Assembly: GCA_903844155.1 (NCBI GenBank)
Contig: CAIMSU010000113.1
Location: 96,361 to 160,360, forward strand
Reading direction: 5' to 3'
DNA length: 64,000 bases
Source of the DNA: an uncultured Pseudomonadota bacterium
Lineage (GTDB): Bacteria > Myxococcota_A > UBA796 > SXON01
Within the stretch, counting starts at the first letter, position 1, and each line of letters starts with the position of its first letter. A model generated the notes under the pieces. The model made no database searches and was not told the origin of the DNA. It saw nothing but the letters and a program-made list of their open reading frames with translations. A program made the translations under genes and the position numbers. Shown here in pieces: positions 1 through 64,000 of this stretch.

Positions 1-645
1 GTCGAGGACGTCGTGGCCAGCGCGGGGGGCGTGTCCTACAATGCGGGGGCGGTCTACATCCTGGACGTGGCGACCCGCGGGTACGCGCGCGTTGACGAGG
101 TTGCCAGCGCACAATGGAGCGGCGTGAGCGCCGACGACCGCGCGGGGGCCGCGCTTGCGGTCATCCCCGACGTGACCGGTGACGGCCTGGATGACCTGCT
201 CATCGGCGCGCCGGGCGTGGACGACGGCGGGACGGACGCCGGCGCGATCTATGTCGTCGCTGGCGGATCCACGGGGACGTCGTCGTTGTCGGCATCATCG
301 ATCATCATCACCGGGTCGGCGGCGTCTCTGGCGCTCGGGACCTCGGTCGCCGGGCTGGACTTGAACTCGGATGGCTACGTGGACCTCGCCGGCGGCGCGC
401 CCTCCACCGGCGGCGCGGGCGGGCAGGCGTTCCTGTTCTACGGCCCACTTTCAGCCGCGCTCAGCACCGCGAGCGCCGACGTTACCGTCCAGGGCTACCC
501 CAACGACCAGCTCGGGGCATCGATGGCCTCTGGCGACATCGATGGCGACGGTCGGGATGACTGGGTCATCGGCGCCTACGACGATTCCTACTGGTACTAC
601 TCCCAGGGTGGTGCAGTGTACGTCTACTACGGAAAGGGGCTCTGA
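1..645 (+). CDS. FG-GAP (integrin-alpha-like) repeat protein, C-terminal part; 5' end lies outside the window
   Basis: Frame 1 is open from base 1. Three FG-GAP calcium-loop patterns (DVTGDGLDDLLIGAPGVDD, DLNSDGYVDLAGGAP, GDIDGDGRDDWVIGAYDD), each followed by G..Y(V/L) strands. GC3-rich codons. Confidence 0.8.
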   Translation, partial: VEDVVASAGGVSYNAGAVYILDVATRGYARVDEVASAQWSGVSADDRAGAALAVIPDVTGDGLDDLLIGAPGVDDGGTDAGAIYVVAGGSTGTSSLSASSIIITGSAASLALGTSVAGLDLNSDGYVDLAGGAPSTGGAGGQAFLFYGPLSAALSTASADVTVQGYPNDQLGASMASGDIDGDGRDDWVIGAYDDSYWYYSQGGAVYVYYGKGL

Positions 646-1481
646 TGCTCGCCTTTCTCCTGCTTGCCCACCTCGCGCGCGCGGCCACGTGCAACCCCAC
701 GACGGCCGCGGACCTGCAGGCCCCTGTCACCGACGGCGAGTCGGGCGTCATCCAATTGGAGGAGGATCCCGTCCGCACAGCCGTGACGAAGGCCGACGAG
801 ACGCTCCGCTGCCTCACCGAGCTCCTCGCGCCGGCGGACGTGGCGGCGATCCATCGCCTCCACGCTTACGGGGCGTTTGTCGCGGGTGATACGGCGGCGA
901 CCCGCCGAGCGTTCGGCGCCGCGCGGGCGGCCGATCCCGCCTGGATCATCACCGACCGCCTGGCCCCGCCAGGGACGCCGCTCCGGAACCTCTTCAATAC
1001 CTCCTCGCTGGACGTCGCCACCGAGACCGTGAAGTTGCCCACTGGAACGCTGCTTTACGTGGATGGCATCAAGAGCTCGGAGCGTCCCCAGGACCGCCCG
1101 GCCCTCCTTCAGCTCACCTCGCTCTCGGGCCGCGTGCTGGCCACGGTGTGGCTGACGGAGGATCAGCCGCTACCGGACTGGTCGGCGTTCGCAAGTGCGG
1201 TGCCCGTCGCCATCGTTGCCCTGCCCAAGCCGCCACCGAGCCGGGTCCAGAAGGAGCGCAACGCGCTCCCGTGGTGGATCAGCGCGGGCGGTGCTGTGCT
1301 TGCCGGCGGAGGCGTTTACGCCTGGGCGCTCGCGGACCACGCACATTACGTCGATACAACCACGGGAATGGACGAGGCTCAGCTCGCCGCGTTGCGGCAG
1401 TCAGCCAACACCAAGGTCGTCATCTCCGGCGGGTTGGGCGCTGTGGGCATCGGGCTCGGGGTCGTGGCCCTGCGGTGGTAG
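645..1481 (+). CDS. Hypothetical secreted / membrane-anchored protein
   Basis: ATG overlaps the upstream stop (TGATG). Signal-like N-terminus MLAFLLLAHLARAATC. Two C-terminal hydrophobic helices (WWISAGGAVLAGGGVYAWAL; VVISGGLGAVGIGLGVVAL). No family recognised. Confidence 0.6.
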   Translation: MLAFLLLAHLARAATCNPTTAADLQAPVTDGESGVIQLEEDPVRTAVTKADETLRCLTELLAPADVAAIHRLHAYGAFVAGDTAATRRAFGAARAADPAWIITDRLAPPGTPLRNLFNTSSLDVATETVKLPTGTLLYVDGIKSSERPQDRPALLQLTSLSGRVLATVWLTEDQPLPDWSAFASAVPVAIVALPKPPPSRVQKERNALPWWISAGGAVLAGGGVYAWALADHAHYVDTTTGMDEAQLAALRQSANTKVVISGGLGAVGIGLGVVALRW

Positions 1482-1518
1482 CCGCCCAAAGGATTCCAGA
1501 GAACCCGCGTTGAACCGG

Positions 1519-3009
1519 CTACGGCGTCCACTCCAGCTCGATGTGGTAGGGCTCCTCCTCGTTGCCGGCATACCCAAGTGCGACGAGGTAGTAGGTCGTG
1601 TCCGGCTCCAACTGGACCTCGGTGGCGCAGGCTTCGGGGTCCGAGCCCGTGAGGCAATACGTACTTCCGAAGCTGGAGAACCAGTCGATGTACCCGTAGG
1701 TCTGATAGTCGCCGAAGATGCCGAAGTCCAGATCGTCCGTTGTGTTGGACCAGCTCGCGGTCATGCGAACGTTGACTGCCGCGGGGACGGTGAACGAGTA
1801 GGCGTCGCCGTCGTTGGCGGCCCAGCCGGTGCCGGCGAGGGTGAGTGAGCCGTCGATCGTGTCGACGTAGCCGAGGCCTGAGAGCATGCCGAGATCCTGG
1901 GCGACCAGGGTGTCGGGCACGAGCGCGTAGTTGGCGTCGAGCGAGACCGTGGTCGTGTCGGGTGTCGCTTCGGTAGCCTGAACGCCGATGACCTTGGGGA
2001 ACAGCGCGTCGAGGACGATGGGGTTGGCGACCGCGGTGGTCGTGTCGGTGGCGCTCGCCTGGATGGCAACCGTGCTGTAGAGCGAGCCTGCGGCCGGCGT
2101 CCCGTTGAGGTTCGTGAGCGTGCCGGCCATCAGGTAGATCGGCCCAGTGAGGGCGTTGTCCACGGTCGGGCTGGGAACGGGCGCGGTGTCGGCCCCGCCG
2201 CTGTCGGCCGCGGTGTCGGTGCTGGATGTATCGACCGGCGTGGTCACGCTCAGCAGATACGTCACGGTGTACGTGCCGTTCCACGTGTTTGTACCAGTGT
2301 CGAACGTCCAGCCCGTGACCGTGGTGCCGCCGACGGGGGCCGAAGCGACCGCCGGGTCGGACTCGAGGTACGCGCCGACGAGCACGGTGTTCTCGACCGG
2401 TGCCGAGCCGGACAGCACGGCTGTGTAGGGCGTCTCTGTGTCGCCGTTCGCGTTGGAGATCCCGCCGATGACGAGGATGTAGCTGCCACCCGCGAGCACA
2501 TCCGCGCTCGCTGTGTAGGTGCCGCCACTGCCGTCCGTTGATCCGCTGCCGAGGTTGGCGACGAGGTCCAGCGTGGTCGCGTCCACGATGTAGCAATCGT
2601 ACACGACTGCGTCCGACCCGGCGGCGGTGTCCGGGTTGGCACCGGTCGCGAACGAGAGGGTGACCGTGAACGTGCCGTCCGCCACGGGAGAGAACGCGTA
2701 GAGATCGGCGTCGCCGTAGGGGGCTGTCACGCCGTGGCTGTCGGTCTTCGGTGTCCACGAGCTGGTCGTGCCGGAGAGCATGACCGCGCGGTAGGTGAGG
2801 GCGCTGGAGCCCGCATCGCCGAGGGGTTGGGGTGTGGCGTCATTCGGGGCCGAGTGGGTGTCGACCTCGGTGACGGACGCCGGGGGGATGGTCGCCGTGC
2901 CGGTCAGGATCGTCTTGTCGTACCCGGTCTCGGGCACGTCGCAGGCGAGAAACAACACGGTGATCGTGGCCGGAATGGCGGCTCGCGAGAAAAGAGAAGG
3001 ACTGCGCAT
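1519..3009 (-). CDS. Lipoprotein with two pre-peptidase C-terminal (PPC)-like beta-sandwich domains
   Basis: ORF 1519..3195 trimmed to ATG 3009 (MRSPSLFSRAAIPATITVLFLAC lipobox); this ATG overlaps the upstream stop (ATGA). Two PPC-like patterns: DADLYAFSPVADGTFTVTL...GGSYILVIGG and DGDAYSFTVPAAVNVRMTASW...TTYYLVALGYAG...YHIELEW. Confidence 0.7.
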   Translation of the reverse strand: MRSPSLFSRAAIPATITVLFLACDVPETGYDKTILTGTATIPPASVTEVDTHSAPNDATPQPLGDAGSSALTYRAVMLSGTTSSWTPKTDSHGVTAPYGDADLYAFSPVADGTFTVTLSFATGANPDTAAGSDAVVYDCYIVDATTLDLVANLGSGSTDGSGGTYTASADVLAGGSYILVIGGISNANGDTETPYTAVLSGSAPVENTVLVGAYLESDPAVASAPVGGTTVTGWTFDTGTNTWNGTYTVTYLLSVTTPVDTSSTDTAADSGGADTAPVPSPTVDNALTGPIYLMAGTLTNLNGTPAAGSLYSTVAIQASATDTTTAVANPIVLDALFPKVIGVQATEATPDTTTVSLDANYALVPDTLVAQDLGMLSGLGYVDTIDGSLTLAGTGWAANDGDAYSFTVPAAVNVRMTASWSNTTDDLDFGIFGDYQTYGYIDWFSSFGSTYCLTGSDPEACATEVQLEPDTTYYLVALGYAGNEEEPYHIELEWTP

Positions 3010-5828
3010 CAGAATTCTCCACGGAGCCCGAGCTGGGCGTAGCGCGGGTGCTGGCGGGTGATGGGGTTGCCGAAGATGGGGTTTCCGGCGGCATCGGTGT
3101 ACACGCCGCTGCCGGTGTCGCTGCCGTAGGTCTCCTCGACCGCCTCGACGGTGCGGTCGTTGAAGACGTTGAAGACCTCCAGGGTGAGGTCCCACGTCGT
3201 CTTCTTGACGGCGAGGGTGAGGCCGGTCTTCAGGTCGAGCTGGGACTCGGCGGGGAGGCGGTAGGTGCCGTCCGTCGGGGTCTTGTACAGGTCCCAGCCC
3301 GAGTTGTACTGGTCGTAGTACAGCTTGTTGTAGGGCGCGCCGGAGAGGATGTAGAAATTCCAGCCATACAGGTACCCGAGGTGCACGCTCTCGGAGATCT
3401 TGATGGCGTTGGCGTTTCGCATCGAGCCGATGAGCTTGAGGCTGTGCGTGTGGTCGTAGCTCAGCAGGCCCGTCTCGACGTTCTGCTGCGTGGGGTTGTC
3501 GAAGGTCGCCGTGGCGAACTGGCCGTCGTTGGTGCCGTAGGCGCGCGACCAGGTGTAGGAGCCGAGCACGGAGAAGCCGTTGTCGAACTGGCGGTTGATC
3601 GCCAGTTCAAGGTCGGTGTAGTTGGTGAACGCGGCGTCCGGCGTTCGGATCCGGTAGATGGACTCGGCGCTGCCGTTGCGGAAGCCGATGACGTTGTCGC
3701 CCGCGGCGTTCCAGATGGCGTTCACCTCGTCGTCCTCCCAGAAGTTCTGGGCGTGCTCGTAGGTCCCGGTGATGTCCACGCCCCAGCCGGAGCCGAGGTC
3801 GCGCGAGAGCCCCACGTCGTAGTTGTCGGAGTGCGGGTCCTTGAGATCCTTGGAGATGACGCTCGACGACGACGCGGTGTAGATCGGCGATGTTCCCCAG
3901 TCGCCAACGCCGTTGTTCGCGCTCGCGTCCCAGCCGTACATCTTGTAGCCCTGGCTCTGGCGGTGCAGGATGCTCGAGACGGCGAGGAAGCCTGAGTCGT
4001 AGAAGCGGCCGTAGTAGGCGTGTGCGCTCGTCTTTCCGTCGCCCGTCAGATCCGCGGCGGCGCCCATGCGCGGGGCGAGGGTGAGCTTGGAGAAGGCCAG
4101 CTCGCCGATGTCGTTGTTGAGCCGGGAGTAGTCGAGGCGCAGGCCCGGACGCAGCGTCAGCCGCTTGATCGGGTTCCAGACGTCCTGGGCGTAGGCGCTG
4201 ATCAGCGAGCCGGTCAGGTGCACCTTCTGCTCGTTGTCGTACCGGATCTGGTACAGGTTCTGATACGTACCCATGTCCGCGGGGGAGTCGGTGCTCTCCT
4301 TGAAGGTCCAGTCGCGTATGCCCGGGAACTGGTCGTCGTCCACGAGATACTCGCCGGAGACGCCGATCTTGGACTGGTGCTCGCCGAGGAGCGAGAAGAA
4401 CTGGGTCCAGCTCGACTGCGCAGACATGCGGTAGCGGTGCGAGAGCTCGCCGTAGGGTTGGTCGCCGTTGTTGAAGTCGTCCGGGTACCAGGCGCTCCAG
4501 GGGTCTTTCAGCGACTTGATGCAGGTTGCCAGCGTTGCGTCGCTGCCGGCCTGATCCTCACAGCTCTTGGCGTAGTAGACAAGGTCCGAGCGTTGGAAGT
4601 ACGCGTTGGTCTGGATGAGCGTGGAGGCGCTGGGGGTCAGCAGGTGGCCGGCAGTGATGGAGAACCCGCCCTGGCGCCAGTTGTACTCGGCGTTGGGCAG
4701 GGTGTGCGGGTCCTGCGCGGCGTTGTCGATGTGGGTCGGGTCGCCCTCGGCCTGGATCCACAGCTTGTTCGCCGAGTTGATCTGCCAGGTCAGCTTGCCG
4801 AACCAATAGGCGCTTTTCCACACCTCGGGGGTCGGCTGGTACTGCGTGTCCGTCGGGCGGCCGACCGCGGGGTCGACGCTCTGGGTGCTGACGTGCAGAT
4901 CACCCTGCACACTGGCGAAGAACCACAGCTTGTCCTTGACGATCGGGCCGCCGAGGTTGAAGGCGAGCGACTGCTTCTGGTACTGGCCAAAGATCTCGTA
5001 CCCGGGGGTCGACGGGTTCGGCAGGGGCTTGGCCCACCGCAGGTTCAGGCCCGTGAACCCGGGAGCAACCTTTCCCGTCGTTGCGTCCGTCGGCGCGCCG
5101 GCTGAGTAGATGAGCTGCGCATCGCCGTGGAATTCGTTGCCGCCTGAGCGGGTGACGATGTTGACGGCGCCGCCGAGCGATTTGCCATACTCGGCGTCCA
5201 TGCCGCCGGTGACGACCTGCACCTCCTCGATGGCGTCGTAGTTCATGTTCTGCGAGAACGTGCCCGTGATCGGGTCCGTGTTGTTCACGCCGTCCGTCGA
5301 GAACTGGTTGGACGAGTCAAAGGACCCGTGCACGTTCGGGTTGCCGTTCCCGCTGTCGACGACGCCGGGGGCCAGCGTCGCGAGGCCCTGGTAGTCGCGG
5401 CCTGCAGCCGGGATGTCGCGCATGGACTCGCGGGTGAGCACGGCGCCGGACGAGGTCTTCTGCGTGTCGACGACGGGCTTGGCAGCGATGACGTCCACGC
5501 TCGCGGCGCCGGAGGCCGGTTGGAGCTTGATTTCGAGCTCCGCCTGTTGGCCGGTGATGACCAGGAGGCCGGTCGCGGTGTAGGGAAAGAACCCGTCCGC
5601 CTTGACCGTGATCGTGTACTTGCCAGGAGGGAGCGATGGAAACCGGTAGTTTCCGTCGTCATCGGTCGTCGCAGTGGCGGTGCCCATCAGCGCGTCCGAG
5701 GCTGCGTTGACGGTGAGACCGGGAACGCCGATGCCGGACGGGTCCGCGACGGTCCCGCGGATCTGACCGGTGACCTCGACGGCGTGCGCGGGCGGCGAGA
5801 AGGAGAGGGCGAGCAGGAGCGAGAGCAA
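3009..5828 (-). CDS. Oar-like TonB-dependent outer-membrane receptor family protein (carboxypeptidase-regulatory-like domain + plug + beta-barrel)
   Basis: TTG start, signal LLSLLLALSFSPPAHA. N-terminal CarboxypepD_reg pattern (GTVADPSGIGVPGLTVNA...TDDDGNYRFPSLPPGKYTITVKADGF). Plug-like VVDTQKTSSGAVLTRESMRDIP. Long Gly/aromatic-rich barrel ending in terminal ...LGLRGEF. Confidence 0.85.
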   Translation of the reverse strand: MLSLLLALSFSPPAHAVEVTGQIRGTVADPSGIGVPGLTVNAASDALMGTATATTDDDGNYRFPSLPPGKYTITVKADGFFPYTATGLLVITGQQAELEIKLQPASGAASVDVIAAKPVVDTQKTSSGAVLTRESMRDIPAAGRDYQGLATLAPGVVDSGNGNPNVHGSFDSSNQFSTDGVNNTDPITGTFSQNMNYDAIEEVQVVTGGMDAEYGKSLGGAVNIVTRSGGNEFHGDAQLIYSAGAPTDATTGKVAPGFTGLNLRWAKPLPNPSTPGYEIFGQYQKQSLAFNLGGPIVKDKLWFFASVQGDLHVSTQSVDPAVGRPTDTQYQPTPEVWKSAYWFGKLTWQINSANKLWIQAEGDPTHIDNAAQDPHTLPNAEYNWRQGGFSITAGHLLTPSASTLIQTNAYFQRSDLVYYAKSCEDQAGSDATLATCIKSLKDPWSAWYPDDFNNGDQPYGELSHRYRMSAQSSWTQFFSLLGEHQSKIGVSGEYLVDDDQFPGIRDWTFKESTDSPADMGTYQNLYQIRYDNEQKVHLTGSLISAYAQDVWNPIKRLTLRPGLRLDYSRLNNDIGELAFSKLTLAPRMGAAADLTGDGKTSAHAYYGRFYDSGFLAVSSILHRQSQGYKMYGWDASANNGVGDWGTSPIYTASSSSVISKDLKDPHSDNYDVGLSRDLGSGWGVDITGTYEHAQNFWEDDEVNAIWNAAGDNVIGFRNGSAESIYRIRTPDAAFTNYTDLELAINRQFDNGFSVLGSYTWSRAYGTNDGQFATATFDNPTQQNVETGLLSYDHTHSLKLIGSMRNANAIKISESVHLGYLYGWNFYILSGAPYNKLYYDQYNSGWDLYKTPTDGTYRLPAESQLDLKTGLTLAVKKTTWDLTLEVFNVFNDRTVEAVEETYGSDTGSGVYTDAAGNPIFGNPITRQHPRYAQLGLRGEF

Positions 5829-5918
5829 TCGGGGTGCCTCGGGGAGCGGGGGTGGCCGGAGACCGGAAAAGGTGCTTGTCTAATCGGATTGTGCGGGGTG
5901 GGCAACGGGAGGACTTTC

Positions 5919-5928
5919 TTGATACTCC
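5919..5928 (+). promoter_or_regulatory. TTGATACTCC box (TGnTACTCC) 7 nt upstream of ATG 5936
   Basis: The sequence reads ctTTGATACTCCccgcgccATG. There is no Shine-Dalgarno. It has the same GATAC core as the boxes at 22651, 27065, 46336 and 60869. Confidence 0.3.
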
Positions 5929-5935
5929 CCGCGCC

Positions 5936-8854
5936 ATGCTCGTTCTCCCACACACCATCGGCGCCATCACGCTCCACCGCAAGATCGGTACGGGCAGCGT
6001 CGCAGAGTCCTACCTGGCCACGCAGGACGGAAAGCCTGTGCTCGCCCGCAGGGTGTTGGCGTTCATCGCGCGGGATCCGGGGCGGCTGGCGGCGATCGAA
6101 GCGCGAGTGGAGGAGCTGTCCGGGTTCCGTCACCCGTCGCTGGTGCAGGTGCACGGGATCGTGCGGGAGAACGGAGAGACCTGCATCGTGGAGGAGTTCG
6201 TCGAAGGCGTGTCGCTGGAGCGACTCATCGCAGCGGCGCGGACGGGGAGCGTACAGCTTCCGCCGAACCTGTTTCTGCACATCGCGGTGCAGATCTGCAA
6301 CGCGTTGGAGGCGCTCCACAGCCGGCCCAGCGCGACCGCGGACAGCGTTCTGCACCTCGGGATCAAGCCCGGCGCCGTGTTTCTGGGGGTGGATGGCAAG
6401 GTGGTCGTCGGGTCGTTCGGCCTCACGCGGAGCCCGAGCACGCTGCCCCAGGGAGGCTCGGCGGGATCGGTGGTGCTGCGAATGGAGTACCTCTCGCCTG
6501 AGCAGACGCATGCCGACCAGATGCTCACCCCGGCCTCGGACCTTTTCTCCCTCGGGGCGGTGCTGTACGAACTGTTGACGTTGGAGAGCCTTTTCAGGGC
6601 GGACTCCAACCTCCAGACCATCCACCGGATCCGCCGCGGCGAGGTGACGAGTCAACTGCTGAAGATCAAGTCCCGGATGCCCGGGCTCGACAAGCTGCTG
6701 TACCGGGCGCTCTCGGTGAACCCGAAGCATCGCTACCAACGCGCCTTCGTGCTTCGGGAGGACCTGCGTGGCCTGATGTCGGGCTACAGCTTTGCGGCGG
6801 TGAATGAGGAGGCCAGGAGCTGGTTGGCGCCGCTGTTTGCGGAGGGCGCAAGGGCGCTCGACCTCCTCGCGACGCCGACGGAGGTTCCTCTCGAGACGCC
6901 GACGTTGGCCCCGGTGCCGTCCGTGCTCCCGGGCCTCCTCGTGGGGCTTCACGATCAGGACGACGGGCCGGGGGAGTCCGAGACCACCGACTTTGGCTTC
7001 TTCCCGGCTGGACAGCCGGAGAAATCGTCGCCGGGCCTCGTCAATCTCGCGGATCCCGAGGCCGCCAGGGGCCTGACTGTGCAGGGGTTCCCGGACCCCA
7101 CGGCGTCTGCGGCTGAGGCGGCCCCAGGCCCGGCTCCGTCAACGCCCGCCTCGCCACCGACGGGGCCGCGTACCTCCAACCGTCAGCAGATCACGCTCGT
7201 GGCGCTCGGCGACGACGAGGACGCGGTCCCGCCGGTTCGTGACGGTGGCACGTTGCTACCGGAGCAGTTCTCGCCCGAGACGACGGCCGCGTGGATCGCC
7301 AACGCCACCGCGGCGCCCCCACCACCGGGCCGTCCGACCGTGTCGCTGACGCCTGCGAACGCCAGCGGTCCCGAGAACACCGCGTCGTTCCTGCCTTCGG
7401 AGGAGCCCGACAATACGGCCGCGCACATCCACCCGCCGAACCTCGACCCGCCCTCTGCCTTCGGGGAGGAGCGAACGCTGACCCAGACCGGAACCCCGGG
7501 CCGCCCGAACGAGAGCCTTCCCCCACCGGTGGCGGCGCCGCTGCCAGCGCCCGCGCCCCTGCTCGCCCCGCCCCTCCAAAGCGTTCCGCCGCTCGCGGGG
7601 CGGCGCACGGTGCCTCCCCCCGTCGCACCGGCGCCGTTTGAGTCGTTCGAAGGGGATCTTTACGCGCCACCACCGGCTTCGCGCGCGCCTGTCCTCGTGA
7701 TGGCGGCTGGGCTTGGATTGGTCGCGATCCTCGCGTGTTCCGGCATCGGCTACGGCGTGTGGAGCTACGCCGTCGAGGCGCGCGCCGAGCGCGTCGCAGC
7801 AGCCATGAAGGACGCTGCGCCGCCGCTGGTACAGCCCAGCGACGACCCTGCCGCCACGATGGCCGGTGGTGCCCCGGCGACCGCGCCGGTCGCGCCGGAG
7901 GCCAACCCTGCGGAGCCCGTAGCGGCCAGCCCAGCCGCGCCGGTCGCGTCCGCGACTCCCGCCGCTGTTCCGTCGCCCGCCCCCGTCGCAGCGTCGCCCC
8001 CGACCCCCGCACCGGCCCCCGTCACCCGTCCGCCCGCACAGCCCGAGCCCGTCGCGGCGCCTGTGTCCCGGCCGGTTGCGCAGGTTCAACCTCCCGCTGG
8101 CCCCGTCTCGCGTCCCTCCCCGCCGCCGCCCGCCCCGGCGCCCGTTTCCCGGCCGGTCGCTGCAGTCGATCGGGTCTCCCAGCCCGTCGCTGTCAGCCGT
8201 CCCGTCGCCGTCGCCCCGCCCGCTCCCGTCAGCCGGCCTGCGCCGACCCCCGCAACACTTTCGGTTCAGCCCGCCGCCGACCTCGCCGACGACACGCTCT
8301 CCGTCGGGTCCAGCGCCGTCAACCTCGACGCCCTCGCAACAGACGCCCGCTCCGGCCGCCTCCGACCCGACGACGCCGCGGTGCTCGCCGCAATCCCCAC
8401 GTCGGACGCCGGCTACACGCGCGCCCAGGCGCTCCTCCTCTCCAACGCGCAGAAGAAGGGCGACAAGGCCGGCACCGAACAGGCCCTCAACGCCCTCTTC
8501 GCGCTCCCGGAGAACGGCTACAACCCCCAGTTCCTCGCCGCAGACGCGCTGTTTTTGGTCAACAGTGGGCTCTACGACCGCGCGCTCACCCGGGCGCAGC
8601 TCGCCGAGAAGTACTGGAGCCGCCTGCCGCCCTCGCAGTCGTTCGCGATGCGGACGCAGATCTACGAGGTTGAAGCTGCCGCGTGGCAGGGCAAGTTCTA
8701 CAACTCGGGTGGCGACCAGGCCGCGCTGGACAACGCCATCCGAGGCTGGCAGAAGTACAGCGACCTCGTCGCCGAACAGTCCCGGGCGGACCTGCAGAAG
8801 AACGCCCAGGCCCAGATCGGCAAGCTTCAGGACATCAAGACGCGGATGCAGTAG
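5936..8854 (+). CDS. Membrane-spanning Ser/Thr-kinase-like pseudokinase with Pro-rich repeat tract and C-terminal helical (TPR-like) domain
   Basis: ORF 5834..8854 trimmed to ATG 5936. Kinase fold is recognisable (IGTGSVAESY loop, HPSLV, SPE, DLFSLGAVLYELLT), but VAIK is VLARR, HRDLKPxN is HLGIKPGA and DFG is SFG. One TM helix (VLVMAAGLGLVAILACSGIGYGVW). PVSRP repeats follow, then a helical C-terminus. Confidence 0.8.
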   Translation: MLVLPHTIGAITLHRKIGTGSVAESYLATQDGKPVLARRVLAFIARDPGRLAAIEARVEELSGFRHPSLVQVHGIVRENGETCIVEEFVEGVSLERLIAAARTGSVQLPPNLFLHIAVQICNALEALHSRPSATADSVLHLGIKPGAVFLGVDGKVVVGSFGLTRSPSTLPQGGSAGSVVLRMEYLSPEQTHADQMLTPASDLFSLGAVLYELLTLESLFRADSNLQTIHRIRRGEVTSQLLKIKSRMPGLDKLLYRALSVNPKHRYQRAFVLREDLRGLMSGYSFAAVNEEARSWLAPLFAEGARALDLLATPTEVPLETPTLAPVPSVLPGLLVGLHDQDDGPGESETTDFGFFPAGQPEKSSPGLVNLADPEAARGLTVQGFPDPTASAAEAAPGPAPSTPASPPTGPRTSNRQQITLVALGDDEDAVPPVRDGGTLLPEQFSPETTAAWIANATAAPPPPGRPTVSLTPANASGPENTASFLPSEEPDNTAAHIHPPNLDPPSAFGEERTLTQTGTPGRPNESLPPPVAAPLPAPAPLLAPPLQSVPPLAGRRTVPPPVAPAPFESFEGDLYAPPPASRAPVLVMAAGLGLVAILACSGIGYGVWSYAVEARAERVAAAMKDAAPPLVQPSDDPAATMAGGAPATAPVAPEANPAEPVAASPAAPVASATPAAVPSPAPVAASPPTPAPAPVTRPPAQPEPVAAPVSRPVAQVQPPAGPVSRPSPPPPAPAPVSRPVAAVDRVSQPVAVSRPVAVAPPAPVSRPAPTPATLSVQPAADLADDTLSVGSSAVNLDALATDARSGRLRPDDAAVLAAIPTSDAGYTRAQALLLSNAQKKGDKAGTEQALNALFALPENGYNPQFLAADALFLVNSGLYDRALTRAQLAEKYWSRLPPSQSFAMRTQIYEVEAAAWQGKFYNSGGDQAALDNAIRGWQKYSDLVAEQSRADLQKNAQAQIGKLQDIKTRMQ
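8050..8250 (+). repeat. Proline-rich tandem motif (A/G)PVSRP, about six copies, inside the pseudokinase gene
   Basis: Translation reads PVAAPVSRPVAQVQPPAGPVSRPSPPPPAPAPVSRPVAAVDRVSQPVAVSRPVAVAPPAPVSRPAPTPA. The DNA shows recurring cc(c/g)gt(g/c/t)tc(c/g)cg(g/t)cc units. Confidence 0.7.
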
Positions 8855-10784
8855 GTCCAGCCGGACCGGCGACGATCGAGCGGCTCATGAGCGCTGCGAG
8901 GCGGGCGGCGAACCCGGGCGCGTCGTCCACATGGCCCTCGGCGAGCTGCGCGTAGTCGAGGAGCAGGCGTGCCAGAGGCTTGGCGCTGGCGAGCTTCTCC
9001 GGGTCGTCGACGCCGGCCGCGTGCAGGCCGACGAGCTGACGCACCAGCGCGTGCTCGGGGTTGAGCTCCAGGGTGCGCTGGGCTTTGGGCACGTCCTGAC
9101 GGGCAGATCGCAGGATCCGCTCCATGTTGGACGTGACGCCGAACTCGGAGTCGACGAGGACAGCCGGGCTGTCGGTGAGGCGATTCGAGGCGCGGACGCC
9201 ACCGACCTGGCCGGACAGCTCGTCCTTGAGCCAGCCGATGAACGGCTCGGCCTGCTTGCGCGCCTCCTCGGCGATCGGGTCGTCGTTCTTGTCGTCGAAC
9301 TCGCCGCGGGCGACCGACTTGATCGGCACGCCCTCGAATTCGTTGAGGTTCATTGCGACCCATTCGTCGACCGGGTCGGAGAGCAGCAGGACCTCCCAGC
9401 CCTTCTTCTTGAAGCGCTCCAACTGCGGGTTGGCGCGCATGCGGCCAAGGTCGAGGCCGGTCAGGTACCAGATGGTGTCCTGTCCGTCCTTCATGGCGAT
9501 CTTGTAGTCAGCGAGCGAACGCCACTTCCCGGGGACGGTGGGCTTTCCGGCGTCTGCTGCGTCCTCGGCTGGGGCTGGCGGTTCGACTGCCTCGGCCGTC
9601 GACCGGAAGCGCAAAAGCGGGATGAGCTGGTCCTTGTTCTCGCTGTCCTCGGCCACGCCTTCCTTGAGCGTGGTCCCGAAGTTCTCCCAGAACGTCAGCC
9701 AGCCCTTCTCGTCCTCTCGCGAGAGCTCTTTGAGACGGCGAAGCACGCGTTTGACGAGCTGCTTCTTGATGGCGCCGATGACCGGGGTGTTCTGGAGCAG
9801 CTCCCGGCTCACGTTGAGCTGGACCTCGGGCGCGTCCACCAGCCCGCGCACAAAGCGCAGGTAGCGCGGGAGGAATTGGTCGGCGGCGTCGAGGACGAGC
9901 ACGCGGCGCTGGTACAACCGAAGGCCGCGCTTCACCTCGGGATGATCGAGGTCAAACGGGCGACGTTCGGGGAAGAACAGGACCGACTGGAATTCCAGCG
10001 GCGCTTCGGTCGTGATGTGCACCCAGGCCAGCGGGTCCTGCCAGTCCTTCGCGACGTGCTTGTAGAAGCCCTTGTACTCGTCGTCGGTGACCTCGCGGGG
10101 GTTGCGCGTCCACAGCGCCTGGGTCTGGTTGACGCGCTCGTCACTCCCGACGGGGCCCACGAACACAGGATAGCTCAAGAAGTCCGAGTGCTTCTCGACA
10201 ATTTCGCGCAGGCGGCTGTCGTCGAGGTACTCGGTGCAGTCGCTGCGGACGTGCAGGACGACGTCCGTACCGCGCGTCGTGCGGGTGCCTGGCTCGATCG
10301 TGAATTCGCCGCCGCCGTCGCTCGTCCAGCGGATCGCCTCCGCCCCGGGCTCGCCCGAGAGCGAGTCGACGACGACCTTGTGCGCGACCATGAAGCTCGA
10401 GTAAAATCCAACGCCGAACTGGCCGATCAGGTTGGTGTCGCCTGCGGGCGTGCCCTTCTCCTTCAGCGCAGCGGCGAACGCCTTCGTGCCAGACTTGGCG
10501 ATGGTGCCGAGGTGATCGACGGCCTGTTCGCGCGTCAGCCCGATGCCGACATCGGAGATGGTGATGGTGCCGTGGTCCTTGTCCGCCCAGACGCGGACGG
10601 CAGCCTCGCCCTCGGCGGCGCGGAGATCGCTGCGGGAGAGCTCCAGAAAGCGGGCGCGATCCAGCGCGTCGGACCCGTTGGAGATCAGCTCGCGGAGGAA
10701 GATCTCGCGGTCGGAGTACAGCGAGTGCACGACCAGATCGAGGAGCTGCTTGACTTCGGCTTGGAAGGGGAGGACGTCGGCCAT
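8835..10784 (-). CDS. htpG: Molecular chaperone HtpG (Hsp90 family)
   Basis: ORF 8835..11129 trimmed to ATG 10784, preceded by AAGGAAA Shine-Dalgarno. MADVLPFQAEVKQLLDLVVHSLYSDREIFLRELISNGSDALDR (Bergerat ATP-lid N-box). About 649 aa, full-length Hsp90 architecture. Confidence 0.95.
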   Translation of the reverse strand: MADVLPFQAEVKQLLDLVVHSLYSDREIFLRELISNGSDALDRARFLELSRSDLRAAEGEAAVRVWADKDHGTITISDVGIGLTREQAVDHLGTIAKSGTKAFAAALKEKGTPAGDTNLIGQFGVGFYSSFMVAHKVVVDSLSGEPGAEAIRWTSDGGGEFTIEPGTRTTRGTDVVLHVRSDCTEYLDDSRLREIVEKHSDFLSYPVFVGPVGSDERVNQTQALWTRNPREVTDDEYKGFYKHVAKDWQDPLAWVHITTEAPLEFQSVLFFPERRPFDLDHPEVKRGLRLYQRRVLVLDAADQFLPRYLRFVRGLVDAPEVQLNVSRELLQNTPVIGAIKKQLVKRVLRRLKELSREDEKGWLTFWENFGTTLKEGVAEDSENKDQLIPLLRFRSTAEAVEPPAPAEDAADAGKPTVPGKWRSLADYKIAMKDGQDTIWYLTGLDLGRMRANPQLERFKKKGWEVLLLSDPVDEWVAMNLNEFEGVPIKSVARGEFDDKNDDPIAEEARKQAEPFIGWLKDELSGQVGGVRASNRLTDSPAVLVDSEFGVTSNMERILRSARQDVPKAQRTLELNPEHALVRQLVGLHAAGVDDPEKLASAKPLARLLLDYAQLAEGHVDDAPGFAARLAALMSRSIVAGPAGPTASAS

Positions 10785-10816
10785 GGGGGTTTCCTTTGCG
10801 GGGTTGGAGGCCCGTT

Positions 10817-10845
10817 GGGTAGGGACGGGAGGGGCGGGAGTCAAG
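10817..10845 (-). promoter_or_regulatory. Candidate sigma-32-type heat-shock promoter of htpG
   Basis: Minus strand reads CCCTTGACT-N14-CCCTACCCA about 33 nt upstream of the htpG ATG. Compare the proteobacterial RpoH consensus CCCTTGAA-N13-17-CCCCATNT. Confidence 0.3.
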
Positions 10846-10854
10846 GGGTGATGC

Positions 10855-11400
10855 ATGGTCGGGGCGTGGTACGGTGACGGGGTGTCCCTCCTTGATGCCG
10901 CCACGATTGAAACCGCGCTTGGGAAGGTGAATGACCGTCTCGCGGCGCAGGAGAGGCGCGCGGAGCTGTACCTGGTCGGTGGGGCGGTCATGTGCCTCGT
11001 GTTCGCGGCGCGACCATCCACGAAGGACGTGGATGGTTGGTTCTCGGAGCCGGCGCTGGTGCGGGCGGCGGCGAAGGCCGTGGGGGAGGAATTGAACCTG
11101 CCGGGCGACTGGCTGAACGATGCAGCCAAGGGCTTTGTGCCGGCCGGGGCGTCGTTTCAGACCTGGCGCACGTTCTCGCACCTGGCGGTGTCGACGGCCG
11201 ACGCGCGAACCTTGCTGGCGATGAAGGTCTCGGCGGCGCGAAGCGTGGAGGACGCCGGTGATATCCGATTCCTCGCGAACTACCTGGGCTTGACCACCGC
11301 GGACTCGGTGCTCAACCTCGTGGAGCCGTTCTACCCCACGGCGCAGCTCGCAATCCGGTCCCAACTCCTGGTCGAGGAGCTCTTCGATGCCCGTCCCTGA
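10855..11400 (+). CDS. Minimal nucleotidyltransferase-fold protein (DUF6036-like)
   Basis: Pol-beta-type NTase signature hGG...DhD (LYLVGGAVMCLVFAARPSTKDVDGWF). C-terminal helical part LLAMKVSAARSVEDAGDIRFLANYLGL. 181 aa. Exact start uncertain. Confidence 0.65.
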   Translation: MVGAWYGDGVSLLDAATIETALGKVNDRLAAQERRAELYLVGGAVMCLVFAARPSTKDVDGWFSEPALVRAAAKAVGEELNLPGDWLNDAAKGFVPAGASFQTWRTFSHLAVSTADARTLLAMKVSAARSVEDAGDIRFLANYLGLTTADSVLNLVEPFYPTAQLAIRSQLLVEELFDARP

Positions 11401-11746
11401 TCTCATCACTGCCTGCCGCACCGACCCGGAGCACTTTCAGCTTCACCTCAACGGCTTCATGGACGACCTGCGCCGGCTTCCGGTCGAGCAGATGGTGGCG
11501 TCGCTGGAGCCGGGGCCGACGACCGAAGGGCAACTGGAGGGGTTGACCGCCGCGATCGCCAGCGCCATCTGCCGGGAGCGTGGCGTGGAGCCTCCGAAGT
11601 GGGTGGGCGAGACCGGCAGCCCGACCCCTTACTTCCCGCTTCCTGCGCGCGGACTCGCGCTGCGCGTACGGCTGATGATCGAGTCGCCGATGGCGTTCAA
11701 GATCCGGAATGTGTTCGTGCCGGAGAATTACTTGTCGAGGGCGTGA
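11387..11746 (+). CDS. Hypothetical helical protein, 14-nt overlap with the upstream nucleotidyltransferase gene
   Basis: 119-aa ORF with genome-typical GC3 codon usage. Its start lies inside the end of the NTase gene. No family recognised. Confidence 0.55.
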   Translation: MPVPDLITACRTDPEHFQLHLNGFMDDLRRLPVEQMVASLEPGPTTEGQLEGLTAAIASAICRERGVEPPKWVGETGSPTPYFPLPARGLALRVRLMIESPMAFKIRNVFVPENYLSRA

Positions 11747-11758
11747 TGCCTGAGGCGA

Positions 11759-13396
11759 TCACCCATAAAGCCCAGCATACCCCGCATCTTCCAGCATCTC
11801 CGCATGCGTCCCCGTCCGCGCGACCGCCCGCTCGCCGGCCCGCACGAGCCACACGACCCTGTCCGCCCGCGCCAATGTGGCCGCGCGGTGTGTCACCGCC
11901 ACGACAGTGCGGCCGGCAGCGTCAGCGCGTAGGCCGTCCCAAAAGCTCGCCTCCGTCTCTGCGTCGAGCGCGCTCGTCGCGTCGTCGAGGACGAGCAATT
12001 CGCGGCCCGAGTACAGGGCGCGGGCGAGCTGCAAACGCTGCTGCTGCCCACCTGAGAGCATGACGCCCCGCTCGCCAACCCTGGTCGCGAGGCCCGCAGG
12101 CATCCGCGCGAGGTCTGGGGCCAGACACGCTGATCGAACGGCGCTGTCGACCGCCTCGCCCTTCCGCCCGAGCCGGATGTTCTCCTCGATCGCCACCGAG
12201 AAAAGTGCCGGTTCCTGCGGGACCCACGCCGCGTCGGGGGCCTGGAGGCTGCTGCGCTCGGCGATCGCCTGAAGCAGCGTGGACTTTCCACTGCCGACCG
12301 CACCCGTCACTGCCACGAAGCTGCCGTTTGGGATGGTGAGCGCCTCCGGGAAGGCGATCTGCAGAAAGGGCCGCGAGAGCCCCTGCAGGACGAGGTCGGG
12401 CGAGGCGGGCGGGCGCGGCACGGCGGGGAGGTCGACGAGGACCTGCAACCGGCGCAGGCTCGCCGCAGCTTGTCGGCCGCGAACCACGAAAGCGCCGAAG
12501 TCGAACATCTGAAAGACCATGGTCATCAGGAAGCCCGAGAGGGCCGCGAAGTCCGAGACGGCGACCGTGCCAGCGCGGATCCCCAGACCGCCGACCACCA
12601 GCAGCACCGCCAGCGCAAGCTGCCAGCCATACGCGAACTGCGCGAAGAAGAGCTGCTGCATCCTGGTGTTTGCGACCTCGGCCTCCGCCTGGACCCTCGC
12701 CAACTCGGCAAACCCCCGCTCGGCGAGGGGCTCGAGCGCGCTGGATTGGATGACGCGCACGCCGGTGAACGCGTCGTGAACGAGCGTTCCGAGGCTGGAG
12801 ATCGCCTCCTGCACCGCCTGCGCGGTCCTCGTCACTCGGCCGCCGATGAGCCGGTGGACCAGCGCCAGCACGGGCAGCGGCAGCAGGCACCACATCGTCA
12901 GCCACGGCGAGATCCACAGCATCGTCGCGCCGCAACAGAGCACGACCATGCTCGCCTCCACCGCCCGGAACACACCAGAGCACAGGAACCAGGCAAGCTT
13001 TTCCTCGGAGAGATCGTCGGTCAGCCGGGTGACGAGGTCGCCGGTCCGGTAGCCGGTCAGGTCGCCGGTGAGGACGGCGTTGTAGACGGCATCGCGCGCG
13101 ACACGCTGAATATGGGCGTTCATCCAGGTTCGTGTGCCCTGCACGAAGATGTAGAGCAGGCTCTGGGCCAGGCCAACCGCCATCATCGTCCGGCCCGCCG
13201 CGCTGGCGTCGCCCGTCGCCGCCGTGTCCATCACGACCTTCCACAGGTAGCCGAACGCCGCCTGCAGCAAGCCCACGGTCGAACTCCCCACGATCAACCA
13301 CGTCATCCGCAACCGCTGACCGCGCCAGCAGAGCCGGAACCAGCGCAGGACGAGATCGCGATCGGAGAGCGGTGCTACAAGCTGGTCTTCGCCCAC
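11759..13396 (-). CDS. ABC exporter, fused permease/ATP-binding protein (MsbA/type I exporter-like)
   Basis: Six-helix TMD followed by NBD with Walker A GAVGSGKST, signature LSGGQQQR, Walker B LLVLDDATSALD and H-loop VTHR. Start uncertain: GTG 13396 is chosen because it precedes TM1; ATG 13306 and ATG 13504 are alternatives. Confidence 0.88.
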   Translation of the reverse strand: MGEDQLVAPLSDRDLVLRWFRLCWRGQRLRMTWLIVGSSTVGLLQAAFGYLWKVVMDTAATGDASAAGRTMMAVGLAQSLLYIFVQGTRTWMNAHIQRVARDAVYNAVLTGDLTGYRTGDLVTRLTDDLSEEKLAWFLCSGVFRAVEASMVVLCCGATMLWISPWLTMWCLLPLPVLALVHRLIGGRVTRTAQAVQEAISSLGTLVHDAFTGVRVIQSSALEPLAERGFAELARVQAEAEVANTRMQQLFFAQFAYGWQLALAVLLVVGGLGIRAGTVAVSDFAALSGFLMTMVFQMFDFGAFVVRGRQAAASLRRLQVLVDLPAVPRPPASPDLVLQGLSRPFLQIAFPEALTIPNGSFVAVTGAVGSGKSTLLQAIAERSSLQAPDAAWVPQEPALFSVAIEENIRLGRKGEAVDSAVRSACLAPDLARMPAGLATRVGERGVMLSGGQQQRLQLARALYSGRELLVLDDATSALDAETEASFWDGLRADAAGRTVVAVTHRAATLARADRVVWLVRAGERAVARTGTHAEMLEDAGYAGLYG

Positions 13397-15411
13397 TCCG
13401 CCGTCCCGGTGTCGATGATGGCGGCGCTGGTGAGCGCCGAGTAGCTGTCGAGGCGGGCGCTGCGGACGTCCTTGCAGGTCGCGGTGGCGCCGTGGAGCGT
13501 GCAAAGCTCGGAATCACCGCTCGGGCTCAGCGCGGCCCAGAGCAGGTCATCGCCGGAGAATTGAGGCGAGAGCTGGGGAAGGGCAGGGTCGGTGCTGACG
13601 ATGGTCGCGGGGCCGAAGGAAGCGCCACCGTCGGTGCTCTGCAGCAGCGCGACGACGTTCTCGGTGGCCGTCGTGGCGACGACCGCGAGCTCGATCGTTC
13701 CGTCAGAGCGCTGGTGCAACGCCGGACGTTCGACGCGCGCGCTGTCGAGGACGTCGGCGAGGTCGATGTCTACCGCGGGTCCCCAGCTCGCGGTAGCACC
13801 GTCGCTACGCACGATGAGTGGCAGGACGCGGACGCGGCGCGTGTTCCGGGCGCTGTCGCCGTCGAGGTTCGTGCCGACGGCAGCCAACAACCCGGTAGCC
13901 GTCGGGATCGCCACTGGATCCGTCGGGAAGAGCTGCGGCGATTGGACCGGCGTGCCCCAGCCGGTCGTCGGCGACCAGGACGCTGCCCGGAGGCCGACCT
14001 CGTTGCTGTTCCCAAGCTCCCCGATGCCGTCCGGATTGTGGTTGTAGACCGCCCACAACGTGCTGCCAGACTGAACGACGGTCGGCGCCCAGTTCAGGCC
14101 GACCTCGGTCTCGGCAAAGCCGCTGTCGACGAAGCCGGAGCCGGTGTCGATGCGGCAGGACGGCGACCAGGGCCAGTAGAGCTGCGTCTCGTCGATGTTC
14201 AGCTCACGCCAGCACGCGTAGCGCCCGGCGCTGCCGCCCGTGTTCGTCACGATCCCGGCGGCGCGCACGCCCTCCGCGAACATCGCGCCTTCCGTGCTGA
14301 CAACTGCGCCGTCGACCACGACCTGGTCGCGCGCGAAGTCATCGTCGAGGTAGTGCGTCCAGGCCGTGCCGTCCGCGCTCAAGCCGACGTCACCGCTTCG
14401 GGTCAGGCCGTTGGAGACGACCTCGTCGATCGGCAGGCCCTGGGCCCACGGAAGATCGATGCCGAGATGCGCGGCGAGGGTCGGTGCAAAGTCCAGCAGC
14501 GTCCAGTTTCCGGCGAGCTCCGCGCCCGGCGTCACGCCAGGGCCGAGGATCATCAACGGGATCTGCCGACAGCCGTTGCAGGAATCCCCGTGGTTGTGCC
14601 AGCCGTTGTCCTCGTCGTGGCGGTGGCGGCCGTGGTCCGCGGTGATGATCAGGAGCAGGTTGTCGCGGTAGCCGGGGTCGTTCTTGCCGAGCCAGTCCCA
14701 GAGCTGGGGCAGCAGCCCGTCGAGCTTCTTGACGTCGTCGATGTAGGCGTTTCCAGCGCCATAATGGCCGGCACGGTCGACGTCGTGGAAGTTGGCGACC
14801 AGCAGGCGCGGTCGGTCCGTCTTGACCGCGTTCTCGACCGCCGTCGCCATCGGCGTATCGTCGTTGATCGGGGCGTTTGGCTTGCTCGGGTCGTACAGGA
14901 GCGTGTACGCGCCGGCCACGTCAGCGCTTCCCGGCTGGATGGACTGGACTTCGCCTTGCAGCAGTTCGGTGTTGCCGAGGAACTGGGCCTGGGTACTGTC
15001 GAGGCCGAGCTGTCCGCGTAGCTCCTCGAAGATCGTCGGGTACTCGGGCCGGTAGAGCCCGGGCCCGTCGGACTCCGGAAAGTTGGCGTACGGGTCCAGC
15101 CGGCTCGTCACCATCTGCGCGTGGCCGCCTGCGGTGATGGTCACGCCCGCGTTCGTCGCCGCCCGCAAGGTCGCCATGTGGGGGCCGAGCGTTGCCCAGG
15201 TCTGGGAGGCATAGGCCTCGCCCGTCTCCCCGGTGAGGTCGCTGACGCGACTGTCGGAGGTGAATTCCTCGCTACGAACGCCGTCGAGCACGAGGATCAT
15301 GACGGACGGCTCCGCGGGCGTGCTGACGACCGGGGACCCGCGCCCGGTGCAGGCGACGGCGCTGGCGACGACCGCGAGCGGAAGGAACGCGGGGCGGAGA
15401 AGGCGGGACAT
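13375..15411 (-). CDS. Lipoprotein: alkaline-phosphatase-superfamily (type I phosphodiesterase/nucleotide pyrophosphatase-like) domain fused to a beta-rich C-terminal domain
   Basis: Lipobox LAVVASAVAC. AP-superfamily motifs VLDGVRSEEF, FHDVDRAGHYG, ITADHGRH..HNHGD. C-terminal ~330 aa are beta-rich with one clear BNR/Asp-box (STDGGASF). Confidence 0.75.
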   Translation of the reverse strand: MSRLLRPAFLPLAVVASAVACTGRGSPVVSTPAEPSVMILVLDGVRSEEFTSDSRVSDLTGETGEAYASQTWATLGPHMATLRAATNAGVTITAGGHAQMVTSRLDPYANFPESDGPGLYRPEYPTIFEELRGQLGLDSTQAQFLGNTELLQGEVQSIQPGSADVAGAYTLLYDPSKPNAPINDDTPMATAVENAVKTDRPRLLVANFHDVDRAGHYGAGNAYIDDVKKLDGLLPQLWDWLGKNDPGYRDNLLLIITADHGRHRHDEDNGWHNHGDSCNGCRQIPLMILGPGVTPGAELAGNWTLLDFAPTLAAHLGIDLPWAQGLPIDEVVSNGLTRSGDVGLSADGTAWTHYLDDDFARDQVVVDGAVVSTEGAMFAEGVRAAGIVTNTGGSAGRYACWRELNIDETQLYWPWSPSCRIDTGSGFVDSGFAETEVGLNWAPTVVQSGSTLWAVYNHNPDGIGELGNSNEVGLRAASWSPTTGWGTPVQSPQLFPTDPVAIPTATGLLAAVGTNLDGDSARNTRRVRVLPLIVRSDGATASWGPAVDIDLADVLDSARVERPALHQRSDGTIELAVVATTATENVVALLQSTDGGASFGPATIVSTDPALPQLSPQFSGDDLLWAALSPSGDSELCTLHGATATCKDVRSARLDSYSALTSAAIIDTGTAEWAKTSL

Positions 15412-15541
15412 GGAGGGCTCGGAGGCGACCCCCTAACCATGCCACCAAACCCGGCGGCCCGCAGCGGAGTGGGCGCGCGCAATCGTCCGTCCCCGGGCGG
15501 CGCGCGGTCCACGGGTTAGCCCCGCCTCCCCGAGAGCGACC

Positions 15542-16138
15542 GTGCCTGAAACCCGCGCCACGTACTTCTCCGTCGACATCGAGTGCTCAGGGCCGGTGCC
15601 CGGGCTCTACGACATGGTGTCCATCGGCATCGTCGTCGTTGCGGCCGGGGCGGATGGCCGGCTTGCGCTTGGCGAGACGCTCTACCTGGAGGTCAAGCCG
15701 GAGGGGCCTCGCGTCGACCCCGGTGCCATGAAGATCCACGGGATCCCGCTCGATCATCTGCTCAAGAACGGCATCTCCAGGCGTGAGTGCATGCTCCGCG
15801 TCAGCGCCTGGGTGCGGGCCCACACGCACCCGGGCACGAAGCCCGTGTTCGTGGGCCACAACGCCCCCTTTGACTGGTCCTTCGTGGCGTGGTGCTTTGC
15901 CGCGGAGGAACTGCCAAATGTGTTCGGCTACAAGGCGCTGGACACCAAGGCGCTCGCCACCGGCGCGCTGGCGCTGCACTGGTTCGACAGTGGCAAGGAG
16001 GTGCTCCACGAGCTTCTCGGCATGCCACCAGAAGATCTGACCTTGAAGCACCGCGCCGACTATGACGCGCAGTACCAGGCCGAACTGCTCATCCGGCTGC
16101 TTGAACCGGACCGGCGTCCGCCCAAGGGAGGGCACTAG
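15542..16138 (+). CDS. DEDDh 3'-5' exonuclease (DnaQ/epsilon-like domain protein)
   Basis: GTG start. Exo motifs FSVDIECSG, GHNAPFDWSF, HRADYDA. Confidence 0.75.
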   Translation: MPETRATYFSVDIECSGPVPGLYDMVSIGIVVVAAGADGRLALGETLYLEVKPEGPRVDPGAMKIHGIPLDHLLKNGISRRECMLRVSAWVRAHTHPGTKPVFVGHNAPFDWSFVAWCFAAEELPNVFGYKALDTKALATGALALHWFDSGKEVLHELLGMPPEDLTLKHRADYDAQYQAELLIRLLEPDRRPPKGGH

Positions 16139-16139
16139 C

Positions 16140-17594
16140 ATGTGTGGTTTCGTTGGAATCATCGGCGTTGAACGCGCCAGCGCGGCGCTCTCCATGGGGC
16201 TGCAGGCGTTGCAGCACCGCGGGCAGGACGCCTGCGGGATGGGCACCGTCGAAGAAGGGCGATTCCACGTCTACAAGGACCTGGGGCTCGTCGTGAACGT
16301 GTTCTCCGAGAGCACGCTCTCCGCGCTCCGGGGTACGGCGGGCATCGGGCACACACGGTATCCGACGGTTGGAACAGGGGTTCGCGAGGACGCGCAGCCG
16401 TTCTACACGCGGCGGCCCGGCGTGTTGATGGCGCACAACGGGAATGTCACCAACGTGGACGAGCTGGAAAAACGCCTGCTTGGCCGCGGGATCCACGTGC
16501 AGAGTGCGTGCGACGTGGAGCCCATCCTGCTCGTGTTCGCGGAGGCGCTCTCCGAGCGACGGCCGCAGGGCCACACGACGGACGACGTCGTCGAGGCGGT
16601 GCGCGAGGTGTTTGAGGCGGTTCGCGGCGCCTATTCCTGCGTCGCGCTGTGCGAGGTGGACGGCAAGGAGACGCTCGTCGCCTTCCGCGATCCCCACGGG
16701 ATCCGCCCCGGCAGCTACGGCCGCAGCGCGCGCGGAGGCTGGATGGCCGCGAGCGAGACGGTCGCGCTCGACGCCCTCGGCTTCAGCGTTGTCGGCGACC
16801 TTCCCCACGGCGCGGTCGTGCTGATGCGGCCGGGCGAGGAGCCGGTGATTCGCACGATCGAGCCGCTTGCGCCGCGCCCCTGCGTCTTCGAGCGCATCTA
16901 CTTTGCGCGCCCCGACAGCGCGATGGAGGAGGGACGCGTCAATTCCACGCGTTGGGCCATGGGAAAGCGGCTCGGCGAGGAATGGGCGAAGCTGGGGCTC
17001 CAAGCCGACGTCGTCATCCCGGTCCCCGACACCTCCCGCACCGCCGCCCAGGCGATGGCGGAGGTGCTCGGCCTGCCCTACCGCGAGGGCTTCATCAAGA
17101 ACCGCTACTCGGGCCGCACGTTCATCATGCCGGACGCCGCCGCGCGCCAGGCCGCGCACCGTCTCAAGCTCAACCCCATCCCCGAGATCTTCGAGGGGAA
17201 ACGCGTCATCCTCGTCGACGACAGCATCGTCCGGGGCACGACCGTCCGCCGCCTTGCCGACCTCGCCAAGAGCACACGCCCGGCAGCCGTGCACATGGCC
17301 GTCTACTCGCCGCCCGTCAAGCACCCCTGCTACTACGGCATCGACATGCCATCGAAGCGCGAATTGGTGGCTGCAAAGCTGCCGGAGTCAGAGTGGGCGA
17401 CGGCGTTCGGCGTCGACTCCGTCACCTTCCTCTCGCTCGATGGCTTGCGCGAAACGATGGCGTCGCTCCCCCACGCCAGCCACGCTATCTGCATGGCCTG
17501 CTTTGATGGGGACTATCCGGTGCCAGTGTCGACCGGAGAGGTCGCCGCCATCGTCGCCGACCGGGGGCGCGAGCTGCCGGGGACCGGGACATGA
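16140..17594 (+). CDS. purF: Amidophosphoribosyltransferase
   Basis: ORF trimmed to ATG 16140, giving MCGFVGIIG (Ntn catalytic Cys2). PRPP-binding loop VILVDDSIVRGTT. Length ~484 aa. Confidence 0.95.
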   Translation: MCGFVGIIGVERASAALSMGLQALQHRGQDACGMGTVEEGRFHVYKDLGLVVNVFSESTLSALRGTAGIGHTRYPTVGTGVREDAQPFYTRRPGVLMAHNGNVTNVDELEKRLLGRGIHVQSACDVEPILLVFAEALSERRPQGHTTDDVVEAVREVFEAVRGAYSCVALCEVDGKETLVAFRDPHGIRPGSYGRSARGGWMAASETVALDALGFSVVGDLPHGAVVLMRPGEEPVIRTIEPLAPRPCVFERIYFARPDSAMEEGRVNSTRWAMGKRLGEEWAKLGLQADVVIPVPDTSRTAAQAMAEVLGLPYREGFIKNRYSGRTFIMPDAAARQAAHRLKLNPIPEIFEGKRVILVDDSIVRGTTVRRLADLAKSTRPAAVHMAVYSPPVKHPCYYGIDMPSKRELVAAKLPESEWATAFGVDSVTFLSLDGLRETMASLPHASHAICMACFDGDYPVPVSTGEVAAIVADRGRELPGTGT

Positions 17595-18226
17595 ATTTCG
17601 CAGACGGGCTCAAGTTCCTCTCCGAGGGAATCCGCGAGCAGACCACCGTGGGAGCCGTCTGGCCGAGCTCGCCTGCGCTCTGCGGCAAGATGGCAGAGCC
17701 GATCCTGCGCGATCGCCCAGATCGGCCGCTGCGAATCCTGGAGGTCGGCGCCGGTCTCGGCCCGGTGTCCGAGATCCTCCTCCCGCAGATCCGTGCTGAC
17801 GATGTCTACGACATCGTCGAGCTCAACCCGAAGTTCTGCGCGCATCTCCGGGACAAGTTCGGCCACACCCCCGCGAACGTCCACGAACTCTCGATCCTGG
17901 ATTTCAAGGCCGACTCCTACGACCGCATCGTGAGCGGCCTGCCCCTCGCCAACTTTCCGGCGGCGATGGTCGAGGAGATCTACCGCACGTTCTTCCGGTT
18001 GCTCCATCCGGACGGCTTTTTCGTGATGTTCGAGTACCTGGTCATCCGTCAGGCCCTCGCCACGGTCACGCTCGGCCCCGATCGCAGGCGCGTGCGGCGG
18101 ATCCTCGACATCGAGAAGAACCTGCTGCCCCTCCAACGCGAGCAGGTCGACATCCTCGCCAACGTGCCGCCCGCGCGGGTGCGGGTGCGGACCCGGCCGG
18201 CCGATCCGGAGGCGTTCGTCCTTTAG
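17591..18226 (+). CDS. Class I SAM-dependent methyltransferase (COG3963 phospholipid/rRNA N-methyltransferase-like)
   Basis: ATGA overlap with purF stop. N-terminal VGAVWPSSPAL and SAM motif I LRILEVGAGLGPVS. Confidence 0.7.
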   Translation: MNFADGLKFLSEGIREQTTVGAVWPSSPALCGKMAEPILRDRPDRPLRILEVGAGLGPVSEILLPQIRADDVYDIVELNPKFCAHLRDKFGHTPANVHELSILDFKADSYDRIVSGLPLANFPAAMVEEIYRTFFRLLHPDGFFVMFEYLVIRQALATVTLGPDRRRVRRILDIEKNLLPLQREQVDILANVPPARVRVRTRPADPEAFVL

Positions 18227-18334
18227 GCTGAAGGCTTCAGGCTGGAGGCCTCCGCGGGCTCCTTTGGGCGACTGCTCCGCATCGCGGCAGCGACGTGGGC
18301 GGTGGGGAGTTCGCGGGTTTACTCGCCTCCAGCC

Positions 18335-18973
18335 TCAACCTCCCAGGATCCCGCTCGGGCACTCCACGCCGGTTCCGCCGATTCCACAGTACCCAAGTGG
18401 GTTCTTGGCGAGATACTGCTGGTGGTACTCCTCCGCGAAGTAGAACGGGGGCGCGTCCAGGATCTCGGTGGTGATGGCGGGAAACCTGGCCTTTCGCAAG
18501 GCCTCGCCGAACGCTGCCCGCGTGGCCTCCGCCTCGGGCCATTGGCCGGCCGAGACATAGATGCCGGACCGGTATTGCGTGCCGGCGTCGTTGCCCTGGC
18601 GCATTCCCTGCGTCGGATCATGGTTTTCCCAGAACGTCTTCAACAACCTGGCGTAGGGGAGGATCGCTGGGTCGTAGACCACGCGGACCACTTCGTTGTG
18701 CCCGGTTCGGCCCGAACAAACCTCTTTGTACGTCGGGTTTTCAGTGAACCCCGCCGCGTAGCCGACGGCGGTGGTGTGGACGCCAGGGAGCGTCCAGAAC
18801 TTGCGCTCGGCCCCCCAGAAGCAGCCCATCCCGAACATCGCCGTTTCCATGCCGGGAAATGGCCCTTCCATCGGCGTGTCGAGGACGAAATGGCGCTGGG
18901 GGACGCGCATGGCGCTCGCGCGGCCGGGGAGCGCGGTGGACGGCGTCGGCATCTTCGGCTCGGAGAACCACAT
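18335..18973 (-). CDS. msrA: Peptide-methionine (S)-S-oxide reductase
   Basis: [16 protein letters not shown] active-site motif. Long N-terminus [12 protein letters not shown] parallels E. coli MsrA. 212 aa. Confidence 0.93.
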
Positions 18974-18982
18974 GCGGAGGGG

Positions 18983-19642
18983 CTAACCGGCCTGAAGCCG
19001 CTGGTACTCCTCGTGCGTGCCCACGTCGGCCCACACGCCCCGATGGATCACCGCGCCGACCTTCCCGTCGGGCACGAGCGCTTTGTAGACGGTGCGGACG
19101 ATGCAGGCCTCGCCGGGTGGCACCCGGTCCAGCTCCGCGCGATTCATCACGTGGATCCCCGTGAAGTGCCAGGCGCCGCCGTCGTTGCCGACAACACCGG
19201 CGATCCCGGTCACGCGCCCGTCCTCCACCGCGACGGCTGTGTGGCGTCCTTCTCGGCGTCGCACGGCCATGACTGCCGGGGCTGGGAGCTCCATGAGCGC
19301 CGTGAGATCGACGTCGCAGAGGATATCCCCGTTCAACACGACGAAGCGATCCGCGAGGAGATGCGCGGCGTTCTTGAGTCCTCCGCCCGTCCCGAGGATC
19401 ACCGGCGCCTCAACCACCACCGTGACGCCCGGGCGCCCGCTCGCCCAGGCGACGATCTGCGGCGCGAGCCAGTGCGCGTTCACGACCACATGCTCGTGCC
19501 CGTGCGCGCGTGCGTGGTCGAGGACGTGATCGAGGATCGGCCGCCCGCGAATCGGCAGCAGGGGCTTTGGAGTCACGTCCGTGAGCGGCCGGAGCCGCGT
19601 CCCCAGACCCGCCGCCAGGATGAATGCCGTGGCGCGAGGCAT
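18983..19642 (-). CDS. Sugar-phosphate nucleotidyltransferase family protein (MurU/mannose-1-P guanylyltransferase-like)
   Basis: ATG 19642 overlaps the upstream stop (TGATG). AFILAAGLGTRLRPLTDVTPKPLLPI signature. ~219 aa. Confidence 0.78.
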   Translation of the reverse strand: MPRATAFILAAGLGTRLRPLTDVTPKPLLPIRGRPILDHVLDHARAHGHEHVVVNAHWLAPQIVAWASGRPGVTVVVEAPVILGTGGGLKNAAHLLADRFVVLNGDILCDVDLTALMELPAPAVMAVRRREGRHTAVAVEDGRVTGIAGVVGNDGGAWHFTGIHVMNRAELDRVPPGEACIVRTVYKALVPDGKVGAVIHRGVWADVGTHEEYQRLQAG

Positions 19643-20610
19643 CAAACGCCCCAGAACCAGAGCCGTACGCCTGTCTCCGCCTCCACGGGCGCGAGGAGCC
19701 AGTCCAATTCAGCCAGTTGGCCGGGGTAGATCTGCCCGGAGACATCGAGGAACACCCCGAAGGTCGGGCTGAAACGCCCGTCGAGGTCCGCCTGCGCTTG
19801 AAGCCCAAGGTAGGGCCTCGTACCGCTCGCCCAGTAGTCGCCGGCGGCCAGCCAGAGGGACGGGCCGGCGGCAGGGTTGAGCGACCAGCGGCTTTTTCCC
19901 ACGGGAATCGCCCACGAGCCCAGCGCCGCGGCGGTCGTGCCACCGACATGGAACTGGCCAGGATCGGCGACGTTCCAGCGCACCACCATCTCGGCCGAGA
20001 GGCGGGGGAGAACGGGGACGGTCACCCCGAGGTTGAGGACGACGACCGGCGAGGCGGCGCCGTAGTCGAACTCAAGCTGGGAGCCGAGGCCCGCCCAGAG
20101 CGCGGGACTGTCGCGCCGCCGTGGCTGGGTGAGCTGGTTGTCGAGCAGCCGGGCAGCCGCCCGCACGTCCTCCCGGTCGCTGCTGCGCGCTAGCTTCACG
20201 GAGAGCAGGGCGGCGTCCGGGGCGTGGAGGCGGAGGTTGGCGTAGCTTCGGAGCAGCCAGGCTTCACCCATCCGCGGGTCGGCGTTCGTCGCCTGCGTGG
20301 CGTAGTCCAGCGTTCGCTCAAAGTCCCGGTGCTTCCATGCGGAGAGGCCGAGGAGGTACAGGTTCTGCGGCGTTTGTGCGGGAGGCGATGGCGGGCTCGC
20401 GGGCGCAGCGGCCGGGCCGGGTTCGGCGACGGGAGGTGCCGCAGGAACGGCAAGGGGGACTGGCGCGACAGCGCCGGGCGGATCGTCGGCTTGCGCGGCG
20501 GGGAGCAGCAAGCCGAGCACGACAAGGGTCACCCCCGCAGCGTAGCCCGTAGAGTCGCCCTGCGACGCGTCATTCAGCTCAGAAAGCAATTGCCCATCGG
20601 TCAAATGCAT
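19642..20610 (-). CDS. Secreted protein with TPR-like helical region and C-terminal beta-barrel-like region
   Basis: Hydrophobic signal GVTLVVLGLLLPAAQA. Helical repeat (NLYLLGLSAWKHRDFERTLDYATQA..., EAWLLRSYANL). The C-terminal half has alternating strands and ends ...RLWFWGV. Start taken as ATG 20610, uncertain. Confidence 0.6.
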   Translation of the reverse strand: MHLTDGQLLSELNDASQGDSTGYAAGVTLVVLGLLLPAAQADDPPGAVAPVPLAVPAAPPVAEPGPAAAPASPPSPPAQTPQNLYLLGLSAWKHRDFERTLDYATQATNADPRMGEAWLLRSYANLRLHAPDAALLSVKLARSSDREDVRAAARLLDNQLTQPRRRDSPALWAGLGSQLEFDYGAASPVVVLNLGVTVPVLPRLSAEMVVRWNVADPGQFHVGGTTAAALGSWAIPVGKSRWSLNPAAGPSLWLAAGDYWASGTRPYLGLQAQADLDGRFSPTFGVFLDVSGQIYPGQLAELDWLLAPVEAETGVRLWFWGV

Positions 20611-20645
20611 GTCACATTCGAATTGGGCACCTTTGGAGAAACTCG

Positions 20646-22643
20646 ATGTTCCGCGCAACCCCGCTCTCTCGCCTCTCGGCGTCCTCGTTGGTTCTGGCCG
20701 CCTCGGTCATCGTGTCCAGCGCGCTCGCGGGCTGCGCGGGGTCGCTGGCTGATCCTGACTTTTCTACGGGCAGCAGCACGCTGATCGCCTCGGCGGACGG
20801 CTCGGCGCTCTACGCCGTGAACGTGGACGAAGGCACGGTCTCCCGCTTCGAGCCCGCGACCGGTGTCACCACCACGCTGCCCGTTGGCCTGCAGCCCTCC
20901 CGCATCGCACGGACGAAGGATCGGGTGTTCGTCACCCTGCGCGGCGAGCGCGCCGTCGCGGTGCTTCAGGACATTGGCGGCACCCTCTCCGTCGTCGACC
21001 GTATCAACGTGGATGCCGAGCCCGTCGGCATCGTCGCCAGCGAGAACGGCAAGCGCATCTACGTCGCCAACTCGCAGGCGGAGAGCGTCTGGGAGATCGA
21101 TGGCGAGAGCCTCGCGGTGCTCCGGAGCTGGTCCGTGGACGGGCACCCGACCTGGATCGCGCTCCACCCGAGCGACAAGTCGCTTTACGTCGCCAGCGCG
21201 ATGGGCGGCACGTTGTCCCGCATCGACCTCGCGGACGGTGGTCAGGTGGCCGCGATCGACCTGCCGCGCCTCGGTGGCGCTGGCAACGACGCGAACGTAG
21301 ACCTGACCCGGCGCATCACCGGCGACCCATCGGTCTCCCCCGATGGCCGTTCGCTGGCGGTCCCCTGCTTGTTCGTGGACAACACCACGCCGATCACCTC
21401 GGATGGCACCACGAATTTCGACACGGCGCAGACCTCCTCTGGTGGCTACGGGTCCACCGGCCTCGGGATCTCGCGGCTCAACCCCAGCGTCGTCGTCGTC
21501 CCGTTGGACGGCGTCGGAAACGCGAGCGGGGACGAGGCGAAGCCCATCTTCCTCGCGGGCACAGCACCCGACCCGCTCGACACCAGCAGCACCTTCACGG
21601 CGCGCAGCTACGTCGTGAGCGCGCGCTACGCCCCCGATGGCGACACCATCTGGGCCTCGATGGAGGGCTCGCACACCGTCATCACGATGTCCTCGGACCC
21701 GGTGTTCTCCAGCAACAACTCCTGCAACTTCTGCATGACGGACAACTCCGGCAGCTTGACGCCCGATCAAGGTGGCTTCTGGGTCGCCCCCTCGGTGTTC
21801 ACCTCCGTCGACGATGGCCCGCGCGGCGTCGCCTTCCTCGACCAGACCCCCTACGTCCACAGCTTCCTCGACCGCTCGATCGGCGTGCTGCGCCCGAAGG
21901 AGGCCGCCAACTTCATTGAGGGTCAGGTCGCCGGGAACTTCTCCACCACACCCACGTACCGGGCGGACGCGGGGACGGCGATCGAGGCGTCGTCGCTCTC
22001 GGACGGCGCTGAACGCGGGCGGCGGCTGTTCTACTCGGCAACGTCCAGCCACATGTCGGCGGCTGGTTCGGGCGTCTCGTGCGCGACCTGCCATCTTGAG
22101 GCCCGGAACGACGGCCTTACCTGGCCGCTCACCAACGGCCCGCGCCAGACCATGAACCTCTCGAGCGGCGTCGTGAATGAGACCGCGCCTTTCACCTGGA
22201 CCAACGGCGTGGCGTCCGTGGCAGATGAGGCGATGGAGACCAGCCAGACGCGCATGGGCGGCAGCGACATCACCGACCAGGACGTGGCGGACATCCAGAC
22301 GTTTGTCGGCACCCTGACCGCGCCAGACGTCGCGGACTCGGCCCTCGATCCGGCCTCCGTCGCACGTGGCGAGGCGATCTTCAACCGGGCGGACGTGGCT
22401 TGCGCGAACTGTCACGCCGCGCCGTTGTACACGGACAACCTCTCGCACGACCTGTACGGGCTGTCCGGCGTGAACACGCCAACCCTCCTCGGCATCGGCG
22501 CCACCGCTCCCTACCTGCACGACGGCTCTGCGCCCACGCTGGCGTCGGTGCTGGAGACGGCGCGGGCTGGCAAGATGGGCGACGCGTCCAAGCTCTCGGA
22601 TGCGGACCTGGAGGATCTCGAGTCGTTCCTGCGCTCGCTCTAG
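20646..22643 (+). CDS. Lipoprotein: YVTN-type beta-propeller fused to a di-haem cytochrome c peroxidase (CCP/MauG-family) domain
   Basis: Lipobox SSALAGC. Propeller blades (LYAVNVDEGTVSRF, RIYVANSQAESVWEID, SLYVASAMGGTLSRID). Two CxxCH sites (CATCH, CANCH). CCP hallmark TPTLLGIGATAPYLHDGSAPTL. Confidence 0.85.
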   Translation: MFRATPLSRLSASSLVLAASVIVSSALAGCAGSLADPDFSTGSSTLIASADGSALYAVNVDEGTVSRFEPATGVTTTLPVGLQPSRIARTKDRVFVTLRGERAVAVLQDIGGTLSVVDRINVDAEPVGIVASENGKRIYVANSQAESVWEIDGESLAVLRSWSVDGHPTWIALHPSDKSLYVASAMGGTLSRIDLADGGQVAAIDLPRLGGAGNDANVDLTRRITGDPSVSPDGRSLAVPCLFVDNTTPITSDGTTNFDTAQTSSGGYGSTGLGISRLNPSVVVVPLDGVGNASGDEAKPIFLAGTAPDPLDTSSTFTARSYVVSARYAPDGDTIWASMEGSHTVITMSSDPVFSSNNSCNFCMTDNSGSLTPDQGGFWVAPSVFTSVDDGPRGVAFLDQTPYVHSFLDRSIGVLRPKEAANFIEGQVAGNFSTTPTYRADAGTAIEASSLSDGAERGRRLFYSATSSHMSAAGSGVSCATCHLEARNDGLTWPLTNGPRQTMNLSSGVVNETAPFTWTNGVASVADEAMETSQTRMGGSDITDQDVADIQTFVGTLTAPDVADSALDPASVARGEAIFNRADVACANCHAAPLYTDNLSHDLYGLSGVNTPTLLGIGATAPYLHDGSAPTLASVLETARAGKMGDASKLSDADLEDLESFLRSL

Positions 22644-22650
22644 GTTTTTC

Positions 22651-22660
22651 TGATACACCT
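22651..22660 (+). promoter_or_regulatory. TGATACACCT box (extended -10-like TGnTACACC) 6 nt upstream of GTG 22666
   Basis: Exact 10-mer is shared with 27065..27074 at the same offset. No Shine-Dalgarno between the box and the start. Confidence 0.35.
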
Positions 22661-22665
22661 GCCGC

Positions 22666-23250
22666 GTGTTCGCGCTCCTCGCGCTCGTGTCGTGCTCCCG
22701 TGCGTTCGCGTGGGAGCAACTCTACCTCTCGGGTGAGCTGACGATCACGCTTGGCGAGCGGCAGCCGTTCGGGTTTGCTGCATCGGGTGCGTTCGGCGAG
22801 GCGCCCATCGACAATGGGCTCGGTCCGGACCTGCGGATCGGGGGCGAAGTGGCGTTCGCGCCGGGCGGAATTGCGCTGACGCCGTTCGGGCGCGTGGGCG
22901 TGATCGGCGCAAACTACGGCTATACAAACTGGAATTACAGCCCGATCGGCATGACGTACACCGAGTTCGGGTACACGTTCCGGCCGTTTTCGTGGAGCGG
23001 TGTTCGGGTTGGCGGCGGTTTTGGGATCGAGTTCGTGACCGTTCGCTACCACCAGGTCATCCCCGTCCACGCGCTCGCTCCGGCTGCACCCATCAACCAG
23101 CCGGCCGCCCACGATCCACACCTTCCGCTCCCGCTGCCCGACCGGCATCCCGCGTCGATGCCGCACCTCGACATCCAGCTCGCGATCGCGTTCGAGCCCT
23201 GGATATACCCATCGTTCCTCGGAAATACGTACGATTGCTGCTACTACTGA
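22666..23250 (+). CDS. Small secreted Gly/aromatic-rich protein, probable outer-membrane beta-barrel
   Basis: GTG start. Signal MFALLALVSCSRAFA. Alternating Gly/aromatic strands (GVIGANYGYTNWNY, TEFGYTFRPFSWSGVRVGGGFGIEF). C-terminus ...TYDCCYY. Confidence 0.6.
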   Translation: MFALLALVSCSRAFAWEQLYLSGELTITLGERQPFGFAASGAFGEAPIDNGLGPDLRIGGEVAFAPGGIALTPFGRVGVIGANYGYTNWNYSPIGMTYTEFGYTFRPFSWSGVRVGGGFGIEFVTVRYHQVIPVHALAPAAPINQPAAHDPHLPLPLPDRHPASMPHLDIQLAIAFEPWIYPSFLGNTYDCCYY

Positions 23251-23282
23251 AACCCTGCCCACGGGCGCGATAAGCGGCGGCC

Positions 23283-24566
23283 ATGGAAGATCGCCCGCTC
23301 CTCATCGCTGCCATCGACCGTTTGCGACGGGGTGGGGCGCTGGCGGCCGAGGTGCTGCTGACGGCGACGGACTGGCTGGGGCAGGACGGGTCGCGCGGGA
23401 CCCCCAGCAGCGGCCGATCGGTGACGTGGACGGCGCGGGCCTGCCGACAGGGCGGTGCCACGGGTGTCGGGCGCGGCGCGACGATGGAGGAGGCGACGGC
23501 TACGGCGCTGGCGTTGAGCGCGACAGCACCTCCCGACCCCTACGCGGGGCCGGCCGAGCGGCAGGACGTACGAACGGCGGGCCTGGGCACGTGCGATCGG
23601 CGCTACCCGAACGTGGAGACCGCAGACCGGCTCGAAGTCCTGGAGCTGGCGGAGCGGGCGTTCGACAAGACGCGCGAGAGCGTGCAATTGCGCCGCCTGC
23701 GCTACCGGCAGGAGCGGACGCGCCGGAGCTGGGCGTCCACGCGTGGGGTCGAAGCGTCGGAGACGTGCACGCGCTTTGAACTCGAGGGGACGGTCGACGT
23801 TGCAAGGGGGAGGGGCTTCACGCAACGGCTGGCTTCTCGGCATTTCTCGGACGTCGCGAGCTTGCCCTTCGGGACCGACTTGCGCCGTCGCGCGGAGCCG
23901 CTCGCGCGAGAGGGCGTTGGCGCGATGCCCGATCTCCCCCTGCTGCTCGAGCCGCGGGTGCTCGCCGAGCTGGCCCGGGCGTTTGCGCCCGCGTTTGCGG
24001 CCGATCATCAGGGCTTCGTCGCCAAGCGCCCGCACACCCGTGAGGGCGCTCGGCTGGCGCCGCCGATCCTGCACATGACCGACGATGCTGGCCTTCACTC
24101 GGGCTTGTTTACGGTCGCCTTTGACGATCGGGGCGTCTCCCCGGTGCCGTTGACGTTGCTGCGCGAGGGGATCGTCGGAAACCGCTACCACAGCCCTGAG
24201 ACAGCGCGTGCCGCCGGTTCGCGACCCACGGGGCATGTCGTCGACGGAGAGCTCATCCCGTCCAACCTGGTCATTCGGCCAGGAGCACGAACGCGGAACA
24301 TGATCCACGCCGAGCTTGGCGACCTGTTCCTCCTCGACACCCCGCCGGTGATCGACCTGGACTCGGGGCGGCTCACGGGCCCGGCGCGGGTCGTCCGGGT
24401 CGCGGGTGGCGAGGCAGCCGAGGGCTGGGAAGTGGTTTTTGACCTGCCGCTAAGCGAGTTCTTCGAGGGCATCACCGAGTTCGCTGCGGATCAGGAGCGG
24501 CATCTCGGTGTCGACACTCCGACCGGCGTATGGGATCGTGTGCGCCTCACATCCGCGGGGGCGTAG
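23283..24566 (+). CDS. TldD/PmbA-family metallopeptidase-like protein
   Basis: C-terminal pattern PTGHVVDGELIPSNLVIRPGARTRNMI...GRLTGPARVVRVAGGEAAEGWEVVFDLPLSEFFEGI resembles PmbA/TldD. ~427 aa. Confidence 0.65.
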   Translation: MEDRPLLIAAIDRLRRGGALAAEVLLTATDWLGQDGSRGTPSSGRSVTWTARACRQGGATGVGRGATMEEATATALALSATAPPDPYAGPAERQDVRTAGLGTCDRRYPNVETADRLEVLELAERAFDKTRESVQLRRLRYRQERTRRSWASTRGVEASETCTRFELEGTVDVARGRGFTQRLASRHFSDVASLPFGTDLRRRAEPLAREGVGAMPDLPLLLEPRVLAELARAFAPAFAADHQGFVAKRPHTREGARLAPPILHMTDDAGLHSGLFTVAFDDRGVSPVPLTLLREGIVGNRYHSPETARAAGSRPTGHVVDGELIPSNLVIRPGARTRNMIHAELGDLFLLDTPPVIDLDSGRLTGPARVVRVAGGEAAEGWEVVFDLPLSEFFEGITEFAADQERHLGVDTPTGVWDRVRLTSAGA

Positions 24567-24571
24567 GCGAG

Positions 24572-27016
24572 ATGGTTCGTAGATCGGGCATTCTCGTGCT
24601 GTTCATGCTCTCCGGGTGCTGCACGTCCAGGCCGCCTGTCTGGATGACCATCGCGCCGATCACCCTCGCCCCGGGCGTCCGCCAGACCGTCCGGCTGCCC
24701 GACGAGGTGACGGACAAGCGCGGTGACTTGACCTTTGCGGTGGAGCCTTCGGACGGGATCCTGGCCAGCGTCTCGTCCGACGGCACCCTCAACCTCCTCG
24801 CTGCCTCGGGGTTTTCCGGATCGGGCAGCGTGCGGCTGACAGCGACGGACGGGTGCGGGAACAGCGCGGAGACGGACGTCGCCGTCACGGTCGGCGCGAG
24901 CGCGGGGAGCTGCACGCAGACGGTCACCTACACGGCGCGTGGGTCGGGCACCCAGGCCGTGTTCATCGCGGGAACGTTCAACGCCTGGAATTCGACTGCT
25001 ACGCCGATGACCGACAACGGCGACGGCACCTGGTCCGTGGACCTTTCGCTGGCGCCCGGGTCGTACCCCTACAAGCTCATCGAGGATGATTACGGCGCCG
25101 GAACCGAGGATTGGGCCTGCGACCCAGACTCTGAGCTCGTACAGTGTGACGACGGGTACACCTGGGACACGACCTGTCCGTTGGGCGGCCCGAGCTGCAA
25201 CAGCATGCTGACGGTTTCGGATTGTACACTTCCAACGCTGACAGTCTCCTCCCTGCACATCGACCGCGCCGCCAACTCCGCGAGCGTGACAGTCGCTGTT
25301 TCGGACGCCTCACTCGTCGCCTCGACAACGGCTACCCTAGACGGCGCCGCGATCACCGCCTGGACCGGCGCCGGCTTCCAGTACGACGCGTCGAACCTCT
25401 CAGACGGTCGCCACGCGCTCGACTTCAGCGTCACCACCACCGACGGTCGCACGCCGACGCCGATCCACATCCCCTTCTGGACCGACGACGCAACCTGGCA
25501 GAACGGGCTCCTGTACTACGTTTTCGTCGACCGCTTCAACAACGGCGACCCGTCGCTCGACGGGAGCGAGGGCGCGACGTCCGCGTCGGCCGACTACGAG
25601 GGGGGCGACTGGCAGGGGGTGATCGACAAGCTCGACTACCTGTCGGACATCGGCGTTACCGCGATCTGGCTCACGGCGCCCCAGGACAACCCGGCCGGGG
25701 TCTATTCAGGGAGCTGCAACGCCACCTATTCGGGCTACCATGGCTACTGGCCCGCGCAACCCTTCGCGTGTGAGAACCACTTTGGCGACAGCTCCAAGCT
25801 GCATGAACTGGTAACGGACGCCCACGCGCACAACATCCGCGTCATCACCGACTGGGTGGCCAACCAGGTCGACGATCAGCACCCGTACTACATCGAGCAC
25901 CCGGACTGGTTCAACCCGCTGAACCTTTGCGGCGACGCGAACAATTGGAACGACATCCCCGAGACCTGTTGGTTCGACACGTTTCTGCCCGACATCAACT
26001 ACTACAACACCGAGCCCCTGGTGCAGATGGTCGACGACGCGATGGTCTGGGCGCGTGAGTATGACCTCGACGGCTACCGGGTCGACGCCGTCAAGCACAT
26101 GGCGCACAGCGTGATGCGAAACTTTGGCGGACGGGTGAAGGACGAGCTGGAGTACAGGGATGCTGGCGGCGACGAGGACTTCTACACGGTCGGCGAGACG
26201 TTCTCCGGCGATCAAGGCCTGATCTCGAGCTACATCGGGCCCGAGAACGGGCTGGACGGACAGTTTGACTTCCCGCTGTACTGGGCGATCGTGAGTGCGT
26301 TCGCGCGCGACGAGATCGGCCTGTCGGACGGGGACTCTTCGCTCCAGGCCGTCCGCGCGTCGGACGCCACCGCGTTCGCCGGGCACACGATGAGCACCTT
26401 CCTGGGGAACCACGACGTCGCGCGCTTCATCGCCCAGGCGAACGGGGAAATATCCTCGTTATACGGTGATAGTGCCTGCGGGGCTGACGGCAACCTGCGC
26501 ACTCCGGACACGGCCCCGGGCTCTTCCGACCCGTATGACCGCTTGCGTCTCGCCTGGACCTTCCTCCTGACCAACGAGGGGCTACCGCTCATCTACTACG
26601 GCGACGAGATCGGCCTCCCCGGCTACAATGACCCTGACAACCGCCAGATGATGCGGTTTGACGCGGATATCTCCCAGGACGAGGCCGACGTGCTCGCCCA
26701 GGTGCAGGCGCTCGGGCAGGCGCGCAGGGACCACCCGGCCATGTCCCAGGGCACGCGGACCGACTGGTGGCAGGGCGAGGCGGACGTCTGGGCCTATGCG
26801 CGCGTGGATGGCGCGGGAACGGCCGACGAGGATGACGTGCTGGTGCTGCTGAACCGCGGCGACACCGACCGAACGTTGACGAACGGGTTGGCCTTCGCGG
26901 GCCTGACCGCGAGCCGCTACACCGACATTCTCACCGGTGAGACGTTCACGGCGTCCGGCGACAATTTGACGGTGACGGTGCCGGCGGTGGGGTCGCGGGT
27001 GCTGGTCGGGGACTGA
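24572..27016 (+). CDS. GH13 alpha-amylase-family lipoprotein with N-terminal Ig-like and CBM48-like domains
   Basis: ORF trimmed to ATG 24572 (MVRRSGILVLFMLSGC lipobox). CBM48-like VFIAGTFNAWNSTATPMTDNGDGTWSVDLSLAPGSYPYKL. GH13 regions VITDWVANQ, DGYRVDAVKHM, YTVGETFS, FLGNHDVARF. Confidence 0.9.
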   Translation: MVRRSGILVLFMLSGCCTSRPPVWMTIAPITLAPGVRQTVRLPDEVTDKRGDLTFAVEPSDGILASVSSDGTLNLLAASGFSGSGSVRLTATDGCGNSAETDVAVTVGASAGSCTQTVTYTARGSGTQAVFIAGTFNAWNSTATPMTDNGDGTWSVDLSLAPGSYPYKLIEDDYGAGTEDWACDPDSELVQCDDGYTWDTTCPLGGPSCNSMLTVSDCTLPTLTVSSLHIDRAANSASVTVAVSDASLVASTTATLDGAAITAWTGAGFQYDASNLSDGRHALDFSVTTTDGRTPTPIHIPFWTDDATWQNGLLYYVFVDRFNNGDPSLDGSEGATSASADYEGGDWQGVIDKLDYLSDIGVTAIWLTAPQDNPAGVYSGSCNATYSGYHGYWPAQPFACENHFGDSSKLHELVTDAHAHNIRVITDWVANQVDDQHPYYIEHPDWFNPLNLCGDANNWNDIPETCWFDTFLPDINYYNTEPLVQMVDDAMVWAREYDLDGYRVDAVKHMAHSVMRNFGGRVKDELEYRDAGGDEDFYTVGETFSGDQGLISSYIGPENGLDGQFDFPLYWAIVSAFARDEIGLSDGDSSLQAVRASDATAFAGHTMSTFLGNHDVARFIAQANGEISSLYGDSACGADGNLRTPDTAPGSSDPYDRLRLAWTFLLTNEGLPLIYYGDEIGLPGYNDPDNRQMMRFDADISQDEADVLAQVQALGQARRDHPAMSQGTRTDWWQGEADVWAYARVDGAGTADEDDVLVLLNRGDTDRTLTNGLAFAGLTASRYTDILTGETFTASGDNLTVTVPAVGSRVLVGD

Positions 27017-27064
27017 GGGGCGGGCTGATCCGCTGGTCTCCCCCGCGATCGACGGCGGTCGCCT

Positions 27065-27074
27065 TGATACACCT
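27065..27074 (+). promoter_or_regulatory. TGATACACCT box 6 nt upstream of GTG 27080
   Basis: Same 10-mer and spacing as 22651..22660. No Shine-Dalgarno. Confidence 0.35.
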
Positions 27075-27079
27075 CGGGC

Positions 27080-28489
27080 GTGCTCCTCGTCGCCGCCCTC
27101 GCCTGCCCCTTCGCGCTCGCGGCCGAGCCCGCGCGTGCGCCTGCGCCCGACGCGGATTCCGGCGCTTCATCGCAGGTGATCCTCGGCTCCTACGGTCGCG
27201 TGGAGGCAAGCACGGATCTGGCGGGTGGAGCGGGCGATCCGATCACGATCACCGCGCACCCCGGGCGGCTCGAGGAGCAGCCGTACGCCGAATTGGACCT
27301 CGGCTGGCGCATGAAGACGGCGAGCGGCGCCCACTTCCTCGCGCTGGTCACGCCCGCGCTCTCCGGCGACCTCTTCCACTACACCGGCACGTTCGATGCC
27401 AGCCTCGCCATTCGCAATCTCTACGCTCAGGCGGATGATTTCGGCGTACCCGGGCTCGGCGTTTGGGCCGGCTCGCGGATGTACCGTGGCGACGACGTCT
27501 ACCTGCTCGACTTCTGGCCGCTGGACAACCTGAACACGCTCGGCGGCGGCGCGTTCTGGACGCACGGCGGGCTCGACGTCGCCGCTCACGTCGGCTTCAA
27601 TCGACTGTCCGCGGACGACTGGCAATATCAGTCGATCGCCGACATCACGCCGGGCTCGGTTGGGTCGTCCAGCGTGACCTACCTCGACCGTCAGCGCACC
27701 ATCGTTTCGGCCAAGGCGAGCTATGCCGTCCCGCTTGGGAGCCTGCACCTCCGGCCCAGACTCTATGGCGAGCTTCACAACCTGCCGGCGGGCGTGCGCC
27801 AGATCGACTACGGCGTGACCGAGCAGACGCCAAAGACCGAAGATCTACCGGCTGAACATGGATACCGTGTCGGCGGCGAGCTCTCGCTGTACGGTTGGGC
27901 GCGCGACAGCTACGTGAACGTGTTCTACCGTCACGCGACGGGGATCGCGGCCATCGGAGAATTGACGGTTCCGACAACGGGATTCGCGCTCGACGGCTCG
28001 GTGAACCACGCTGCCGAGGACCTTGGCGCGCTGGCGTTCAACCAGGAAGCCGGCCCGTTTTCTGTCGCTGCGGGGGCCTACCTGCGCGCCTGGCGGGACG
28101 CAGATGCCAACGTCGTCGACCCGGACGACGGTTGGGAGTGGGTGGGGTCTGTACGCCCCGGCTGGTATCCGACCCGCTACGTCGCGTTGCAGGCTGAGTT
28201 TTCGCGCGAAAATGCGTTTCCGGCCGGGCTCGACCCGCGAACGAACGTGATGGAAAGGCCCACAGTGACGCGGCTGAGCTTCCTCCCGGGGGTCCAGCTC
28301 GGGAAGGGCACCTTCGCCCGACCCAACATCCACCTCCGCTATACTCTCGCCGTCGTCAATCAGGACGAGTTGAACCGCCTCGACCCCAACGATGCCCGTC
28401 GGGCCGCGTGGACCGGGGTTGGGCCGCTCGTCAGCCACGAGGTCGGCATCGGCGCGGAGTGGTGGATCGACTCGCAGGGCTACCGCTGA
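27080..28489 (+). CDS. Outer-membrane beta-barrel protein, putative carbohydrate (maltodextrin) porin
   Basis: GTG start. Signal MLLVAALACPFALAA. ~450 aa of alternating strand pattern rich in Tyr/Gly/Asp. Function is inferred only from its position between GH13 and GH15 genes. Confidence 0.55.
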   Translation: MLLVAALACPFALAAEPARAPAPDADSGASSQVILGSYGRVEASTDLAGGAGDPITITAHPGRLEEQPYAELDLGWRMKTASGAHFLALVTPALSGDLFHYTGTFDASLAIRNLYAQADDFGVPGLGVWAGSRMYRGDDVYLLDFWPLDNLNTLGGGAFWTHGGLDVAAHVGFNRLSADDWQYQSIADITPGSVGSSSVTYLDRQRTIVSAKASYAVPLGSLHLRPRLYGELHNLPAGVRQIDYGVTEQTPKTEDLPAEHGYRVGGELSLYGWARDSYVNVFYRHATGIAAIGELTVPTTGFALDGSVNHAAEDLGALAFNQEAGPFSVAAGAYLRAWRDADANVVDPDDGWEWVGSVRPGWYPTRYVALQAEFSRENAFPAGLDPRTNVMERPTVTRLSFLPGVQLGKGTFARPNIHLRYTLAVVNQDELNRLDPNDARRAAWTGVGPLVSHEVGIGAEWWIDSQGYR

Positions 28490-30609
28490 TGCTGCTGGCC
28501 TTGCTCGCAGGGCCGGCGCTGGCCGGCAGCGCACCGCACTACAGCCTGCCAAAGCTCGTGACCGCGAACGGGTACGGCGCGATGGTGTTCTCCTCGGACC
28601 GGCTCTCGGACGGGTATGAGCACCTCTATCAGCAGTACGATGCCACCTCTGATACGACCCCGGACCTGCTCTACGACACGTACTTTGGGGTGACGGACGC
28701 GGGGGTCGGTGGGTGGCTGACGGCGACCGGGACGGCGGAGTATGAGCCGGGGACGGGGATCATCCGCGTTTCCCGGCCGACCGCAGCGATGGCGGGCGGG
28801 CTCTCGTCGCTCAACATCACGGAGTACGACTTTGCGCCGATGAGTTTTCCAGGCGTTGGCTTCGCCCAAGTGCTCCAGGTGAGAAACACGGGAACGACGA
28901 CGATCTCAGCCGCCCAACTGGTCTCCCTGCACAATTGGAAGATGAACGGCGTCACCGGTGGGGACGAGATCGTCGCTTCGCTGTCGGCGACGCAGGTCGA
29001 CGAGTCCGGCAACGATGGCGACCTGGCGTACACCACGCTCGACTCGACCGATGTCTCGTGCGCTTCCGTGTATGACGCCGTCAACGCTGGCCAGCAGATC
29101 GGCGGGGGCTGCAACACCTCCGGGTCCGACGTCGCCCCCGCTTTCGGCTGGAAGATCGGGGATCTTGCCCCCGGCGCCGAAGTGTGGGTGGGAGTGGTGA
29201 CGAGCGCTTCGCCGTCCGATGCCATCAGCTGGATCAGTGGCCGCGGCGCCGAACAGTGGTACCTCGACGAGCTCTCCGACTGGTCCGCTTGGCAGGCGAA
29301 CAACGTCGTCCCCGCCGACCTTTCCGACACGGAAGCGGCCGTCTACGCCCAACAATTGGCGTTCCTCCGGGAGGCCCAGGTGCAGGAGCCCGGCGGGGCG
29401 TTCGGTCAGATCCCGGCGTCGCTCCCGGTGAGCGCTTCGACCGGCGAGCTCGACCACATCTGGAACATCACCTGGGTGCGGGATGGCTCCTACGCTGCCG
29501 CAGCGCTCGCCTCCGCAGGGCGGACGGATGAGGCGGCGAACGTCCTGCGTTTTCTGGGGCAGGGGAAGACAGGCGCGTTCCGGGCCTACGTCGGCGACGC
29601 CGACTACCTGGTGAGCGTGTGTCGCACCTATGGCGACGGCAGCGAGTGGTCCGACACGGACAGCACGGGTCCCAACGTGGAGTACGACGACTTCGGTCTG
29701 TACCTTTGGGCCCTCGGGACCATCCAGCATGGCGGCCGCGACGACGTCGTCGCCGAGCTTGGCCCGAACGCGCTGGACGGCGTCGCGGACGTGTTGGTCG
29801 GCCTGATCGACCCGAACAGCGGGCTTTTACTGCCGGATTCCTCGATCTGGGAGCGGCACTGGGATGGGAACCAGCAACAGTTTGCGTACTCGTCGATCCA
29901 GGCGGTCGCTGGCTTGAGCGCAGCGGCGAAAATCGCGGATGCCCTCGGTGATCCGCGTGGGGATACCTACCGAAGCGCCGCTGCGACCATCACGACGGCG
30001 GTCTCCGCGCACCTGTTGAGCGCCGGCGGGGTGATCGGCGCGAGCGCTGAGCAGGTGCAGTCGGGCGACGGGTACCTCGATCTCGCGGCGGTCGAGGCGT
30101 TCAATCACGGCGTGCTCGATGCGCGTGGGCCGGAGCTCGCGGCGAGCTACGACGCCTGGGACCGCACCCTCAAGGTTGCCAGTGGCAACGGCTACGCACG
30201 CAATGATGACGGGAGCACCTACGACAACGCCGAGTGGCCGGTCGTCGACCTGCGGCTTGCGGAGGCGCTCCGCCGGTCCTGCGATTCCCGAAACGTCGCA
30301 GCGAGTGACGGGCTGTTCGGTTGGGTCACCGGGCAGGCGGCGCTGAACCACAACACCATCGCCGAGTTGTACGACCCTTCGGACGCCAACTATGCAGGTC
30401 CGGCGCCGATGCTTGGGTTTGGGGCGGGTGCCTACGTGTGGGGGCTGAACCAGCGCGCAGGGATCGACGCCGCCTGCGCCGCGGACACGGGGGCGGGGCC
30501 GGGTACGGAGGGATGCGGTTGCGTAAGCGCAGCCTCGGGCGATCTCTCCGGGTTCGCCCTCCTCCTCGGCGGATTGCTCGCGGCGAGGCGCAGGCGAGGC
30601 GATAGGTAG
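28489..30609 (+). CDS. GH15 glucoamylase/glucodextranase-family protein with MYXO-CTERM-type C-terminal sorting tail
   Basis: ORF trimmed to ATG 28489, overlapping the porin stop (TGATG); signal MLLALLAGPALAG. GH15 motifs HIWNITWVRDGSYAAAAL and SSIWERHWDG..QFAYSSIQAVAGL. Tail GCGCVSAASGDLSGFALLLGGLLAARRRRGDR. Confidence 0.85.
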   Translation: MLLALLAGPALAGSAPHYSLPKLVTANGYGAMVFSSDRLSDGYEHLYQQYDATSDTTPDLLYDTYFGVTDAGVGGWLTATGTAEYEPGTGIIRVSRPTAAMAGGLSSLNITEYDFAPMSFPGVGFAQVLQVRNTGTTTISAAQLVSLHNWKMNGVTGGDEIVASLSATQVDESGNDGDLAYTTLDSTDVSCASVYDAVNAGQQIGGGCNTSGSDVAPAFGWKIGDLAPGAEVWVGVVTSASPSDAISWISGRGAEQWYLDELSDWSAWQANNVVPADLSDTEAAVYAQQLAFLREAQVQEPGGAFGQIPASLPVSASTGELDHIWNITWVRDGSYAAAALASAGRTDEAANVLRFLGQGKTGAFRAYVGDADYLVSVCRTYGDGSEWSDTDSTGPNVEYDDFGLYLWALGTIQHGGRDDVVAELGPNALDGVADVLVGLIDPNSGLLLPDSSIWERHWDGNQQQFAYSSIQAVAGLSAAAKIADALGDPRGDTYRSAAATITTAVSAHLLSAGGVIGASAEQVQSGDGYLDLAAVEAFNHGVLDARGPELAASYDAWDRTLKVASGNGYARNDDGSTYDNAEWPVVDLRLAEALRRSCDSRNVAASDGLFGWVTGQAALNHNTIAELYDPSDANYAGPAPMLGFGAGAYVWGLNQRAGIDAACAADTGAGPGTEGCGCVSAASGDLSGFALLLGGLLAARRRRGDR

Positions 30610-30614
30610 GCCGG

Positions 30615-31889
30615 ATGTCGCCCCTCGTCCTCCTCGCCCTGCTCTCCTCGCCCGCGTCTGCCCACGACCTTGCGATCCGCCACGCCACGGTCCTGACCGC
30701 CGCCGGCGCCCCGCTGCTCGACGGCACAGTCATCGTGCACGATGGCGTCATCGCCGCCGTCGGTGCGAGTGTCGCGACCGGAACGGTGCCGGCTGTCACC
30801 ATCCCGACTGGCGCAGATTCCATCGATGCAACCGGCATGTACCTCATGCCCGGCATCATCGACCCGCACTCCCACATGGGCGACTACAGCTGGCCCGACG
30901 GGGTTGGGCACAACGACGGAAACGAGGCGACCGAGCCATTCACCCCGCGCATCTGGGCGGGCGACAGCATTGACCTCGAAGATCCGGCATTTCCTCTCGC
31001 GCGCGCCGGCGGTGTCACGACTGTGCAGGTCCTGCCCGGCTCCGCCAACCTCATCGGCGGGCGCTCGGCCGTCATCAAGCTACGACCCCGACGAACGCTG
31101 GACGAGATGCTCTTCAAGGCGGCACCCCCGGGCATCAAGATGGCGATCGGCGAAAACCCGAAGCGGGTCTACACCGGCGAGCGGGGCGAGGAGACAGACA
31201 TCCAGATCCAGACGCGGATGGGGGAGTTCGCTGCGTTGCGCCGGGAGTTTCAGGCGGCATTGGACTACCGGGAGGCCCGCAAGCGACCCGCAGCGCAGGG
31301 CGGCCCGCCCCCACGCGATCTCGATCTCGACGTGATCCTAGACATCCTCGACGGCAAGATCCTCGTCCACCTGCACTGTTACGAGACAAACGACATCCTC
31401 GGCATGTACCGCATCGCGGACCAGTACGGCTTCCACATCCAGAGCCTGCAACACGGCCTCGAAGCCTACAAGATCCGCGACGTCGTGAAGGCGCACGGAA
31501 CCATGCTCGCCACGTTCACGGACTGGTGGGGCTTCAAGATCGAGGCCTGGGACGCCATCCCACAGAACGCTGTGTTGGCAACACAGGACGGCATCCCCGT
31601 CTCCATCCACTCGGACTCGGCCAGCTTCGTGCAGCGCCTGAACATCGAGGCCGCCAAGATGCTCCGCTACGGGTGGACGGAGGACGACGCGCTCAAGAGC
31701 ATCACGCTCTGGCCGGCGATGATGCTCGGCGTACAAAGCCATGTCGGGACGATCGAGGTCGGGAAGGACGCCGATCTCGCGCTGTACGACAAGGACCCGT
31801 TCTCGGTGTACTCGCGCTGCCAGCGTACCTGGATCGACGGCGAACAGGTCTATGACCGGGCCACTACGCCGGTTGGAGGTGCGCTTTGA
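30615..31889 (+). CDS. Secreted metal-dependent amidohydrolase family protein
   Basis: Sec-type signal MSPLVLLALLSSPASA. GIIDPHSHMGDY metal-binding motif. C-terminal VGTIEVGKDADLALYD typical of the amidohydrolase superfamily. Confidence 0.8.
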   Translation: MSPLVLLALLSSPASAHDLAIRHATVLTAAGAPLLDGTVIVHDGVIAAVGASVATGTVPAVTIPTGADSIDATGMYLMPGIIDPHSHMGDYSWPDGVGHNDGNEATEPFTPRIWAGDSIDLEDPAFPLARAGGVTTVQVLPGSANLIGGRSAVIKLRPRRTLDEMLFKAAPPGIKMAIGENPKRVYTGERGEETDIQIQTRMGEFAALRREFQAALDYREARKRPAAQGGPPPRDLDLDVILDILDGKILVHLHCYETNDILGMYRIADQYGFHIQSLQHGLEAYKIRDVVKAHGTMLATFTDWWGFKIEAWDAIPQNAVLATQDGIPVSIHSDSASFVQRLNIEAAKMLRYGWTEDDALKSITLWPAMMLGVQSHVGTIEVGKDADLALYDKDPFSVYSRCQRTWIDGEQVYDRATTPVGGAL

Positions 31890-33169
31890 ACCGTCGCCAG
31901 TTGCTGCGGATCGCCGGGGCCGCGGGCATGGTCGGCGGCGTTGGTATCCGGCGGGCGCGGGCGGACGACGAGGTCATCTATTCAAACGCCCGGATCCTCA
32001 CCGGGATGATGCCCACGAGCGACGGGGAGTCCGCGGGGTTGCTGGAGGTTCAAGGTGGCATCCACGTCTCCGGCGGCATGATCGTCGACATGGGGTCGAG
32101 CGTCACCGGCGGCATCGACCTCGGCGGCGCCGTGGTCTGGCCCGGCACCTGGGAGTCGGGGACCACGGCGGGCATCGCCGAGATCGACCTGGAGGCGGCA
32201 ACGCACGACGACAGCGAGACGGGCGACCCGCTTGAGCCGCAGATGCGCGTGACGGACGGCTACAACCCGCAGTCCGTGCTGATCCCCGTGCTCCGCGCGC
32301 GCGGGGTCATGGGTGGGTTGGTGATGCCTGGAGGCGGCATCGTGAGCGGGCAAGCCGCGTGGATGCGGACGACCGGCGTGACGGTCGAGAAGGCCACTGT
32401 GTTGGATCCGGCGGGCCTGGTGATCAACCTCGGTCGGACGGGCGTGAGTGACAAGGGTCCGTCCTCGCGCATGGGCGTGGCCGCTCGCCTGCGCGACGTC
32501 CTCGACGCCAACCCCCCGCCTCCCGAGCCTCCGCGGCGTTCCATCTGGCACAAACCGCCCCCCGTCGACCCGAACAAGAAGCCGCCTACGAAGGCCGAGA
32601 CGGTCTGGCACGACCTGCAGAACGGCTACCTCAAGGCCATCTTCACGGCGGAGCGCGCCAGCGACATCGAGGTCGCGCTCGGCATCATCCGCGACTACTA
32701 CCTGGACGCGGTGATCCTGGGCTGCAGCGAGGCGTGGATGCTCGCGGACGCCATCGCTGAGAGCGGCGTGCCGCTGATCGTCGGCCCGGTGACCGTCCAG
32801 CCGGACAGCTACGACCACCTCCACGTCCGCTACGACAACGCCGCGCTCCTGCACAAGGCCGGGGTCCTCTTCGGTTTGCGCATCGGCGACCCGCACCGCG
32901 CCTTCGATCTCACCACCGAGGCCGGCATCGCCGTCGCCAACGGCCTCCCCTGGGACGTCGCGATCGCGGCGATCTCCGGCAATTCCCCGTCGCTCTTCGG
33001 GCTCGACCTTGGCCGGATCCAGGTGGGGGCCGAGGCGACCTTCGTGGTCTCCGACGGGGACCCGTTGGAGCCGCGCTCCTCGGTCAAGCGGGTGGTCGTC
33101 CAGGGCGTCGACGTGCCGCTGACCAATCACCAGACCGAGCTTTACGACCGGTTCAAGGTCCTAAAGTGA
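31886..33169 (+). CDS. Amidohydrolase-family protein with twin-arginine-like signal
   Basis: TTG start overlapping the upstream stop (TTGA). NRRQLLRIAGAAGMVGGVGIRRARA. C-terminal GRIQVGAEATFVVSDGDPLE pattern. The HxH motif is not evident, so it may be a non-catalytic partner. Confidence 0.7.
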   Translation: MNRRQLLRIAGAAGMVGGVGIRRARADDEVIYSNARILTGMMPTSDGESAGLLEVQGGIHVSGGMIVDMGSSVTGGIDLGGAVVWPGTWESGTTAGIAEIDLEAATHDDSETGDPLEPQMRVTDGYNPQSVLIPVLRARGVMGGLVMPGGGIVSGQAAWMRTTGVTVEKATVLDPAGLVINLGRTGVSDKGPSSRMGVAARLRDVLDANPPPPEPPRRSIWHKPPPVDPNKKPPTKAETVWHDLQNGYLKAIFTAERASDIEVALGIIRDYYLDAVILGCSEAWMLADAIAESGVPLIVGPVTVQPDSYDHLHVRYDNAALLHKAGVLFGLRIGDPHRAFDLTTEAGIAVANGLPWDVAIAAISGNSPSLFGLDLGRIQVGAEATFVVSDGDPLEPRSSVKRVVVQGVDVPLTNHQTELYDRFKVLK

Positions 33170-33774
33170 CGACCGTCGGGGGCGTCAACGCGCGGTTCAT
33201 CGCGATCGAGGGGCTGGACGGCTCGGGCGGCACCACCCAGCTCACCCGGTTGAAAGCGGCGTTTGAGGCGCGGGGAGCCGCGGTGATGGTCACCCGGGAG
33301 CCGAGCGACAGGCCCGTCGGGAAGCTCATCCGCGCCCAGCTCGCGGGGGAGCTTGGCGACGCCGTCTTCCCCTACCTCTTTGCGGCCGACCGTCGCGATC
33401 ACCTCGACGCCGTCGTGCTTCCCGCCCTGGCCCGCGGAGAAAACGTCCTCACCGACCGCTACGCCCTCTCCAGCTTTGCCTACCAGGCCGAAGCCCACGG
33501 CCTCGACCGGGTGATGCGGTTGAACCAGGACTTTCCCGCGCCCGACCTCACCATCCTCCTCGACCTGGACCCGCAGACCTGCCTCGATCGCATCCTCGCC
33601 CGCGGGCTGCCTCGGGACCGGTTTGAGACCCTGGATCGGCTGCGAACGATCGCCGCTGGCTACGACGCCGCGGTGCTTGCGTGCGAGGGGCGGTGGCGGA
33701 TCGCGCGCGTGGATGCGCGGGGGACGGCAGACGCAGTCGCCGAGCGGGTTTTCGCGGTCGTATGGCCCGACTGA
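33166..33774 (+). CDS. tmk: dTMP (thymidylate) kinase
   Basis: GTGA overlap with the upstream gene. P-loop FIAIEGLDGSGGTTQ. DRY-like TDRYALSSFAYQ. ~202 aa. Confidence 0.9.
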   Translation: MTTVGGVNARFIAIEGLDGSGGTTQLTRLKAAFEARGAAVMVTREPSDRPVGKLIRAQLAGELGDAVFPYLFAADRRDHLDAVVLPALARGENVLTDRYALSSFAYQAEAHGLDRVMRLNQDFPAPDLTILLDLDPQTCLDRILARGLPRDRFETLDRLRTIAAGYDAAVLACEGRWRIARVDARGTADAVAERVFAVVWPD

Positions 33775-34376
33775 TCCCGCTCGGACGGGTGGAGTACCGC
33801 GAGGCCTGGGCGCGACAGGAAGCGGAGCTTGCGGCTGTCATTTCGGGCGCGGAGAACGCCGTGATCGTGTGCGAGCACGAGGCGGTCTACACCCTCGGCC
33901 GTCGGCGCGGCGCCATCGCGAACGTGCTTGACGCGGGCGACACGCCGGTGATCGAGGTTGAACGCGGCGGAGACGTGACCTGGCATGGCCCCGGGCAGCT
34001 CGTCGGCTACCCGATCCTCCACCTCGACCGTCCTGGCTCACCCGCACCGCGCGACCTCCACGCGCACCTCCACCGCCTCGAAGACGTTGTCATCGACGTT
34101 TGCGCGGCCCTCGGGCTCCCGGCCGGGCGTGACGAGCGGAACACGGGGGTGTGGGTGGACGGCCGCAAGCTGTGCAGCATCGGGGTCGCGTGCCGCCGCT
34201 GGGTCGCCTGGCACGGGCTCGCCATCAACTGCAATCCCGATCTCTCGGCGTTTGAGCGAATCAACCCCTGCGGGCTGCCGGTGGGGACGATGACGAGCCT
34301 GTCGGTGGCGCTCAAGCGGGACGTCACCGTGGGCGAGGTGGAGGGGCTGCTGAGCGACAGGGTTCGCGACTGGTGA
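33762..34376 (+). CDS. lipB: Octanoyltransferase (lipoyl(octanoyl) transferase)
   Basis: ORF trimmed to ATG 33762 (MARLIPLGRVEY). ERGGDVTWHGPGQLVGYPIL, KLCSIGV and RINPCG motifs match LipB. Confidence 0.92.
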   Translation: MARLIPLGRVEYREAWARQEAELAAVISGAENAVIVCEHEAVYTLGRRRGAIANVLDAGDTPVIEVERGGDVTWHGPGQLVGYPILHLDRPGSPAPRDLHAHLHRLEDVVIDVCAALGLPAGRDERNTGVWVDGRKLCSIGVACRRWVAWHGLAINCNPDLSAFERINPCGLPVGTMTSLSVALKRDVTVGEVEGLLSDRVRDW

Positions 34377-34443
34377 CTGGGCGGGCCGGCCCCACGCGTC
34401 GAGGCTTGACGCCGATTTCGCAGCAAACCCGGAACGGGAGTGG

Positions 34444-35058
34444 GTGTCTGTGGTCTACACTGGAGTCATGGTCCTCCTCGCCCTCTTCGCATGTGTCCGT
34501 CCGCAGGCCGCGAACGTGCAGGACATCGTGGCCGCGCCGCCGCCGGTCGCCGTTCCAGGCTCCGAGATGGCGTTTTACGAGGTGACCGGGCGCACGCCTG
34601 TCGACGTCGTCGAGTCGATGACCGAGAATGCGCCCCAGGACAGCAGCATCCACCACGCCGCCCAGACAGACTGGGACGTTGTCTGGCGCTACCCGGCCGG
34701 CCCGGACGACGGCTCCGCTCCCGCCTGTCAGCTCGACCAGGTCGACGTCCACGTGTCGATCCTCACCCGCTTCCCCCACTGGCAGCCGCCCGCCGACGCT
34801 GACCCGAAGGACGTGGACGAGTGGGCCCGCTACACGACCGCGCTCGCCAAGCACGAGTCCGCGCACGTGCGGATCATCGACGATCTCGCGGGTACTTTGC
34901 CTGCCGCTCTGAACGCCGGGACCTGCGACGACGCCGATCAGCGCGGTGAGGCCGTCCTCGACGCGATCCGGGCGCAGAACGCCGAATTGGACACGGACAC
35001 GCTCGACGGCGAGACGACCGGGGCCGAGCTCGCGTGGGTGGCTCCGTTCGGCGGGTGA
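34444..35058 (+). CDS. DUF922-like putative secreted Zn-metallopeptidase (HExxH)
   Basis: Lipoprotein-like MVLLALFAC. HESAH (HExxH) in ALAKHESAHVRIIDD. Alternative start ATG 34468 is preceded by TACACT-N6. Confidence 0.6.
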   Translation: MSVVYTGVMVLLALFACVRPQAANVQDIVAAPPPVAVPGSEMAFYEVTGRTPVDVVESMTENAPQDSSIHHAAQTDWDVVWRYPAGPDDGSAPACQLDQVDVHVSILTRFPHWQPPADADPKDVDEWARYTTALAKHESAHVRIIDDLAGTLPAALNAGTCDDADQRGEAVLDAIRAQNAELDTDTLDGETTGAELAWVAPFGG

Positions 35059-35070
35059 GGCGCCTGACGG

Positions 35071-36213
35071 TCAGCTCCCGGTGTCGAGGTCGGACAGGAT
35101 CGCGGCCTTGATCGTGTCAAAATACCCGGTGGCCTCCCCGAACCCGGTGCCGAGGTAGACGACGACGCCATTGGGATTGAGGACGGCGATGGACGGGAGG
35201 CTCATGCCGCCGTCCGGGTTCAGCGCGGGGGCGAGGACGACGTAGCCGAAGTCGGCGTCTGCCAGCACCGGCGATTTGACATGGAAGATCGTCGTCCATT
35301 GCCGGAGCGTGAGGTCGTCCGGGGAGCGGTTGACAGCGCCGAGGCTGGCGTTGAGGAGCGTGACCACCTCGACGTCGACGCACTGCGCCGCCATCTCCGT
35401 CTTGAACGCCTCTTCCATCGAGGCGAGGTTCTGGCAGGGACCGCAATTGGTCGATGCCGCGTCCACGACCACGTACCGCCCACGAAAGTCCCAGAGATCC
35501 ACGCCTTCTCCGCAGACATCGCGCAGGCGTGCGTTGGGGAACGTGGCGCCGAGGGCAGCGCTCCAACCCTGTACGGGCCCGCCTGGGCTGAACTCCGGCC
35601 AACCGCAGCGGTACGGCGTCGTGCGCGCGCCTGCTGGGTCCTCGACCGTCGTGGTGCCGACCCCGAGCGTGAGCGTTGCGGTCGCCGCCACCGTCACGTT
35701 GCCCGCGCTTGCGGTGTCGCCCGTCGCCGCCAACGCCGTCGTTTGGGTCCACGTCCACGCGCCCCCGGACCCGCTCGCGACGTCGCCCAGCGCGATGTTG
35801 TCGTCGTTGCTCCACCAGAGCTCCCCGCCGTCTCCGGAGAGGCCGAGCTGCTCGGTCTGCTCGACGGCACCGTCGTAGAGCTGCGCGTAGCAGTCATCGT
35901 GGCCCTCGGTCATCACCGAGAGCCCTTGCGTGAGCGGGCTGCAGTCGGGACACAGCCAGCCGATGTCGGTGCGCTCGGTAAAATCGTCGTAGGTCCGGGT
36001 GTAGTGGCAGTCGGCGTGACCGGCTGCGATCGCCGCATCGTCGAAGGTCAGGTCCCAGCGGATCGTGCCGGACAGGGTGCGCGCCACGGTGGGGCCCTCG
36101 CCGGTGTCCTTTGGCCCGGGGGAGGGGTCGGGCATGCTGCAGGCCTCACCGGAGTCCGCGGGGGAGTTCGGGGGCTTGATGGCGTAGCACCCGAGGAGGG
36201 CAACCAGGAGCAT
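35071..36213 (-). CDS. Lipoprotein with C-terminal thioredoxin-fold (TlpA/ResA-like redoxin) domain
   Basis: Lipobox MLLVALLGC. CxxC active site in VVVDAASTNCGPCQNLASMEEAF. The N-terminal ~200 aa belong to no family I recognise. Confidence 0.75.
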   Translation of the reverse strand: MLLVALLGCYAIKPPNSPADSGEACSMPDPSPGPKDTGEGPTVARTLSGTIRWDLTFDDAAIAAGHADCHYTRTYDDFTERTDIGWLCPDCSPLTQGLSVMTEGHDDCYAQLYDGAVEQTEQLGLSGDGGELWWSNDDNIALGDVASGSGGAWTWTQTTALAATGDTASAGNVTVAATATLTLGVGTTTVEDPAGARTTPYRCGWPEFSPGGPVQGWSAALGATFPNARLRDVCGEGVDLWDFRGRYVVVDAASTNCGPCQNLASMEEAFKTEMAAQCVDVEVVTLLNASLGAVNRSPDDLTLRQWTTIFHVKSPVLADADFGYVVLAPALNPDGGMSLPSIAVLNPNGVVVYLGTGFGEATGYFDTIKAAILSDLDTGS

Positions 36214-36255
36214 CCGTCGACTTACCCCGCTCTGTCGGCAAGAGTGTCTCGAACC

Positions 36256-36285
36256 GTCACACGCGCGCTCAACTCAGCGTACAAT
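36256..36285 (+). promoter_or_regulatory. Candidate sigma-70-type promoter GTCACA-N18-TACAAT
   Basis: The TACAAT box overlaps ATG 36284. This argues that the FG-GAP gene actually starts at ATG 36305. Confidence 0.3.
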
Positions 36286-38296
36286 GCGGCGTGAGGCTAG
36301 CCCGATGACCCAGTCCGTTCGCGCCCCGTCCCTGCTCCCCCGCGGGCTCTCCCGATTCGCCCCGCTCCTCGCCCTCTCCGGGCTCGCTGTGGTCGCAAGC
36401 TGCAAGATCGACAACGGCTTGAACGGCAAGGGCACGCAGCCGCCGCCGTTCGACACGGGCACCAGCTTCGTCCCTGACACGTCCACCGCGGACAGCGGGA
36501 CGCCCGATTCCACGGTCGACTCCGTCCCAGTCCCGACGTGCAACGACGAATACTTCCCGGGCAAGACCGTCCCGCAGCTCTCCGAGTGCCAGGCCGAGAG
36601 CACCACCGTCGGCACGTTCAACCCCGTCGTCCTCTGGGACACCGAGACCTTCGCGTCCAACAGCAGCTCGGTGAGCTGCATGATGCAGCCGGTCGTCTGC
36701 AACCTCACGGACGACAACGGCGACGGCAAGATCGACGACAATGACGTGCCAGACGTCATCATCATCACCTACTCGCCCGGTGTGTTGCGCGCTCTCTCCG
36801 GTTCTGACGGCACCGAGCTCTGGGGCGCGACCGGTGGCGGGGCGATCCAGATCACCGGTGGCGCGGCGTGCGGCGACATCGACAACGACGGCATTCCCGA
36901 GGTCATCGCGGCGACCAGCAACGGCGTGGACGTGTTCGACCACAACGGGACAGAGATGTGGTCGTGGTCGGGCGGGTCCGGGCACATGGACGGCACCTCG
37001 GACAGCCCCGGCATTGCCGACATGGACCACGACGGCAACCCGGAAGTGCTGATCGGCAACTGCATCCTCGACAATACGGGAGGCAAGATCGGGTGCGGGA
37101 GCAGCGGTTGGGGCTCGTCGACGAACGTGGGCTCCGCCGCCTTCGCGGTCGACATCAACCAGGACGGCGAGCTCGATCTCGTCGCCGGCAACGCGATCTA
37201 CGACATCGACGGCAACACCGAGTGGTCCAACGGCCAGTCCGACGGCTACCCGGCCGTCGGCAACTTCGACGACGACGACAACGGCGAGATCGTCGTGACG
37301 GGCGACGCGAAGATGCGTGTGCAGGACGACGACGGCACCGTGCTCTGCAGCGCGAACATCCCGTCCGCATCAGGCGAGTACGGCGGACCGCCGACCGTCG
37401 CGGACTTTGACGGCGATGGCAAGGCCGACATCGGCGTGGCCGCAAACTCGACCTACACGGTCTTCCACAGCGACTGTTCGGTCCTCTGGCAGTACACCGG
37501 CACGACCGACCCCTCCTCCGGGAACACCGGCAGCTCCGTGTTTGATTTCGAGGGCGACGGCATCGCCGACGTCGTGTACGCCGACGAGCGCTGGGTCTGG
37601 GTCTTCAACGGCGCGGACGGCAGCGTGAAGATGCAGGACACCGAGCACTCCAACAACACCTGGCTGGAGTACCCGACGATCGCGGACATCAACGCGGACG
37701 GCTCGGCGGACATCGCGGTTTGCAACACACCCGGGTCGTGGGGCTCCAAGAACGGCGTCACCGTCTTCTCCGACGCCGACCTCTCCTGGCGCAAGGGCCG
37801 CCCCATCTGGAACCAGCACGGCTACAGCATCACCAACGTCAACGACGACGGGACGATCCCGGTCCATCAGGAGACGAACTGGTTGACCTACAACAACTTC
37901 CGATCGGGGGACCTGACCCCGGGAGTTGGCTACTCTGGGCCGGACCTGTTCGCACACATCGAGGACGTGTGTGTCACCGAGTGCGACTCTGGCAACGTCG
38001 ACCTCTGGGTGACCATCGGGAACCAGGGCTACAACGACGTGACCGACCCGTTCAACATCGACATCATCGGGCAGACCGACGCCGGTGAGGTCATCCTCGA
38101 CACCATCTCGTACACCGCGGGGGTGCCGATGGGAACGCAGACCGCCTCCATCCTCATCGAGCTGACGGGCGTGCCGAAGCCGTTGTACGACCTCCGCGCC
38201 GATGTCGACGGGGGCAACTCGACGTCGCTCTCGCAGATCTCGGAGTGCTACGAGAACAACAACGAGGACACGTGGGGCGCGGTGGTGTGTTTGTGA
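36284..38296 (+). CDS. FG-GAP/VCBS repeat beta-propeller lipoprotein
   Basis: Lipobox LSGLAVVASC. Eight DxDxDG loops (DDNGDGKIDDNDVPDVI, CGDIDNDGIPEVIAA, IADMDHDGNPEVLIG, VDINQDGELDLVAG, GNFDDDDNGEIVV, ADFDGDGKADIGVA, FDFEGDGIADVVYA, ADINADGSADIAV). Start at 36284 or 36305. Confidence 0.85.
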   Translation: MRREASPMTQSVRAPSLLPRGLSRFAPLLALSGLAVVASCKIDNGLNGKGTQPPPFDTGTSFVPDTSTADSGTPDSTVDSVPVPTCNDEYFPGKTVPQLSECQAESTTVGTFNPVVLWDTETFASNSSSVSCMMQPVVCNLTDDNGDGKIDDNDVPDVIIITYSPGVLRALSGSDGTELWGATGGGAIQITGGAACGDIDNDGIPEVIAATSNGVDVFDHNGTEMWSWSGGSGHMDGTSDSPGIADMDHDGNPEVLIGNCILDNTGGKIGCGSSGWGSSTNVGSAAFAVDINQDGELDLVAGNAIYDIDGNTEWSNGQSDGYPAVGNFDDDDNGEIVVTGDAKMRVQDDDGTVLCSANIPSASGEYGGPPTVADFDGDGKADIGVAANSTYTVFHSDCSVLWQYTGTTDPSSGNTGSSVFDFEGDGIADVVYADERWVWVFNGADGSVKMQDTEHSNNTWLEYPTIADINADGSADIAVCNTPGSWGSKNGVTVFSDADLSWRKGRPIWNQHGYSITNVNDDGTIPVHQETNWLTYNNFRSGDLTPGVGYSGPDLFAHIEDVCVTECDSGNVDLWVTIGNQGYNDVTDPFNIDIIGQTDAGEVILDTISYTAGVPMGTQTASILIELTGVPKPLYDLRADVDGGNSTSLSQISECYENNNEDTWGAVVCL

Positions 38297-38553
38297 GCCT
38301 TCGCGGGTTTTCCTGCTAGCTCGAACACCGGGTTGGCTGGCCAAGGAGAAGGCGCGACTTCGTGCCCCGCACGAAGCGTGCCTTCGACGCGGTCAGCGAC
38401 GGTCGCGCTCGCCGATCCCGGCGCAAGTATCGACAGGTCAAGGGAGGTCACGAACACGCGTCCCAGTCGGAAAGCCGAGGCGCGACAAGGAAACAACAGC
38501 CATCGCGAGCGCCGCGCGCGAGTGATGGCTGGGTTCGACGCGCCGCTCCGCGC

Positions 38554-39306
38554 CTACCCCAGCAGCTCGGCGACGAACGCGATGCCCTTCACATGCCCGT
38601 TCGCGTGCTTCGCATGCACGAGGGCGTTCGCGGTGAGGACGCCGTCATTTAGGTTCGCGGCCACGATCGCGTAGGTCTTCGCCGTCCCGCCAACGTCGAC
38701 GGAGACGCTGAACACCGAGCGTGCGCCGGCGGTCACCGGGGGCGCGGCAGGTGCGGGTGCCGAAGCAGCCTTGCCCGGAGCGGCTGCGCGGGGTTGCCGA
38801 GGCTTGCCCGCTTCCGGCCAGGAAGCGGCGATACCCCGCCGGGTACGGTAGGTTCGGACGTTCTCGGGCGTCACGTGGGCGAGCTTGGCGACCTCCGCGT
38901 CCGGCAGCCTGCCGAGCATCTCCAGGAACGCGTCGAGCGCGGATTTACGGCCGCGAAAGCTGCCTTCGGCGGCGACGGGGGCGGGTGCCGGGGCGACGGA
39001 CGCGCTGGCGGGCTTGGCGGCCGGCGCCTTTCCGGTGGCCTTCGGCGCGGGAGCCTTCGGGGCCTTCGGCGCGGCGGCCTTCGGTGCTGAGGCGGTCGAT
39101 GCCCCCTTCGCTGCGGCGGCGCGAGCGGCCGGGGGCGGGTTCTCGGGGCCGAACTTGTATCCTTCATACGCCGGGATATCGTGCTTCTTGCGGAAGCTGA
39201 TGATGAGCGAGCGGGAGACACCCGCTTCGACGGCGATCTTGTGATCCGGCTCCTTGCCAAGGCGGGAGAGGTAGGCGTCGAGCTTGTGGGTGGACTTCTT
39301 GGGCAT
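38554..39306 (-). CDS. Hypothetical protein with two HTH-like modules separated by Ala/Pro/Lys-rich linkers
   Basis: ORF 38554..39606 trimmed to ATG 39306 (MPKKSTHKLDAYLSRLG...). Internal duplication: LDAYLSRLGKEPDHKIAVEAGVSRSLIISFRKKHDIPAY versus LDAFLEMLGRLPDAEVAKLAHVTPENVRTYRTRRGIAAS. Linker AAPKAPKAPAPKATGKAPAAKPA. Confidence 0.65.
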   Translation of the reverse strand: MPKKSTHKLDAYLSRLGKEPDHKIAVEAGVSRSLIISFRKKHDIPAYEGYKFGPENPPPAARAAAAKGASTASAPKAAAPKAPKAPAPKATGKAPAAKPASASVAPAPAPVAAEGSFRGRKSALDAFLEMLGRLPDAEVAKLAHVTPENVRTYRTRRGIAASWPEAGKPRQPRAAAPGKAASAPAPAAPPVTAGARSVFSVSVDVGGTAKTYAIVAANLNDGVLTANALVHAKHANGHVKGIAFVAELLG

Positions 39307-39397
39307 GGGATCTCGATAGGGTGAAGGGTTGGCAACACATATCCCGGTGGCGCTGACTGTCCAGATGGGAGCGGTTCCCGGCATGGGCGGCGTGGTG

Positions 39398-39403
39398 TAT
39401 ACT
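39398..39403 (+). promoter_or_regulatory. TATACT -10 box exactly 6 nt upstream of ATG 39410 (leaderless-type arrangement)
   Basis: The sequence reads ggtgTATACTgcgccgATG. There is no Shine-Dalgarno. A start site 7 nt after the hexamer would fall on the A of the ATG. Confidence 0.4.
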
Positions 39404-39409
39404 GCGCCG

Positions 39410-40480
<1,071 letters not shown>

Positions 40481-40553
40481 CCACCGCACGCCTTCGCGGG
40501 TTGCACCGCGCCGGGGGGGGCGCGTATAGTGGGCGTCCCCCGATGGTGCGCGC

Positions 40554-41936
40554 ATGCGGAAGGTTTTGGCAGTTGCATTTGTACTTTTGTGCGGATGTGG
40601 CAAGCCGGTCGGAGAGGGGGATACGGCCGCCTGCGCGGACGTCTCTGCGGACTCCGCTTCGGTGCCCGCGTGCCCGAACCTGTACGACACCGCGACTCCG
40701 ACCGTGGACATCGCCGTCGACGGTCAGCGGGCCGCGATGGCCTCGGGGTCGCGCGCTCTGGCGGCGGGCGACGCGGCGGGCGCGGGGACCGATCAGGTGT
40801 ATGGGGCGGGGCGGGACGACGTCGTGGCGGTCACAGCCGGGATGCCCGACGGCATCACCGTGTGGCAGTCGGCGGACAGCGTCTGGATGACGCCTGCGGT
40901 CGGCGACATCACCGGGGACGGCGTCCCGGACCTGCTCATCGGCGCCCCGGGATCGGACGAGGGGGTCGGTCAGGTGATCGTTCTGGCCGGACCGGTCACC
41001 CGCCTTCGGACCTGGGACGACAACCCCATCACCGTGAAGGGCGCCGACACCACCGCGTTCGGGTCCGCCCCGCAGGTCGGCGACGCGACAGGGGATGGCG
41101 CCCTCGATCTGCTCGTGACGGACGGCAACGCGAGCGGGGCCCTGGTCTCGTTGTTCGCCGGGCCGGTCGATGTCGACACTGACCTCGGAGCGGCCGTCGC
41201 CACCTGGTCCGAGGACTCCCCGGACGGCGCGAGCAGCTACGGCAGCGCGGCGACGGGCCTGCTCACTGATCTCGACGGCGACGGCATCGACGACGTCGTC
41301 CTGTTCGATGCAGCGAGCTCCTCCGTCCCCGTTCGGTCGGGGTGCGACTCCGATTCCCCCGGTGCCATCGGTGTCTTCGACGGGCCAGCCGCCGGCGGGT
41401 CGTACTGGCTCGGCGACGCCGACGCGTTGCTCTTCGGCGCGGTGAATCGGGCGTTCTTCGGCTTCAGCGTCACCGGGGGCGACGTGGACGGCGACGGCTA
41501 CGGCGACCTGCTCGTGAGCGGCTACGGGGCGAACTGGCACCCCGAGCTGCAGCTCCTCGTCGGTCCGATCCGTGCGGGGGCTTCGCCGGTCGCGGAGTTT
41601 GAGGTCGGCGTCTCGGGCGTCGTGAACAGCATCGGCGATCTCGACGGCGACGGCCACGCGGACGTCATCGCGTCGGCGGGCGACACGGCGTTTGACACCG
41701 GCGATCCGTCCGGCCCGGAGGTGGACGCCTGGTACGGCCCGTTCGCCGGTTCCTACGGCGTGCTTCCGGACGGCTGCACGTACGCGGCGGACGCTCGCTG
41801 GGTGGACAGCACAGGGCTCTCGTTTGGCAATGCCGTGCTCGCCGCAGACCTCACACACTCGGGCCGGGGCACGCTGGCGGTTGGGTCCAGCGCCGCGGAC
41901 GGGACCGGCGTCATCGACCTGTGGTCTGGGCAGTGA
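40554..41936 (+). CDS. FG-GAP repeat lipoprotein
   Basis: Lipobox VAFVLLCGC. Loops GDITGDGVPDLLIGAPGSDEG, GDATGDGALDLLV, TDLDGDGIDDVVL, GGDVDGDGYGDLLVSGYG, GDLDGDGHADVIA. Confidence 0.85.
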   Translation: MRKVLAVAFVLLCGCGKPVGEGDTAACADVSADSASVPACPNLYDTATPTVDIAVDGQRAAMASGSRALAAGDAAGAGTDQVYGAGRDDVVAVTAGMPDGITVWQSADSVWMTPAVGDITGDGVPDLLIGAPGSDEGVGQVIVLAGPVTRLRTWDDNPITVKGADTTAFGSAPQVGDATGDGALDLLVTDGNASGALVSLFAGPVDVDTDLGAAVATWSEDSPDGASSYGSAATGLLTDLDGDGIDDVVLFDAASSSVPVRSGCDSDSPGAIGVFDGPAAGGSYWLGDADALLFGAVNRAFFGFSVTGGDVDGDGYGDLLVSGYGANWHPELQLLVGPIRAGASPVAEFEVGVSGVVNSIGDLDGDGHADVIASAGDTAFDTGDPSGPEVDAWYGPFAGSYGVLPDGCTYAADARWVDSTGLSFGNAVLAADLTHSGRGTLAVGSSAADGTGVIDLWSGQ

Positions 41937-41975
41937 CGCTCCCCGATGCCGTGCTGCCGGCGTCGTGGCGGTGAG

Positions 41976-42752
41976 CTACTGCATGGCCGCCCGGACAGAT
42001 TCCCCGACCGGGCCGGGCCCCGGACCGTCACGCCCATCGAGCCGTACGACCGGCGCCAGCTCCTTCAGCGTGCTGCAGAGGTAGAGCTCGTCCCACAGTT
42101 CCGCGGCTGACGGCGCCTCTTCGTGGACCGTGACACCCAGCGAACGCGCCGCCGCCAGCACCCGCGCTCGCGTCACCCCCGCGAGGATCCGCCCGTCGAG
42201 CGGCGCCGTCCACAGCTCGCCGCCCCGGATCGCGATCAGGTTGGAACGGTTCGCCTCCGTCCAACAGCCCGCTTCGTCGCGCCAGATCACCTCGTCCACG
42301 GGCTCTCCAAGCGTGCGCGAGGCCTGACGGACGGCCAACAGCCAACCAACGCGGCTGGTGTGCTTCACGTGCCCCGGGAGCCAGGGAATTGGCGCCACGG
42401 GCATCGTTGCGCAGCGCGCGGGGGCGCCGATGCGGGCGAGGTCCAGGGGGAGCGCGCGCAGGAGGCGCTGGCTCTCGGTCAGCAGCACGTTCAACTTGAG
42501 GTCGCCGCTGGGCTCGGTGGCGGCGAGGCCGCGAAGCTCACGCTCGGTAGCGGCCCGGTCCCAGGCCCACCCGAAGAACGCCGCGCTGGACGCGAGGCGA
42601 TCGAGGTGGTCGTCGAGGCAGAGGACGCGCCGGCCGGACGCCGTCGTAACGGTGCGAAGCGTCTCAAAGACGCCAGCGCCGGTCCAAAGCGCGCCGTCGT
42701 CCACGTCGAAGCCGCCGGGGACGAGCGGCTGCCCGCCCAACAGGGTGGTCAC
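41976..42752 (-). CDS. Class IV aminotransferase-fold protein (aminodeoxychorismate lyase/PabC-like)
   Basis: GTG start overlapping the upstream stop (GTGA). GVFETLRT, SNLIAIRGGELWTAPLDGRILAGVTRARVL patterns. 258 aa. Confidence 0.75.
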   Translation of the reverse strand: MTTLLGGQPLVPGGFDVDDGALWTGAGVFETLRTVTTASGRRVLCLDDHLDRLASSAAFFGWAWDRAATERELRGLAATEPSGDLKLNVLLTESQRLLRALPLDLARIGAPARCATMPVAPIPWLPGHVKHTSRVGWLLAVRQASRTLGEPVDEVIWRDEAGCWTEANRSNLIAIRGGELWTAPLDGRILAGVTRARVLAAARSLGVTVHEEAPSAAELWDELYLCSTLKELAPVVRLDGRDGPGPGPVGESVRAAMQ

Positions 42753-45424
42753 TCGCCGTCCTCCGCGTCGTTCGCTCCCGGGATGCCCGTCGGGACCTGC
42801 ATGGCTTTTGCCCGCAGCGAATCAACCGAAACGGGCTGGTCCATGCCGTCTGCCGCGGCGACGGGCATCGGGTTGGGTGTCCCTGGCGGGCGCAGGCTCG
42901 GCATGCCGGCCATGCGCATGACCTCGCGCTCGTCGTCAGTGTAGCCGGCCTTGACGTCGGGCGGCAGGGTGGGGTCCTTGCGCGCGGCCATCAGCCACTG
43001 GTAGACCGCGGAGAGCGCGTGGTGGACGTAGTCGATGCGGACCTTGGGCTCGTTCATGGCGTAGCGGATGCCGCCGAGGACCATGTCGGGACGCGAGTAG
43101 GCGTGCGTGTCGAGGTTGTCGTGCTGCATCTGCAGGGCAAAGCGCACGGTCTCACGGGAGTGCTTTTCAAAGTACGCGGATTGCGTAGTATCCATGCGGA
43201 TCGCCATGTCGTAGGCCGCGGAGGTGCCCTCGCCGTAGCAGAACGCCTGCATCGCCGGCAGCTCACCCTCAAACTTGTAGTAGCCGCCGACGTAGTCGGG
43301 GAACGGGGCGTTCTCCTGGGTGTATTCGTAGCTGTCGATCATCCAGCGGGCGACGTCGAGGCCGAACTTTGCGACATCGTGCGCGTGGGGGACGGCGCGG
43401 GTGTAGGCGCTCGCGGCCATGACGGTCCAGGGGCCGAACTGCACAAGATCAAGGCGGGTTTCGTTGTCGTAGATGTACGCAGGCCAGGGGCCGACGTTTG
43501 ACTTCTTGGCCGCGCGCTCTGCGTACCACTGCTCGTAGTGCGCGAAGAACTTCGGCAATCCGGCGAGATAGCTGGGATCGTGGAAATACTCTGAGAGATA
43601 CACCAGCGAAAGCGCCGCTTCCCCCGGCACGATGTCGTTGACAGAGGTGTAGTACGGGTGGTCCTTGGGGACGTGGTAGCCGGCGAAGCTCCCGTCTGCG
43701 CGTTGCATGAACTCGACAAACCGTCCCTGCTGGCGCATCAGGTCGTCGTACTGATGGTCGTTTGTCTGGCGTGCGACCTCGATCATCCCGAGCAGGCCGA
43801 CGACGACGCTGCCGAGCTTGGTGTTCTTGTCGTAGGTGTAGTACGCCATCCCGTTTTTCAGGATGTCGTCCTTCATCGGGCTCGCGTTCACGGCGTCCAA
43901 CTCCCAGCCCTTGAGGTTGGAATGGTCGCGGATCTGCAAGGATTGAAGCGTCCAGTTCTGCGCTCGGATGGCACCCGACAGGAACTCGGGCCGCGGGTCC
44001 AGCGTATATGCCTCCCAGAGATTCCAGGTCGCCAACGTGTGCCGAACATGGTTGTCCTCGTTGGAGAACCGTGCCTCCTCGGGCCAGTATTTGTAGACGA
44101 CTGCGCCGTCCGGCTTCAGGCTGCGGATGTACCACTCCGCGGCCATCAGCACCGAGTCGCGGGCCGAGTCAACGTTGACGTCACTGAGCGGAACCGGCGT
44201 TGTCCCTCGGTAGAAGGGGATCACGCCATGGGACTGGATCGTGGCGGTCGGGTCGCCGGGCTTGGACGGGTCGGGCACGGTCTTGACGACCTCCACCCAA
44301 TGGATGTCCCGGATCAGGTCCAGATCCACGGCGGCGTCCTTCCACGGCTTGACGCTGTCCCACTTGAATTGTCGGGCTTCGGCCTTGAGGAACTGCGCAG
44401 CGGTCGTGTAGCCGCGCACTGCGGCGACGGAGCCCGGAAAGACGCCGCTTTGCCCGTTCTTGCCGGCCTTCTTCTCCTCAGCCGTCGGCTTTTGGACGAA
44501 AACCGCGCCGTCCACGCCCATCTCAAACAGGTCCTCGATCTTGTCATCGTCGCGCGGGATGACCCACGCGCGCTCGGTGATGCGGTGCATCTCGAGCTGG
44601 TAGCCGGGCATGGCGAGCTTCAGGATGGGAAAGCCAAGGGTCTCGCGGTCGCGGCGGTACATGGACTCCAGATCGTTCACGGTCTCGATCAGCGCCTTGT
44701 CGAGCGTCAAGCCGGAGGCCAACGAGATCGCGAGCTCCGAGCCCTGGCCCCGCACCGTCGTCACCAGGTTCCAGTCCTTCCGCTCTGCCTTTTGCTCGGG
44801 AAAGGCCGGCGGGCTCTTGCCCTCGAGCACGTCGCGCACCCAGTGGATCGCGGGACTCGCGATGTCGGGTGGGAAGGCGAGTGGCTTGTCGACGAGCAGG
44901 TAGACGAACGCACCGTCCTCGACGCCTGCGAGCTCAAAAAAGTGCAGATCGTCGTGGTGGACGAGGCGGGACAGCACGCGCTGGTCGCGGTCGAAGCTGG
45001 GGCCGATGTCGCTGTGCACGATGAGGATGCGGGCGTCGGTCTTGCGGAGCATCGTCGAGAGCGCCTGCTCGTCCGTCCCCATGAGCGCGGTGCGGTAGGC
45101 GGGGTCGCGCAGGTCGATGGCTTTTACCGCAGGATCGAGGCCGTCAAAAGTCCCAGGAACGTCGACGACGACGGGCGCGTTGATCTTCTTGATCAGCGCC
45201 TGGGACTTCTCCGAGAGCGGGACCTCCGGGGCGGCGGCCCAGGCAGCATCGGCACGAGCGGCGTAGTCCGCGCCCTGGACGAGGATCCCGGAGCCGGAGC
45301 CGGTGGCCTGGACGACACCGCCGACGGTGGACGGGGTGCACGCGCCGACGCTCGAGAGCGCGACGAGGGCGAGCAGGCCGGACAACAGGAGCGGGCGGGA
45401 CGACGGGGACAACGTGAACCTCAA
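42749..45424 (-). CDS. Large lipoprotein of unknown function (possible AMMECR1-like middle segment, helical-repeat C-terminal half)
   Basis: TTG start. Signal MRFTLSPSSRPLLLSGLLALVALSSVGAC. The segment GVDGAVFVQ...GQSGVFPGSVA...TTAAQFLKAEARQ resembles the AMMECR1 core by eye (weak). The C-terminal ~450 aa are helix-rich with recurrent W/Y motifs. Confidence 0.6.
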   Translation of the reverse strand: MRFTLSPSSRPLLLSGLLALVALSSVGACTPSTVGGVVQATGSGSGILVQGADYAARADAAWAAAPEVPLSEKSQALIKKINAPVVVDVPGTFDGLDPAVKAIDLRDPAYRTALMGTDEQALSTMLRKTDARILIVHSDIGPSFDRDQRVLSRLVHHDDLHFFELAGVEDGAFVYLLVDKPLAFPPDIASPAIHWVRDVLEGKSPPAFPEQKAERKDWNLVTTVRGQGSELAISLASGLTLDKALIETVNDLESMYRRDRETLGFPILKLAMPGYQLEMHRITERAWVIPRDDDKIEDLFEMGVDGAVFVQKPTAEEKKAGKNGQSGVFPGSVAAVRGYTTAAQFLKAEARQFKWDSVKPWKDAAVDLDLIRDIHWVEVVKTVPDPSKPGDPTATIQSHGVIPFYRGTTPVPLSDVNVDSARDSVLMAAEWYIRSLKPDGAVVYKYWPEEARFSNEDNHVRHTLATWNLWEAYTLDPRPEFLSGAIRAQNWTLQSLQIRDHSNLKGWELDAVNASPMKDDILKNGMAYYTYDKNTKLGSVVVGLLGMIEVARQTNDHQYDDLMRQQGRFVEFMQRADGSFAGYHVPKDHPYYTSVNDIVPGEAALSLVYLSEYFHDPSYLAGLPKFFAHYEQWYAERAAKKSNVGPWPAYIYDNETRLDLVQFGPWTVMAASAYTRAVPHAHDVAKFGLDVARWMIDSYEYTQENAPFPDYVGGYYKFEGELPAMQAFCYGEGTSAAYDMAIRMDTTQSAYFEKHSRETVRFALQMQHDNLDTHAYSRPDMVLGGIRYAMNEPKVRIDYVHHALSAVYQWLMAARKDPTLPPDVKAGYTDDEREVMRMAGMPSLRPPGTPNPMPVAAADGMDQPVSVDSLRAKAMQVPTGIPGANDAEDGE

Positions 45425-45489
45425 GGGCTGCGCGCGGTATCAAGAAACCGGCTCGCCCGGGGGTCAATCTCAGCCTCCCGCCTCCAGCC

Positions 45490-45873
45490 TCACTCCACGT
45501 CCATCTCCGCGTGCCATTCCGTGCCCTCGTCACACGAGATGTCCGCCGTGGTCAAGGCGATCGCGCTCTGCCCGACGAAGTCGTAGGTGTACTTGGGGCC
45601 GTCTGTCGAGAGGTTCGTGTAGATGGGGTCGTTGGGGACGTCGATGCCGTCGCCGAGCGAGAGCGCACAGTCGGGAAGCTCGCGGCTGACGTGCAGATCG
45701 AGGTAGATGTGGCCGTCGTCCGGGCTGGACGTGTCAACCGCGACGGACCAGTAGCCACAGGTGTCCGCCTCGGAGAGGACGCCCGATGGCGAAGTCGAGC
45801 TTCCGGGGAACGTGCAGGGCGGTGATCCGCCGCACGCGGACAGCGCAGCGACAGCAAGAAGCACCGGTCGCAT
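45490..45873 (-). CDS. Small lipoprotein, unknown function
   Basis: MRPVLLAVAALSAC lipobox. ATG 45873 overlaps the upstream stop (TGATG); GTG 45876 is an alternative start. Four further Cys residues. Confidence 0.6.
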   Translation of the reverse strand: MRPVLLAVAALSACGGSPPCTFPGSSTSPSGVLSEADTCGYWSVAVDTSSPDDGHIYLDLHVSRELPDCALSLGDGIDVPNDPIYTNLSTDGPKYTYDFVGQSAIALTTADISCDEGTEWHAEMDVE

Positions 45874-46322
45874 CACGGGTTCACAAGGCAGGCGCTCTGC
45901 AGCGGGATCCGCTTGTCGGTCGCCTGACCCGTTTGCAGGTACGCCAGCACCGTGACCTGCTGACCCTCCTCAACCTTCGCGAAAGCGGCGGCGTTGGCGT
46001 CCGGAAAGTAGGCCTGGACCTTGCCCTTTCCGATGGGTCCAGAGCGCAGGCCGATGAACGCCCCGCCGTCGTCTCGGCTCACGCGCGTTGCCTCGCCGGT
46101 CACCTGCAGCAGCTTCTGGCCGCCGTACGCCGTCTCGGCTTGGAGCACGTTGCCCCCAAAGGCCGCGACCAGCTCGTTCGGCGCGACCGTCACCCGCTCC
46201 TTCGGCGGGTTCGCACAGTCGAATTCGGGCGTGCCCGTCATCCTCGCCACGTCCCCGCAGGCGAGGGTGGCGAGCGTCAGCACGGTGGACAAAACGAGGA
46301 GGGCCGGAGGATGTCGTCGCAT
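45873..46322 (-). CDS. OB-fold (tRNA_anti-like family) lipoprotein
   Basis: ORF 45873..46646 trimmed to ATG 46322 (MRRHPPALLVLSTVLTLATLAC). Pattern NELVAAFGGNVLQAETAYGGQKLLQVTGEATRV...GQQVTVLAYLQTG fits the tRNA_anti-like OB-fold family by eye. GATACG-N8 lies upstream. Confidence 0.6.
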   Translation of the reverse strand: MRRHPPALLVLSTVLTLATLACGDVARMTGTPEFDCANPPKERVTVAPNELVAAFGGNVLQAETAYGGQKLLQVTGEATRVSRDDGGAFIGLRSGPIGKGKVQAYFPDANAAAFAKVEEGQQVTVLAYLQTGQATDKRIPLQSACLVNP

Positions 46323-46330
46323 CGGCGCGA

Positions 46331-46336
46331 CGTATC
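46331..46336 (-). promoter_or_regulatory. GATACG box 8 nt upstream of ATG 46322 (TA at -12/-11)
   Basis: The minus strand reads gggGATACGtcgcgccgATG, with no Shine-Dalgarno. Confidence 0.3.
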
Positions 46337-46372
46337 CCCCGGCCCCCGTGCCGGCGACGCGGGTCGGCGCGC

Positions 46373-47356
46373 CTACTGCGCGATCGCGAAGCTCCCCTCG
46401 GTGGCGTACTCTGCGGGGGTGTACGCGCAGTCGCTCTCGCTGCCCTCGGTCGGCTCGATGTTGGCGGTGTCCGTGTAGTAGACGCGCGTGAAGCTCGTTC
46501 CCCAGCATTCGGACGCGCTCACGACGGTGGTGCCGATGTCGCCGCCGGTCACCTGCACGTCGCCACGGCCCTGACCGTCGGCCTGCCAGCGCGACCGCAT
46601 CGTCGCCAGCTCGTCCTGGCCGCGCCCGTCGATGTCCGCCAGCCACGCCAGGTCCATGTCACCGGCGCCCTGGTAGTCCTCGTTGTAGGCGTAGGCCGCG
46701 TTGACGAGGGAGCCGCCCGCGAACCCGTAGTCCGTGGCCGCCACGACCGCGCCCACCCCGCTGGCGTCGTACGCGTACTGCACGCCCCACGTGCCGGTGA
46801 GATTGTTGCCCGGGTCCATGCCGTGCGCGGTGGTGAAGTCGACCGCGAACTGCCCGGACGCGTCATCGCGCGTGGACCCGGCGTCGACCTGACCCGCGAC
46901 GATCCCGACGGCATCGGTGTCGACGGAGCCGCCGTTGGGAACGTAGAAGACCGACCAGGTGTAGCTGCCGTCGTCCTGGGCCTGGACCCAGATGCCCGTG
47001 GACACAGGATCGAGGCCGGACTTCTGGTACGGGCCCCACATGGCCTCGGTCTTCGTGTCGTCGGTCCATGAGGGTGTCTGCGTGCCGACGACGAGCGCGA
47101 CGGTGCCGAGGATCGCGGTGATGATGCCGTTCACGTCCTGCGTCACGTTGCGGGTGACGACGTAGTCCTGCGCCCAATCCGTGCTGGAGCCGTTGTCCTT
47201 GGCGGTCGTGCTGTCGACCGGGAGGTTGACCTCCAGCTTGTCCTGCGTCGGCAGGATGTCGTCGTGGTAGGCCGAGGCGGGGTCGTAGCAGCCGGCGACG
47301 AGGGAGACGGCGAAGGGGAGGGCGACGGAGAGAGCGTGCGAGAAAGACCGGTTCAT
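46373..47356 (-). CDS. Lipoprotein, unknown function (Asp/Gly/Thr-rich beta protein)
   Basis: ORF trimmed to ATG 47356, preceded by AAGAGG Shine-Dalgarno. MNRSFSHALSVALPFAVSLVAGC lipobox. No family recognised. Confidence 0.7.
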   Translation of the reverse strand: MNRSFSHALSVALPFAVSLVAGCYDPASAYHDDILPTQDKLEVNLPVDSTTAKDNGSSTDWAQDYVVTRNVTQDVNGIITAILGTVALVVGTQTPSWTDDTKTEAMWGPYQKSGLDPVSTGIWVQAQDDGSYTWSVFYVPNGGSVDTDAVGIVAGQVDAGSTRDDASGQFAVDFTTAHGMDPGNNLTGTWGVQYAYDASGVGAVVAATDYGFAGGSLVNAAYAYNEDYQGAGDMDLAWLADIDGRGQDELATMRSRWQADGQGRGDVQVTGGDIGTTVVSASECWGTSFTRVYYTDTANIEPTEGSESDCAYTPAEYATEGSFAIAQ

Positions 47357-47447
47357 GGGAGCCTCTTTGCGGCGACCGCCGCGGTGGTGGGGTGCGCTTA
47401 TCTGACCCACGAGGCGACCGGGAGTGAAACGGTCGGGCGAAAAAACC

Positions 47448-47840
47448 TCAGGTGTTGTCCCCGCCATCGCAGTTGGAGTCAACGCCATCGTTGGGCGTCT
47501 CCGTGGCGCCGGGATGGATGGCGGGGTCGGCGTCGTTGCAGTCGGTGCCGCCGTCCGAGGCCGCGTAGTAGTGGTCGCCGTCGTTGTCGACGCCGCTGGT
47601 GTCCTGCCCGGAGTCGACGAACGTGTCGTCCATCGGCGCCACGCCGTACTTGGCGACGGGGACGAAGCAGGCGTCGAGGGTGGCCAGGGAGAGGCCGAGG
47701 GCGATGGACGCGGCGGACGGGAGGCGTAGGCCGGGCTCGGCGGTCTGGAGATGTGCGCCGCAGAACGGGCAATTTGCGTCGCTCGCGCGGGAGGTGAAGG
47801 TCCGGACGTAGCGGCCGCAGGCGGTACAAATCGGGAGCAT
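47448..47840 (-). CDS. Mini-protein: N-terminal CxxC...CxxC zinc ribbon, hydrophobic segment, single MopE-like Cys/Asp module (paralogue 1)
   Basis: [28 protein letters not shown]; hydrophobic SAASIALGLSLATLDAC; C-terminal [46 protein letters not shown]. The ATG overlaps the stop of paralogue 2, and there is no alternative in-frame start downstream. Confidence 0.7.
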   Translation of the reverse strand: MLPICTACGRYVRTFTSRASDANCPFCGAHLQTAEPGLRLPSAASIALGLSLATLDACFVPVAKYGVAPMDDTFVDSGQDTSGVDNDGDHYYAASDGGTDCNDADPAIHPGATETPNDGVDSNCDGGDNT

Positions 47841-48199
47841 CAGGTGTTGTCCTCGCCGTCGCAGTTGGAGTCGATTCCGTCGTTCAAAACCTCGGTTGCA
47901 CCGGGGTTGATGGTCGCGTCGTTGTCGTTGCAGTCCGTGCCGCCGTCACTCACGGCGTAGTAATGGTCGCCGTCGTTGTCGACGCCGCTGGTGTCGTGCA
48001 CGGAATCGCCAGGGATGTCGTCCATGATCGCGACACCGTAGGCGGCGATGGCGCTGCCGTTGCACGCGAGGAGGGGGGCTGTGATGAGGCCCATCAGCAG
48101 GACGGCCGCGCGAGGCGTGCTGCTCGCACGAGGGACCGGCTGACCGCACGTCGGGCAGATGGCGCGGACGTGAACGCCGCAGGTCGGACACAGTTGCAA
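47840..48199 (-). CDS. Mini-protein: zinc ribbon, lipobox-containing hydrophobic segment, MopE-like module (paralogue 2)
   Basis: (M)[18 protein letters not shown]; [16 protein letters not shown]; [46 protein letters not shown]. Start uncertain: TTG 48199 is chosen by analogy with paralogue 1. ATG 48313 or 48328 would overlap the divergent PBP gene. Confidence 0.6.
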
Positions 48200-48311
48200 A
48201 ACGCACCTCTCCCCGGAGAATAGCACCGCAAGCGGGTCTCCGCGATGATCCAGATCCGCAGAGGGGGGATCTGGATCATGGGGTGGCACGCGGCTTGCGT
48301 TGATCCGGGAC

Positions 48312-51300
48312 ATGAAGCGTTTCTTCAAGCGACTTGCGCTGGTGTTGCTCGTCCTGCTGGCGGTTGGTGGGGTCGTTGCGAAGGTGCTCTACCAGCGCGA
48401 CGTTGTGGACGATCCCGGCCCGGGATTCACACGCGCGGAGATCATGGCGATCATCGCGCAGGAGTCCCCCGTCACCTACCGCGACGGCAAGACGCCGATC
48501 GGCGTGTTCTTCGATTCCGAACATCGCAGCTACGTTTCGTATACCGACCTCCCGCAGGACTGGATCCACGCGATCCTGTCCGCGGAGGACGCCAACTTTT
48601 TCACGCACCATGGCTTTGACCCCAAGCACATCCTGCTCGCGGGCTGGCGCAACCTCGTGGCCGGTCACGTCGTCGCCGGCGGGAGCACGCTCTCGCAGCA
48701 AACAGCGAAGAACCTGTTCTACCGCCCGGACCGCTCCTGGTCGGCCAAGGGCGACGAGGCGGTCAACACCTTGCGACTCGAAGCGCACTTCTCCAAGGAG
48801 GACATCCTCGAATTCTACGCGAACCAGTTCCATGTGAGCGCGAACGGCCGCGGCATCGGCATCGCCGCGCGCTACTTCTTCGACAAGTCGCCGAAGGACC
48901 TGTCGACGAAAGAGTGCGCGTTCATTGCCGGACTTGTGAAGGCGCCGAGCAAGTACAACCCGTTCGTGGGGGAGAGCGAAGAGCGGCGGAAGGCGGCGAC
49001 GGCCGCGGCCGAGGACCGCACTGAGTACGTACTTCGCCGGATGTTCGAGAACGGCTACCTCGACCATCAGCGGTACGCCGAGCTGCAGAAGGAGCCGCTG
49101 GTCTTCCGTCACGGCAACTTCCAGTACGACCGTTCCGTGGTGCTCGACGAGGTGCAGCGCGAGCTGGACTCCCAGACCTTCGTCGACCTCTTCGCGCGCC
49201 TCGGCATCGACAACCCGAGCACCGCGGGGATCCGCATCACCACGACGTTGGACGCGGACGTTCAGCGCGAGGCGATCTACGGCCTCTGGCACCACCTGAC
49301 CGAACTTGGCCCGAAGCTGGAGCGGAAGGCGCCCGCGGACCTGAAGCTGCCTGACAACACCATGATGGAGATCGACCCAGGAATTGCGCTCGTCAAACAT
49401 GGGTTCTACACCGCGCGGGTCACGGAAGCCGGTGCAGCGAGCCTCACGCTTGACGTAGGGAGTCGGCCCTGCACGGTCGACAAGGAGGGGGTGACGCGGA
49501 TCGCCGCGGTGTTGGGCGTCAAGCCGTCCGAGATCACCCCGGCGCTGCCAAAAGGCAGCTTCGTGCTGACGAGCGTGCGCCTGCTGACTGCCGCGAAGCC
49601 GTCCGAGGGGGCGTCTGCGGACCTGGCGGGGCAATGCGATCTCGAGGTTCGCCCGGCGCTCCAGGGCGCGGTCGTCGTCCTCGACCAGGGAAACGTGCTC
49701 GCAATGGTGGGCGGGAACGACAATCGTAACTTCAACCGGGCGACCTCGGCGCAGCGCCAGTTCGGCAGCACGTGGAAGCCCATCGTCTACATGGCCGCGC
49801 AGCAGCTCGGCTGGGTGGCCACGGACACCCTCGACAACCGTAGGAACGCCTTCCCTTTTCGCGACGTCTGGTACTACCCGCACCCCGACCACCCCTCCGA
49901 CGACTTCCTGCCGCTCACGCTCGTCGGCGCTCGCAGCGAAAACCTCGCCAGCATCTGGCTCCTCGACCACCTGACCGATCGCCTCAACCCTGAGCAGTTC
50001 CGCCAGTTGGCAGACGCCGTGGGGCTCGGCGGCGCCGATGGCATCGCCGCGGCTCGCCAGCATGAGGACATCCGGTCTTCCCCCGACCGTTTTCCCGAGT
50101 ACGCCTTCCTCGAAGCCCGGGAGGACGTGCTCTCCGGCCTGGCCTTCGCCGCGCACCCCGAGGATGCGCCTGGGCTGCGATCCTTGCAGTACGGGCACGG
50201 GTTCGCGGCCGAACGTGCGCGCGTGCTCGCGACCGCGACCTCGGACGAGCGCACAGCCCGCCTCGGCGCGCTCGACGACAACCTCCTCGCACTGGAAGAG
50301 CTGGCCACGCAATGCGCAGACCCCTCGCTCGGCGCCGACTCGCCGCTCTACGAGGAGCCTGTGGACGGCACCCTCGCGTGCGCCGCGCCCCCGCCCGGCT
50401 ACGAGCGTGTGACCGGCACCGGCGCTGCGACCTGGCCCGCGCTGACCGGCGACGTGCTGGTCGACGGGCGCCTGCACCTCTCAACCCTCCAGGACCTTCG
50501 AAAAGCGCTCGACGCCCACGTTGCCGAGCTGACCGGGAAGGACCCCTGGTCGCCCGAGGTGATGGCGCTGAACCCGGACTTTCGGTTGCTCGTCGGCATC
50601 CGCTACGTGAACCATCTGGCCACGGCCTTCGGTGTGCAGAGCGACCTGCCGACCGTCATGTCGCTCCCGCTTGGCGCCGCGGACATCACGCTCATGGACG
50701 CAGCCAGCATGTACCAGGGGATGTTGCGTGGCGAGCACTACTCGTTTCCCGGCCAGGGCTTCGAGGACACGGGCACAGCGGGCTTGCGCGAGGAGTTCCC
50801 GGTGGGAACGATGGGAATGGGGTTGATCGCGGAGATCCGGGATTCGGGTGGCAACGTGCTCTACCGGGCGAGCACCAGGGCCGAGGCTGTGGCCGATCCG
50901 GTCTCCGGTGAGCTCACCGCGGACATCCTTCGGAATGTCGTGAAGTACGGCACTGGGCGCCGCGCGCTGGACGCCGTGAAGGTCGGGGACCAGTCGGTCG
51001 TGGCCGTCGGCAAGACGGGGACGACGAACGAGTACAAGAACGTGGCCTTCGTGGGTATGGTCCCCAAACACCCGACCGGCGCGAACGTGAGCGGGCGATG
51101 GGGCGACGGGTACACCATCGCCGCGTACGTTGGCTACGACGACAACCGACCGTTGAAGCGGGGAAGTTTCCGGGTCCAGGGCGCTTCCGGTGCGCTTCCG
51201 GTCTGGATTGCCACGGCGCGAGGCATGGCGGACGCCGGGTTGCTCGACACTGTCGCCGAGTACACGCCTGCGCCCGGCCTCGTTCGTGTGCCCGTGCCGG

Positions 51301-51548
51301 CCGCGACTGACATGACGGACGCCGTCGACGCGCTCGTGCCGGAAAACGGGCAGCGGCGCTTTGCTTTGGCGACGCAGCCGGCGACGATGCAGGCGGCGCC
51401 CGCGCAACCTGCCAGCCCGGTGGTGCCAGACGGCTCGGCGGCCCCCAGCGCCACCGGATCGGACGGGAAGCCCGGCGAAACGCCGGCGAACAAGCCTGTG
51501 GATCCAGACCTCGCGCCCCCCGTGCCGAGCATCTGGGACGGGATGTAG
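48312..51548 (+). CDS. Class A penicillin-binding protein (bifunctional glycosyltransferase/transpeptidase, PBP1A family)
   Basis: [20 protein letters not shown] membrane anchor. GT51 motifs [24 protein letters not shown]. Transpeptidase motifs STWK, SEN, KTGTT. Pro/Ala-rich C-terminal tail. Confidence 0.92.
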
Positions 51549-51573
51549 GCCGACCGGGGGGATAGCCACCGGT

Positions 51574-52173
51574 ATGCTGGTCCTCGCGAGTGCTTCCCCA
51601 CGCCGTCGGACGCTGCTGACGGGCGCGGGTCTGGTGTTTGCGATCGAGGCGGCGAGCGTGGACGAGACCTGGCATCCCGGGGAGCTGCCGCGCGCGTACG
51701 TCCTGCGCGTCGCCCGGGCGAAGGCGAGGACCGTCTACGAGCGGGCCGTGAACCGGCATGATCGTCTGCCGGGCCTGCGGGTGCTGGCGGCGGATACCAC
51801 CGTGGCGATCGGGGACCAGGTCTACGGCAAGCCCATCGATGCCCGCCACGCAGCGGCGATGATCGGCGATCTTGCAGGGCGGGAGCACCTGGTGCACACC
51901 GCGGTGGTGGTGATCGAGGCAAAGCCATCCGGATCGGCGGGGGAGCGCCACCGGATCGTCAGCACACGCGTGCGCTTCCGGGCGCTGACGTCTGATGAGA
52001 TCGCCGCGTACATCGCTACGGGAGAGCCGTTCGACAAGGCCGGCGGGTACGGGATCCAGGGCGAGGGCGGGGCGCTCGTCGACGTGGTGCATGGAAGCTA
52101 CACCAACGTCGTCGGCCTGCCGCTCGCCGAGACGCTGGCGCTGCTGGGTGACCCGCGGAGGTATCAAAAGTGA
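51574..52173 (+). CDS. maf: Maf-family nucleoside triphosphate pyrophosphatase (septum formation protein Maf)
   Basis: ORF trimmed to ATG 51574. MLVLASASPRRRTLL and GEPFDKAGGYGIQG motifs. Confidence 0.88.
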   Translation: MLVLASASPRRRTLLTGAGLVFAIEAASVDETWHPGELPRAYVLRVARAKARTVYERAVNRHDRLPGLRVLAADTTVAIGDQVYGKPIDARHAAAMIGDLAGREHLVHTAVVVIEAKPSGSAGERHRIVSTRVRFRALTSDEIAAYIATGEPFDKAGGYGIQGEGGALVDVVHGSYTNVVGLPLAETLALLGDPRRYQK

Positions 52174-53036
52174 CGTCGTCGGTTTTGATAGGTGGGGAAG
52201 ATTGGGGAGCGGCGGTCGGGGCGGCGGGGCGCGGCGAGTGGCTGATCCTCCGCGCTGCGTGGTCCGCGGTGGAGCCGAAGCGGGGCGAGTACGACGAGGG
52301 GCTCATCGAGGCGGATCGTCGGGCGCTGATCGCCGCCCGGAAGCAGGGCGTGGAGGTGATCCTCGTCGCGCACAGCGGGGGGCTGCCGGACTGGCAGATC
52401 GAGCGGGACGGCTGGCTGGATGGCGACGCGTTGGCGGGGTTCGGCTGCTACGTCGACCGCCTGGCGCACGCGTACGGCGAGCTCGTCCGGCACTGGGTCG
52501 GGCTCTGGGAGCCGCTGGGCGAGGCGGCAATTTATGAGGCGGACCGCGGGAAGGTCGCGCGCACGCTCCTGGACGTCCAATCGAGCGCGTGGCTGCACCT
52601 GCGAAAGGCGCCGGGACCGGGTGGCGCGGGGACGGTGGTGGGGGTGGCGGAGCGCTTCGACGTGGTCAGCCGGCGACGGGATCGCCTCGGGGCCGACGCC
52701 CTCGGGCGCATCGCAGGCGCGCTGGGCCGGACGGCGGCCGAGGAGGCATGGCGCAGGTCCGCGCCCCACGCGCTGGTGGCCGTCTTGAGCAGCGGACGCC
52801 TCGCCCCCCCGTTTGGCGCGGTGGGCGAGCTTTCTGGCGGCACGGCCGCCTCGGACTTCACGGTCGCGCTCCGGCCGACGGTGCAGGACCTGCACCAGAT
52901 CTGGCTTACGGGGCGGGCCGTGTTCGTGCTGGGCGATGTCGGCGTGGCCGAGGAGGCCGCTAAGCAGGGCGTACGGGTCCTTGGCGCCGCTCCCTACACC
53001 GGCTCTTCCACCACCTCAAACCTGCCGAAGTCGTAG
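52170..53036 (+). CDS. Short GH1-like (beta-glucosidase-fold) protein with degenerate catalytic motifs
   Basis: GTGA overlap with maf. The N-terminal half parallels GH1 (WSAVEPKRGEYDEGLIEADRRALIAARKQGVEVILVAHSGGLPDW...DGWL...FGCYVDRLAHAYGELVRHWVGLWEP), but NEP is WEP and no ITENG-type nucleophile motif is seen. Only 288 aa. Confidence 0.5.
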   Translation: MTSSVLIGGEDWGAAVGAAGRGEWLILRAAWSAVEPKRGEYDEGLIEADRRALIAARKQGVEVILVAHSGGLPDWQIERDGWLDGDALAGFGCYVDRLAHAYGELVRHWVGLWEPLGEAAIYEADRGKVARTLLDVQSSAWLHLRKAPGPGGAGTVVGVAERFDVVSRRRDRLGADALGRIAGALGRTAAEEAWRRSAPHALVAVLSSGRLAPPFGAVGELSGGTAASDFTVALRPTVQDLHQIWLTGRAVFVLGDVGVAEEAAKQGVRVLGAAPYTGSSTTSNLPKS

Positions 53037-54208
53037 CGTTCTCCGGCCGCGCGCTCGACCTGGACGAGGCGCTCGCGAATGCCTTCGCGGCGCAGTTGCA
53101 CCACGCGGTGGTAGCAAAGCGGGTTGTTGCCCCGGCGCCCCAGCAGTGTGTGTGCGGTGAACGAGCACCCGCCCTGGCAGGTATCGGCGTAGTAGCAGCG
53201 CTTGCAGTAGCCCCAGAGCTCATCGGAGCGCTGCGCACGAGCGAAATTCAGCGCGTCCGCGTGCTTCCAGATCGCGTCCAGCGAGAGGCTCCGAACGTTG
53301 CCGCCCGTGTACGGCGCCGTCGGCAGCGACGGGCAGCCCTTCACCGTGCCATCGCTCTCGATCCCGATCACCGCCTTGCCCGCCGCGCAGCCGATCCAGT
53401 GGCGCGCGCTCCCGCCCGGTCTCGACCGCAGCACCTCCTCGTGCGGACCGAAGTAGCCGACGTTGTTGGCAGCCTGCACATTGAAGCAGCCGAGCGGACG
53501 CGGCTTTTCCCAGGCGCGGGGGTTCGCGACGGCGTCCAGCTGGATGGCGGCGAGGGTGTCCAGGATGGTCACGACGTCCGACGGCTGCACGATCCAGTCG
53601 GGGTGGTCGGCCGCGTTCCCCATCGGCGTCGTGAGCTGGACCTGCCACGACCGCACCTTGTGGTCGCGCAGCATCGCCGCCGTCTCCCGCAGCGTGTGCT
53701 GGTTGAGGCGGTTGATCTGCATGTTGGATGTCACGATCAGCCCGGCCGTCTGCACGTTTTGGACGGCCTGCAACGCCGCCTTGTGGCTCCCCTTGTTGCC
53801 GCGGAGCGTGTCGTGGGCGTCCTCGAGGCCGTCGATGCTGATGCCGACGGCGGCGAGGCCAGCGTCTGCGAACCGCTCGCAGCGCTGCAGGGTCAGTGCC
53901 CGCCCGCCCGACTGCATCGTCACCCGCATGCGCAACCCGGCGATGATCCGGATGATCGCCTCGATGTCGGGGCGCAGGTACGCCTCGCCGCCGATGAGCG
54001 TGACCTCTCGGCAGCCGAGTCGTGCCAGCGCCGTCGCCACCTCCTCGATCTGCGCGGTGGTCAGCTCCTCGGCCCGTGCCGAGCCAGCGCGCGTGCCGCA
54101 GTGCTGACAGGGCTGGTCGCAGCGCGTCGTCAGCTCCCAGACCGCGTAGATCGGCTTCGGGTCGTCAAGCTCGGCGATGCGGAACTCGCGGGCGAGGGGA
54201 GCGGGCAT
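52994..54208 (-). CDS. Radical SAM enzyme with C-terminal SPASM/twitch-type auxiliary cluster domain
   Basis: ORF 52994..54565 trimmed to ATG 54208 (MPAPLAREFRIAEL...). CxxxCxxC = CDQPCQHC. C-terminal Cys clusters IGCAAGKAVIGIESDGTVKGCPS and YCKRCYYADTCQGGCSF. Confidence 0.85.
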   Translation of the reverse strand: MPAPLAREFRIAELDDPKPIYAVWELTTRCDQPCQHCGTRAGSARAEELTTAQIEEVATALARLGCREVTLIGGEAYLRPDIEAIIRIIAGLRMRVTMQSGGRALTLQRCERFADAGLAAVGISIDGLEDAHDTLRGNKGSHKAALQAVQNVQTAGLIVTSNMQINRLNQHTLRETAAMLRDHKVRSWQVQLTTPMGNAADHPDWIVQPSDVVTILDTLAAIQLDAVANPRAWEKPRPLGCFNVQAANNVGYFGPHEEVLRSRPGGSARHWIGCAAGKAVIGIESDGTVKGCPSLPTAPYTGGNVRSLSLDAIWKHADALNFARAQRSDELWGYCKRCYYADTCQGGCSFTAHTLLGRRGNNPLCYHRVVQLRREGIRERLVQVERAAGERYDFGRFEVVEEPV

Positions 54209-54232
54209 GGCGGTAGGGTATTCCGCGCGTCC

Positions 54233-54262
54233 TTGACAGTCCGCCGACAATTGCGGCAAGCT
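54233..54262 (+). promoter_or_regulatory. TTGACA-N18-CAAGCT promoter candidate, 6 nt upstream of GTG 54269 (leaderless-type)
   Basis: Perfect -35 hexamer. The -10 hexamer keeps the A at position 2 and the T at position 6. The predicted start site coincides with the G of the GTG start. Confidence 0.4.
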
Positions 54263-54268
54263 GTAGGG

Positions 54269-55072
54269 GTGAATGGGAATCCACGCTCGCGCTTCCCGCG
54301 GACGACGGTCGTCGCCTTCCTCGGTGCGTGGGCGTGGGCGAGCGGCTGCGCCCACCACGTGTCTTGGGAGGTTCAGCCAAAGCCGAGCTACAACCTTCCG
54401 AGCGGAGGGACGAGCGGCGTCGTTGTCTCCGTGGTTTTCGACGGTCGGGACTGCAAGCCCGTCGCCGACGCGCTGGTCAGCACCCTCGGCAAACGCACCG
54501 GGATCGACGTGCGCTCCGGCGCCGGGATCCGCCTCGAGGTTCGAAACTGCGACCGCGGCCAGCAACGGACCATGGAATTCGACGATGGGATGGACGCGGC
54601 GACCGGGTCGATGGCGGGCTCGGCGTTCTCCGGCGGGCCGGACAAGCGCCGCTACACGATCCGGGGCTGGTCGTCGGCCGAGCTGTCGGTGATCAGCGCC
54701 ACGGGCAGCTCCGTCGTCCTCTCGGGCTCGGCCAACCGCACCGTCAACAGTCCGTGGGTGCCCGACGACGACCTCGACGTCAACCGCTCCATCAGCCTCG
54801 CGGACGATCTCGCCAACGAGGTGGCCGGCAACCTGGCGAACCAGCTTGCGCCGGTGCCTGTCTCGCTACGCCGAACGGTCTACTCGGACGCGCCCCCAGG
54901 GTCGGCGCACGACCTGCACAACCGGGCGGTCGCGGCCGAGCAGGCGGGGGATCTCGTGGCTGCCCTGCGACTCGCGAGGCAGGCTCAAGCAGAGGACCCG
55001 TGCCGCGCGGGTGCCGAGTACGTACTCGCGCTGCAGGCCCACGCGAGCACGGTGGGCGAAAAGGTCTTCTAG
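54269..55072 (+). CDS. Lipoprotein, unknown function, with C-terminal TPR-like helices
   Basis: ORF 53096..55072 trimmed to GTG 54269 ((M)NGNPRSRFPRTTVVAFLGAWAWASGC lipobox). C-terminus HNRAVAAEQAGDLVAALRLARQAQAEDP. The stop shares the tetranucleotide CTAG with the convergent AAA+ gene. Confidence 0.65.
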   Translation: MNGNPRSRFPRTTVVAFLGAWAWASGCAHHVSWEVQPKPSYNLPSGGTSGVVVSVVFDGRDCKPVADALVSTLGKRTGIDVRSGAGIRLEVRNCDRGQQRTMEFDDGMDAATGSMAGSAFSGGPDKRRYTIRGWSSAELSVISATGSSVVLSGSANRTVNSPWVPDDDLDVNRSISLADDLANEVAGNLANQLAPVPVSLRRTVYSDAPPGSAHDLHNRAVAAEQAGDLVAALRLARQAQAEDPCRAGAEYVLALQAHASTVGEKVF

Positions 55073-56772
55073 ACCCGATTTCCGAGCTGCATCCTCAAGA
55101 TGTCCAGCTTCGCCAGTACGTCCGGGGTGGCGAGCGAGGCGAACCGCTCGGGCAGCATCCGCCGCGCAGAGCTCTCGAACACCGCCAGCATTTCCATGTA
55201 CTCCAGCATCCGCACGTCGCGGCTGGGGATGGTGTCGGCCGAGGCACGGGCGAGATCCTCGGCGCCGATGTGGGTGCGGGCGTCCCAGGCGGCGAAATTC
55301 GTTGCGGCGAGCACGACCGCCTCGATCTCCGCGGCGGAGTAGCCTTTCACCGCCTCGACCACGCCCAGCAGGTCGACGCCGTCGGCCATCGGCAACTCCG
55401 AGCGCCGCAGCACGGCACGGATCACGGCCTCGCGCTCCGCGGCATCCTCCGGGTAGAAGAAGGGGATCTTCAGATCGAAGCGACCGGGGCGCTTCAGGTC
55501 CGTGTCGAGCTTGTCCGGCCGGTTCGTCATCATCAGGATGATGATCCGGCCACGGTGGCTTGTGTCCGACATGAACTCCTTCAACCGGGCGATCACGCGG
55601 CTGCCTGTGCCGCCGTCGCCGTCGCCCCCGCCGGCCAACGAGCGGTCGGCCTCGTCGATGATGAGGAGGACGTAGCCCAACCCCTCCACCACCCGAAGGA
55701 TTTTCTCGAGGTTTCCCTCGGTCGAACCGACCCACTTCTCCCGGAAGTTCTTGAACTTCAGGCAGGTCAGCCCGCTCTCCTTCGCAAACGCCTCGGCGAG
55801 GAACGTCTTGCCCGTGCCCATCGGCCCGACAAAGATGGCGCCCATCGGCACGCGCCCGCGCTGGTTCTGCTTGATCGCCTCGGCAACGCGCAGGAGCTGC
55901 TCCTTCACGGCACCCATCCCGCCGACCCCGCCAAAATCGTGCTTCGGGTCGACGAACTCGACGAGCCCGTGGCACTCCTGCTCGATGATCGCCTTCTTCT
56001 TGCGGTTCACGGACGCAAAGTCGACCTTCTCGCCGGACTGCCGGGCCTGGCGCAGGAAGCCGCGAATCTGGACGAGGGTGAGGCCCGCGGTCACCTGGCC
56101 GAGCTGGAGCTCGGTGATGCCGAGCGTGATGCCTCGCTGATCCTGGAGGCGGATGAACTGCGAGCGCTCGTCCTGGGCGGGAAGCGGGACTTCCAGGACC
56201 GCGAGGTTGGACGACGCGACGAGGCGGCGGTGGACGTCCGAGAGGTTCTCGGTGACGAAGATGACGAGGTTGTCGGACGACGTCAGCCCGGGGTCCGCGC
56301 CGAGGCGAAGCAGCGTGACGAGGTTCTGCTTGTCCTGCTCGCCCATGAACGAGATCTCGCCGTTCGGCACGATCATCTCGATGAAGTCGACGACGACGGC
56401 GGCGCGCTGCGAGGGGTCGGTGACCAGATCCTCGATGAGGCCAAGCACGCCCGACGGGCTCTTCGGCAGCTCGGTCACCGGGTCGCGGCCGTCGAGCAGG
56501 CGACGAGCGCTCACGCCGCGCTTGAACGTGGCCAACTGCGCGGCGTTCGCGAACTCCACCCCCTCGGACACGTTGTAGTACAGCACCATGTCCTTGTTTC
56601 GACCAAGGAATTTCGTCAGGAACTCCCGCAGCGCCACGTAGCGGATGGTGCCATCGGCGTCCGTCCACGGCTGCACGTCCCGAACGTTCCCGTGGATGAG
56701 GAAAACGCTGGATTCACCAGCGAGATAGCGGGCGCGCAGGCCTTCGGCCCAGCGGGGGAGGATTGGTTCCAT
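55069..56772 (-). CDS. AAA+ ATPase (classic clade) with degenerate N-terminal ATPase-like domain and one active AAA module
   Basis: Walker A GPMGTGKT; Walker [10 protein letters not shown]; sensor-1 MMTNRPD; second region of homology with RPGRFD. The N-terminal ~250 aa have an AAA-like layout, but [12 protein letters not shown] replaces the P-loop and [11 protein letters not shown] replaces Walker B. Confidence 0.85.
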
Positions 56773-56836
56773 CGGGGGCGGGTAACCGGAAACGCGTCAG
56801 TTCGGGGCGCGGGGGAAGCGTTCGAACGTCACGCCC

Positions 56837-57580
56837 CTACTTCTTGCTGCGGGCCACGGTTTTCACCCGTTCCGCCAGCTCGTCGAGGCGGCGCCCGAGG
56901 TCCTCGACGGCCTTTGGGTCCACGCTCGCCTTCCCTGGGCGCACGCCCTCGATCCGTTCGAGGCGCTCGATGATGTCGATGAGATCGCCGTCGGGGCCGA
57001 CGACGTCCTCGACCTCGTCTTCCAGGCGTGTCACCCGGCCTTCGGTCCCGTCCAGGCGCGTGACCCGCGTGTCGAGCGATGTGGCGCGGCTGATGATTCC
57101 GGCGAGCACGCCTTTGCCCTGCTCGATCCGCTTCAGTCGGCGGTTCAGGTTGGTCTCGCGGCGCGCAGAGCGGACCAGCAGCGCCTCCAGGTCGTTCACC
57201 CTCGCGGTGAGCGCCGTGAGCTGCTCATAGACCCGGACGGCGTGCCCGAGCAGGGGAACGCGCGCGGAGAGGACGTCGAGGTTGTCGCCCAGGCCGGTGG
57301 CCGACAGCCAGCGGGGGGTGCCGTCAAAAAGCCCCGCCGGGACCGGTTCACGTTCGCCAAGGACGACGCCGAAGAACCCGCCGACGGCGACGGGGACGTC
57401 GTCGTGGGCCTCCGACCACAGCGCAACCGAGTCGTCGCGCCCGGCGTGCAACGCGATGCGGAGGTCGTAGAGTCCGGGGTCCGCGGTGCGCTCGATGCGC
57501 CGACCCTGGGCGGTTCGCACGGGCTCGACACTGCTGCCGACCCGGAACAGGCGCCCGTGGAACTCGATCAGGGAGGCCAA
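56837..57580 (-). CDS. Hypothetical protein: N-terminal beta-rich domain + ~125-aa coiled coil
   Basis: TTG start preceded by GAGGAG. N-terminal LYDLRIALHAGRDDSVALWSEAHDDVPVAVGGFFGVVLGEREPVPAGLFDG..WLS. C-terminal heptad-rich part with the direct repeat TRVTRLDGTEGRVTRLEDEVEDV. No signal peptide. Confidence 0.7.
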   Translation of the reverse strand: MASLIEFHGRLFRVGSSVEPVRTAQGRRIERTADPGLYDLRIALHAGRDDSVALWSEAHDDVPVAVGGFFGVVLGEREPVPAGLFDGTPRWLSATGLGDNLDVLSARVPLLGHAVRVYEQLTALTARVNDLEALLVRSARRETNLNRRLKRIEQGKGVLAGIISRATSLDTRVTRLDGTEGRVTRLEDEVEDVVGPDGDLIDIIERLERIEGVRPGKASVDPKAVEDLGRRLDELAERVKTVARSKK

Positions 57581-57862
57581 GCCGGCTCCTCGCTTGGCGC
57601 AGCATACATCCGGGTGGCGATTGCCTGGGCGGTTGCAGCGGCCGGAACGATAGAATCATGTTTTAACGCTCCATAAAGAGCGGTCCGTCCGACGACCGAG
57701 CACGGGTCCGGCGCGCGTGCGCGGCGCGCGGCACCTTGTCCATCGTCGGGCGGTGGCTATTTGTGCGGCGCCTCGGTCCGCCCGAAACGGATCGTTGCAC
57801 GTCGAGACCGCTCGTGTCGGGCCAGCCGCCGGGAGCGATCTTAGGAAGGACCCGGAGCGATC

Positions 57863-58120
57863 ATGAAGCGAATTACCCGCACCGTCACCCGGAAGGTCAC
57901 TGAAAGCATCACGTCGGGTACCCGATCGGTGCTTCAGTACAGCGCGTCTCCGGTCATGCTCGCGGTCGCGCTCGGGCTGCTCGGTCCGGCGGCCCTGAAC
58001 GACGACGAAGATGACGCAGCCGCCCTCGTGGCCCCAGCGCCAGCCCCGACCGCGACGCCGGATTCGGCTCCTGACGCGGCCCGATCGGACACGGACGCGC
58101 CCACCGCCAACGCGCGCTGA
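57863..58120 (+). CDS. Small hypothetical protein (one hydrophobic helix, acidic Ala/Pro-rich tail)
   Basis: ATG preceded by AGGAAGGA. MKRITRTVTRKV...SPVMLAVALGLLGPAAL, then NDDEDDAAALVAPAPAPTATPD. 85 aa. Coding status is uncertain. Confidence 0.4.
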   Translation: MKRITRTVTRKVTESITSGTRSVLQYSASPVMLAVALGLLGPAALNDDEDDAAALVAPAPAPTATPDSAPDAARSDTDAPTANAR

Positions 58121-58148
58121 CCCGCGGCCCGCGCGCTACGTGGGTGCG

Positions 58149-58928
58149 ATGACCCACCCCCTTCGAGCAGCCGTCGAGCGCGGCGACCAGGATGCCATCT
58201 ACGCGGCGATGGCCCTGTTGGACAGCGGCGAATTGCGCGTAGCCAGCCACATCGACGGCCAGTGGGTGACCCACGCCTGGGTCAAGGCGGCGATCCTCGG
58301 GTATTTTCGCCTGCAGCAGATGGCGCGAATCGAGGTTGGTCCGTTCCATTTCCACGACAAGATCCCGCTCAAATCGGACGCGCCGGGGGTGCGCATCGTG
58401 CCGCCGGGCGTGCTTCGGTACGGCTCCTTTGTCGAACCGGGCGCGATCATCATGCCCGCGTACGTGAACATTGGCGCGCGGGTGGGGGCGGGCACGATGG
58501 TGGACACCTGGGCGACGGTCGGGAGCTGCGCGCAGATCGGGCGGAACGTCCATCTGTCCGGTGGCGTGGGGATCGGCGGGGTGCTGGAGCCGCCGGGGGC
58601 GAGGCCGGTGATCATCGAGGATGGCGCGTTCATCGGGAGCCGGGCGATCGTGGTCGAGGGCGTGGTGGTCGAGAAGGAGGCGGTGATCGGGGCGAACGTC
58701 GTGTTGACGGCGTCGACGGCGATCCTGGATGTGACCGGGCCGGAGGAAGTGCGGTACACGGGGCGGGTGCCAGCCGGGAGCGTGGTGATTCCGGGCGTTC
58801 GTCAAAAGACATTCGCGGCGGGGACGTACGGGGTGCCCTGCGCGCTCATCATCGGGAAGCGGCAGGCGTCGACGGAGCTGAAGACGTCGCTGAATGCGGC
58901 GCTTCGGGAGTTTGATGTCGCCGTCTGA
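58149..58928 (+). CDS. dapD: 2,3,4,5-tetrahydropyridine-2,6-dicarboxylate N-succinyltransferase
   Basis: ORF trimmed to ATG 58149. ALLDSGELRVASHIDGQWVTHAWVKAAILGYFR parallels E. coli DapD. Hexapeptide-repeat C-terminal half. Confidence 0.92.
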   Translation: MTHPLRAAVERGDQDAIYAAMALLDSGELRVASHIDGQWVTHAWVKAAILGYFRLQQMARIEVGPFHFHDKIPLKSDAPGVRIVPPGVLRYGSFVEPGAIIMPAYVNIGARVGAGTMVDTWATVGSCAQIGRNVHLSGGVGIGGVLEPPGARPVIIEDGAFIGSRAIVVEGVVVEKEAVIGANVVLTASTAILDVTGPEEVRYTGRVPAGSVVIPGVRQKTFAAGTYGVPCALIIGKRQASTELKTSLNAALREFDVAV

Positions 58929-60036
58929 CCCGGTCGACGCGGGCATCGGGGCCGCGCTGGTCGCGGAGACGGTGCGGCTCTGCAGCATCGCGTCGGTGAC
59001 GGGCGACGAAGCCGCATGCGCCGCCCATGTGGAAACGGAGCTTCGAAAGACGGCATTGACGGTCACGCGGGTCGGGGAGACGATCCTCGCCCGGAGCCCG
59101 GAATTGGCCGACGATCCGCGCCCGCTCGTGCTTTTCGTGGGTCACACCGACACCGTGCCGCCGAAGCCGGGGGACGGGCCGGTGCGCGTCGAGACGATGG
59201 GGACCGGTGAGCGGATCATCGGGCTTGGTGCCAGCGACATGAAGAGCGGCCTCGCGGTGATGCTGGCGTTGGCGCGGGGGATTGTGCCCGGTGCCGGGCT
59301 GTACCGCGTCGGCTTCGTGTTCTACGACAAGGAGGAGGGGCCGTGGGCGATCTCCGGGCTTGGACCGGCGTTGGAACAGGTGAGTTGGCTCTCGGAGGCC
59401 GCGCTGGCGTTCTGCCTGGAGCCGAGCGACAACGTCGTACAGGTCGGTTGCCTCGGGAGCCTGCACGCGAAGGTCACGATCTACGGGCGCGCAGCGCACT
59501 CCGCGAGGCCCTGGCAAGGCGAGAACGCCATCCACCTCGCGGGGCCGCTGCTGACCGCGCTTGCCGCCCGGAAACCGACGGATCACCTGTTCGGCGGCCA
59601 CGTTTTTCGCGAGGTGATCTCGGCCACGCTTGCGAGCGGGGGCAAGACGCGCAACGTGATCCCGGACCGTTTTGAGCTGAACCTCAACTTCCGCTTCGCG
59701 CCCGGCCGCTCCATCGACAGCGCCGAGGCCGAGCTGACCGATCTCGTGCGCCGTCACGTGCCCGGCGACGTGACGCTGGAGTACGCCGAGCGGGCGCCGT
59801 CCGGTCGGGTGGTCACCGACAATGCGCTGCTGCAGCGGTTCCTGGCGCTGAACGGCAACGCCGTGACCGCGAAGCAGGCGTGGACGGACGTCGCGCGACT
59901 CGGTCAGGCGGGCATCGACGCGGTGAACCTCGGGCCGGGCGAAAGCGCCCAGGCGCACCAGGCGGGGGAGAGCACGGCGGTGGCGTTGATTGTGGAGAGT
60001 TATCGGCAGTTTGAGCGGTTTCTGGCGGATGGGTAG
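58915..60036 (+). CDS. dapE: Succinyl-diaminopimelate desuccinylase (M20 peptidase family)
   Basis: ATG 58915 overlaps the dapD end by 14 nt. M20 motifs GHTDTVP, GASDMKSG, GPGESAQAHQAGE. The dapD-dapE adjacency supports the assignment. Confidence 0.8.
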   Translation: MSPSDPVDAGIGAALVAETVRLCSIASVTGDEAACAAHVETELRKTALTVTRVGETILARSPELADDPRPLVLFVGHTDTVPPKPGDGPVRVETMGTGERIIGLGASDMKSGLAVMLALARGIVPGAGLYRVGFVFYDKEEGPWAISGLGPALEQVSWLSEAALAFCLEPSDNVVQVGCLGSLHAKVTIYGRAAHSARPWQGENAIHLAGPLLTALAARKPTDHLFGGHVFREVISATLASGGKTRNVIPDRFELNLNFRFAPGRSIDSAEAELTDLVRRHVPGDVTLEYAERAPSGRVVTDNALLQRFLALNGNAVTAKQAWTDVARLGQAGIDAVNLGPGESAQAHQAGESTAVALIVESYRQFERFLADG

Positions 60037-60044
60037 GGCGGCCA

Positions 60045-60362
60045 GAAATGCGGAGAGGAGCATATGAAACCGCCAAGGCGCCAAGCCGCCAAGGAAAGGT
60101 AGGAAGAAGGAGGGAAAGGCCAAGCCGCCCTGCGGCCACCTGGCGATCTCGCGCTGGCGTGGGGCTGCGCCTTCGCGTGGCGTGGCTCTGGTTCTCCTTG
60201 GCGGCCTTGGCGTCTTGATGTTCTTCCTTGGCGGTAAATTCTTCGCCTCGCCTCTCCCCCAAGCCTCGGTAGCGCACAGCTTGCCCAAACGGCGGCGGCG
60301 AGCCGGGTCTTCCGTTACAATCTTCATCCCGCATTTCGTATCAGCGTGATACGAAATGCGGG
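60045..60362. repeat. Lower-GC intergenic repeat-rich element (CCGCCAAGG inverted repeats; GAAATGCGG present three times)
   Basis: accgccaaggcgccaagccgccaagg (60069..60094) pairs with ccttggcggccttggcg...ccttggcggt (60196..60237). GAAATGCGG occurs at 60045 and 60353 (forward) and at 60330 (reverse). Confidence 0.45.
60328..60362. terminator. Perfect hairpin: 16-bp stem, 3-nt loop
   Basis: cccgcatttcgtatca-gcg-tgatacgaaatgcggg. It lies 22 nt downstream of the stop of minus-strand gene 60385..60855. No U-tract on either strand, so terminator function is uncertain. Confidence 0.4.
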
Positions 60363-60384
60363 AGGAGGATTGTGACAGGGGTGG

Positions 60385-60855
60385 TCACCCGCCGCAGGGT
60401 GACCCTCGGGGTCGCGAGTTCTCACGCCAGCCCGGATGCGTGGCACTCCCGAGGCACACCCGGGCAAAATCCTGACACGGATGTCCGCAGCCGGAGAGGA
60501 ATTCGGCCGTATCGCGGGTCGAGGTGGCGTCGTCGCAGACCCAGACGGAGTCCTCGCGGTGCAGCATCAAGCGGAAACGGACGTCGTCGTGCCCCTCGTA
60601 CTCCTCGTTCGAGTAGAAGTCATCGTGCCATGCCCCGGTCACGATGGCGTCGGAGTCGGAGGTCATCTCCACGCGATCCAGCGTGCACGCAAGATCGTGT
60701 TCCTGCTGCGGATCGTCCCATCCGAACATCGTCGTGTCCTCCGCTCGCTTGTGGAGCTGGAATTCGACCTTGAGCTCCATGTCCAGAGAGCCCTCGCGGG
60801 CTGCGAGGGGCTCCGGCGGGCTGAAGCAGGCGGTTGAGGCGAGGAAGATCAGCAC
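60385..60855 (-). CDS. Small acidic lipoprotein, unknown function
   Basis: ORF 60385..61119 trimmed to GTG 60855 ((M)LIFLASTAC lipobox), preceded by GATACG-N8. The body is Asp/Glu/His-rich with 5 Cys. Confidence 0.55.
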   Translation of the reverse strand: MLIFLASTACFSPPEPLAAREGSLDMELKVEFQLHKRAEDTTMFGWDDPQQEHDLACTLDRVEMTSDSDAIVTGAWHDDFYSNEEYEGHDDVRFRLMLHREDSVWVCDDATSTRDTAEFLSGCGHPCQDFARVCLGSATHPGWRENSRPRGSPCGG

Positions 60856-60863
60856 GGAGCCGC

Positions 60864-60869
60864 CGTATC
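60864..60869 (-). promoter_or_regulatory. GATACG box 8 nt upstream of GTG 60855 (TA at -12/-11)
   Basis: The minus strand reads cgcGATACGgcggctccGTG, with no Shine-Dalgarno. Confidence 0.3.
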
Positions 60870-61128
60870 GCGGGCGGGGTGGGCCGCGCGCCGGACGCGC
60901 CCCCGACTTGAGCGGCGTCCCACCGCTGCCGCCTGGATCGGCTCCGGGGGTTGCGAGCCGCCCAAAGGATGCGGACGACCCCGCGCCGGGGTGACCTCTG
61001 CCGCCTGCACTACGGAACGCGGGGGTACGGTGCGGGCGATCCGGGCGAAGGCGCAGGTCCGGTGATAAACGTGCGTCCCTGCCAGCCGCCGGGCCCCCGG
61101 CGACGTCTCGTCCGCTCAAAGGATCGCC

Positions 61129-62985
61129 ATGAAGCCCCTCCAGTCCGTAGACGACGTCGTCATCCGCTTTGCCGGCGACTCCGGCGACGGCATGCAGGTC
61201 ACCGGAAGCCAGTTCACGAACACGACCGCGCTGGCCGGGAACGACCTGTCGACATTCCCGGACTTCCCCGCCGAGATTCGCGCACCCGCCGGCACGCTCG
61301 CGGGCGTTTCGGGGTTCCAGATCCGGTTCTCGTCATCGGACATCTTCACGCCCGGCGATGCGCCGGAGGTGCTGTTCGCGATGAACCCGGCGGCGCTCAA
61401 GGCGAACATCGCGGATCTCAAGAAGGGCGGGATGCTCGTGGTGAACCAGGAGAAGTTCACGCAGAAGGACTTTGAGAAGGCCGGGTTGACGACGAATCCG
61501 CTGGATGACGGAACGGTGGATGAGTACCGGGTCGTCAAGGTCGACATGGCGAGGATGACGAAGGAGGCGATCGAGGGGCTCGGGCTCGGGACGAAAGAGG
61601 TGGATCGAACGAAGAACTTCTTCGCGCTGGGGATGGCGTACTGGCTCTACAACCGCGACACTTCCTCGACCGAGGCGTGGATCCAGACCAAGTTCAAGCA
61701 GCCTTTTGTCGAGGCGAACCTTCGGGCGATGCGCGCGGGGCACGCGTTCGCGGAGACGGTGGAGCTGTTCGAGACGCGGTTTGAGGTGCCGAAGGCGAAC
61801 TTGCCGCCGGGAACCTACCGGAACATCCTTGGCAACCAGGCGTTGTCGATCGGGCTCGTCGTCGGCGCGCAGAAGGCGGGAGTGCCGTTGTTCCTCGGGA
61901 GTTACCCGATCACGCCGGCGTCGGACATCCTCCACCAGCTCTCCGGGTACAAGCAGTACGGGGTCACGACGTTTCAGGCTGAGGACGAGATCGCGGCGAT
62001 CGGCGCTGCCATCGGCGCGAGTTTTGGTGGTTCGATGGGGATTTGCACGACGTCGGGGCCGGGCATGGCGCTGAAGGCGGAGGCGATCGGCCTCGCCGTG
62101 ATGACCGAGCTGCCGCTTGTGATCATCGACGTCCAACGCGGTGGACCGTCCACCGGCCTGCCGACGAAGACGGAGCAGTCCGACCTGATGCAGGCGATGT
62201 ACGGGCGCAATGGCGAGGCGCCGGTCGCGGTCATCGCGGCCTCGTCGCCGACGGACTGCTTCGAGGTGGCCGTCGAGGCGATCCGCGCGGCCACGACGCA
62301 CATGTGCCCGGTCATCCTTTTGACGGACGGGTACCTCGCGAACGGGTCGGAGCCATGGAAGGTGCCGAACGTGGATGAGATCCCGGACTTCAAGGTGAAC
62401 TTTCGGACGGAGGCGGAGGGGTTCAAGGCCTATCTGCGGGATGCGCAGACGCTCTCGCGGCCATGGGTCAAACCGGGGACGCCCGGTCTGGAGCACCGCA
62501 TCGGCGGCATCGAAAAGGCGGAGGGCACGGGGAACGTGTCCTACGATCCCAAGAACCACGAGCTCATGGTGCACCTGCGCGCCGAGAAGATCGCGAGGAT
62601 TGAGGTGCCGGATCTGGAGGTCATCGGCGATCCCGGGGAGCTGCTGCTCATCGGGTGGGGGTCGACGGCCGGTGCGATCCGGAGCGGCGTCGAGATGGCG
62701 CGGTCGCGCGGCTACAAGGTCGCGTACACGCACATGCGCTGGATGAACCCGATGCCGAAGAACATGGCGTCCGTCCTGCGCTCCTTCCGGAAGGTGCTCG
62801 TCCCGGAGATGAACATGGGACAGCTCGCCCGCATCCTGCGCGCCGAGACGCTCGTGGACTGCATTTCGGTCAGCAAGGTGCAGGGCCAGGCGTTCCGCGT
62901 CGGCGAGATCGTGGACGTCATCGTGAAACACTCTGGGGGCCGCGCCACGAGCGTGCCCGAACGCAACATGAGGACGGAAGCATGA
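61129..62985 (+). CDS. korA: 2-oxoglutarate/2-oxoacid:ferredoxin oxidoreductase, alpha subunit
   Basis: AAGGA Shine-Dalgarno. VVIRFAGDSGDGMQVTGSQFTNT N-terminus. GSYPITPASD and GGPSTGLPTKTEQSDL motifs. 618 aa. Confidence 0.9.
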   Translation: MKPLQSVDDVVIRFAGDSGDGMQVTGSQFTNTTALAGNDLSTFPDFPAEIRAPAGTLAGVSGFQIRFSSSDIFTPGDAPEVLFAMNPAALKANIADLKKGGMLVVNQEKFTQKDFEKAGLTTNPLDDGTVDEYRVVKVDMARMTKEAIEGLGLGTKEVDRTKNFFALGMAYWLYNRDTSSTEAWIQTKFKQPFVEANLRAMRAGHAFAETVELFETRFEVPKANLPPGTYRNILGNQALSIGLVVGAQKAGVPLFLGSYPITPASDILHQLSGYKQYGVTTFQAEDEIAAIGAAIGASFGGSMGICTTSGPGMALKAEAIGLAVMTELPLVIIDVQRGGPSTGLPTKTEQSDLMQAMYGRNGEAPVAVIAASSPTDCFEVAVEAIRAATTHMCPVILLTDGYLANGSEPWKVPNVDEIPDFKVNFRTEAEGFKAYLRDAQTLSRPWVKPGTPGLEHRIGGIEKAEGTGNVSYDPKNHELMVHLRAEKIARIEVPDLEVIGDPGELLLIGWGSTAGAIRSGVEMARSRGYKVAYTHMRWMNPMPKNMASVLRSFRKVLVPEMNMGQLARILRAETLVDCISVSKVQGQAFRVGEIVDVIVKHSGGRATSVPERNMRTEA

Positions 62986-64000
62986 GCAACGAACCCGGCC
63001 AGACCCTCGTTCCGAGGCCGACTCTCTCGAAAAAAGACTACATGTCCGACCAGATCATCCGCTGGTGCCCGGGGTGCGGCGACTACGCCATCCTCGCGCA
63101 GGCCCAGACGGTGTTCGCGGAGCTGCAGATCCCCCGCGAGGAGCTGGTGATCGTGTCGGGGATCGGCTGCTCGTCACGCTTTCCGTACTACGTGTCGAGC
63201 TACGGCTTCCACACGATCCACGGCCGCGCGCCCACGATCGCGACGGGACTCAAGGTCTCCCGCCCCGAATTGTCCGTCTGGGTGGTGACGGGCGACGGCG
63301 ACTCGCTCTCCATCGGTGGCAACCACACCGCGCACATGCTGCGGCGCAACGTGGACCTGCAGGTCCTGCTCATCAACAATCGCATCTATGGCCTGACGAA
63401 AGGGCAGTATTCGCCGACGTCCGAGGAGGGCAAGAAGACGAAGTCGACGCCCTTCGGCTCCGTCGACCACCCGATGATGCCGCTCGCGTTCGCGCTCGGC
63501 TGCGATGCCAGCTTCGTCGCCCGCTCCGTGGACATCTTCACGGTCCAGCAGCGCGACGTGCTGAAGGCGGCGTACCACCATCGTGGGACCTCGTTCGTCG
63601 AGATCTACCAGAACTGCAACATCTTCAACGACGGCGCCTGGGACCAACTCGTCGACAAGCAGGTGCGTGAGGAGCGCTGCTTGTTCCTGGAGAACGGAAA
63701 GCCGATGGTGTTTGCGGGCGGGACGAAGGGGATCAAGCTCAACGGCTTGCGGCCGACCGTGGTGACGCTCGGCGAGCAACCCGACGGTCGGACGATCACT
63801 GCCGATGACTGCCTCGTGCATGACGAGACCGACCCCTTCCTCGGCGCCATCCTCGCGCGCATGGACTACCCGGAATTTCCGGTTCCGATGGGCGTCATCC
63901 ACCGGAAGGAGCGCCCGACGTTCGATGGGCAGATGAACGCGCAGATGGAGGCGGTCGTCGCGCAGAAAGGCCCGGGGAACCTGCAGGGGTTGGTGACGGG
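62982..64000 (+). CDS. korB: 2-oxoglutarate/2-oxoacid:ferredoxin oxidoreductase, beta subunit (3' end outside window)
   Basis: ATGA overlap with korA. My own translation gives MSNEPGQTLVPRPT...IRWCPGCGDYAIL...GIGCSSRFPYY...VVTGDGDSLSIGGNH (TPP-binding motif). The frame stays open to base 64000 and is absent from the ORF track because it has no stop. Confidence 0.9.
   Translation, partial: MSNEPGQTLVPRPTLSKKDYMSDQIIRWCPGCGDYAILAQAQTVFAELQIPREELVIVSGIGCSSRFPYYVSSYGFHTIHGRAPTIATGLKVSRPELSVWVVTGDGDSLSIGGNHTAHMLRRNVDLQVLLINNRIYGLTKGQYSPTSEEGKKTKSTPFGSVDHPMMPLAFALGCDASFVARSVDIFTVQQRDVLKAAYHHRGTSFVEIYQNCNIFNDGAWDQLVDKQVREERCLFLENGKPMVFAGGTKGIKLNGLRPTVVTLGEQPDGRTITADDCLVHDETDPFLGAILARMDYPEFPVPMGVIHRKERPTFDGQMNAQMEAVVAQKGPGNLQGLVT

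Follow-up and report, generated by a model that had tools for sequence, protein, structure and literature searches.

Our analysis suggests that par1 and par2, two adjacent genes in a 64,000-nucleotide stretch of DNA (the window), are members of a myxobacterial family, not described before, of very small lipoprotein precursors in which a zinc ribbon stands before the export signal, and their linkage to a radical SAM/SPASM enzyme suggests that these mini-proteins are substrates of that enzyme. The observations behind this reading are the genes themselves, their conservation, the family that they represent, the enzyme linkage, a relationship between their ribbon and one carried by homologues of the enzyme, and a common Tyr-Gly (YG) motif. 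The position of the ribbon ahead of a lipoprotein signal is the unusual feature of par1 and par2, while the enzyme partner and the near-invariant YG motif, both absent from an earlier note on this DNA, carry most of the functional information. The features are located in the window as follows:

47840..48199, minus strand: par1, 119 aa from a TTG at 48199, layout ribbon-lipobox-YG-MopE
48146..48190, minus strand: par1 zinc ribbon, C4xxC7-x7-C15xxC18
48062..48112, minus strand: par1 signal segment, R30, then 12-15 uncharged residues and the lipobox LLAC46
48023..48049, minus strand: par1 YG motif, IAAYGVAIM (Y54G55)
47843..47980, minus strand: par1 C-terminal Cys/Asp module (PF11617), MopE motif at residues 89-117
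47448..47840, minus strand: par2 (P0001), 130 aa, layout ribbon-lipobox-YG-MopE
47760..47828, minus strand: par2 zinc ribbon, C5xxC8-x15-C24xxC27
47667..47726, minus strand: par2 signal segment, R39, then the hydrophobic stretch SIALGLSLATLDAC58 with the atypical lipobox LDAC
47631..47657, minus strand: par2 YG motif, VAKYGVAPM (Y65G66)
47451..47588, minus strand: par2 C-terminal Cys/Asp module (PF11617), MopE motif at residues 100-128
48200..48299, strand not applicable: intergenic DNA separating par1 from the divergent PBP1A gene, with a 13-nt perfect inverted repeat at 48245-48279
52994..54208, minus strand: radical SAM/SPASM enzyme (P0230), 404 aa, with a CDQPCQHC motif and the full SPASM Cys pattern

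The gene pair and its relatives

Both open reading frames are present with the same parts in each, and the proteins are 55% identical (BLASTP, E 2e-40), which bears out the earlier description of two overlapping minus-strand paralogues with a three-part layout; the overlap reported between the par1 stop and the par2 ATG amounts to one common base, 47840, which belongs to the TGA of the former and the ATG of the latter. The C-terminal halves are 77% identical, in agreement with a previous hand count of 52 identical residues among the last 66. Recent gene conversion was considered as a cause of the alike C-termini and is unproven: in that half, pS between par1 and par2 (0.48) is no lower than between genomes, a comparison made uninformative by saturation at high GC3.

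Approximately 90 metagenomic and genomic relatives of 65-270 aa were found in Nannocystaceae, Polyangiaceae (including Sorangium cellulosum) and Myxococcota MAGs. They have in common the ribbon and, after it, a basic residue, ~13 uncharged residues, a lipobox and an [EQ]PxYGV[PA][DE]T motif, and a locus may contain a single copy or as many as 5 or more in tandem. Conservation within the family is strongest in the N-terminal module: all four ribbon cysteines are invariant, and the first CxxC lies ~3-8 residues from the N-terminus in every relative (the ribbon starts at residues 4-8 in the 70 analysed). Mature parts vary: acidic repeats and MopE modules occur among them, as do Gly-rich stretches and Cys-rich domains. 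In an exhaustive search with a ribbon-plus-signal profile, the full-length matches were all small proteins of 82-174 aa; the search mostly returned multi-ribbon repeat proteins and is informative only for single-stretch full-length matches. No NCBIfam family covers the mini-proteins, and a literature search returned nothing relevant on zinc ribbons combined with a lipobox or SPII signal, on lipoboxes combined with radical SAM enzymes, or on SPASM and zinc ribbon RiPPs. The cysteines are predicted to bind zinc. Pfam zinc-ribbon models score below cut-off (DZR 20.9 vs 27.3). An AF2 model of par2 has pLDDT values of 60-78 over the ribbon, and a Foldseek comparison of that model with the PDB yielded no significant match, the hits being generic ribbons such as those of RpoP and the thioredoxin-2 zinc fingers.

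Two rival readings of the gene pair concern its ends. The public annotation of par1 comprises the last 84 aa only (P0005), from an in-frame ATG (M36) that lies 3' of the ribbon; the earlier statement that no start exists downstream of the ribbon is thus wrong. NCBI/ENA calls also begin after the ribbon in L001 g2 (81 aa), L033 (74 aa) and L034 (134 aa), as would be expected if the ribbon were an untranslated start-codon artefact and the true products began downstream. We find this scarcely credible. Initiation at M36 would leave no basic n-region and just 10 residues ahead of the Cys, other internal starts likewise lack a basic n-region, and a GGAGAGG Shine-Dalgarno sequence is positioned 6 nt upstream of the TTG. 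Some 90 sequences retain the four cysteines, a Pro after the third of these and the same N-terminal position, and a comparison of par2 with its L003 orthologue gives a pN/pS of 0.25 over the ribbon and signal, indicating purifying selection. As M36 is unfit as a start and the N-terminus is kept in every relative, the par1 ribbon is translated, as previously claimed. Public gene calls (84, 81, 74 and 134 aa) repeatedly cut off the ribbon, making this architecture invisible in current databases. At the other end, one C-terminal copy of PF11617 (Cu-binding_MopE, 'putative metal-binding motif', a 30-position model) scores 40.8 bits in par1 and 43.6 in par2 against a gathering cut-off of 27, with pLDDT values of 83-93 over the par2 module, and the family profile matches residues 4-45 of MopE* (2VOV) with an E-value of 1.3e-9. 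These matches favour MopE/CorA-like proteins that are secreted and handle copper or another metal, with the Cys/Asp module as their functional core, yet such an identity is very improbable: the match covers only ~42 of the 336 residues of the MopE* chain, being confined to residues 4-45 with no homology across the copper-binding body, and the module, found in 28 of 70 relatives, is missing from the other 42. PF11617 itself covers just a small region of MopE/CorA (PMC6189053). The module is therefore optional, and not the defining part of the layout that it had been taken for.

A predicted export signal behind the ribbon

Ahead of the invariant Cys, the 70 relatives have an uncharged stretch with a median length of 13 residues (12-15 in most), which R or K precedes. 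The family median and par1, with R30, conform to the SPII pattern, in which an uncharged h-region of ~7-22 residues comes after a basic residue. The median falls short of the ~18-20+ residue bilayer-spanning helix of a type II signal anchor, as does the 16-residue helix modelled by AF2, with low confidence, at residues 43-58 of par2. The lipobox is LTGC in 27 of 70 relatives and follows L[ATSG][GA]C in most, with LAGC, LTAC and LAAC also occurring. The lipoboxes in the window, LLAC and LDAC (Asp at -2), are weaker than this consensus: judged against the canonical [LVI][ASTVI][GAS]C (the PS51257 core), LLAC of par1 is acceptable, while LDAC of par2 and the LNAC of its orthologues fail, and the hydrophobic stretch after R39 of par2 is interrupted by D56. 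Under the PROSITE rule PS51257, the Cys should fall between residues 15 and 35, and one of the first 7 residues should be basic. With the Cys at residue 46 in par1 and 58 in par2, both proteins lie outside the 15-35 window and fail the rule because the ribbon precedes the signal. Lipidation by Lgt and cleavage by LspA are predicted. Of the two topologies offered earlier, a cleaved pre-sequence or a type II membrane protein, the former fits better with the 13-residue stretch, the preceding R/K and the L[ATSG][GA]C pattern of most of the 70 relatives.

Linkage to a radical SAM/SPASM enzyme and a common Tyr-Gly motif

The mini-genes lie within 5 kb of the enzyme in 16 of 21 loci and abut it in 11. 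Of the 17 loci found via the mini-protein, 12 have a gene orthologous to that of the window enzyme (52-68% identity) ≤5 kb from the mini-genes, and in all four loci found via the enzyme, the orthologue directly adjoins a ribbon-lipobox gene. In one of these four, that of Sorangium cellulosum, the two are on the same strand, separated by a 10 bp gap. When the neighbours in 9 loci were all compared with one another, the mini-gene and enzyme families alone proved to be conserved. Several features count against a maturase-substrate relationship: the window has 4.8 kb between the enzyme and the mini-genes, with PBP1A, Maf and a 288-aa gene lying in that interval; five loci lack the enzyme within 5-8 kb; a convergent arrangement, common among the loci, precludes co-transcription of the two genes there; and the enzyme is ~60% identical across myxobacterial suborders, which is unusually conserved for a RiPP maturase.

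Pfam identified only the Radical_SAM and SPASM domains in the window enzyme, without an RRE or a C-terminal ribbon, and no RRE (PqqD-like) was found in or beside it by Pfam or as a third conserved neighbour gene in the 9 loci. By sequence, the enzyme is a sister of the NCBIfam 'peptide maturase' families TIGR03913 (394.4 bits, cut-off 591.75) and TIGR04103 (395.8 bits, cut-off 725), falling below both cut-offs; its alignment stops at position 389 of the 477 in the model and does not take in the C-terminal ribbon region. The closest solved structures are those of SkfB and PqqE. Four long enzyme matches (P0264, P0275, P0309 and P0286), considered as natural enzyme-partner fusions, proved to be merely over-extended N-terminal gene calls.

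Alphaproteobacterial homologues of the enzyme have the same kind of ribbon fused at their own C-terminus. Against the HMM of the mini-protein ribbon, this fused ribbon reaches 29-34 bits, above all 929 comparison ribbons (maximum 25.3 bits), which were taken from the 128 best multi-ribbon proteins from 1.84 billion representatives, and TIGR03913 model positions 426-452 match the mini-protein ribbon with an E-value of 1e-4. If the ribbon is an enzyme domain in alphaproteobacteria, a substrate 'leader' role in myxobacteria is not the sole reading. The YG motif provides a further connection. YG occurs in the mature part of 87 of 89 members, 8 residues past the lipobox Cys in par1 and 7 in par2, with a probability of Gly following Tyr of 0.70 vs a Gly frequency of 0.14, and YG[VTI][AP] occurs in 55 of 92 members where 0.7 would be expected in shuffles. 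The small peptides encoded beside the alphaproteobacterial enzymes ('AYGTAI...GDL' type), for which NCBIfam has no family, all contain AYGTAI or PYGTAI, and par1 has AAYGVAI. The Sorangium partner has GYTT in place of YG, and two members have Y-x-G-G. The residue after YG may be V, A, S, I, P, D or G, which argues against a fixed three-residue crosslink.

The fused ribbon also lends itself to a different arrangement, in which the mini-proteins are uncleaved N-in/C-out signal anchors whose cytoplasmic ribbon is a permanent domain, holding the radical SAM enzyme at the membrane or regulating it there. The ribbon would then be a detachable version of the enzyme's C-terminal ribbon, and the periplasmic YG and MopE tail would have a separate job. 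The poor lipoboxes of par2 (LDAC) and its orthologues (LNAC), the modelled helix at 43-58 and the strong conservation of the N-terminal module are in keeping with such anchors, but we consider them unlikely, if the most serious competitor to lipoprotein maturation: few stable transmembrane helices would be as short as the median stretch of 13 residues, the invariant Cys, with L at -3 and G/A at -1 in most members, would be superfluous in an anchor, and a YG motif in common with cytoplasmic alphaproteobacterial peptides would be left unexplained. The surroundings of par1 and par2 raise another possibility, that of ordinary envelope lipoproteins of a local cell-wall cluster, for example an Lpo-like partner of PBP1A, with a neutral ribbon and incidental proximity to the radical SAM enzyme. 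A PBP1A gene is adjacent and divergent, and four lipoprotein genes follow downstream, in the window as well as in L001 (where an M23 peptidase is inserted) and L003; the same-strand genes downstream in the window begin with lipoprotein signals. The 'long operon of lipoproteins' of the earlier note is accordingly real in its signals, but it is conserved only in those closest relatives. This PBP1A and lipoprotein-operon context is specific to the window lineage and absent from all more distant loci, whereas the radical SAM enzyme is the sole neighbour conserved family-wide and the ribbon is under purifying selection, so that an ordinary envelope role is improbable. A specifically Lpo-like or PBP1A-linked function was rejected, as synteny with PBP1A, Maf and the downstream lipoproteins occurs only in L001/L002 and L003-L005 and is gone in all other loci. 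Within the intergenic region, the inverted repeat is absent from relatives, and a promoter and terminator scan of 47200-48450 found nothing.

A proposed maturation route and its relation to known systems

We return to the lipoprotein precursor reading, in which the ribbon docks the maturase, YG is modified before export and LspA then removes the ribbon and signal peptide together, and judge the case for it to be evenly balanced. In this scheme the Cys4 ribbon would fold and remain in the cytoplasm, where it would recruit the RRE-less radical SAM/SPASM enzyme encoded at 52994-54208. The enzyme would modify the Tyr-Gly motif before export, because radical SAM enzymes are cytoplasmic. The short hydrophobic segment would then direct Sec export, Lgt would lipidate the Cys, and LspA would cut before it, removing the ribbon with the signal peptide and so serving as a 'leader peptidase'. 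The product would be a lipid-anchored, acidic and largely disordered peptide with a modified YG site, to which the window lineage would add one disulfide-stabilised Asp-rich module, probably binding Ca2+ or another metal. Genes coupled to a maturase (16/21 loci), together with a conserved leader and a variable core containing YG (87/89), give the family a RiPP-like character. More tentatively, and with somewhat greater doubt than belief, we propose a new class of radical-SAM-modified ribosomal lipoproteins, with a zinc ribbon plus lipoprotein signal as leader and Sec/Lgt/LspA as exporter and leader peptidase; as so defined, the ribbon would dock an RRE-less SPASM maturase and the product would be an envelope-anchored, modified Tyr-Gly peptide.

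If correct, this would join lipoprotein biogenesis and radical-SAM peptide maturation, normally separate fields, and would reveal RRE-free substrate recognition by a small Zn domain that can be placed on either enzyme or substrate. It would also supply a substrate and a testable YG motif for a large, conserved and uncharacterised SPASM clade that occurs in cultured myxobacteria, Sorangium cellulosum among them.

Parts of the arrangement have counterparts elsewhere. Generic small proteins with a zinc ribbon and a transmembrane segment (Pfam DZR, zinc_ribbon_2) similarly have an N-terminal CxxC..CPxCG followed by a hydrophobic segment. Match P0068 is a protein of this type, with a true transmembrane segment and no lipobox, whereas the mini-proteins have a segment of signal-peptide length, an invariant lipobox Cys and radical SAM linkage. 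The MopE*/CorA copper proteins have in common with the window proteins a ~42-residue motif, DxDxDG...DC(D/N)D...P.A.E...DG.DSNCDG, and nothing else; the window proteins stop right after this motif, which is optional in their family. The ESPR, a conserved N-terminal signal-peptide extension of autotransporters, and the enterococcal pheromones, which are cut from lipoprotein signal peptides, are precedents for conserved N-terminal extensions and functional signal-peptide fragments, respectively, though unlike the mini-proteins they have no metal-binding fold and no link to a modifying enzyme.

Cytoplasmic radical SAM/SPASM enzymes that modify proteins before export include anSME (AtsB), which acts on exported sulfatases, and QhpD, which acts on the QHNDH gamma subunit. 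As in our proposal, a protein bearing an export signal is modified before it crosses the membrane; however, the proteins modified there, which are enzymes or subunits, have an ordinary signal or leader and neither a zinc ribbon nor a lipobox, and the chemistry (formylglycine, thioethers) takes place on Cys/Ser rather than on a Tyr-Gly motif. The logic of RiPPs such as PqqA/PqqE and SkfA/SkfB is recognizable in the conserved N-terminal part, the variable C-terminal part and the varying tandem copy number, and some of the mini-proteins have 2-4 copies of a short conserved motif. Unlike in those systems, the leader would combine a folded Zn domain with a lipoprotein signal, the product would stay a lipoprotein, and no RRE/PqqD, dedicated protease or transporter is conserved near the mini-genes. 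The nearest systems are those of TIGR03913 ('GDL motif peptide-associated radical SAM/SPASM maturase') and TIGR04103 ('nif11-class peptide radical SAM maturase 3'), for which our literature search found no published chemistry. In the window the ribbon is on the peptide instead of the enzyme, and the peptide has a lipoprotein signal, is export-bound and lacks the GDL helix. What they share is the enzyme clade, 1-2 small tandem peptide genes beside the enzyme, YG(T/V)A(I) and the same ribbon subtype; thus, the maturation route proposed here, if true, would also hint at what the NCBI 'GDL motif peptide' systems act on.

Tandem mini-genes and their ribbons

Two tandem minus-strand mini-genes, par1 and par2, and the genes that trail them are arranged as follows:

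47840-48199, minus: par1, 119 aa from a TTG at 48199
47448-47840, minus: par2, 130 aa, ATG start
42749-47356, minus: four consecutive predicted lipoprotein genes after par2 (327, 149, 128 and 891 aa)

The two genes share one base (a TGATG overlap), and their products are 55% identical (E 2e-40), with 77% identity in the C-terminal halves. Both encode, in the same order, an N-terminal Cys4 zinc-ribbon-like motif (the ribbon, CxxC-x7/15-CxxC), a basic residue, a short hydrophobic stretch with a lipobox-like Cys at its end (LLAC in par1, LDAC in par2), a Tyr-Gly (YG) motif (AAYGVAI and AKYGVAP, respectively), a linker and a single closing Asp/Cys module (...DSNCDGxDNT), in agreement with the tandem paralogues of three-part layout described in the earlier note. 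The module is MopE-like, as had also been proposed, with PF11617 exceeding its cut-off in both proteins; ribbon models stayed under theirs. In an AF2 model of par2 (mean pLDDT 70.6), the C-terminal module is predicted with confidence (pLDDT 83-93) and the ribbon has pLDDT 60-78; residues 43-58 form one helix, and the linker is disordered.

The best start for par1 is the TTG at 48199, with a GGAGAGG Shine-Dalgarno 6 nt upstream. The earlier note was mistaken in stating that par1 lacks a start downstream of its ribbon, as an ATG exists at M36 and is used by the public annotation (protein P0005, 84 aa). Its claim that the ribbon is translated was borne out by comparison with relatives. A full-length search returned few but clear relatives in which all parts are kept; the nearest, in loci L001/L002 (GCA_009692605.1, 'Myxococcales bacterium') and L003-L005, match the window in both tandem pair and gene neighbourhood; the second gene of each pair overlaps the first and carries a ribbon of its own. 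In the half that holds ribbon and signal, par2 is 73% identical to the L003 orthologue, with a pN/pS of 0.25.

Public gene calls start after the ribbon in par1 (47840-48199, 84 aa), L001 (10372-10746, 81 aa), L033 (7210-7530, 74 aa) and L034 (4404-4922, 134 aa), where an internal ATG or GTG is used and an upstream TTG, GTG or ATG is passed over. Because public calls systematically begin past the ribbon, the ribbon-lipobox architecture is hidden in databases.

The tandem array gains and loses copies, since remnants of a deleted copy are kept upstream of the first mini-gene in both L003 (569-617; a Shine-Dalgarno and the last 15 codons) and L001 (about 9985-10003; more decayed). The window represents 'copy 1 + copy 2' and its relatives 'remnant + copy 2 + copy 3'. 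C-terminal halves are closer within a genome (77-78% aa identity for par1 versus par2 and for the two L001 mini-genes, g1 versus g2) than between orthologues (53-62%); their synonymous divergence is similar within and between genomes (pS about 0.5, saturated at high GC3). The within-genome likeness could stem from concerted evolution or from co-selection of both copies.

The divergent par1-PBP1A intergenic region holds a perfect 13-nt inverted repeat (48245-48279; ATGATCCAGATCC / GGATCTGGATCAT, 9 nt apart), inside an insertion of ~50 nt that the homologous regions of L001 and L003 lack; the repeat may be either an operator or a small footprint left by an insertion. The three regions have AACGCAA-N5-GTGCCA in common beside the PBP1A start. 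On the other flank, the 'long operon of secreted lipoproteins' that the pair was said to head holds insofar as four predicted lipoprotein genes do trail par2, but the set is syntenic only in L001 and L003. The 149-aa lipoprotein has a tRNA_anti-like OB fold, three of the four had no family match, and a class IV aminotransferase gene comes next.

A wider family and its signal segment

A profile of the N-terminal part (A1) gathered about 70 proteins of 65-125 aa, and an exhaustive HMMER search with a ribbon-plus-signal profile (A3), the top ranks of which were taken by unrelated multi-ribbon proteins, yielded further members of 82-174 aa. Carriers are Enhygromyxa sp., Nannocystaceae bacterium ST9, Polyangiaceae, Sorangium cellulosum and many Myxococcota MAGs. 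Among the 70 members used for statistics, the ribbon begins at residue 4-8, typically as CxxC-x10-CPHCG, and is followed by R or K and then by an uncharged stretch (median 13 residues). The Cys after this stretch is invariant, with LTGC (27/70) or related L[ATSG][GA]C boxes around it in most members. What follows the Cys (median 58 aa) is acidic, with abundant S, T, G, D and E. The PF11617 module is present in only 28/70; elsewhere the C-terminus consists of acidic repeats, of Gly-rich repeats in Sorangium, or of a ~130-aa Cys-rich domain.

Because the stretch has the length of a signal peptide and not of a transmembrane helix, and because selection acts on the lipobox, we favour, on sequence grounds, the reading in which the mini-proteins carry a lipoprotein signal peptide with an N-terminal ribbon extension. 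Between a type II membrane protein and a cleaved pre-sequence, the two options raised previously, the cleaved form is thus favoured and the transmembrane form less so. The window itself calls for caution, as par2 (LDAC) and its orthologues (LNAC) have atypical lipoboxes, and the lipobox Cys of both par1 and par2 lies far beyond the usual position.

Of the copper protein MopE* (PDB 2VOV), only the 42 N-terminal residues are matched by the Asp/Cys module (E 1.3e-9), which also weakly matches a region of acyloxyacyl hydrolase. The module should not be taken to point to copper handling.

A linked radical SAM/SPASM enzyme

Two further genes of the window concern the partner of the mini-proteins:

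52994-54208, minus: radical SAM/SPASM protein, with a CDQPCQHC motif and a complete SPASM cysteine pattern
55069-56772, minus: AAA ATPase adjoining the radical SAM gene

In NCBIfam the enzyme scores highest on TIGR04103 (nif11-class peptide maturase 3), at 396 bits, and on TIGR03913 (GDL motif peptide-associated maturase), at 394 bits. Since both scores fall under the curated cut-offs, it belongs to a sister family. SkfB and PqqE are the nearest solved structures. When every locus fetched via the mini-proteins was searched with the window enzyme by tblastn, orthologues at 52-64% identity were found abutting the mini-genes in seven cases (L007/8, L011, L012, L014, L017, L027, L031) and 1-5 kb from them in the window, L001, L009, L013 and L030; none was found within 5-8 kb in L015, L016, L018, L029 or the contig of protein P0020. 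In the reverse approach from the enzyme, a ribbon-lipobox gene lay directly beside it in 4/4 loci examined:

Sorangium cellulosum (CP012670; pair at L032 5430-7215): 10 bp upstream of the enzyme, same strand
L033: abutting the enzyme, convergent
L034: about 80 bp from the enzyme, divergent
L035: two copies directly downstream of the enzyme

When the neighbours in nine loci were compared all against all, only the enzyme and mini-protein families proved conserved; the genes for PBP1A, Maf, the AAA ATPase and the lipoproteins downstream are common only to the window, L001 and L003.

Several loci have features of their own. The AAA ATPase is 88% identical in L001 and missing beside the enzyme in all other loci. 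In L009 (6585-9039), at least five ribbon-lipobox-YG-MopE genes stand in tandem, with two more small ORFs called among them, and a radical SAM orthologue is found 1.1 kb downstream within a source-called 1439-aa gene. Both L035 members (6340-8016; 258 and 271 aa) have the ~130-aa Cys-rich C-terminal domain in place of MopE or acidic repeats. L030 (8019-10389) has a ribbon-lipobox gene pair with two same-strand genes after it, for a cytochrome P450 and a 2Fe-2S ferredoxin; the P450 could act on Tyr as a second tailoring enzyme. Its radical SAM orthologue is 3.8 kb from the pair, at the contig end.

A genome-wide search for the ribbon pattern also matched Bradyrhizobium and other alphaproteobacterial loci (L020-22, L025). 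What it hit there was the C-terminal tail of a protein homologous to the window enzyme (41-43% identity), which scores 499 bits on TIGR03913 with an alignment reaching model position 451; the Bradyrhizobium enzyme lies at L020 3867-5354. On an HMM from the mini-protein ribbons alone, these fused ribbons (LVLCQSCEEYIYAGERLCPHCGA) score 29-34 bits, more than any of 929 ribbon domains (maximum 25.3 bits) from the best 128 multi-ribbon proteins out of 1.84 billion representatives. Myxobacterial enzymes stop (...GRFEV) just ahead of where the fused tail starts. The same ribbon subtype thus sits either on the enzyme or on its neighbour, a Rosetta-stone argument that the two may interact physically.

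Beyond adjacency, the ribbon is one link between enzyme and mini-protein, and the YG motif is a second. YG is present in the post-Cys part of 87/89 members; Gly, at only 14% of residues, follows 70% of Tyr. The motif has the consensus [EQ][PA]xYGV[PA][DE][TS], and YG[VTI][AP] occurs in 55/92 members versus 0.7 expected in shuffles. One or two small genes precede the alphaproteobacterial enzymes, with M..(A/P)YGTAIN...QGDLKGA...KKK in 6/6; we infer that these are the 'GDL motif peptides' of the NCBIfam title. MopE-type members, including par1 (AAYGVAI), have the closest version of the motif.

A candidate maturation route

For function beyond sequence and synteny, we infer the following. The ribbon would fold, remain in the cytoplasm and dock the RRE-less SPASM enzyme, which would act on the YG site ahead of export; the signal segment would then carry the chain through Sec, and Lgt and LspA would lipidate and cut it at the Cys, such that ribbon and signal are discarded. 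The mature product would be a short acidic lipopeptide, in the window with one Asp/Cys module. There is precedent for a SPASM enzyme modifying an exported protein before it is translocated: AtsB/anSME acts in this way on sulfatases, and QhpD on the QHNDH gamma subunit. Several observations count against the proposed route: enzyme and mini-genes are often convergent, they lie 4.8 kb apart in the window, the enzyme is highly conserved, the residue after YG is variable, Sorangium has a GYTT variant, and the window lipoboxes are weak. In the main rival reading, the protein would be an uncleaved signal-anchor and its ribbon a detachable enzyme subunit; the shortness of the stretch and the selected lipobox make this less favoured than a cleaved lipoprotein signal.

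No model in Pfam or NCBIfam covers the mini-proteins, and a full-text literature search found no paper tying zinc ribbons to lipoboxes, SPII signals or SPASM maturases, nor one on TIGR03913 or TIGR04103. The lipoprotein signal, zinc ribbon, SPASM maturase and precursor-like peptide are each of a known kind; neither their combination nor the exchange of the ribbon between enzyme and partner appears to have been described.

What the first reader, a model, noticed from the sequence alone, without database searches (positions are those of the whole stretch)
55069..57580. Two-gene module: beta-rich/coiled-coil protein followed by an AAA+ ATPase with a dead first ATPase domain
Seen: a 247-aa protein with no signal peptide has a beta-rich N-domain (LYDLRIALHAG..ALWSEAHDDVPVAVGGFFGVVLGEREPVPAGLFDG). 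By eye this resembles N-terminal domains of fibre or collar-type surface proteins. A heptad-rich coiled coil follows, with the internal repeat TRVTRLDG/GRVTRLED. The AAA+ gene lies 64 nt downstream on the same strand. It encodes a 567-aa classic-clade AAA+ protein with an intact Walker A (GPMGTGKT), Walker B (IIDEAD) and Arg-finger region (RPGRFD). Its first ~250 aa look like a second AAA layout with the P-loop and Walker B destroyed. Inference: an unfoldase or remodeller paired with a dedicated filamentous or coiled-coil partner. The pair sits between a radical-SAM/lipoprotein pair and the dapDE operon, and I cannot assign it to any named system. Candidate roles are defence, a cytoskeletal element or secretion-associated remodelling.
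Basis: partly seen in the sequence, partly recalled or inferred. Interest (0 to 1): 0.6.

Follow-up and report, generated by a model that had tools for sequence, protein, structure and literature searches.

The report
Fibre-like protein paired with half-dead AAA+ unfoldase
A conserved two-gene operon pairs a protein-unfolding ATPase, which in other bacteria sits next to the membrane-repair protein PspA (a relative of ESCRT-III), with a different partner here: a coiled-coil protein that resembles a phage tail fibre and has no export signal.

Summary
Both ORFs, the 64-nt gap and every quoted motif are present, and the pair is co-conserved.

The 567-aa protein is a classic-clade AAA+ with all active-site and pore-loop motifs intact. 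In front of it lies a domain with an AAA fold but no P-loop. The AlphaFold model aligns over about 570 columns with Cdc48 D1+D2.

This is not a housekeeping SpoVK/CbbX or Cdc48 protein, and it shows no defence signature. It belongs to an uncharacterised family that comparative genomics has already described ("inactive classical AAA + classical AAA"). In other phyla this family is encoded just downstream of PspA/IM30 (bacterial ESCRT-III) or of a membrane-anchored coiled-coil protein, and was predicted to act like Vps4.

The new result is a neighbour swap. All 49 fibre-linked sequences, including the window's, fall in one clade of uncultured Myxococcota-like genomes. In that clade the upstream gene encodes a signal-peptide-less protein instead. 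It has an N-terminal beta-sandwich weakly related to the N-domain of Bdellovibrio MAT fibres, followed by a coiled coil. In most relatives a tail-fibre-like C-terminus follows, with a phi29 gp12-like autochaperone. The window carries the short form.

Most likely mechanism (inferred): a hexameric unfoldase that remodels oligomers of its cognate coiled-coil partner.

Verdict: new variant of a known kind, moderate interest.

The parts
57581..57862 (-). Intergenic region upstream of the partner gene, where the promoter of the pair presumably lies. No promoter was identified.
   Evidence: There is no sigma-70-type match. The sequence has a locally AT-richer stretch just upstream of the start codon. 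A divergent small ORF (57863-58120, +) and dapD follow.
56837..57580 (-). Partner gene, 247 aa, TTG start. This is the short form of a fibre-like family: an N-terminal beta-sandwich plus a coiled coil, with no signal peptide.
   Evidence: ORF. GC3 is 0.89. There are 13 close homologues and HMM hits in 46 of 80 ATPase loci. Pfam, NCBIfam, PADLOC and PHROGs give no hit for the window protein itself.
57251..57580 (-). Partner N-domain, residues 1-110: a beta-sandwich.
   Evidence: AlphaFold pLDDT is about 90. No significant structural neighbour exists in PDB or BFVD. 16 of 28 family N-domains hit NCBIfam NF053851 Bdello_MAT_N, best E 1.7e-6; the window copy itself does not hit at E<=1.
56840..57250 (-). 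Partner helical / coiled-coil region, residues 111-247.
   Evidence: DSSP helices span residues 112-244 of the model, with lower pLDDT. hhalign against PspA gives probability 0.5%, and against the membrane-anchored coiled-coil protein 3%.
56945..57025 (-). Conserved acidic motif LEDEVEDVVGPDGDLIDIIERLERIEG (residues 186-212). It is the most conserved segment outside the N-domain and a candidate docking site for the ATPase (inference).
   Evidence: Invariant E187, D188, G195, D197, G198, D199, D202, R206, E211 and G212 in A2. The motif is also present in long forms. Coordinates.
56773..56836 (-). 64-nt intergenic spacer within the presumed operon.
   Evidence: No terminator-like site lies in the spacer. 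In relatives the spacing is -15 to +137 nt in 44 of 46 loci, including 4-nt overlaps.
55069..56772 (-). AAA+ ATPase gene, 567 aa: tandem layout with a degenerate D1 and an active classic-clade D2.
   Evidence: ORF. Pfam AAA at residues 313-438, E 1.8e-25. AlphaFold pLDDT is 86. Foldseek aligns it to Cdc48 D1+D2. It shares 31-48% full-length identity with PspA-linked homologues.
55948..56772 (-). D1-like degenerate AAA domain, residues 1-275. It includes the invariant N-terminal helix LPxWAxxLRxRY (56725-56760), FLIHGNVRD in place of Walker A (56677-56703) and [10 protein letters not shown] in place of Walker B (56374-56403).
   Evidence: No Pfam AAA hit here. The structural alignment extends over Cdc48 D1. 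A profile of this domain finds 1749 cluster representatives but only weak PDB matches, to the PAN and Vps4 lid region. Coordinates.
55273..55947 (-). Active D2 AAA module, residues 276-500: Walker A 55804-55827, pore loop 1 KWVG 55726-55737, Walker B 55645-55668, sensor-1 TN 55513-55533, Arg fingers RPGRFD 55474-55491.
   Evidence: All these residues are invariant in 35 homologues. They align residue by residue with Cdc48 D1 and D2. Coordinates.
55072..55272 (-). C-terminal helical extension, residues 501-567, with the family-specific motif [30 protein letters not shown] (55141-55230).
   Evidence: Helices in the model. R518, D519, R521, M522, L523, M526, E527, A530, V531, F532, E533, L540 and P541 are invariant in A1. 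P516, A530, V531 and P541 are kept even in distant PspA-linked homologues.

Best explanation
The two genes form an operon that encodes an ATP-driven remodeller and its cognate oligomeric coiled-coil protein.

The ATPase (shown by sequence and model).
- It is a tandem-AAA protein. The N-terminal AAA fold has lost its nucleotide-binding motifs, so it probably forms a structural or docking ring (inferred).
- The C-terminal classic-clade AAA has an intact Walker A, Walker B, sensor-1, Arg fingers and an aromatic pore loop (KWVG). It should therefore work as a hexameric, substrate-threading unfoldase like Cdc48 or Vps4 (inferred from the established mechanism of classic-clade AAA+ proteins).

The family context (shown).
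- The ATPase belongs to a widespread, experimentally uncharacterised bacterial family.
- Outside this clade, members are usually encoded directly downstream of PspA/IM30 (bacterial ESCRT-III) and/or of a membrane-anchored coiled-coil protein.
- Comparative genomics has predicted that this family is the Vps4-like partner of those polymers.
- In the clade that contains the window, that neighbour has been replaced once by an unrelated protein.

The replacement partner (shown).
- It has a beta-sandwich distantly related to the anchoring N-domain of Bdellovibrio MAT fibres, then a coiled coil.
- In most relatives a tail-fibre-like C-terminal module follows, with a phi29 gp12-like autochaperone. The window has the short form without that module.

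Best guess at function (inferred). The ATPase binds this fibre-like oligomer, perhaps through the conserved N-domain or the acidic GPDGD motif, and unfolds or disassembles it in the cytoplasm. That would be the same job the family is thought to do on ESCRT-III-type polymers.
For: Anatomy.
- All catalytic and pore-loop residues are invariant in 35 homologues and align with Cdc48.
- The model aligns with Cdc48 D1+D2 over about 570 columns, TM up to 0.65-0.66.

Family membership.
- A profile of the D1 domain finds 1749 cluster representatives, mostly 560-620 aa.
- Four of seven distant members that I looked up sit in PspA operons.
- One of them, L086, reproduces the published Handelsmanbacteria operon: PspA, PBPB/OmpA, TM, ABC, TM+Snf7, then inactive-AAA+AAA.
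- The window protein is 31-48% identical over its full length to these PspA-linked proteins.
- In 80 further metagenomic loci, PspA lies directly upstream in 14 and the membrane-anchored coiled-coil protein lies upstream (<=390 nt) in 24.
- Literature: Ravi et al. 2024, PMC11237479.

Pairing with the partner.
- The partner is directly upstream on the same strand in 48 of the 80 loci; of the other 32, 6 had too little upstream DNA to judge. Spacing is -15 to +137 nt in 44 of 46.
- The partner-first test scored 5 of 5.
- The pair travels together. In most relatives it lies between an RmlD-like gene and rplU-rpmA-obg; in the window's sub-clade it lies beside dapD/dapE. No FHA, HEAT or rplU homologue occurs anywhere in the 64-kb window.

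Clade-specific swap.
- In an NJ tree of 160 ATPases, all 49 fibre-linked sequences form one clade of 72 leaves with no PspA- or TM-coiled-coil-linked member.
- Outside that clade, 45 of 79 informative leaves are so linked and none is fibre-linked.

Partner nature.
- MAT N-domain hits.
- phi29 gp12 autochaperone, 3gqh, E 0.0016.
- Peptidase_G2 intramolecular-chaperone domain in 4 of 15 long forms.
Against: - No physical or functional link between the two proteins has been shown. Everything about the mechanism rests on gene order and on analogy with Vps4/ESCRT-III and Cdc48.
- About a third of the genomes in the fibre clade have the ATPase without the partner next to it (26 of 74 informative loci). 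The ATPase therefore has a role that does not need a cis-encoded partner.
- The ATPase is far more conserved than the partner: 72% mean column identity against 43% for the partner N-domain. That pattern fits a hub enzyme with several clients.
- The partner shows no detectable similarity to PspA, so transferring the ESCRT-III analogy to it is a guess.
- The MAT-N and autochaperone similarities are weak and below the curated cut-offs. The window's own protein does not hit MAT_N.
- The PspA link of the family is itself only a comparative-genomic prediction. A 2025 review still states that a Vps4-like ATPase appears absent from bacteria.
Confidence: 0.5

Rival explanations
1. The fibre-like protein is an adaptor or cofactor rather than the client. 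Its N-domain or acidic motif docks on the dead D1 ring, as UBX or Ufd1/Npl4 cofactors dock on Cdc48. The long coiled coil, and in long forms the tip domain, would then recruit other substrates or tether the ATPase to a cellular structure.
For: - The ATPase is much more conserved than the partner.
- The ATPase persists without the partner in 26 of 74 informative loci of the same 80.
- Partner C-termini vary: 18 short forms and 28 long forms with a tip-like module, which is typical of swappable recognition ends.
- A catalytically dead D1 ring serving as a docking platform fits the Cdc48-like architecture.
Against: - No candidate third component is conserved with the pair. The flanking genes differ between sub-clades.
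- In the rest of the family the upstream gene is a polymer-forming ESCRT-III-type protein, for which the client role is the established paradigm (Vps4).
Confidence: 0.2
2. The partner is a genuine extracellular or surface fibre: a MAT-like or tail-fibre-like adhesin of a predatory or social Myxococcota lineage. The ATPase would be its dedicated cytoplasmic assembly or quality-control chaperone, or would feed it to a Sec-independent export route.
For: - The N-domain is related to that of the Bdellovibrio surface MAT fibres.
- Long forms carry a 'GDxMTGGL' fibre-like segment and a phi29 gp12-type autochaperone, features of virion or surface fibres that fold in the cytoplasm.
- FHA-domain and HEAT-repeat genes lie in the same-strand array upstream in many relatives. 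In L091 the HEAT gene's stop overlaps the partner's start.
Against: - No family member has a signal peptide, lipobox or transmembrane segment.
- No secretion-system, phage-tail or baseplate genes occur in any of the loci.
- MAT fibres carry their N-domain after a signal peptide.
- The window's short form lacks any tip or autochaperone module yet keeps the ATPase.
- The rest of the ATPase family is linked to cytoplasmic, membrane-associated PspA rather than to exported proteins.
Confidence: 0.12
3. The adjacency has no special functional meaning. The ATPase is a general housekeeping unfoldase of this lineage, possibly tied to ribosome biogenesis because it sits directly upstream of rplU-rpmA-obg-rsfS-rlmH. 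The partner is simply a neighbouring gene inherited with it.
For: - rplU (47 loci), rpmA (47) and obg (43) follow the ATPase on the same strand among the 80 loci.
- The ATPase is very highly conserved.
- Eukaryotic Cdc48-family relatives among the PDB hits (Rix7/NVL, Afg2/Drg1) act in ribosome maturation (function from established knowledge).
- Many clade members lack the partner.
Against: - The pair moved as a unit away from rplU/obg in the window's sub-clade.
- Distant family members have no ribosomal neighbours; they have ESCRT-III-type upstream genes instead.
- Spacing is tight or overlapping, and the partner-first test scored 5 of 5.
Confidence: 0.12
4. The pair is an anti-phage defence module, for example one related to IetAS or to other AAA-based systems.
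For: PADLOC IetA models hit the ATPase, best E 1.9e-13. NCBIfam IteA hits at 42 bits. A phage-tail-fibre-like partner could in principle act as a decoy or sensor.
Against: - The hits cover only the generic AAA module and fall far below the cut-offs (IteA 42 bits against 510).
- The partner is not an IetS-type protease and hits nothing in PADLOC.
- Base composition is uniform.
- The locus is vertically inherited, with fixed housekeeping synteny across dozens of species, and the ATPase is 60-88% identical between them. This is unlike defence islands.
Confidence: 0.03

Closest known systems
'Inactive classical AAA + classical AAA' ATPase encoded next to bacterial PspA / membrane-anchored Snf7-like genes (Ravi et al. 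2024, mSystems, PMC11237479; known from comparative genomics only)
   Same: - Same polypeptide layout, with a dead N-terminal AAA and an active classic AAA.
- The window protein is 31-48% identical over its full length to members that sit directly downstream of PspA.
- The N-terminal motif and the C-terminal 'IPxRD...AV.E' motif are shared.
- The upstream gene encodes a coiled-coil protein of about 230-280 aa, on the same strand with tight spacing.
   Different: - The window has no PspA or Snf7-like gene anywhere in its 64 kb.
- The upstream protein has a beta-sandwich N-domain and no detectable ESCRT-III similarity.
- The fibre-linked ATPases form a separate clade.
Vps4/CdvC with ESCRT-III (archaea, eukaryotes)
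   Same: A classic-clade AAA+ with an aromatic pore loop, encoded directly downstream of a self-assembling helical protein. Family-level gene context suggests the same logic of ATP-driven polymer disassembly.
   Different: - There is no MIT domain, and the protein has two AAA folds instead of one.
- The CdvC model scores 54.5 bits against a cut-off of 650.
- The partner here is not an ESCRT-III protein.
Cdc48/p97/VAT
   Same: This is the best sequence and structure match: PDB E 4e-48, and Foldseek alignment over D1+D2 with TM up to 0.65-0.66. Both have a stacked two-ring layout.
   Different: - The D1 here has no Walker A or B.
- No double-psi-barrel N-domain was detected.
- TIGR01243 scores 98.6 bits against a cut-off of 802.65.
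- A family-specific C-terminal helical extension is present.
Bdellovibrio MAT (mosaic adhesive trimer) fibres (Caulton et al. 2024, PMC10769870)
   Same: A conserved beta-rich N-terminal domain is followed by a long trimeric-fibre-type region and a variable C-terminal end. 16 of 28 partner N-domains hit NCBIfam Bdello_MAT_N.
   Different: - In MAT proteins the N-domain follows a signal peptide and the fibres sit on the cell surface. The partner has no signal peptide.
- The hits are below the curated cut-off, and the window copy does not hit.
- Long forms end in a Peptidase_G2-like module rather than an S74 chaperone.
- No ATPase partner is reported for MAT fibres.
phi29 gp12 pre-neck appendage (tailspike) C-terminal autochaperone / Pfam Peptidase_G2 intramolecular-chaperone (IMC) domain
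   Same: The C-terminal 120 aa or so of the long partner forms match weakly: 3gqh E 0.0016; PF11962 in 4 of 15, best E 5e-4.
   Different: The module is absent from the window's short form. The similarity is weak, and no autocleavage site was examined.

Membership tests
Classic-clade AAA+ ATPase (Pfam PF00004) | Score above the Pfam gathering threshold | tested here: met
   90.4 bits against a cut-off of 21.2, residues 313-438.
Classic-clade AAA+ ATPase (Pfam PF00004) | Walker A GPxGxGK[ST], Walker B hhhhDE, sensor-1 polar residue, two Arg fingers in the second region of homology, and an aromatic-hydrophobic-Gly pore loop 1 | tested here: met
   GPMGTGKT 316-323, LLIIDEAD 369-376, TN 416-417, R428/R431 and KWVG 346-349. 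All are invariant in 35 homologues and aligned with Cdc48.
Cdc48/p97/VAT (NCBIfam TIGR01243) | Whole-protein score above the curated cut-off | tested here: not met
   98.6 bits against a cut-off of 802.65.
Cdc48/p97/VAT (NCBIfam TIGR01243) | Two nucleotide-binding AAA domains preceded by a double-psi-barrel N-domain | tested here: not met
   D1 lacks the Walker motifs. The protein starts directly with the D1-like fold.
Inactive-AAA + classical-AAA, PspA-associated ATPase family (Ravi et al. 2024) | Two AAA folds in one polypeptide, with the N-terminal one inactive | tested here: met
   Only one Pfam AAA hit, but a structural alignment over Cdc48 D1+D2. No GK[ST] motif or hhhhDE in residues 1-275.
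Inactive-AAA + classical-AAA, PspA-associated ATPase family (Ravi et al. 2024) | Full-length homology to ATPases encoded beside PspA or TM-Snf7-like genes | tested here: met
   48, 43, 38 and 31% identity to P0140, P0288, P0286 and P0214, whose loci carry PspA. The D1 profile retrieved P0140 and P0214 themselves, and the 50%-identity cluster representatives of the other two (P0153 for P0288, P0145 for P0286), at E from 6.7e-74 to 7.2e-35. The reference accessions of the paper (for example AEY64320.1) could not be fetched, so the link runs through the identical operon architecture of L086.
Inactive-AAA + classical-AAA, PspA-associated ATPase family (Ravi et al. 2024) | PspA or Snf7-like gene in the same neighbourhood | tested here: not met
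   A PspA HMM and a TM-coiled-coil HMM find nothing in the 64-kb window or in any fibre-clade locus. [quoted passage not shown]
Vps4/CdvC | N-terminal MIT domain plus a single AAA, and a score above the curated cut-off | tested here: not met
   NF041006 CdvC scores 54.5 bits against 650. No MIT domain appears in Pfam.
PspA/IM30/ESCRT-III (for the 247-aa partner) | Sequence or profile similarity to PspA_IM30 or Snf7 | tested here: not met
   No Pfam hit. hhalign A2 against a PspA alignment gives probability 0.5%.
MAT fibre family of Bdellovibrio (for the partner) | Conserved beta-rich N-domain of about 130 aa (NCBIfam NF053851) | tested here: inconclusive
   16 of 28 family members hit at E<=1, best 1.7e-6, with no competing family. 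The one bit score reported (15.7) is far below the 60-bit cut-off, and the window copy does not hit.
MAT fibre family of Bdellovibrio (for the partner) | Signal peptide preceding the N-domain (surface localisation) | tested here: not met
   The protein starts at the first beta-strand, and the ORF cannot extend upstream. No signal-peptide predictor was run.
MAT fibre family of Bdellovibrio (for the partner) | Beta-helical fibre ending in an S74 chaperone or an adhesive tip | tested here: not met
   The window protein ends after the coiled coil. Long relatives carry a Peptidase_G2-like module, not an S74 module.
IetAS or other PADLOC defence systems | Full-length match to the ATPase model plus the cognate second gene (IetS protease) | tested here: not met
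   IetA scores 48.6 bits over the AAA module only, and the partner has no PADLOC hit. NCBIfam IteA scores 42 bits against 510.
   Neither appears among the 15 NCBIfam families matched. 'SpoVK/Ycf46/Vps4' occurs only as JGI's generic COG label.

The most novel reading that the evidence does not exclude
In one Myxococcota-like clade, the conserved, functionally Vps4-like tandem AAA+ of bacteria has exchanged its ESCRT-III-type client for a domesticated phage-tail-fibre-like trimer that stays in the cytoplasm. This would create a new kind of ATP-remodelled intracellular fibre or tether system. Alternatively, it would be a Sec-independent route for deploying a MAT-like fibre. Either way it would imply that this ATPase family is a general disassemblase for whichever self-assembling protein is encoded upstream of it.
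Probability: 0.2. Interest if true: 0.75.

Novelty: new variant of a known kind. Interest (0 to 1): 0.55.

Why it matters
How bacterial ESCRT-III polymers (PspA, Vipp1) are disassembled is an open question. A 2025 review still states that a Vps4-like ATPase appears absent from bacteria. The ATPase family seen here is the main in-silico candidate for that role, and it has never been tested.

This locus adds two things.
- Fresh, quantified support that the family is tied to ESCRT-III-type genes. Outside the fibre clade, 45 of 79 informative loci show the link.
- A natural experiment. In one clade the upstream client gene was swapped for an unrelated fibre-like coiled-coil protein, while the ATPase stayed 60-88% identical.

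Comparing the two kinds of pairs could show what the dead D1 ring and the conserved termini recognise. The fibre-like partner is soluble and has no membrane-binding helix, so it may be an easier substrate than PspA for biochemistry.

The locus also extends the N-domain of the Bdellovibrio MAT fibres to cytoplasmic proteins of another predatory-type phylum.

Tried and rejected
- Fusion idea. I suspected that the 808-830-aa homologues were partner-ATPase fusions. They instead carry a second copy of the degenerate N-domain.
- Iterated partner HMM on stop-to-stop ORFs. It drifted and produced a spurious conserved 'gene X'. This was the antisense translation of the RmlD-like gene in high-GC DNA, and I discarded it.
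- Partner as a divergent PspA/ESCRT-III. Rejected by Pfam and hhalign.
- Word-indexed search with the N-domain profile. It returned a single protein and was uninformative.
- Snf7 similarity of the membrane-anchored coiled-coil neighbour. Pfam did not reproduce it, so that label rests on the literature.
- Phage origin. Phage records match only the AAA module at about 28% identity. The locus has host-like composition and housekeeping synteny.
- A 59-aa ORF (54652-54831, -) with GC3 0.97 upstream of the radical-SAM/SPASM gene looked like a RiPP precursor. It is the antisense shadow of the plus-strand lipoprotein gene.
- The sigma-70 promoter scan found nothing.

Full report
**1. Observation**

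The window carries two same-strand ORFs exactly as described. The first is 56837..57580 (-) of 247 aa with a TTG start. The second is 55069..56772 (-) of 567 aa. They are separated by 64 nt.

Both have the codon-position GC pattern of real genes in this 67-70% GC sequence. GC3 is 0.89 and 0.91, and GC2 is 0.46 and 0.41. No terminator-like hairpin lies in the spacer.

**2. The ATPase**

Sequence:
- Pfam sees one AAA domain, at residues 313-438, E 1.8e-25.
- NCBIfam lists CDC48, FtsH, PAN, CdvC and IteA models, all far below their cut-offs. The protein is therefore a classic-clade AAA+ that belongs to none of those named families.
- The best PDB sequence matches are Cdc48/p97, at E 4e-48.

Motifs. 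All of the following are invariant in an alignment of 35 homologues:
- Walker A: GPMGTGKT.
- Pore loop 1: KWVG.
- Walker B: LLIIDEAD.
- Sensor-1: TN.
- Arg fingers: RPGRFD.

Structure:
- An AlphaFold model built on that alignment has a mean pLDDT of 86.
- Foldseek aligns it over about 570 columns with chains that contain Cdc48 D1+D2, with TM up to 0.65-0.66.
- Residues 1-275 therefore have an AAA fold, but 'FLIHGNVRD' replaces the P-loop and 'VVVDFIE' replaces Walker B.
- A profile of this N-domain finds only marginal PDB matches, to the lid region of PAN and Vps4 at E 0.18-1.3. No member of the family has a solved structure.

Some homologues of 808-830 aa carry a further copy of the dead domain. 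They are not fusions with the partner.

**3. The partner**

The window protein:
- It has no hit in Pfam, NCBIfam, PADLOC or PHROGs.
- It has only 13 close homologues in the word-indexed protein search.
- Its AlphaFold model shows a confident beta-sandwich at residues 1-110, followed by long helices of lower confidence.
- Foldseek finds no significant neighbour in PDB or BFVD.

The wider family. An HMM of the family, applied to loci fetched through the ATPase, shows a larger and faster-evolving family. It has two forms: short (about 210-280 aa, like the window) and long (about 420-535 aa).

Evidence that it is fibre-like:
- 16 of 28 N-domains hit the NCBIfam model Bdello_MAT_N. The best E is 1.7e-6 and no competing family appears, but the one bit score reported (15.7) is far below the 60-bit cut-off and the window copy does not hit.
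- That model describes the conserved N-domain of the Bdellovibrio 'mosaic adhesive trimer' fibres. In those proteins the domain follows a signal peptide and is thought to anchor the fibre to the cell surface.
- The extra C-terminal 280 aa or so of the long forms begins with a 'GDxMTGGL' segment.
- It ends in a module that weakly matches the phi29 gp12 tailspike autochaperone (PDB 3gqh, E 0.0016) and Pfam Peptidase_G2 (4 of 15, best E 5e-4).

Other features:
- No family member has a signal peptide. The conserved N-terminus is the first beta-strand itself.
- Outside the N-domain, the most conserved element is an acidic motif, LEDExEDxxGPDGDxxDxxER.
- Profile-profile comparison with PspA gives 0.5% probability.

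**4. Co-conservation**

Fetching through the ATPase:
- A scan of one genome per species found 240 genomes that encode a relative of the ATPase.
- The 80 best loci kept are all uncultured MAGs. Most are labelled Myxococcota or Deltaproteobacteria, and a few carry plainly wrong species labels.
- In 46 of these 80 loci the partner lies directly upstream on the same strand. Spacing is -15 to +137 nt in 44 of them.
- Two further loci hold contig-truncated long forms.
- About six loci have too little upstream DNA to judge, and about 26 lack the partner.

Fetching through the partner: all five contigs examined have the 567-568-aa ATPase immediately downstream.

Flanking genes:
- Most relatives have the order TPR/FHA, HEAT, ABC1 kinase (-), RmlD-like (-), [partner], ATPase, rplU, rpmA, obg, one unknown gene, rsfS, rlmH.
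- In the window's sub-clade the pair lies beside dapD/dapE instead.
- The 64-kb window holds no homologue of any of those other flanking genes.
- The two genes therefore move as a unit.

**5. Placing the ATPase family**

- A profile of the dead D1 domain, searched against 1.84 billion cluster representatives, gives 1749 hits at E<=0.001. Most are 560-620 aa.
- Among those with a source label are Sericytochromatia and Latescibacterota, labelled only 'ATP-binding protein'.
- I looked up the contigs of seven distant members:
  - Two have a PspA_IM30 gene 10-38 nt upstream.
  - One has PspA, then a 276-aa protein, then the ATPase.
  - One (Latescibacterota) has PspA, PBPb/OmpA, a 445-aa protein with no Pfam hit, a permease, an ABC ATPase, a 273-aa TM + coiled-coil protein, and then the ATPase.
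- The last arrangement is exactly the operon listed for Candidatus Handelsmanbacteria by Ravi et al. 2024. [quoted passage not shown] It proposes ATP-dependent membrane remodelling comparable to Snf7-Vps4.
- The window ATPase is 31-48% identical over its full length to these PspA-linked proteins. It shares their N-terminal and C-terminal family motifs.
- A metagenome scan with a diverse alignment added 80 loci at 32-63% identity. PspA is directly upstream in 14, and the membrane-anchored coiled-coil protein lies upstream (<=390 nt) in 24, often with PspA further up. The fibre partner appears in only one.
- Pfam did not confirm Snf7 similarity for the membrane-anchored protein. That label rests on the paper.

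**6. A clade-specific swap**

I built an NJ tree of 160 full-length ATPases, without support values.
- All 49 fibre-linked sequences, including the window's, fall in one clade of 72 leaves.
- Within that clade no leaf is linked to PspA or the TM-coiled-coil protein. Nineteen have neither, and four are uninformative.
- Outside the clade, 45 of 79 informative leaves are linked to PspA and/or the TM-coiled-coil protein, and none is fibre-linked.
- One close relative outside the clade (L080, 59% identical) has PspA, then a 914-aa membrane protein, then the ATPase.

The simplest reading is a single displacement of the ESCRT-III-type upstream gene by the fibre-like gene.

**7. Mechanism**

Shown:
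- An intact classic-clade motor with an aromatic pore loop.
- A nucleotide-motif-less D1 with an AAA fold.
- A tight, conserved operon with a coiled-coil protein.
- Family-wide association with self-assembling helical proteins.

Inferred, from the established mechanisms of Cdc48, Vps4 and other classic-clade AAA+ proteins: the protein forms a two-tier hexamer and threads a polypeptide through its D2 pore. Its client, or possibly its adaptor, is the upstream-encoded oligomer.

Unknown:
- Whether the partner is a client or an adaptor.
- Where the complex sits in the cell.
- What the complex is for.

Evidence against a strictly dedicated pair:
- About a third of the clade lacks the partner at the locus.
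- The ATPase is far more conserved than the partner.

**8. Alternatives**

- Defence is unlikely. PADLOC and NCBIfam hits cover only the generic AAA module, the partner hits nothing, composition is uniform and synteny is vertical.
- A ribosome-biogenesis role is suggested only by lineage-specific synteny with rplU-rpmA-obg. That synteny is lost in the window's sub-clade and absent from distant members.
- A surface-fibre assembly or export role fits the MAT and tailspike similarities. It is contradicted by the lack of any export signal or secretion genes.

**9. Verdict**

The ATPase is a member of a family already noted in silico as PspA-associated, and never characterised experimentally. The fibre-like partner and its clade-specific replacement of the ESCRT-III-type neighbour appear to be undescribed: my literature searches found no report of it. 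I rate the finding as a new variant of a known kind, with moderate interest.

Noticed in passing
P0051, P0067, P0072 (proteins of 815-828 aa); loci L033, L047, L059: Some family members carry an extra N-terminal copy of the degenerate AAA domain (dead-dead-active, about 820 aa). The copy repeats the LPxWAxxLRxRY ... FLxHG motif. These genes still have the fibre-like partner upstream.
   Followed up: partly
L004-L083, for example L054:7840-10289 and L024:7754-11216: Among the 80 species-level loci the ATPase gene is followed on the same strand by rplU (47 loci), rpmA (47) and obg (43). A conserved 235-aa protein with no Pfam or NCBIfam hit, then rsfS and rlmH, follow in smaller subsets. The window's sub-clade has lost this linkage.
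   Followed up: partly
L091:794-4004; L024:2867-4219; loci with clusters 4 and 7: FHA-domain (FHA-FHA-TM-TPR) and HEAT-repeat genes lie in the same-strand array upstream of the partner in many relatives. In L091 the HEAT gene's stop overlaps the partner's start by 4 nt. They may belong to the same system, but the window has neither.
   Followed up: partly
window 52994-54565 (-); L001:7824-9074: A radical-SAM/SPASM gene lies downstream of the ATPase on the same strand. In the closest relative with a long contig (L001) it follows the ATPase after only 30 nt. In another close relative (L002) it is absent. No precursor-peptide gene was found.
   Followed up: partly
window ~54328-55072 (+): A lipoprotein-like gene with the lipobox-like sequence 'FLGAWAWASGC' and no Pfam hit converges on the ATPase gene and overlaps its stop codon by 4 nt. 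The 59-aa minus-strand ORF at 54652-54831 with GC3 0.97 is its antisense shadow.
   Followed up: yes
window 57863-58120 (+): A small ORF of 85 aa, with a hydrophobic segment and an acidic, Ala/Pro-rich tail, lies just upstream of dapD. Similarly placed small genes of 61-65 aa are called in L001 and L002. It has no family hit.
   Followed up: no
L090:4001-6158: A contig full of small, unannotated, phage-like ORFs encodes a homologue of the ATPase. Its gene carries an intein (PF14890) and is split in the gene call.
   Followed up: no
L114, L128, L135, L141, L144, L159 (upstream ORFs); L087:5750-7798: In a subset of distant family members that lack PspA, the upstream gene is a large Ser/Thr protein kinase (6 loci). 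In one locus a 682-aa WD40 protein follows the ATPase. These are other possible partner types.
   Followed up: no
L005, L014, L052 and other record titles: Several high-GC, Myxococcota-like MAG contigs in the species-representative collection carry implausible organism names, such as 'Bifidobacterium breve', 'Klebsiella pneumoniae' and 'uncultured Enterobacterales'. These look like submission-label errors.
   Followed up: no
phage records H1-H15, for example Mycobacterium phage Corndog gp96: Cluster-O-type mycobacteriophage 'AAA-ATPase' genes match residues 185-516 at about 28% identity. The match covers the end of the dead domain plus the active module. PHROG phrog_8638 (568 positions) matches at E 1e-41. 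A related two-domain ATPase may exist in phages.
   Followed up: no
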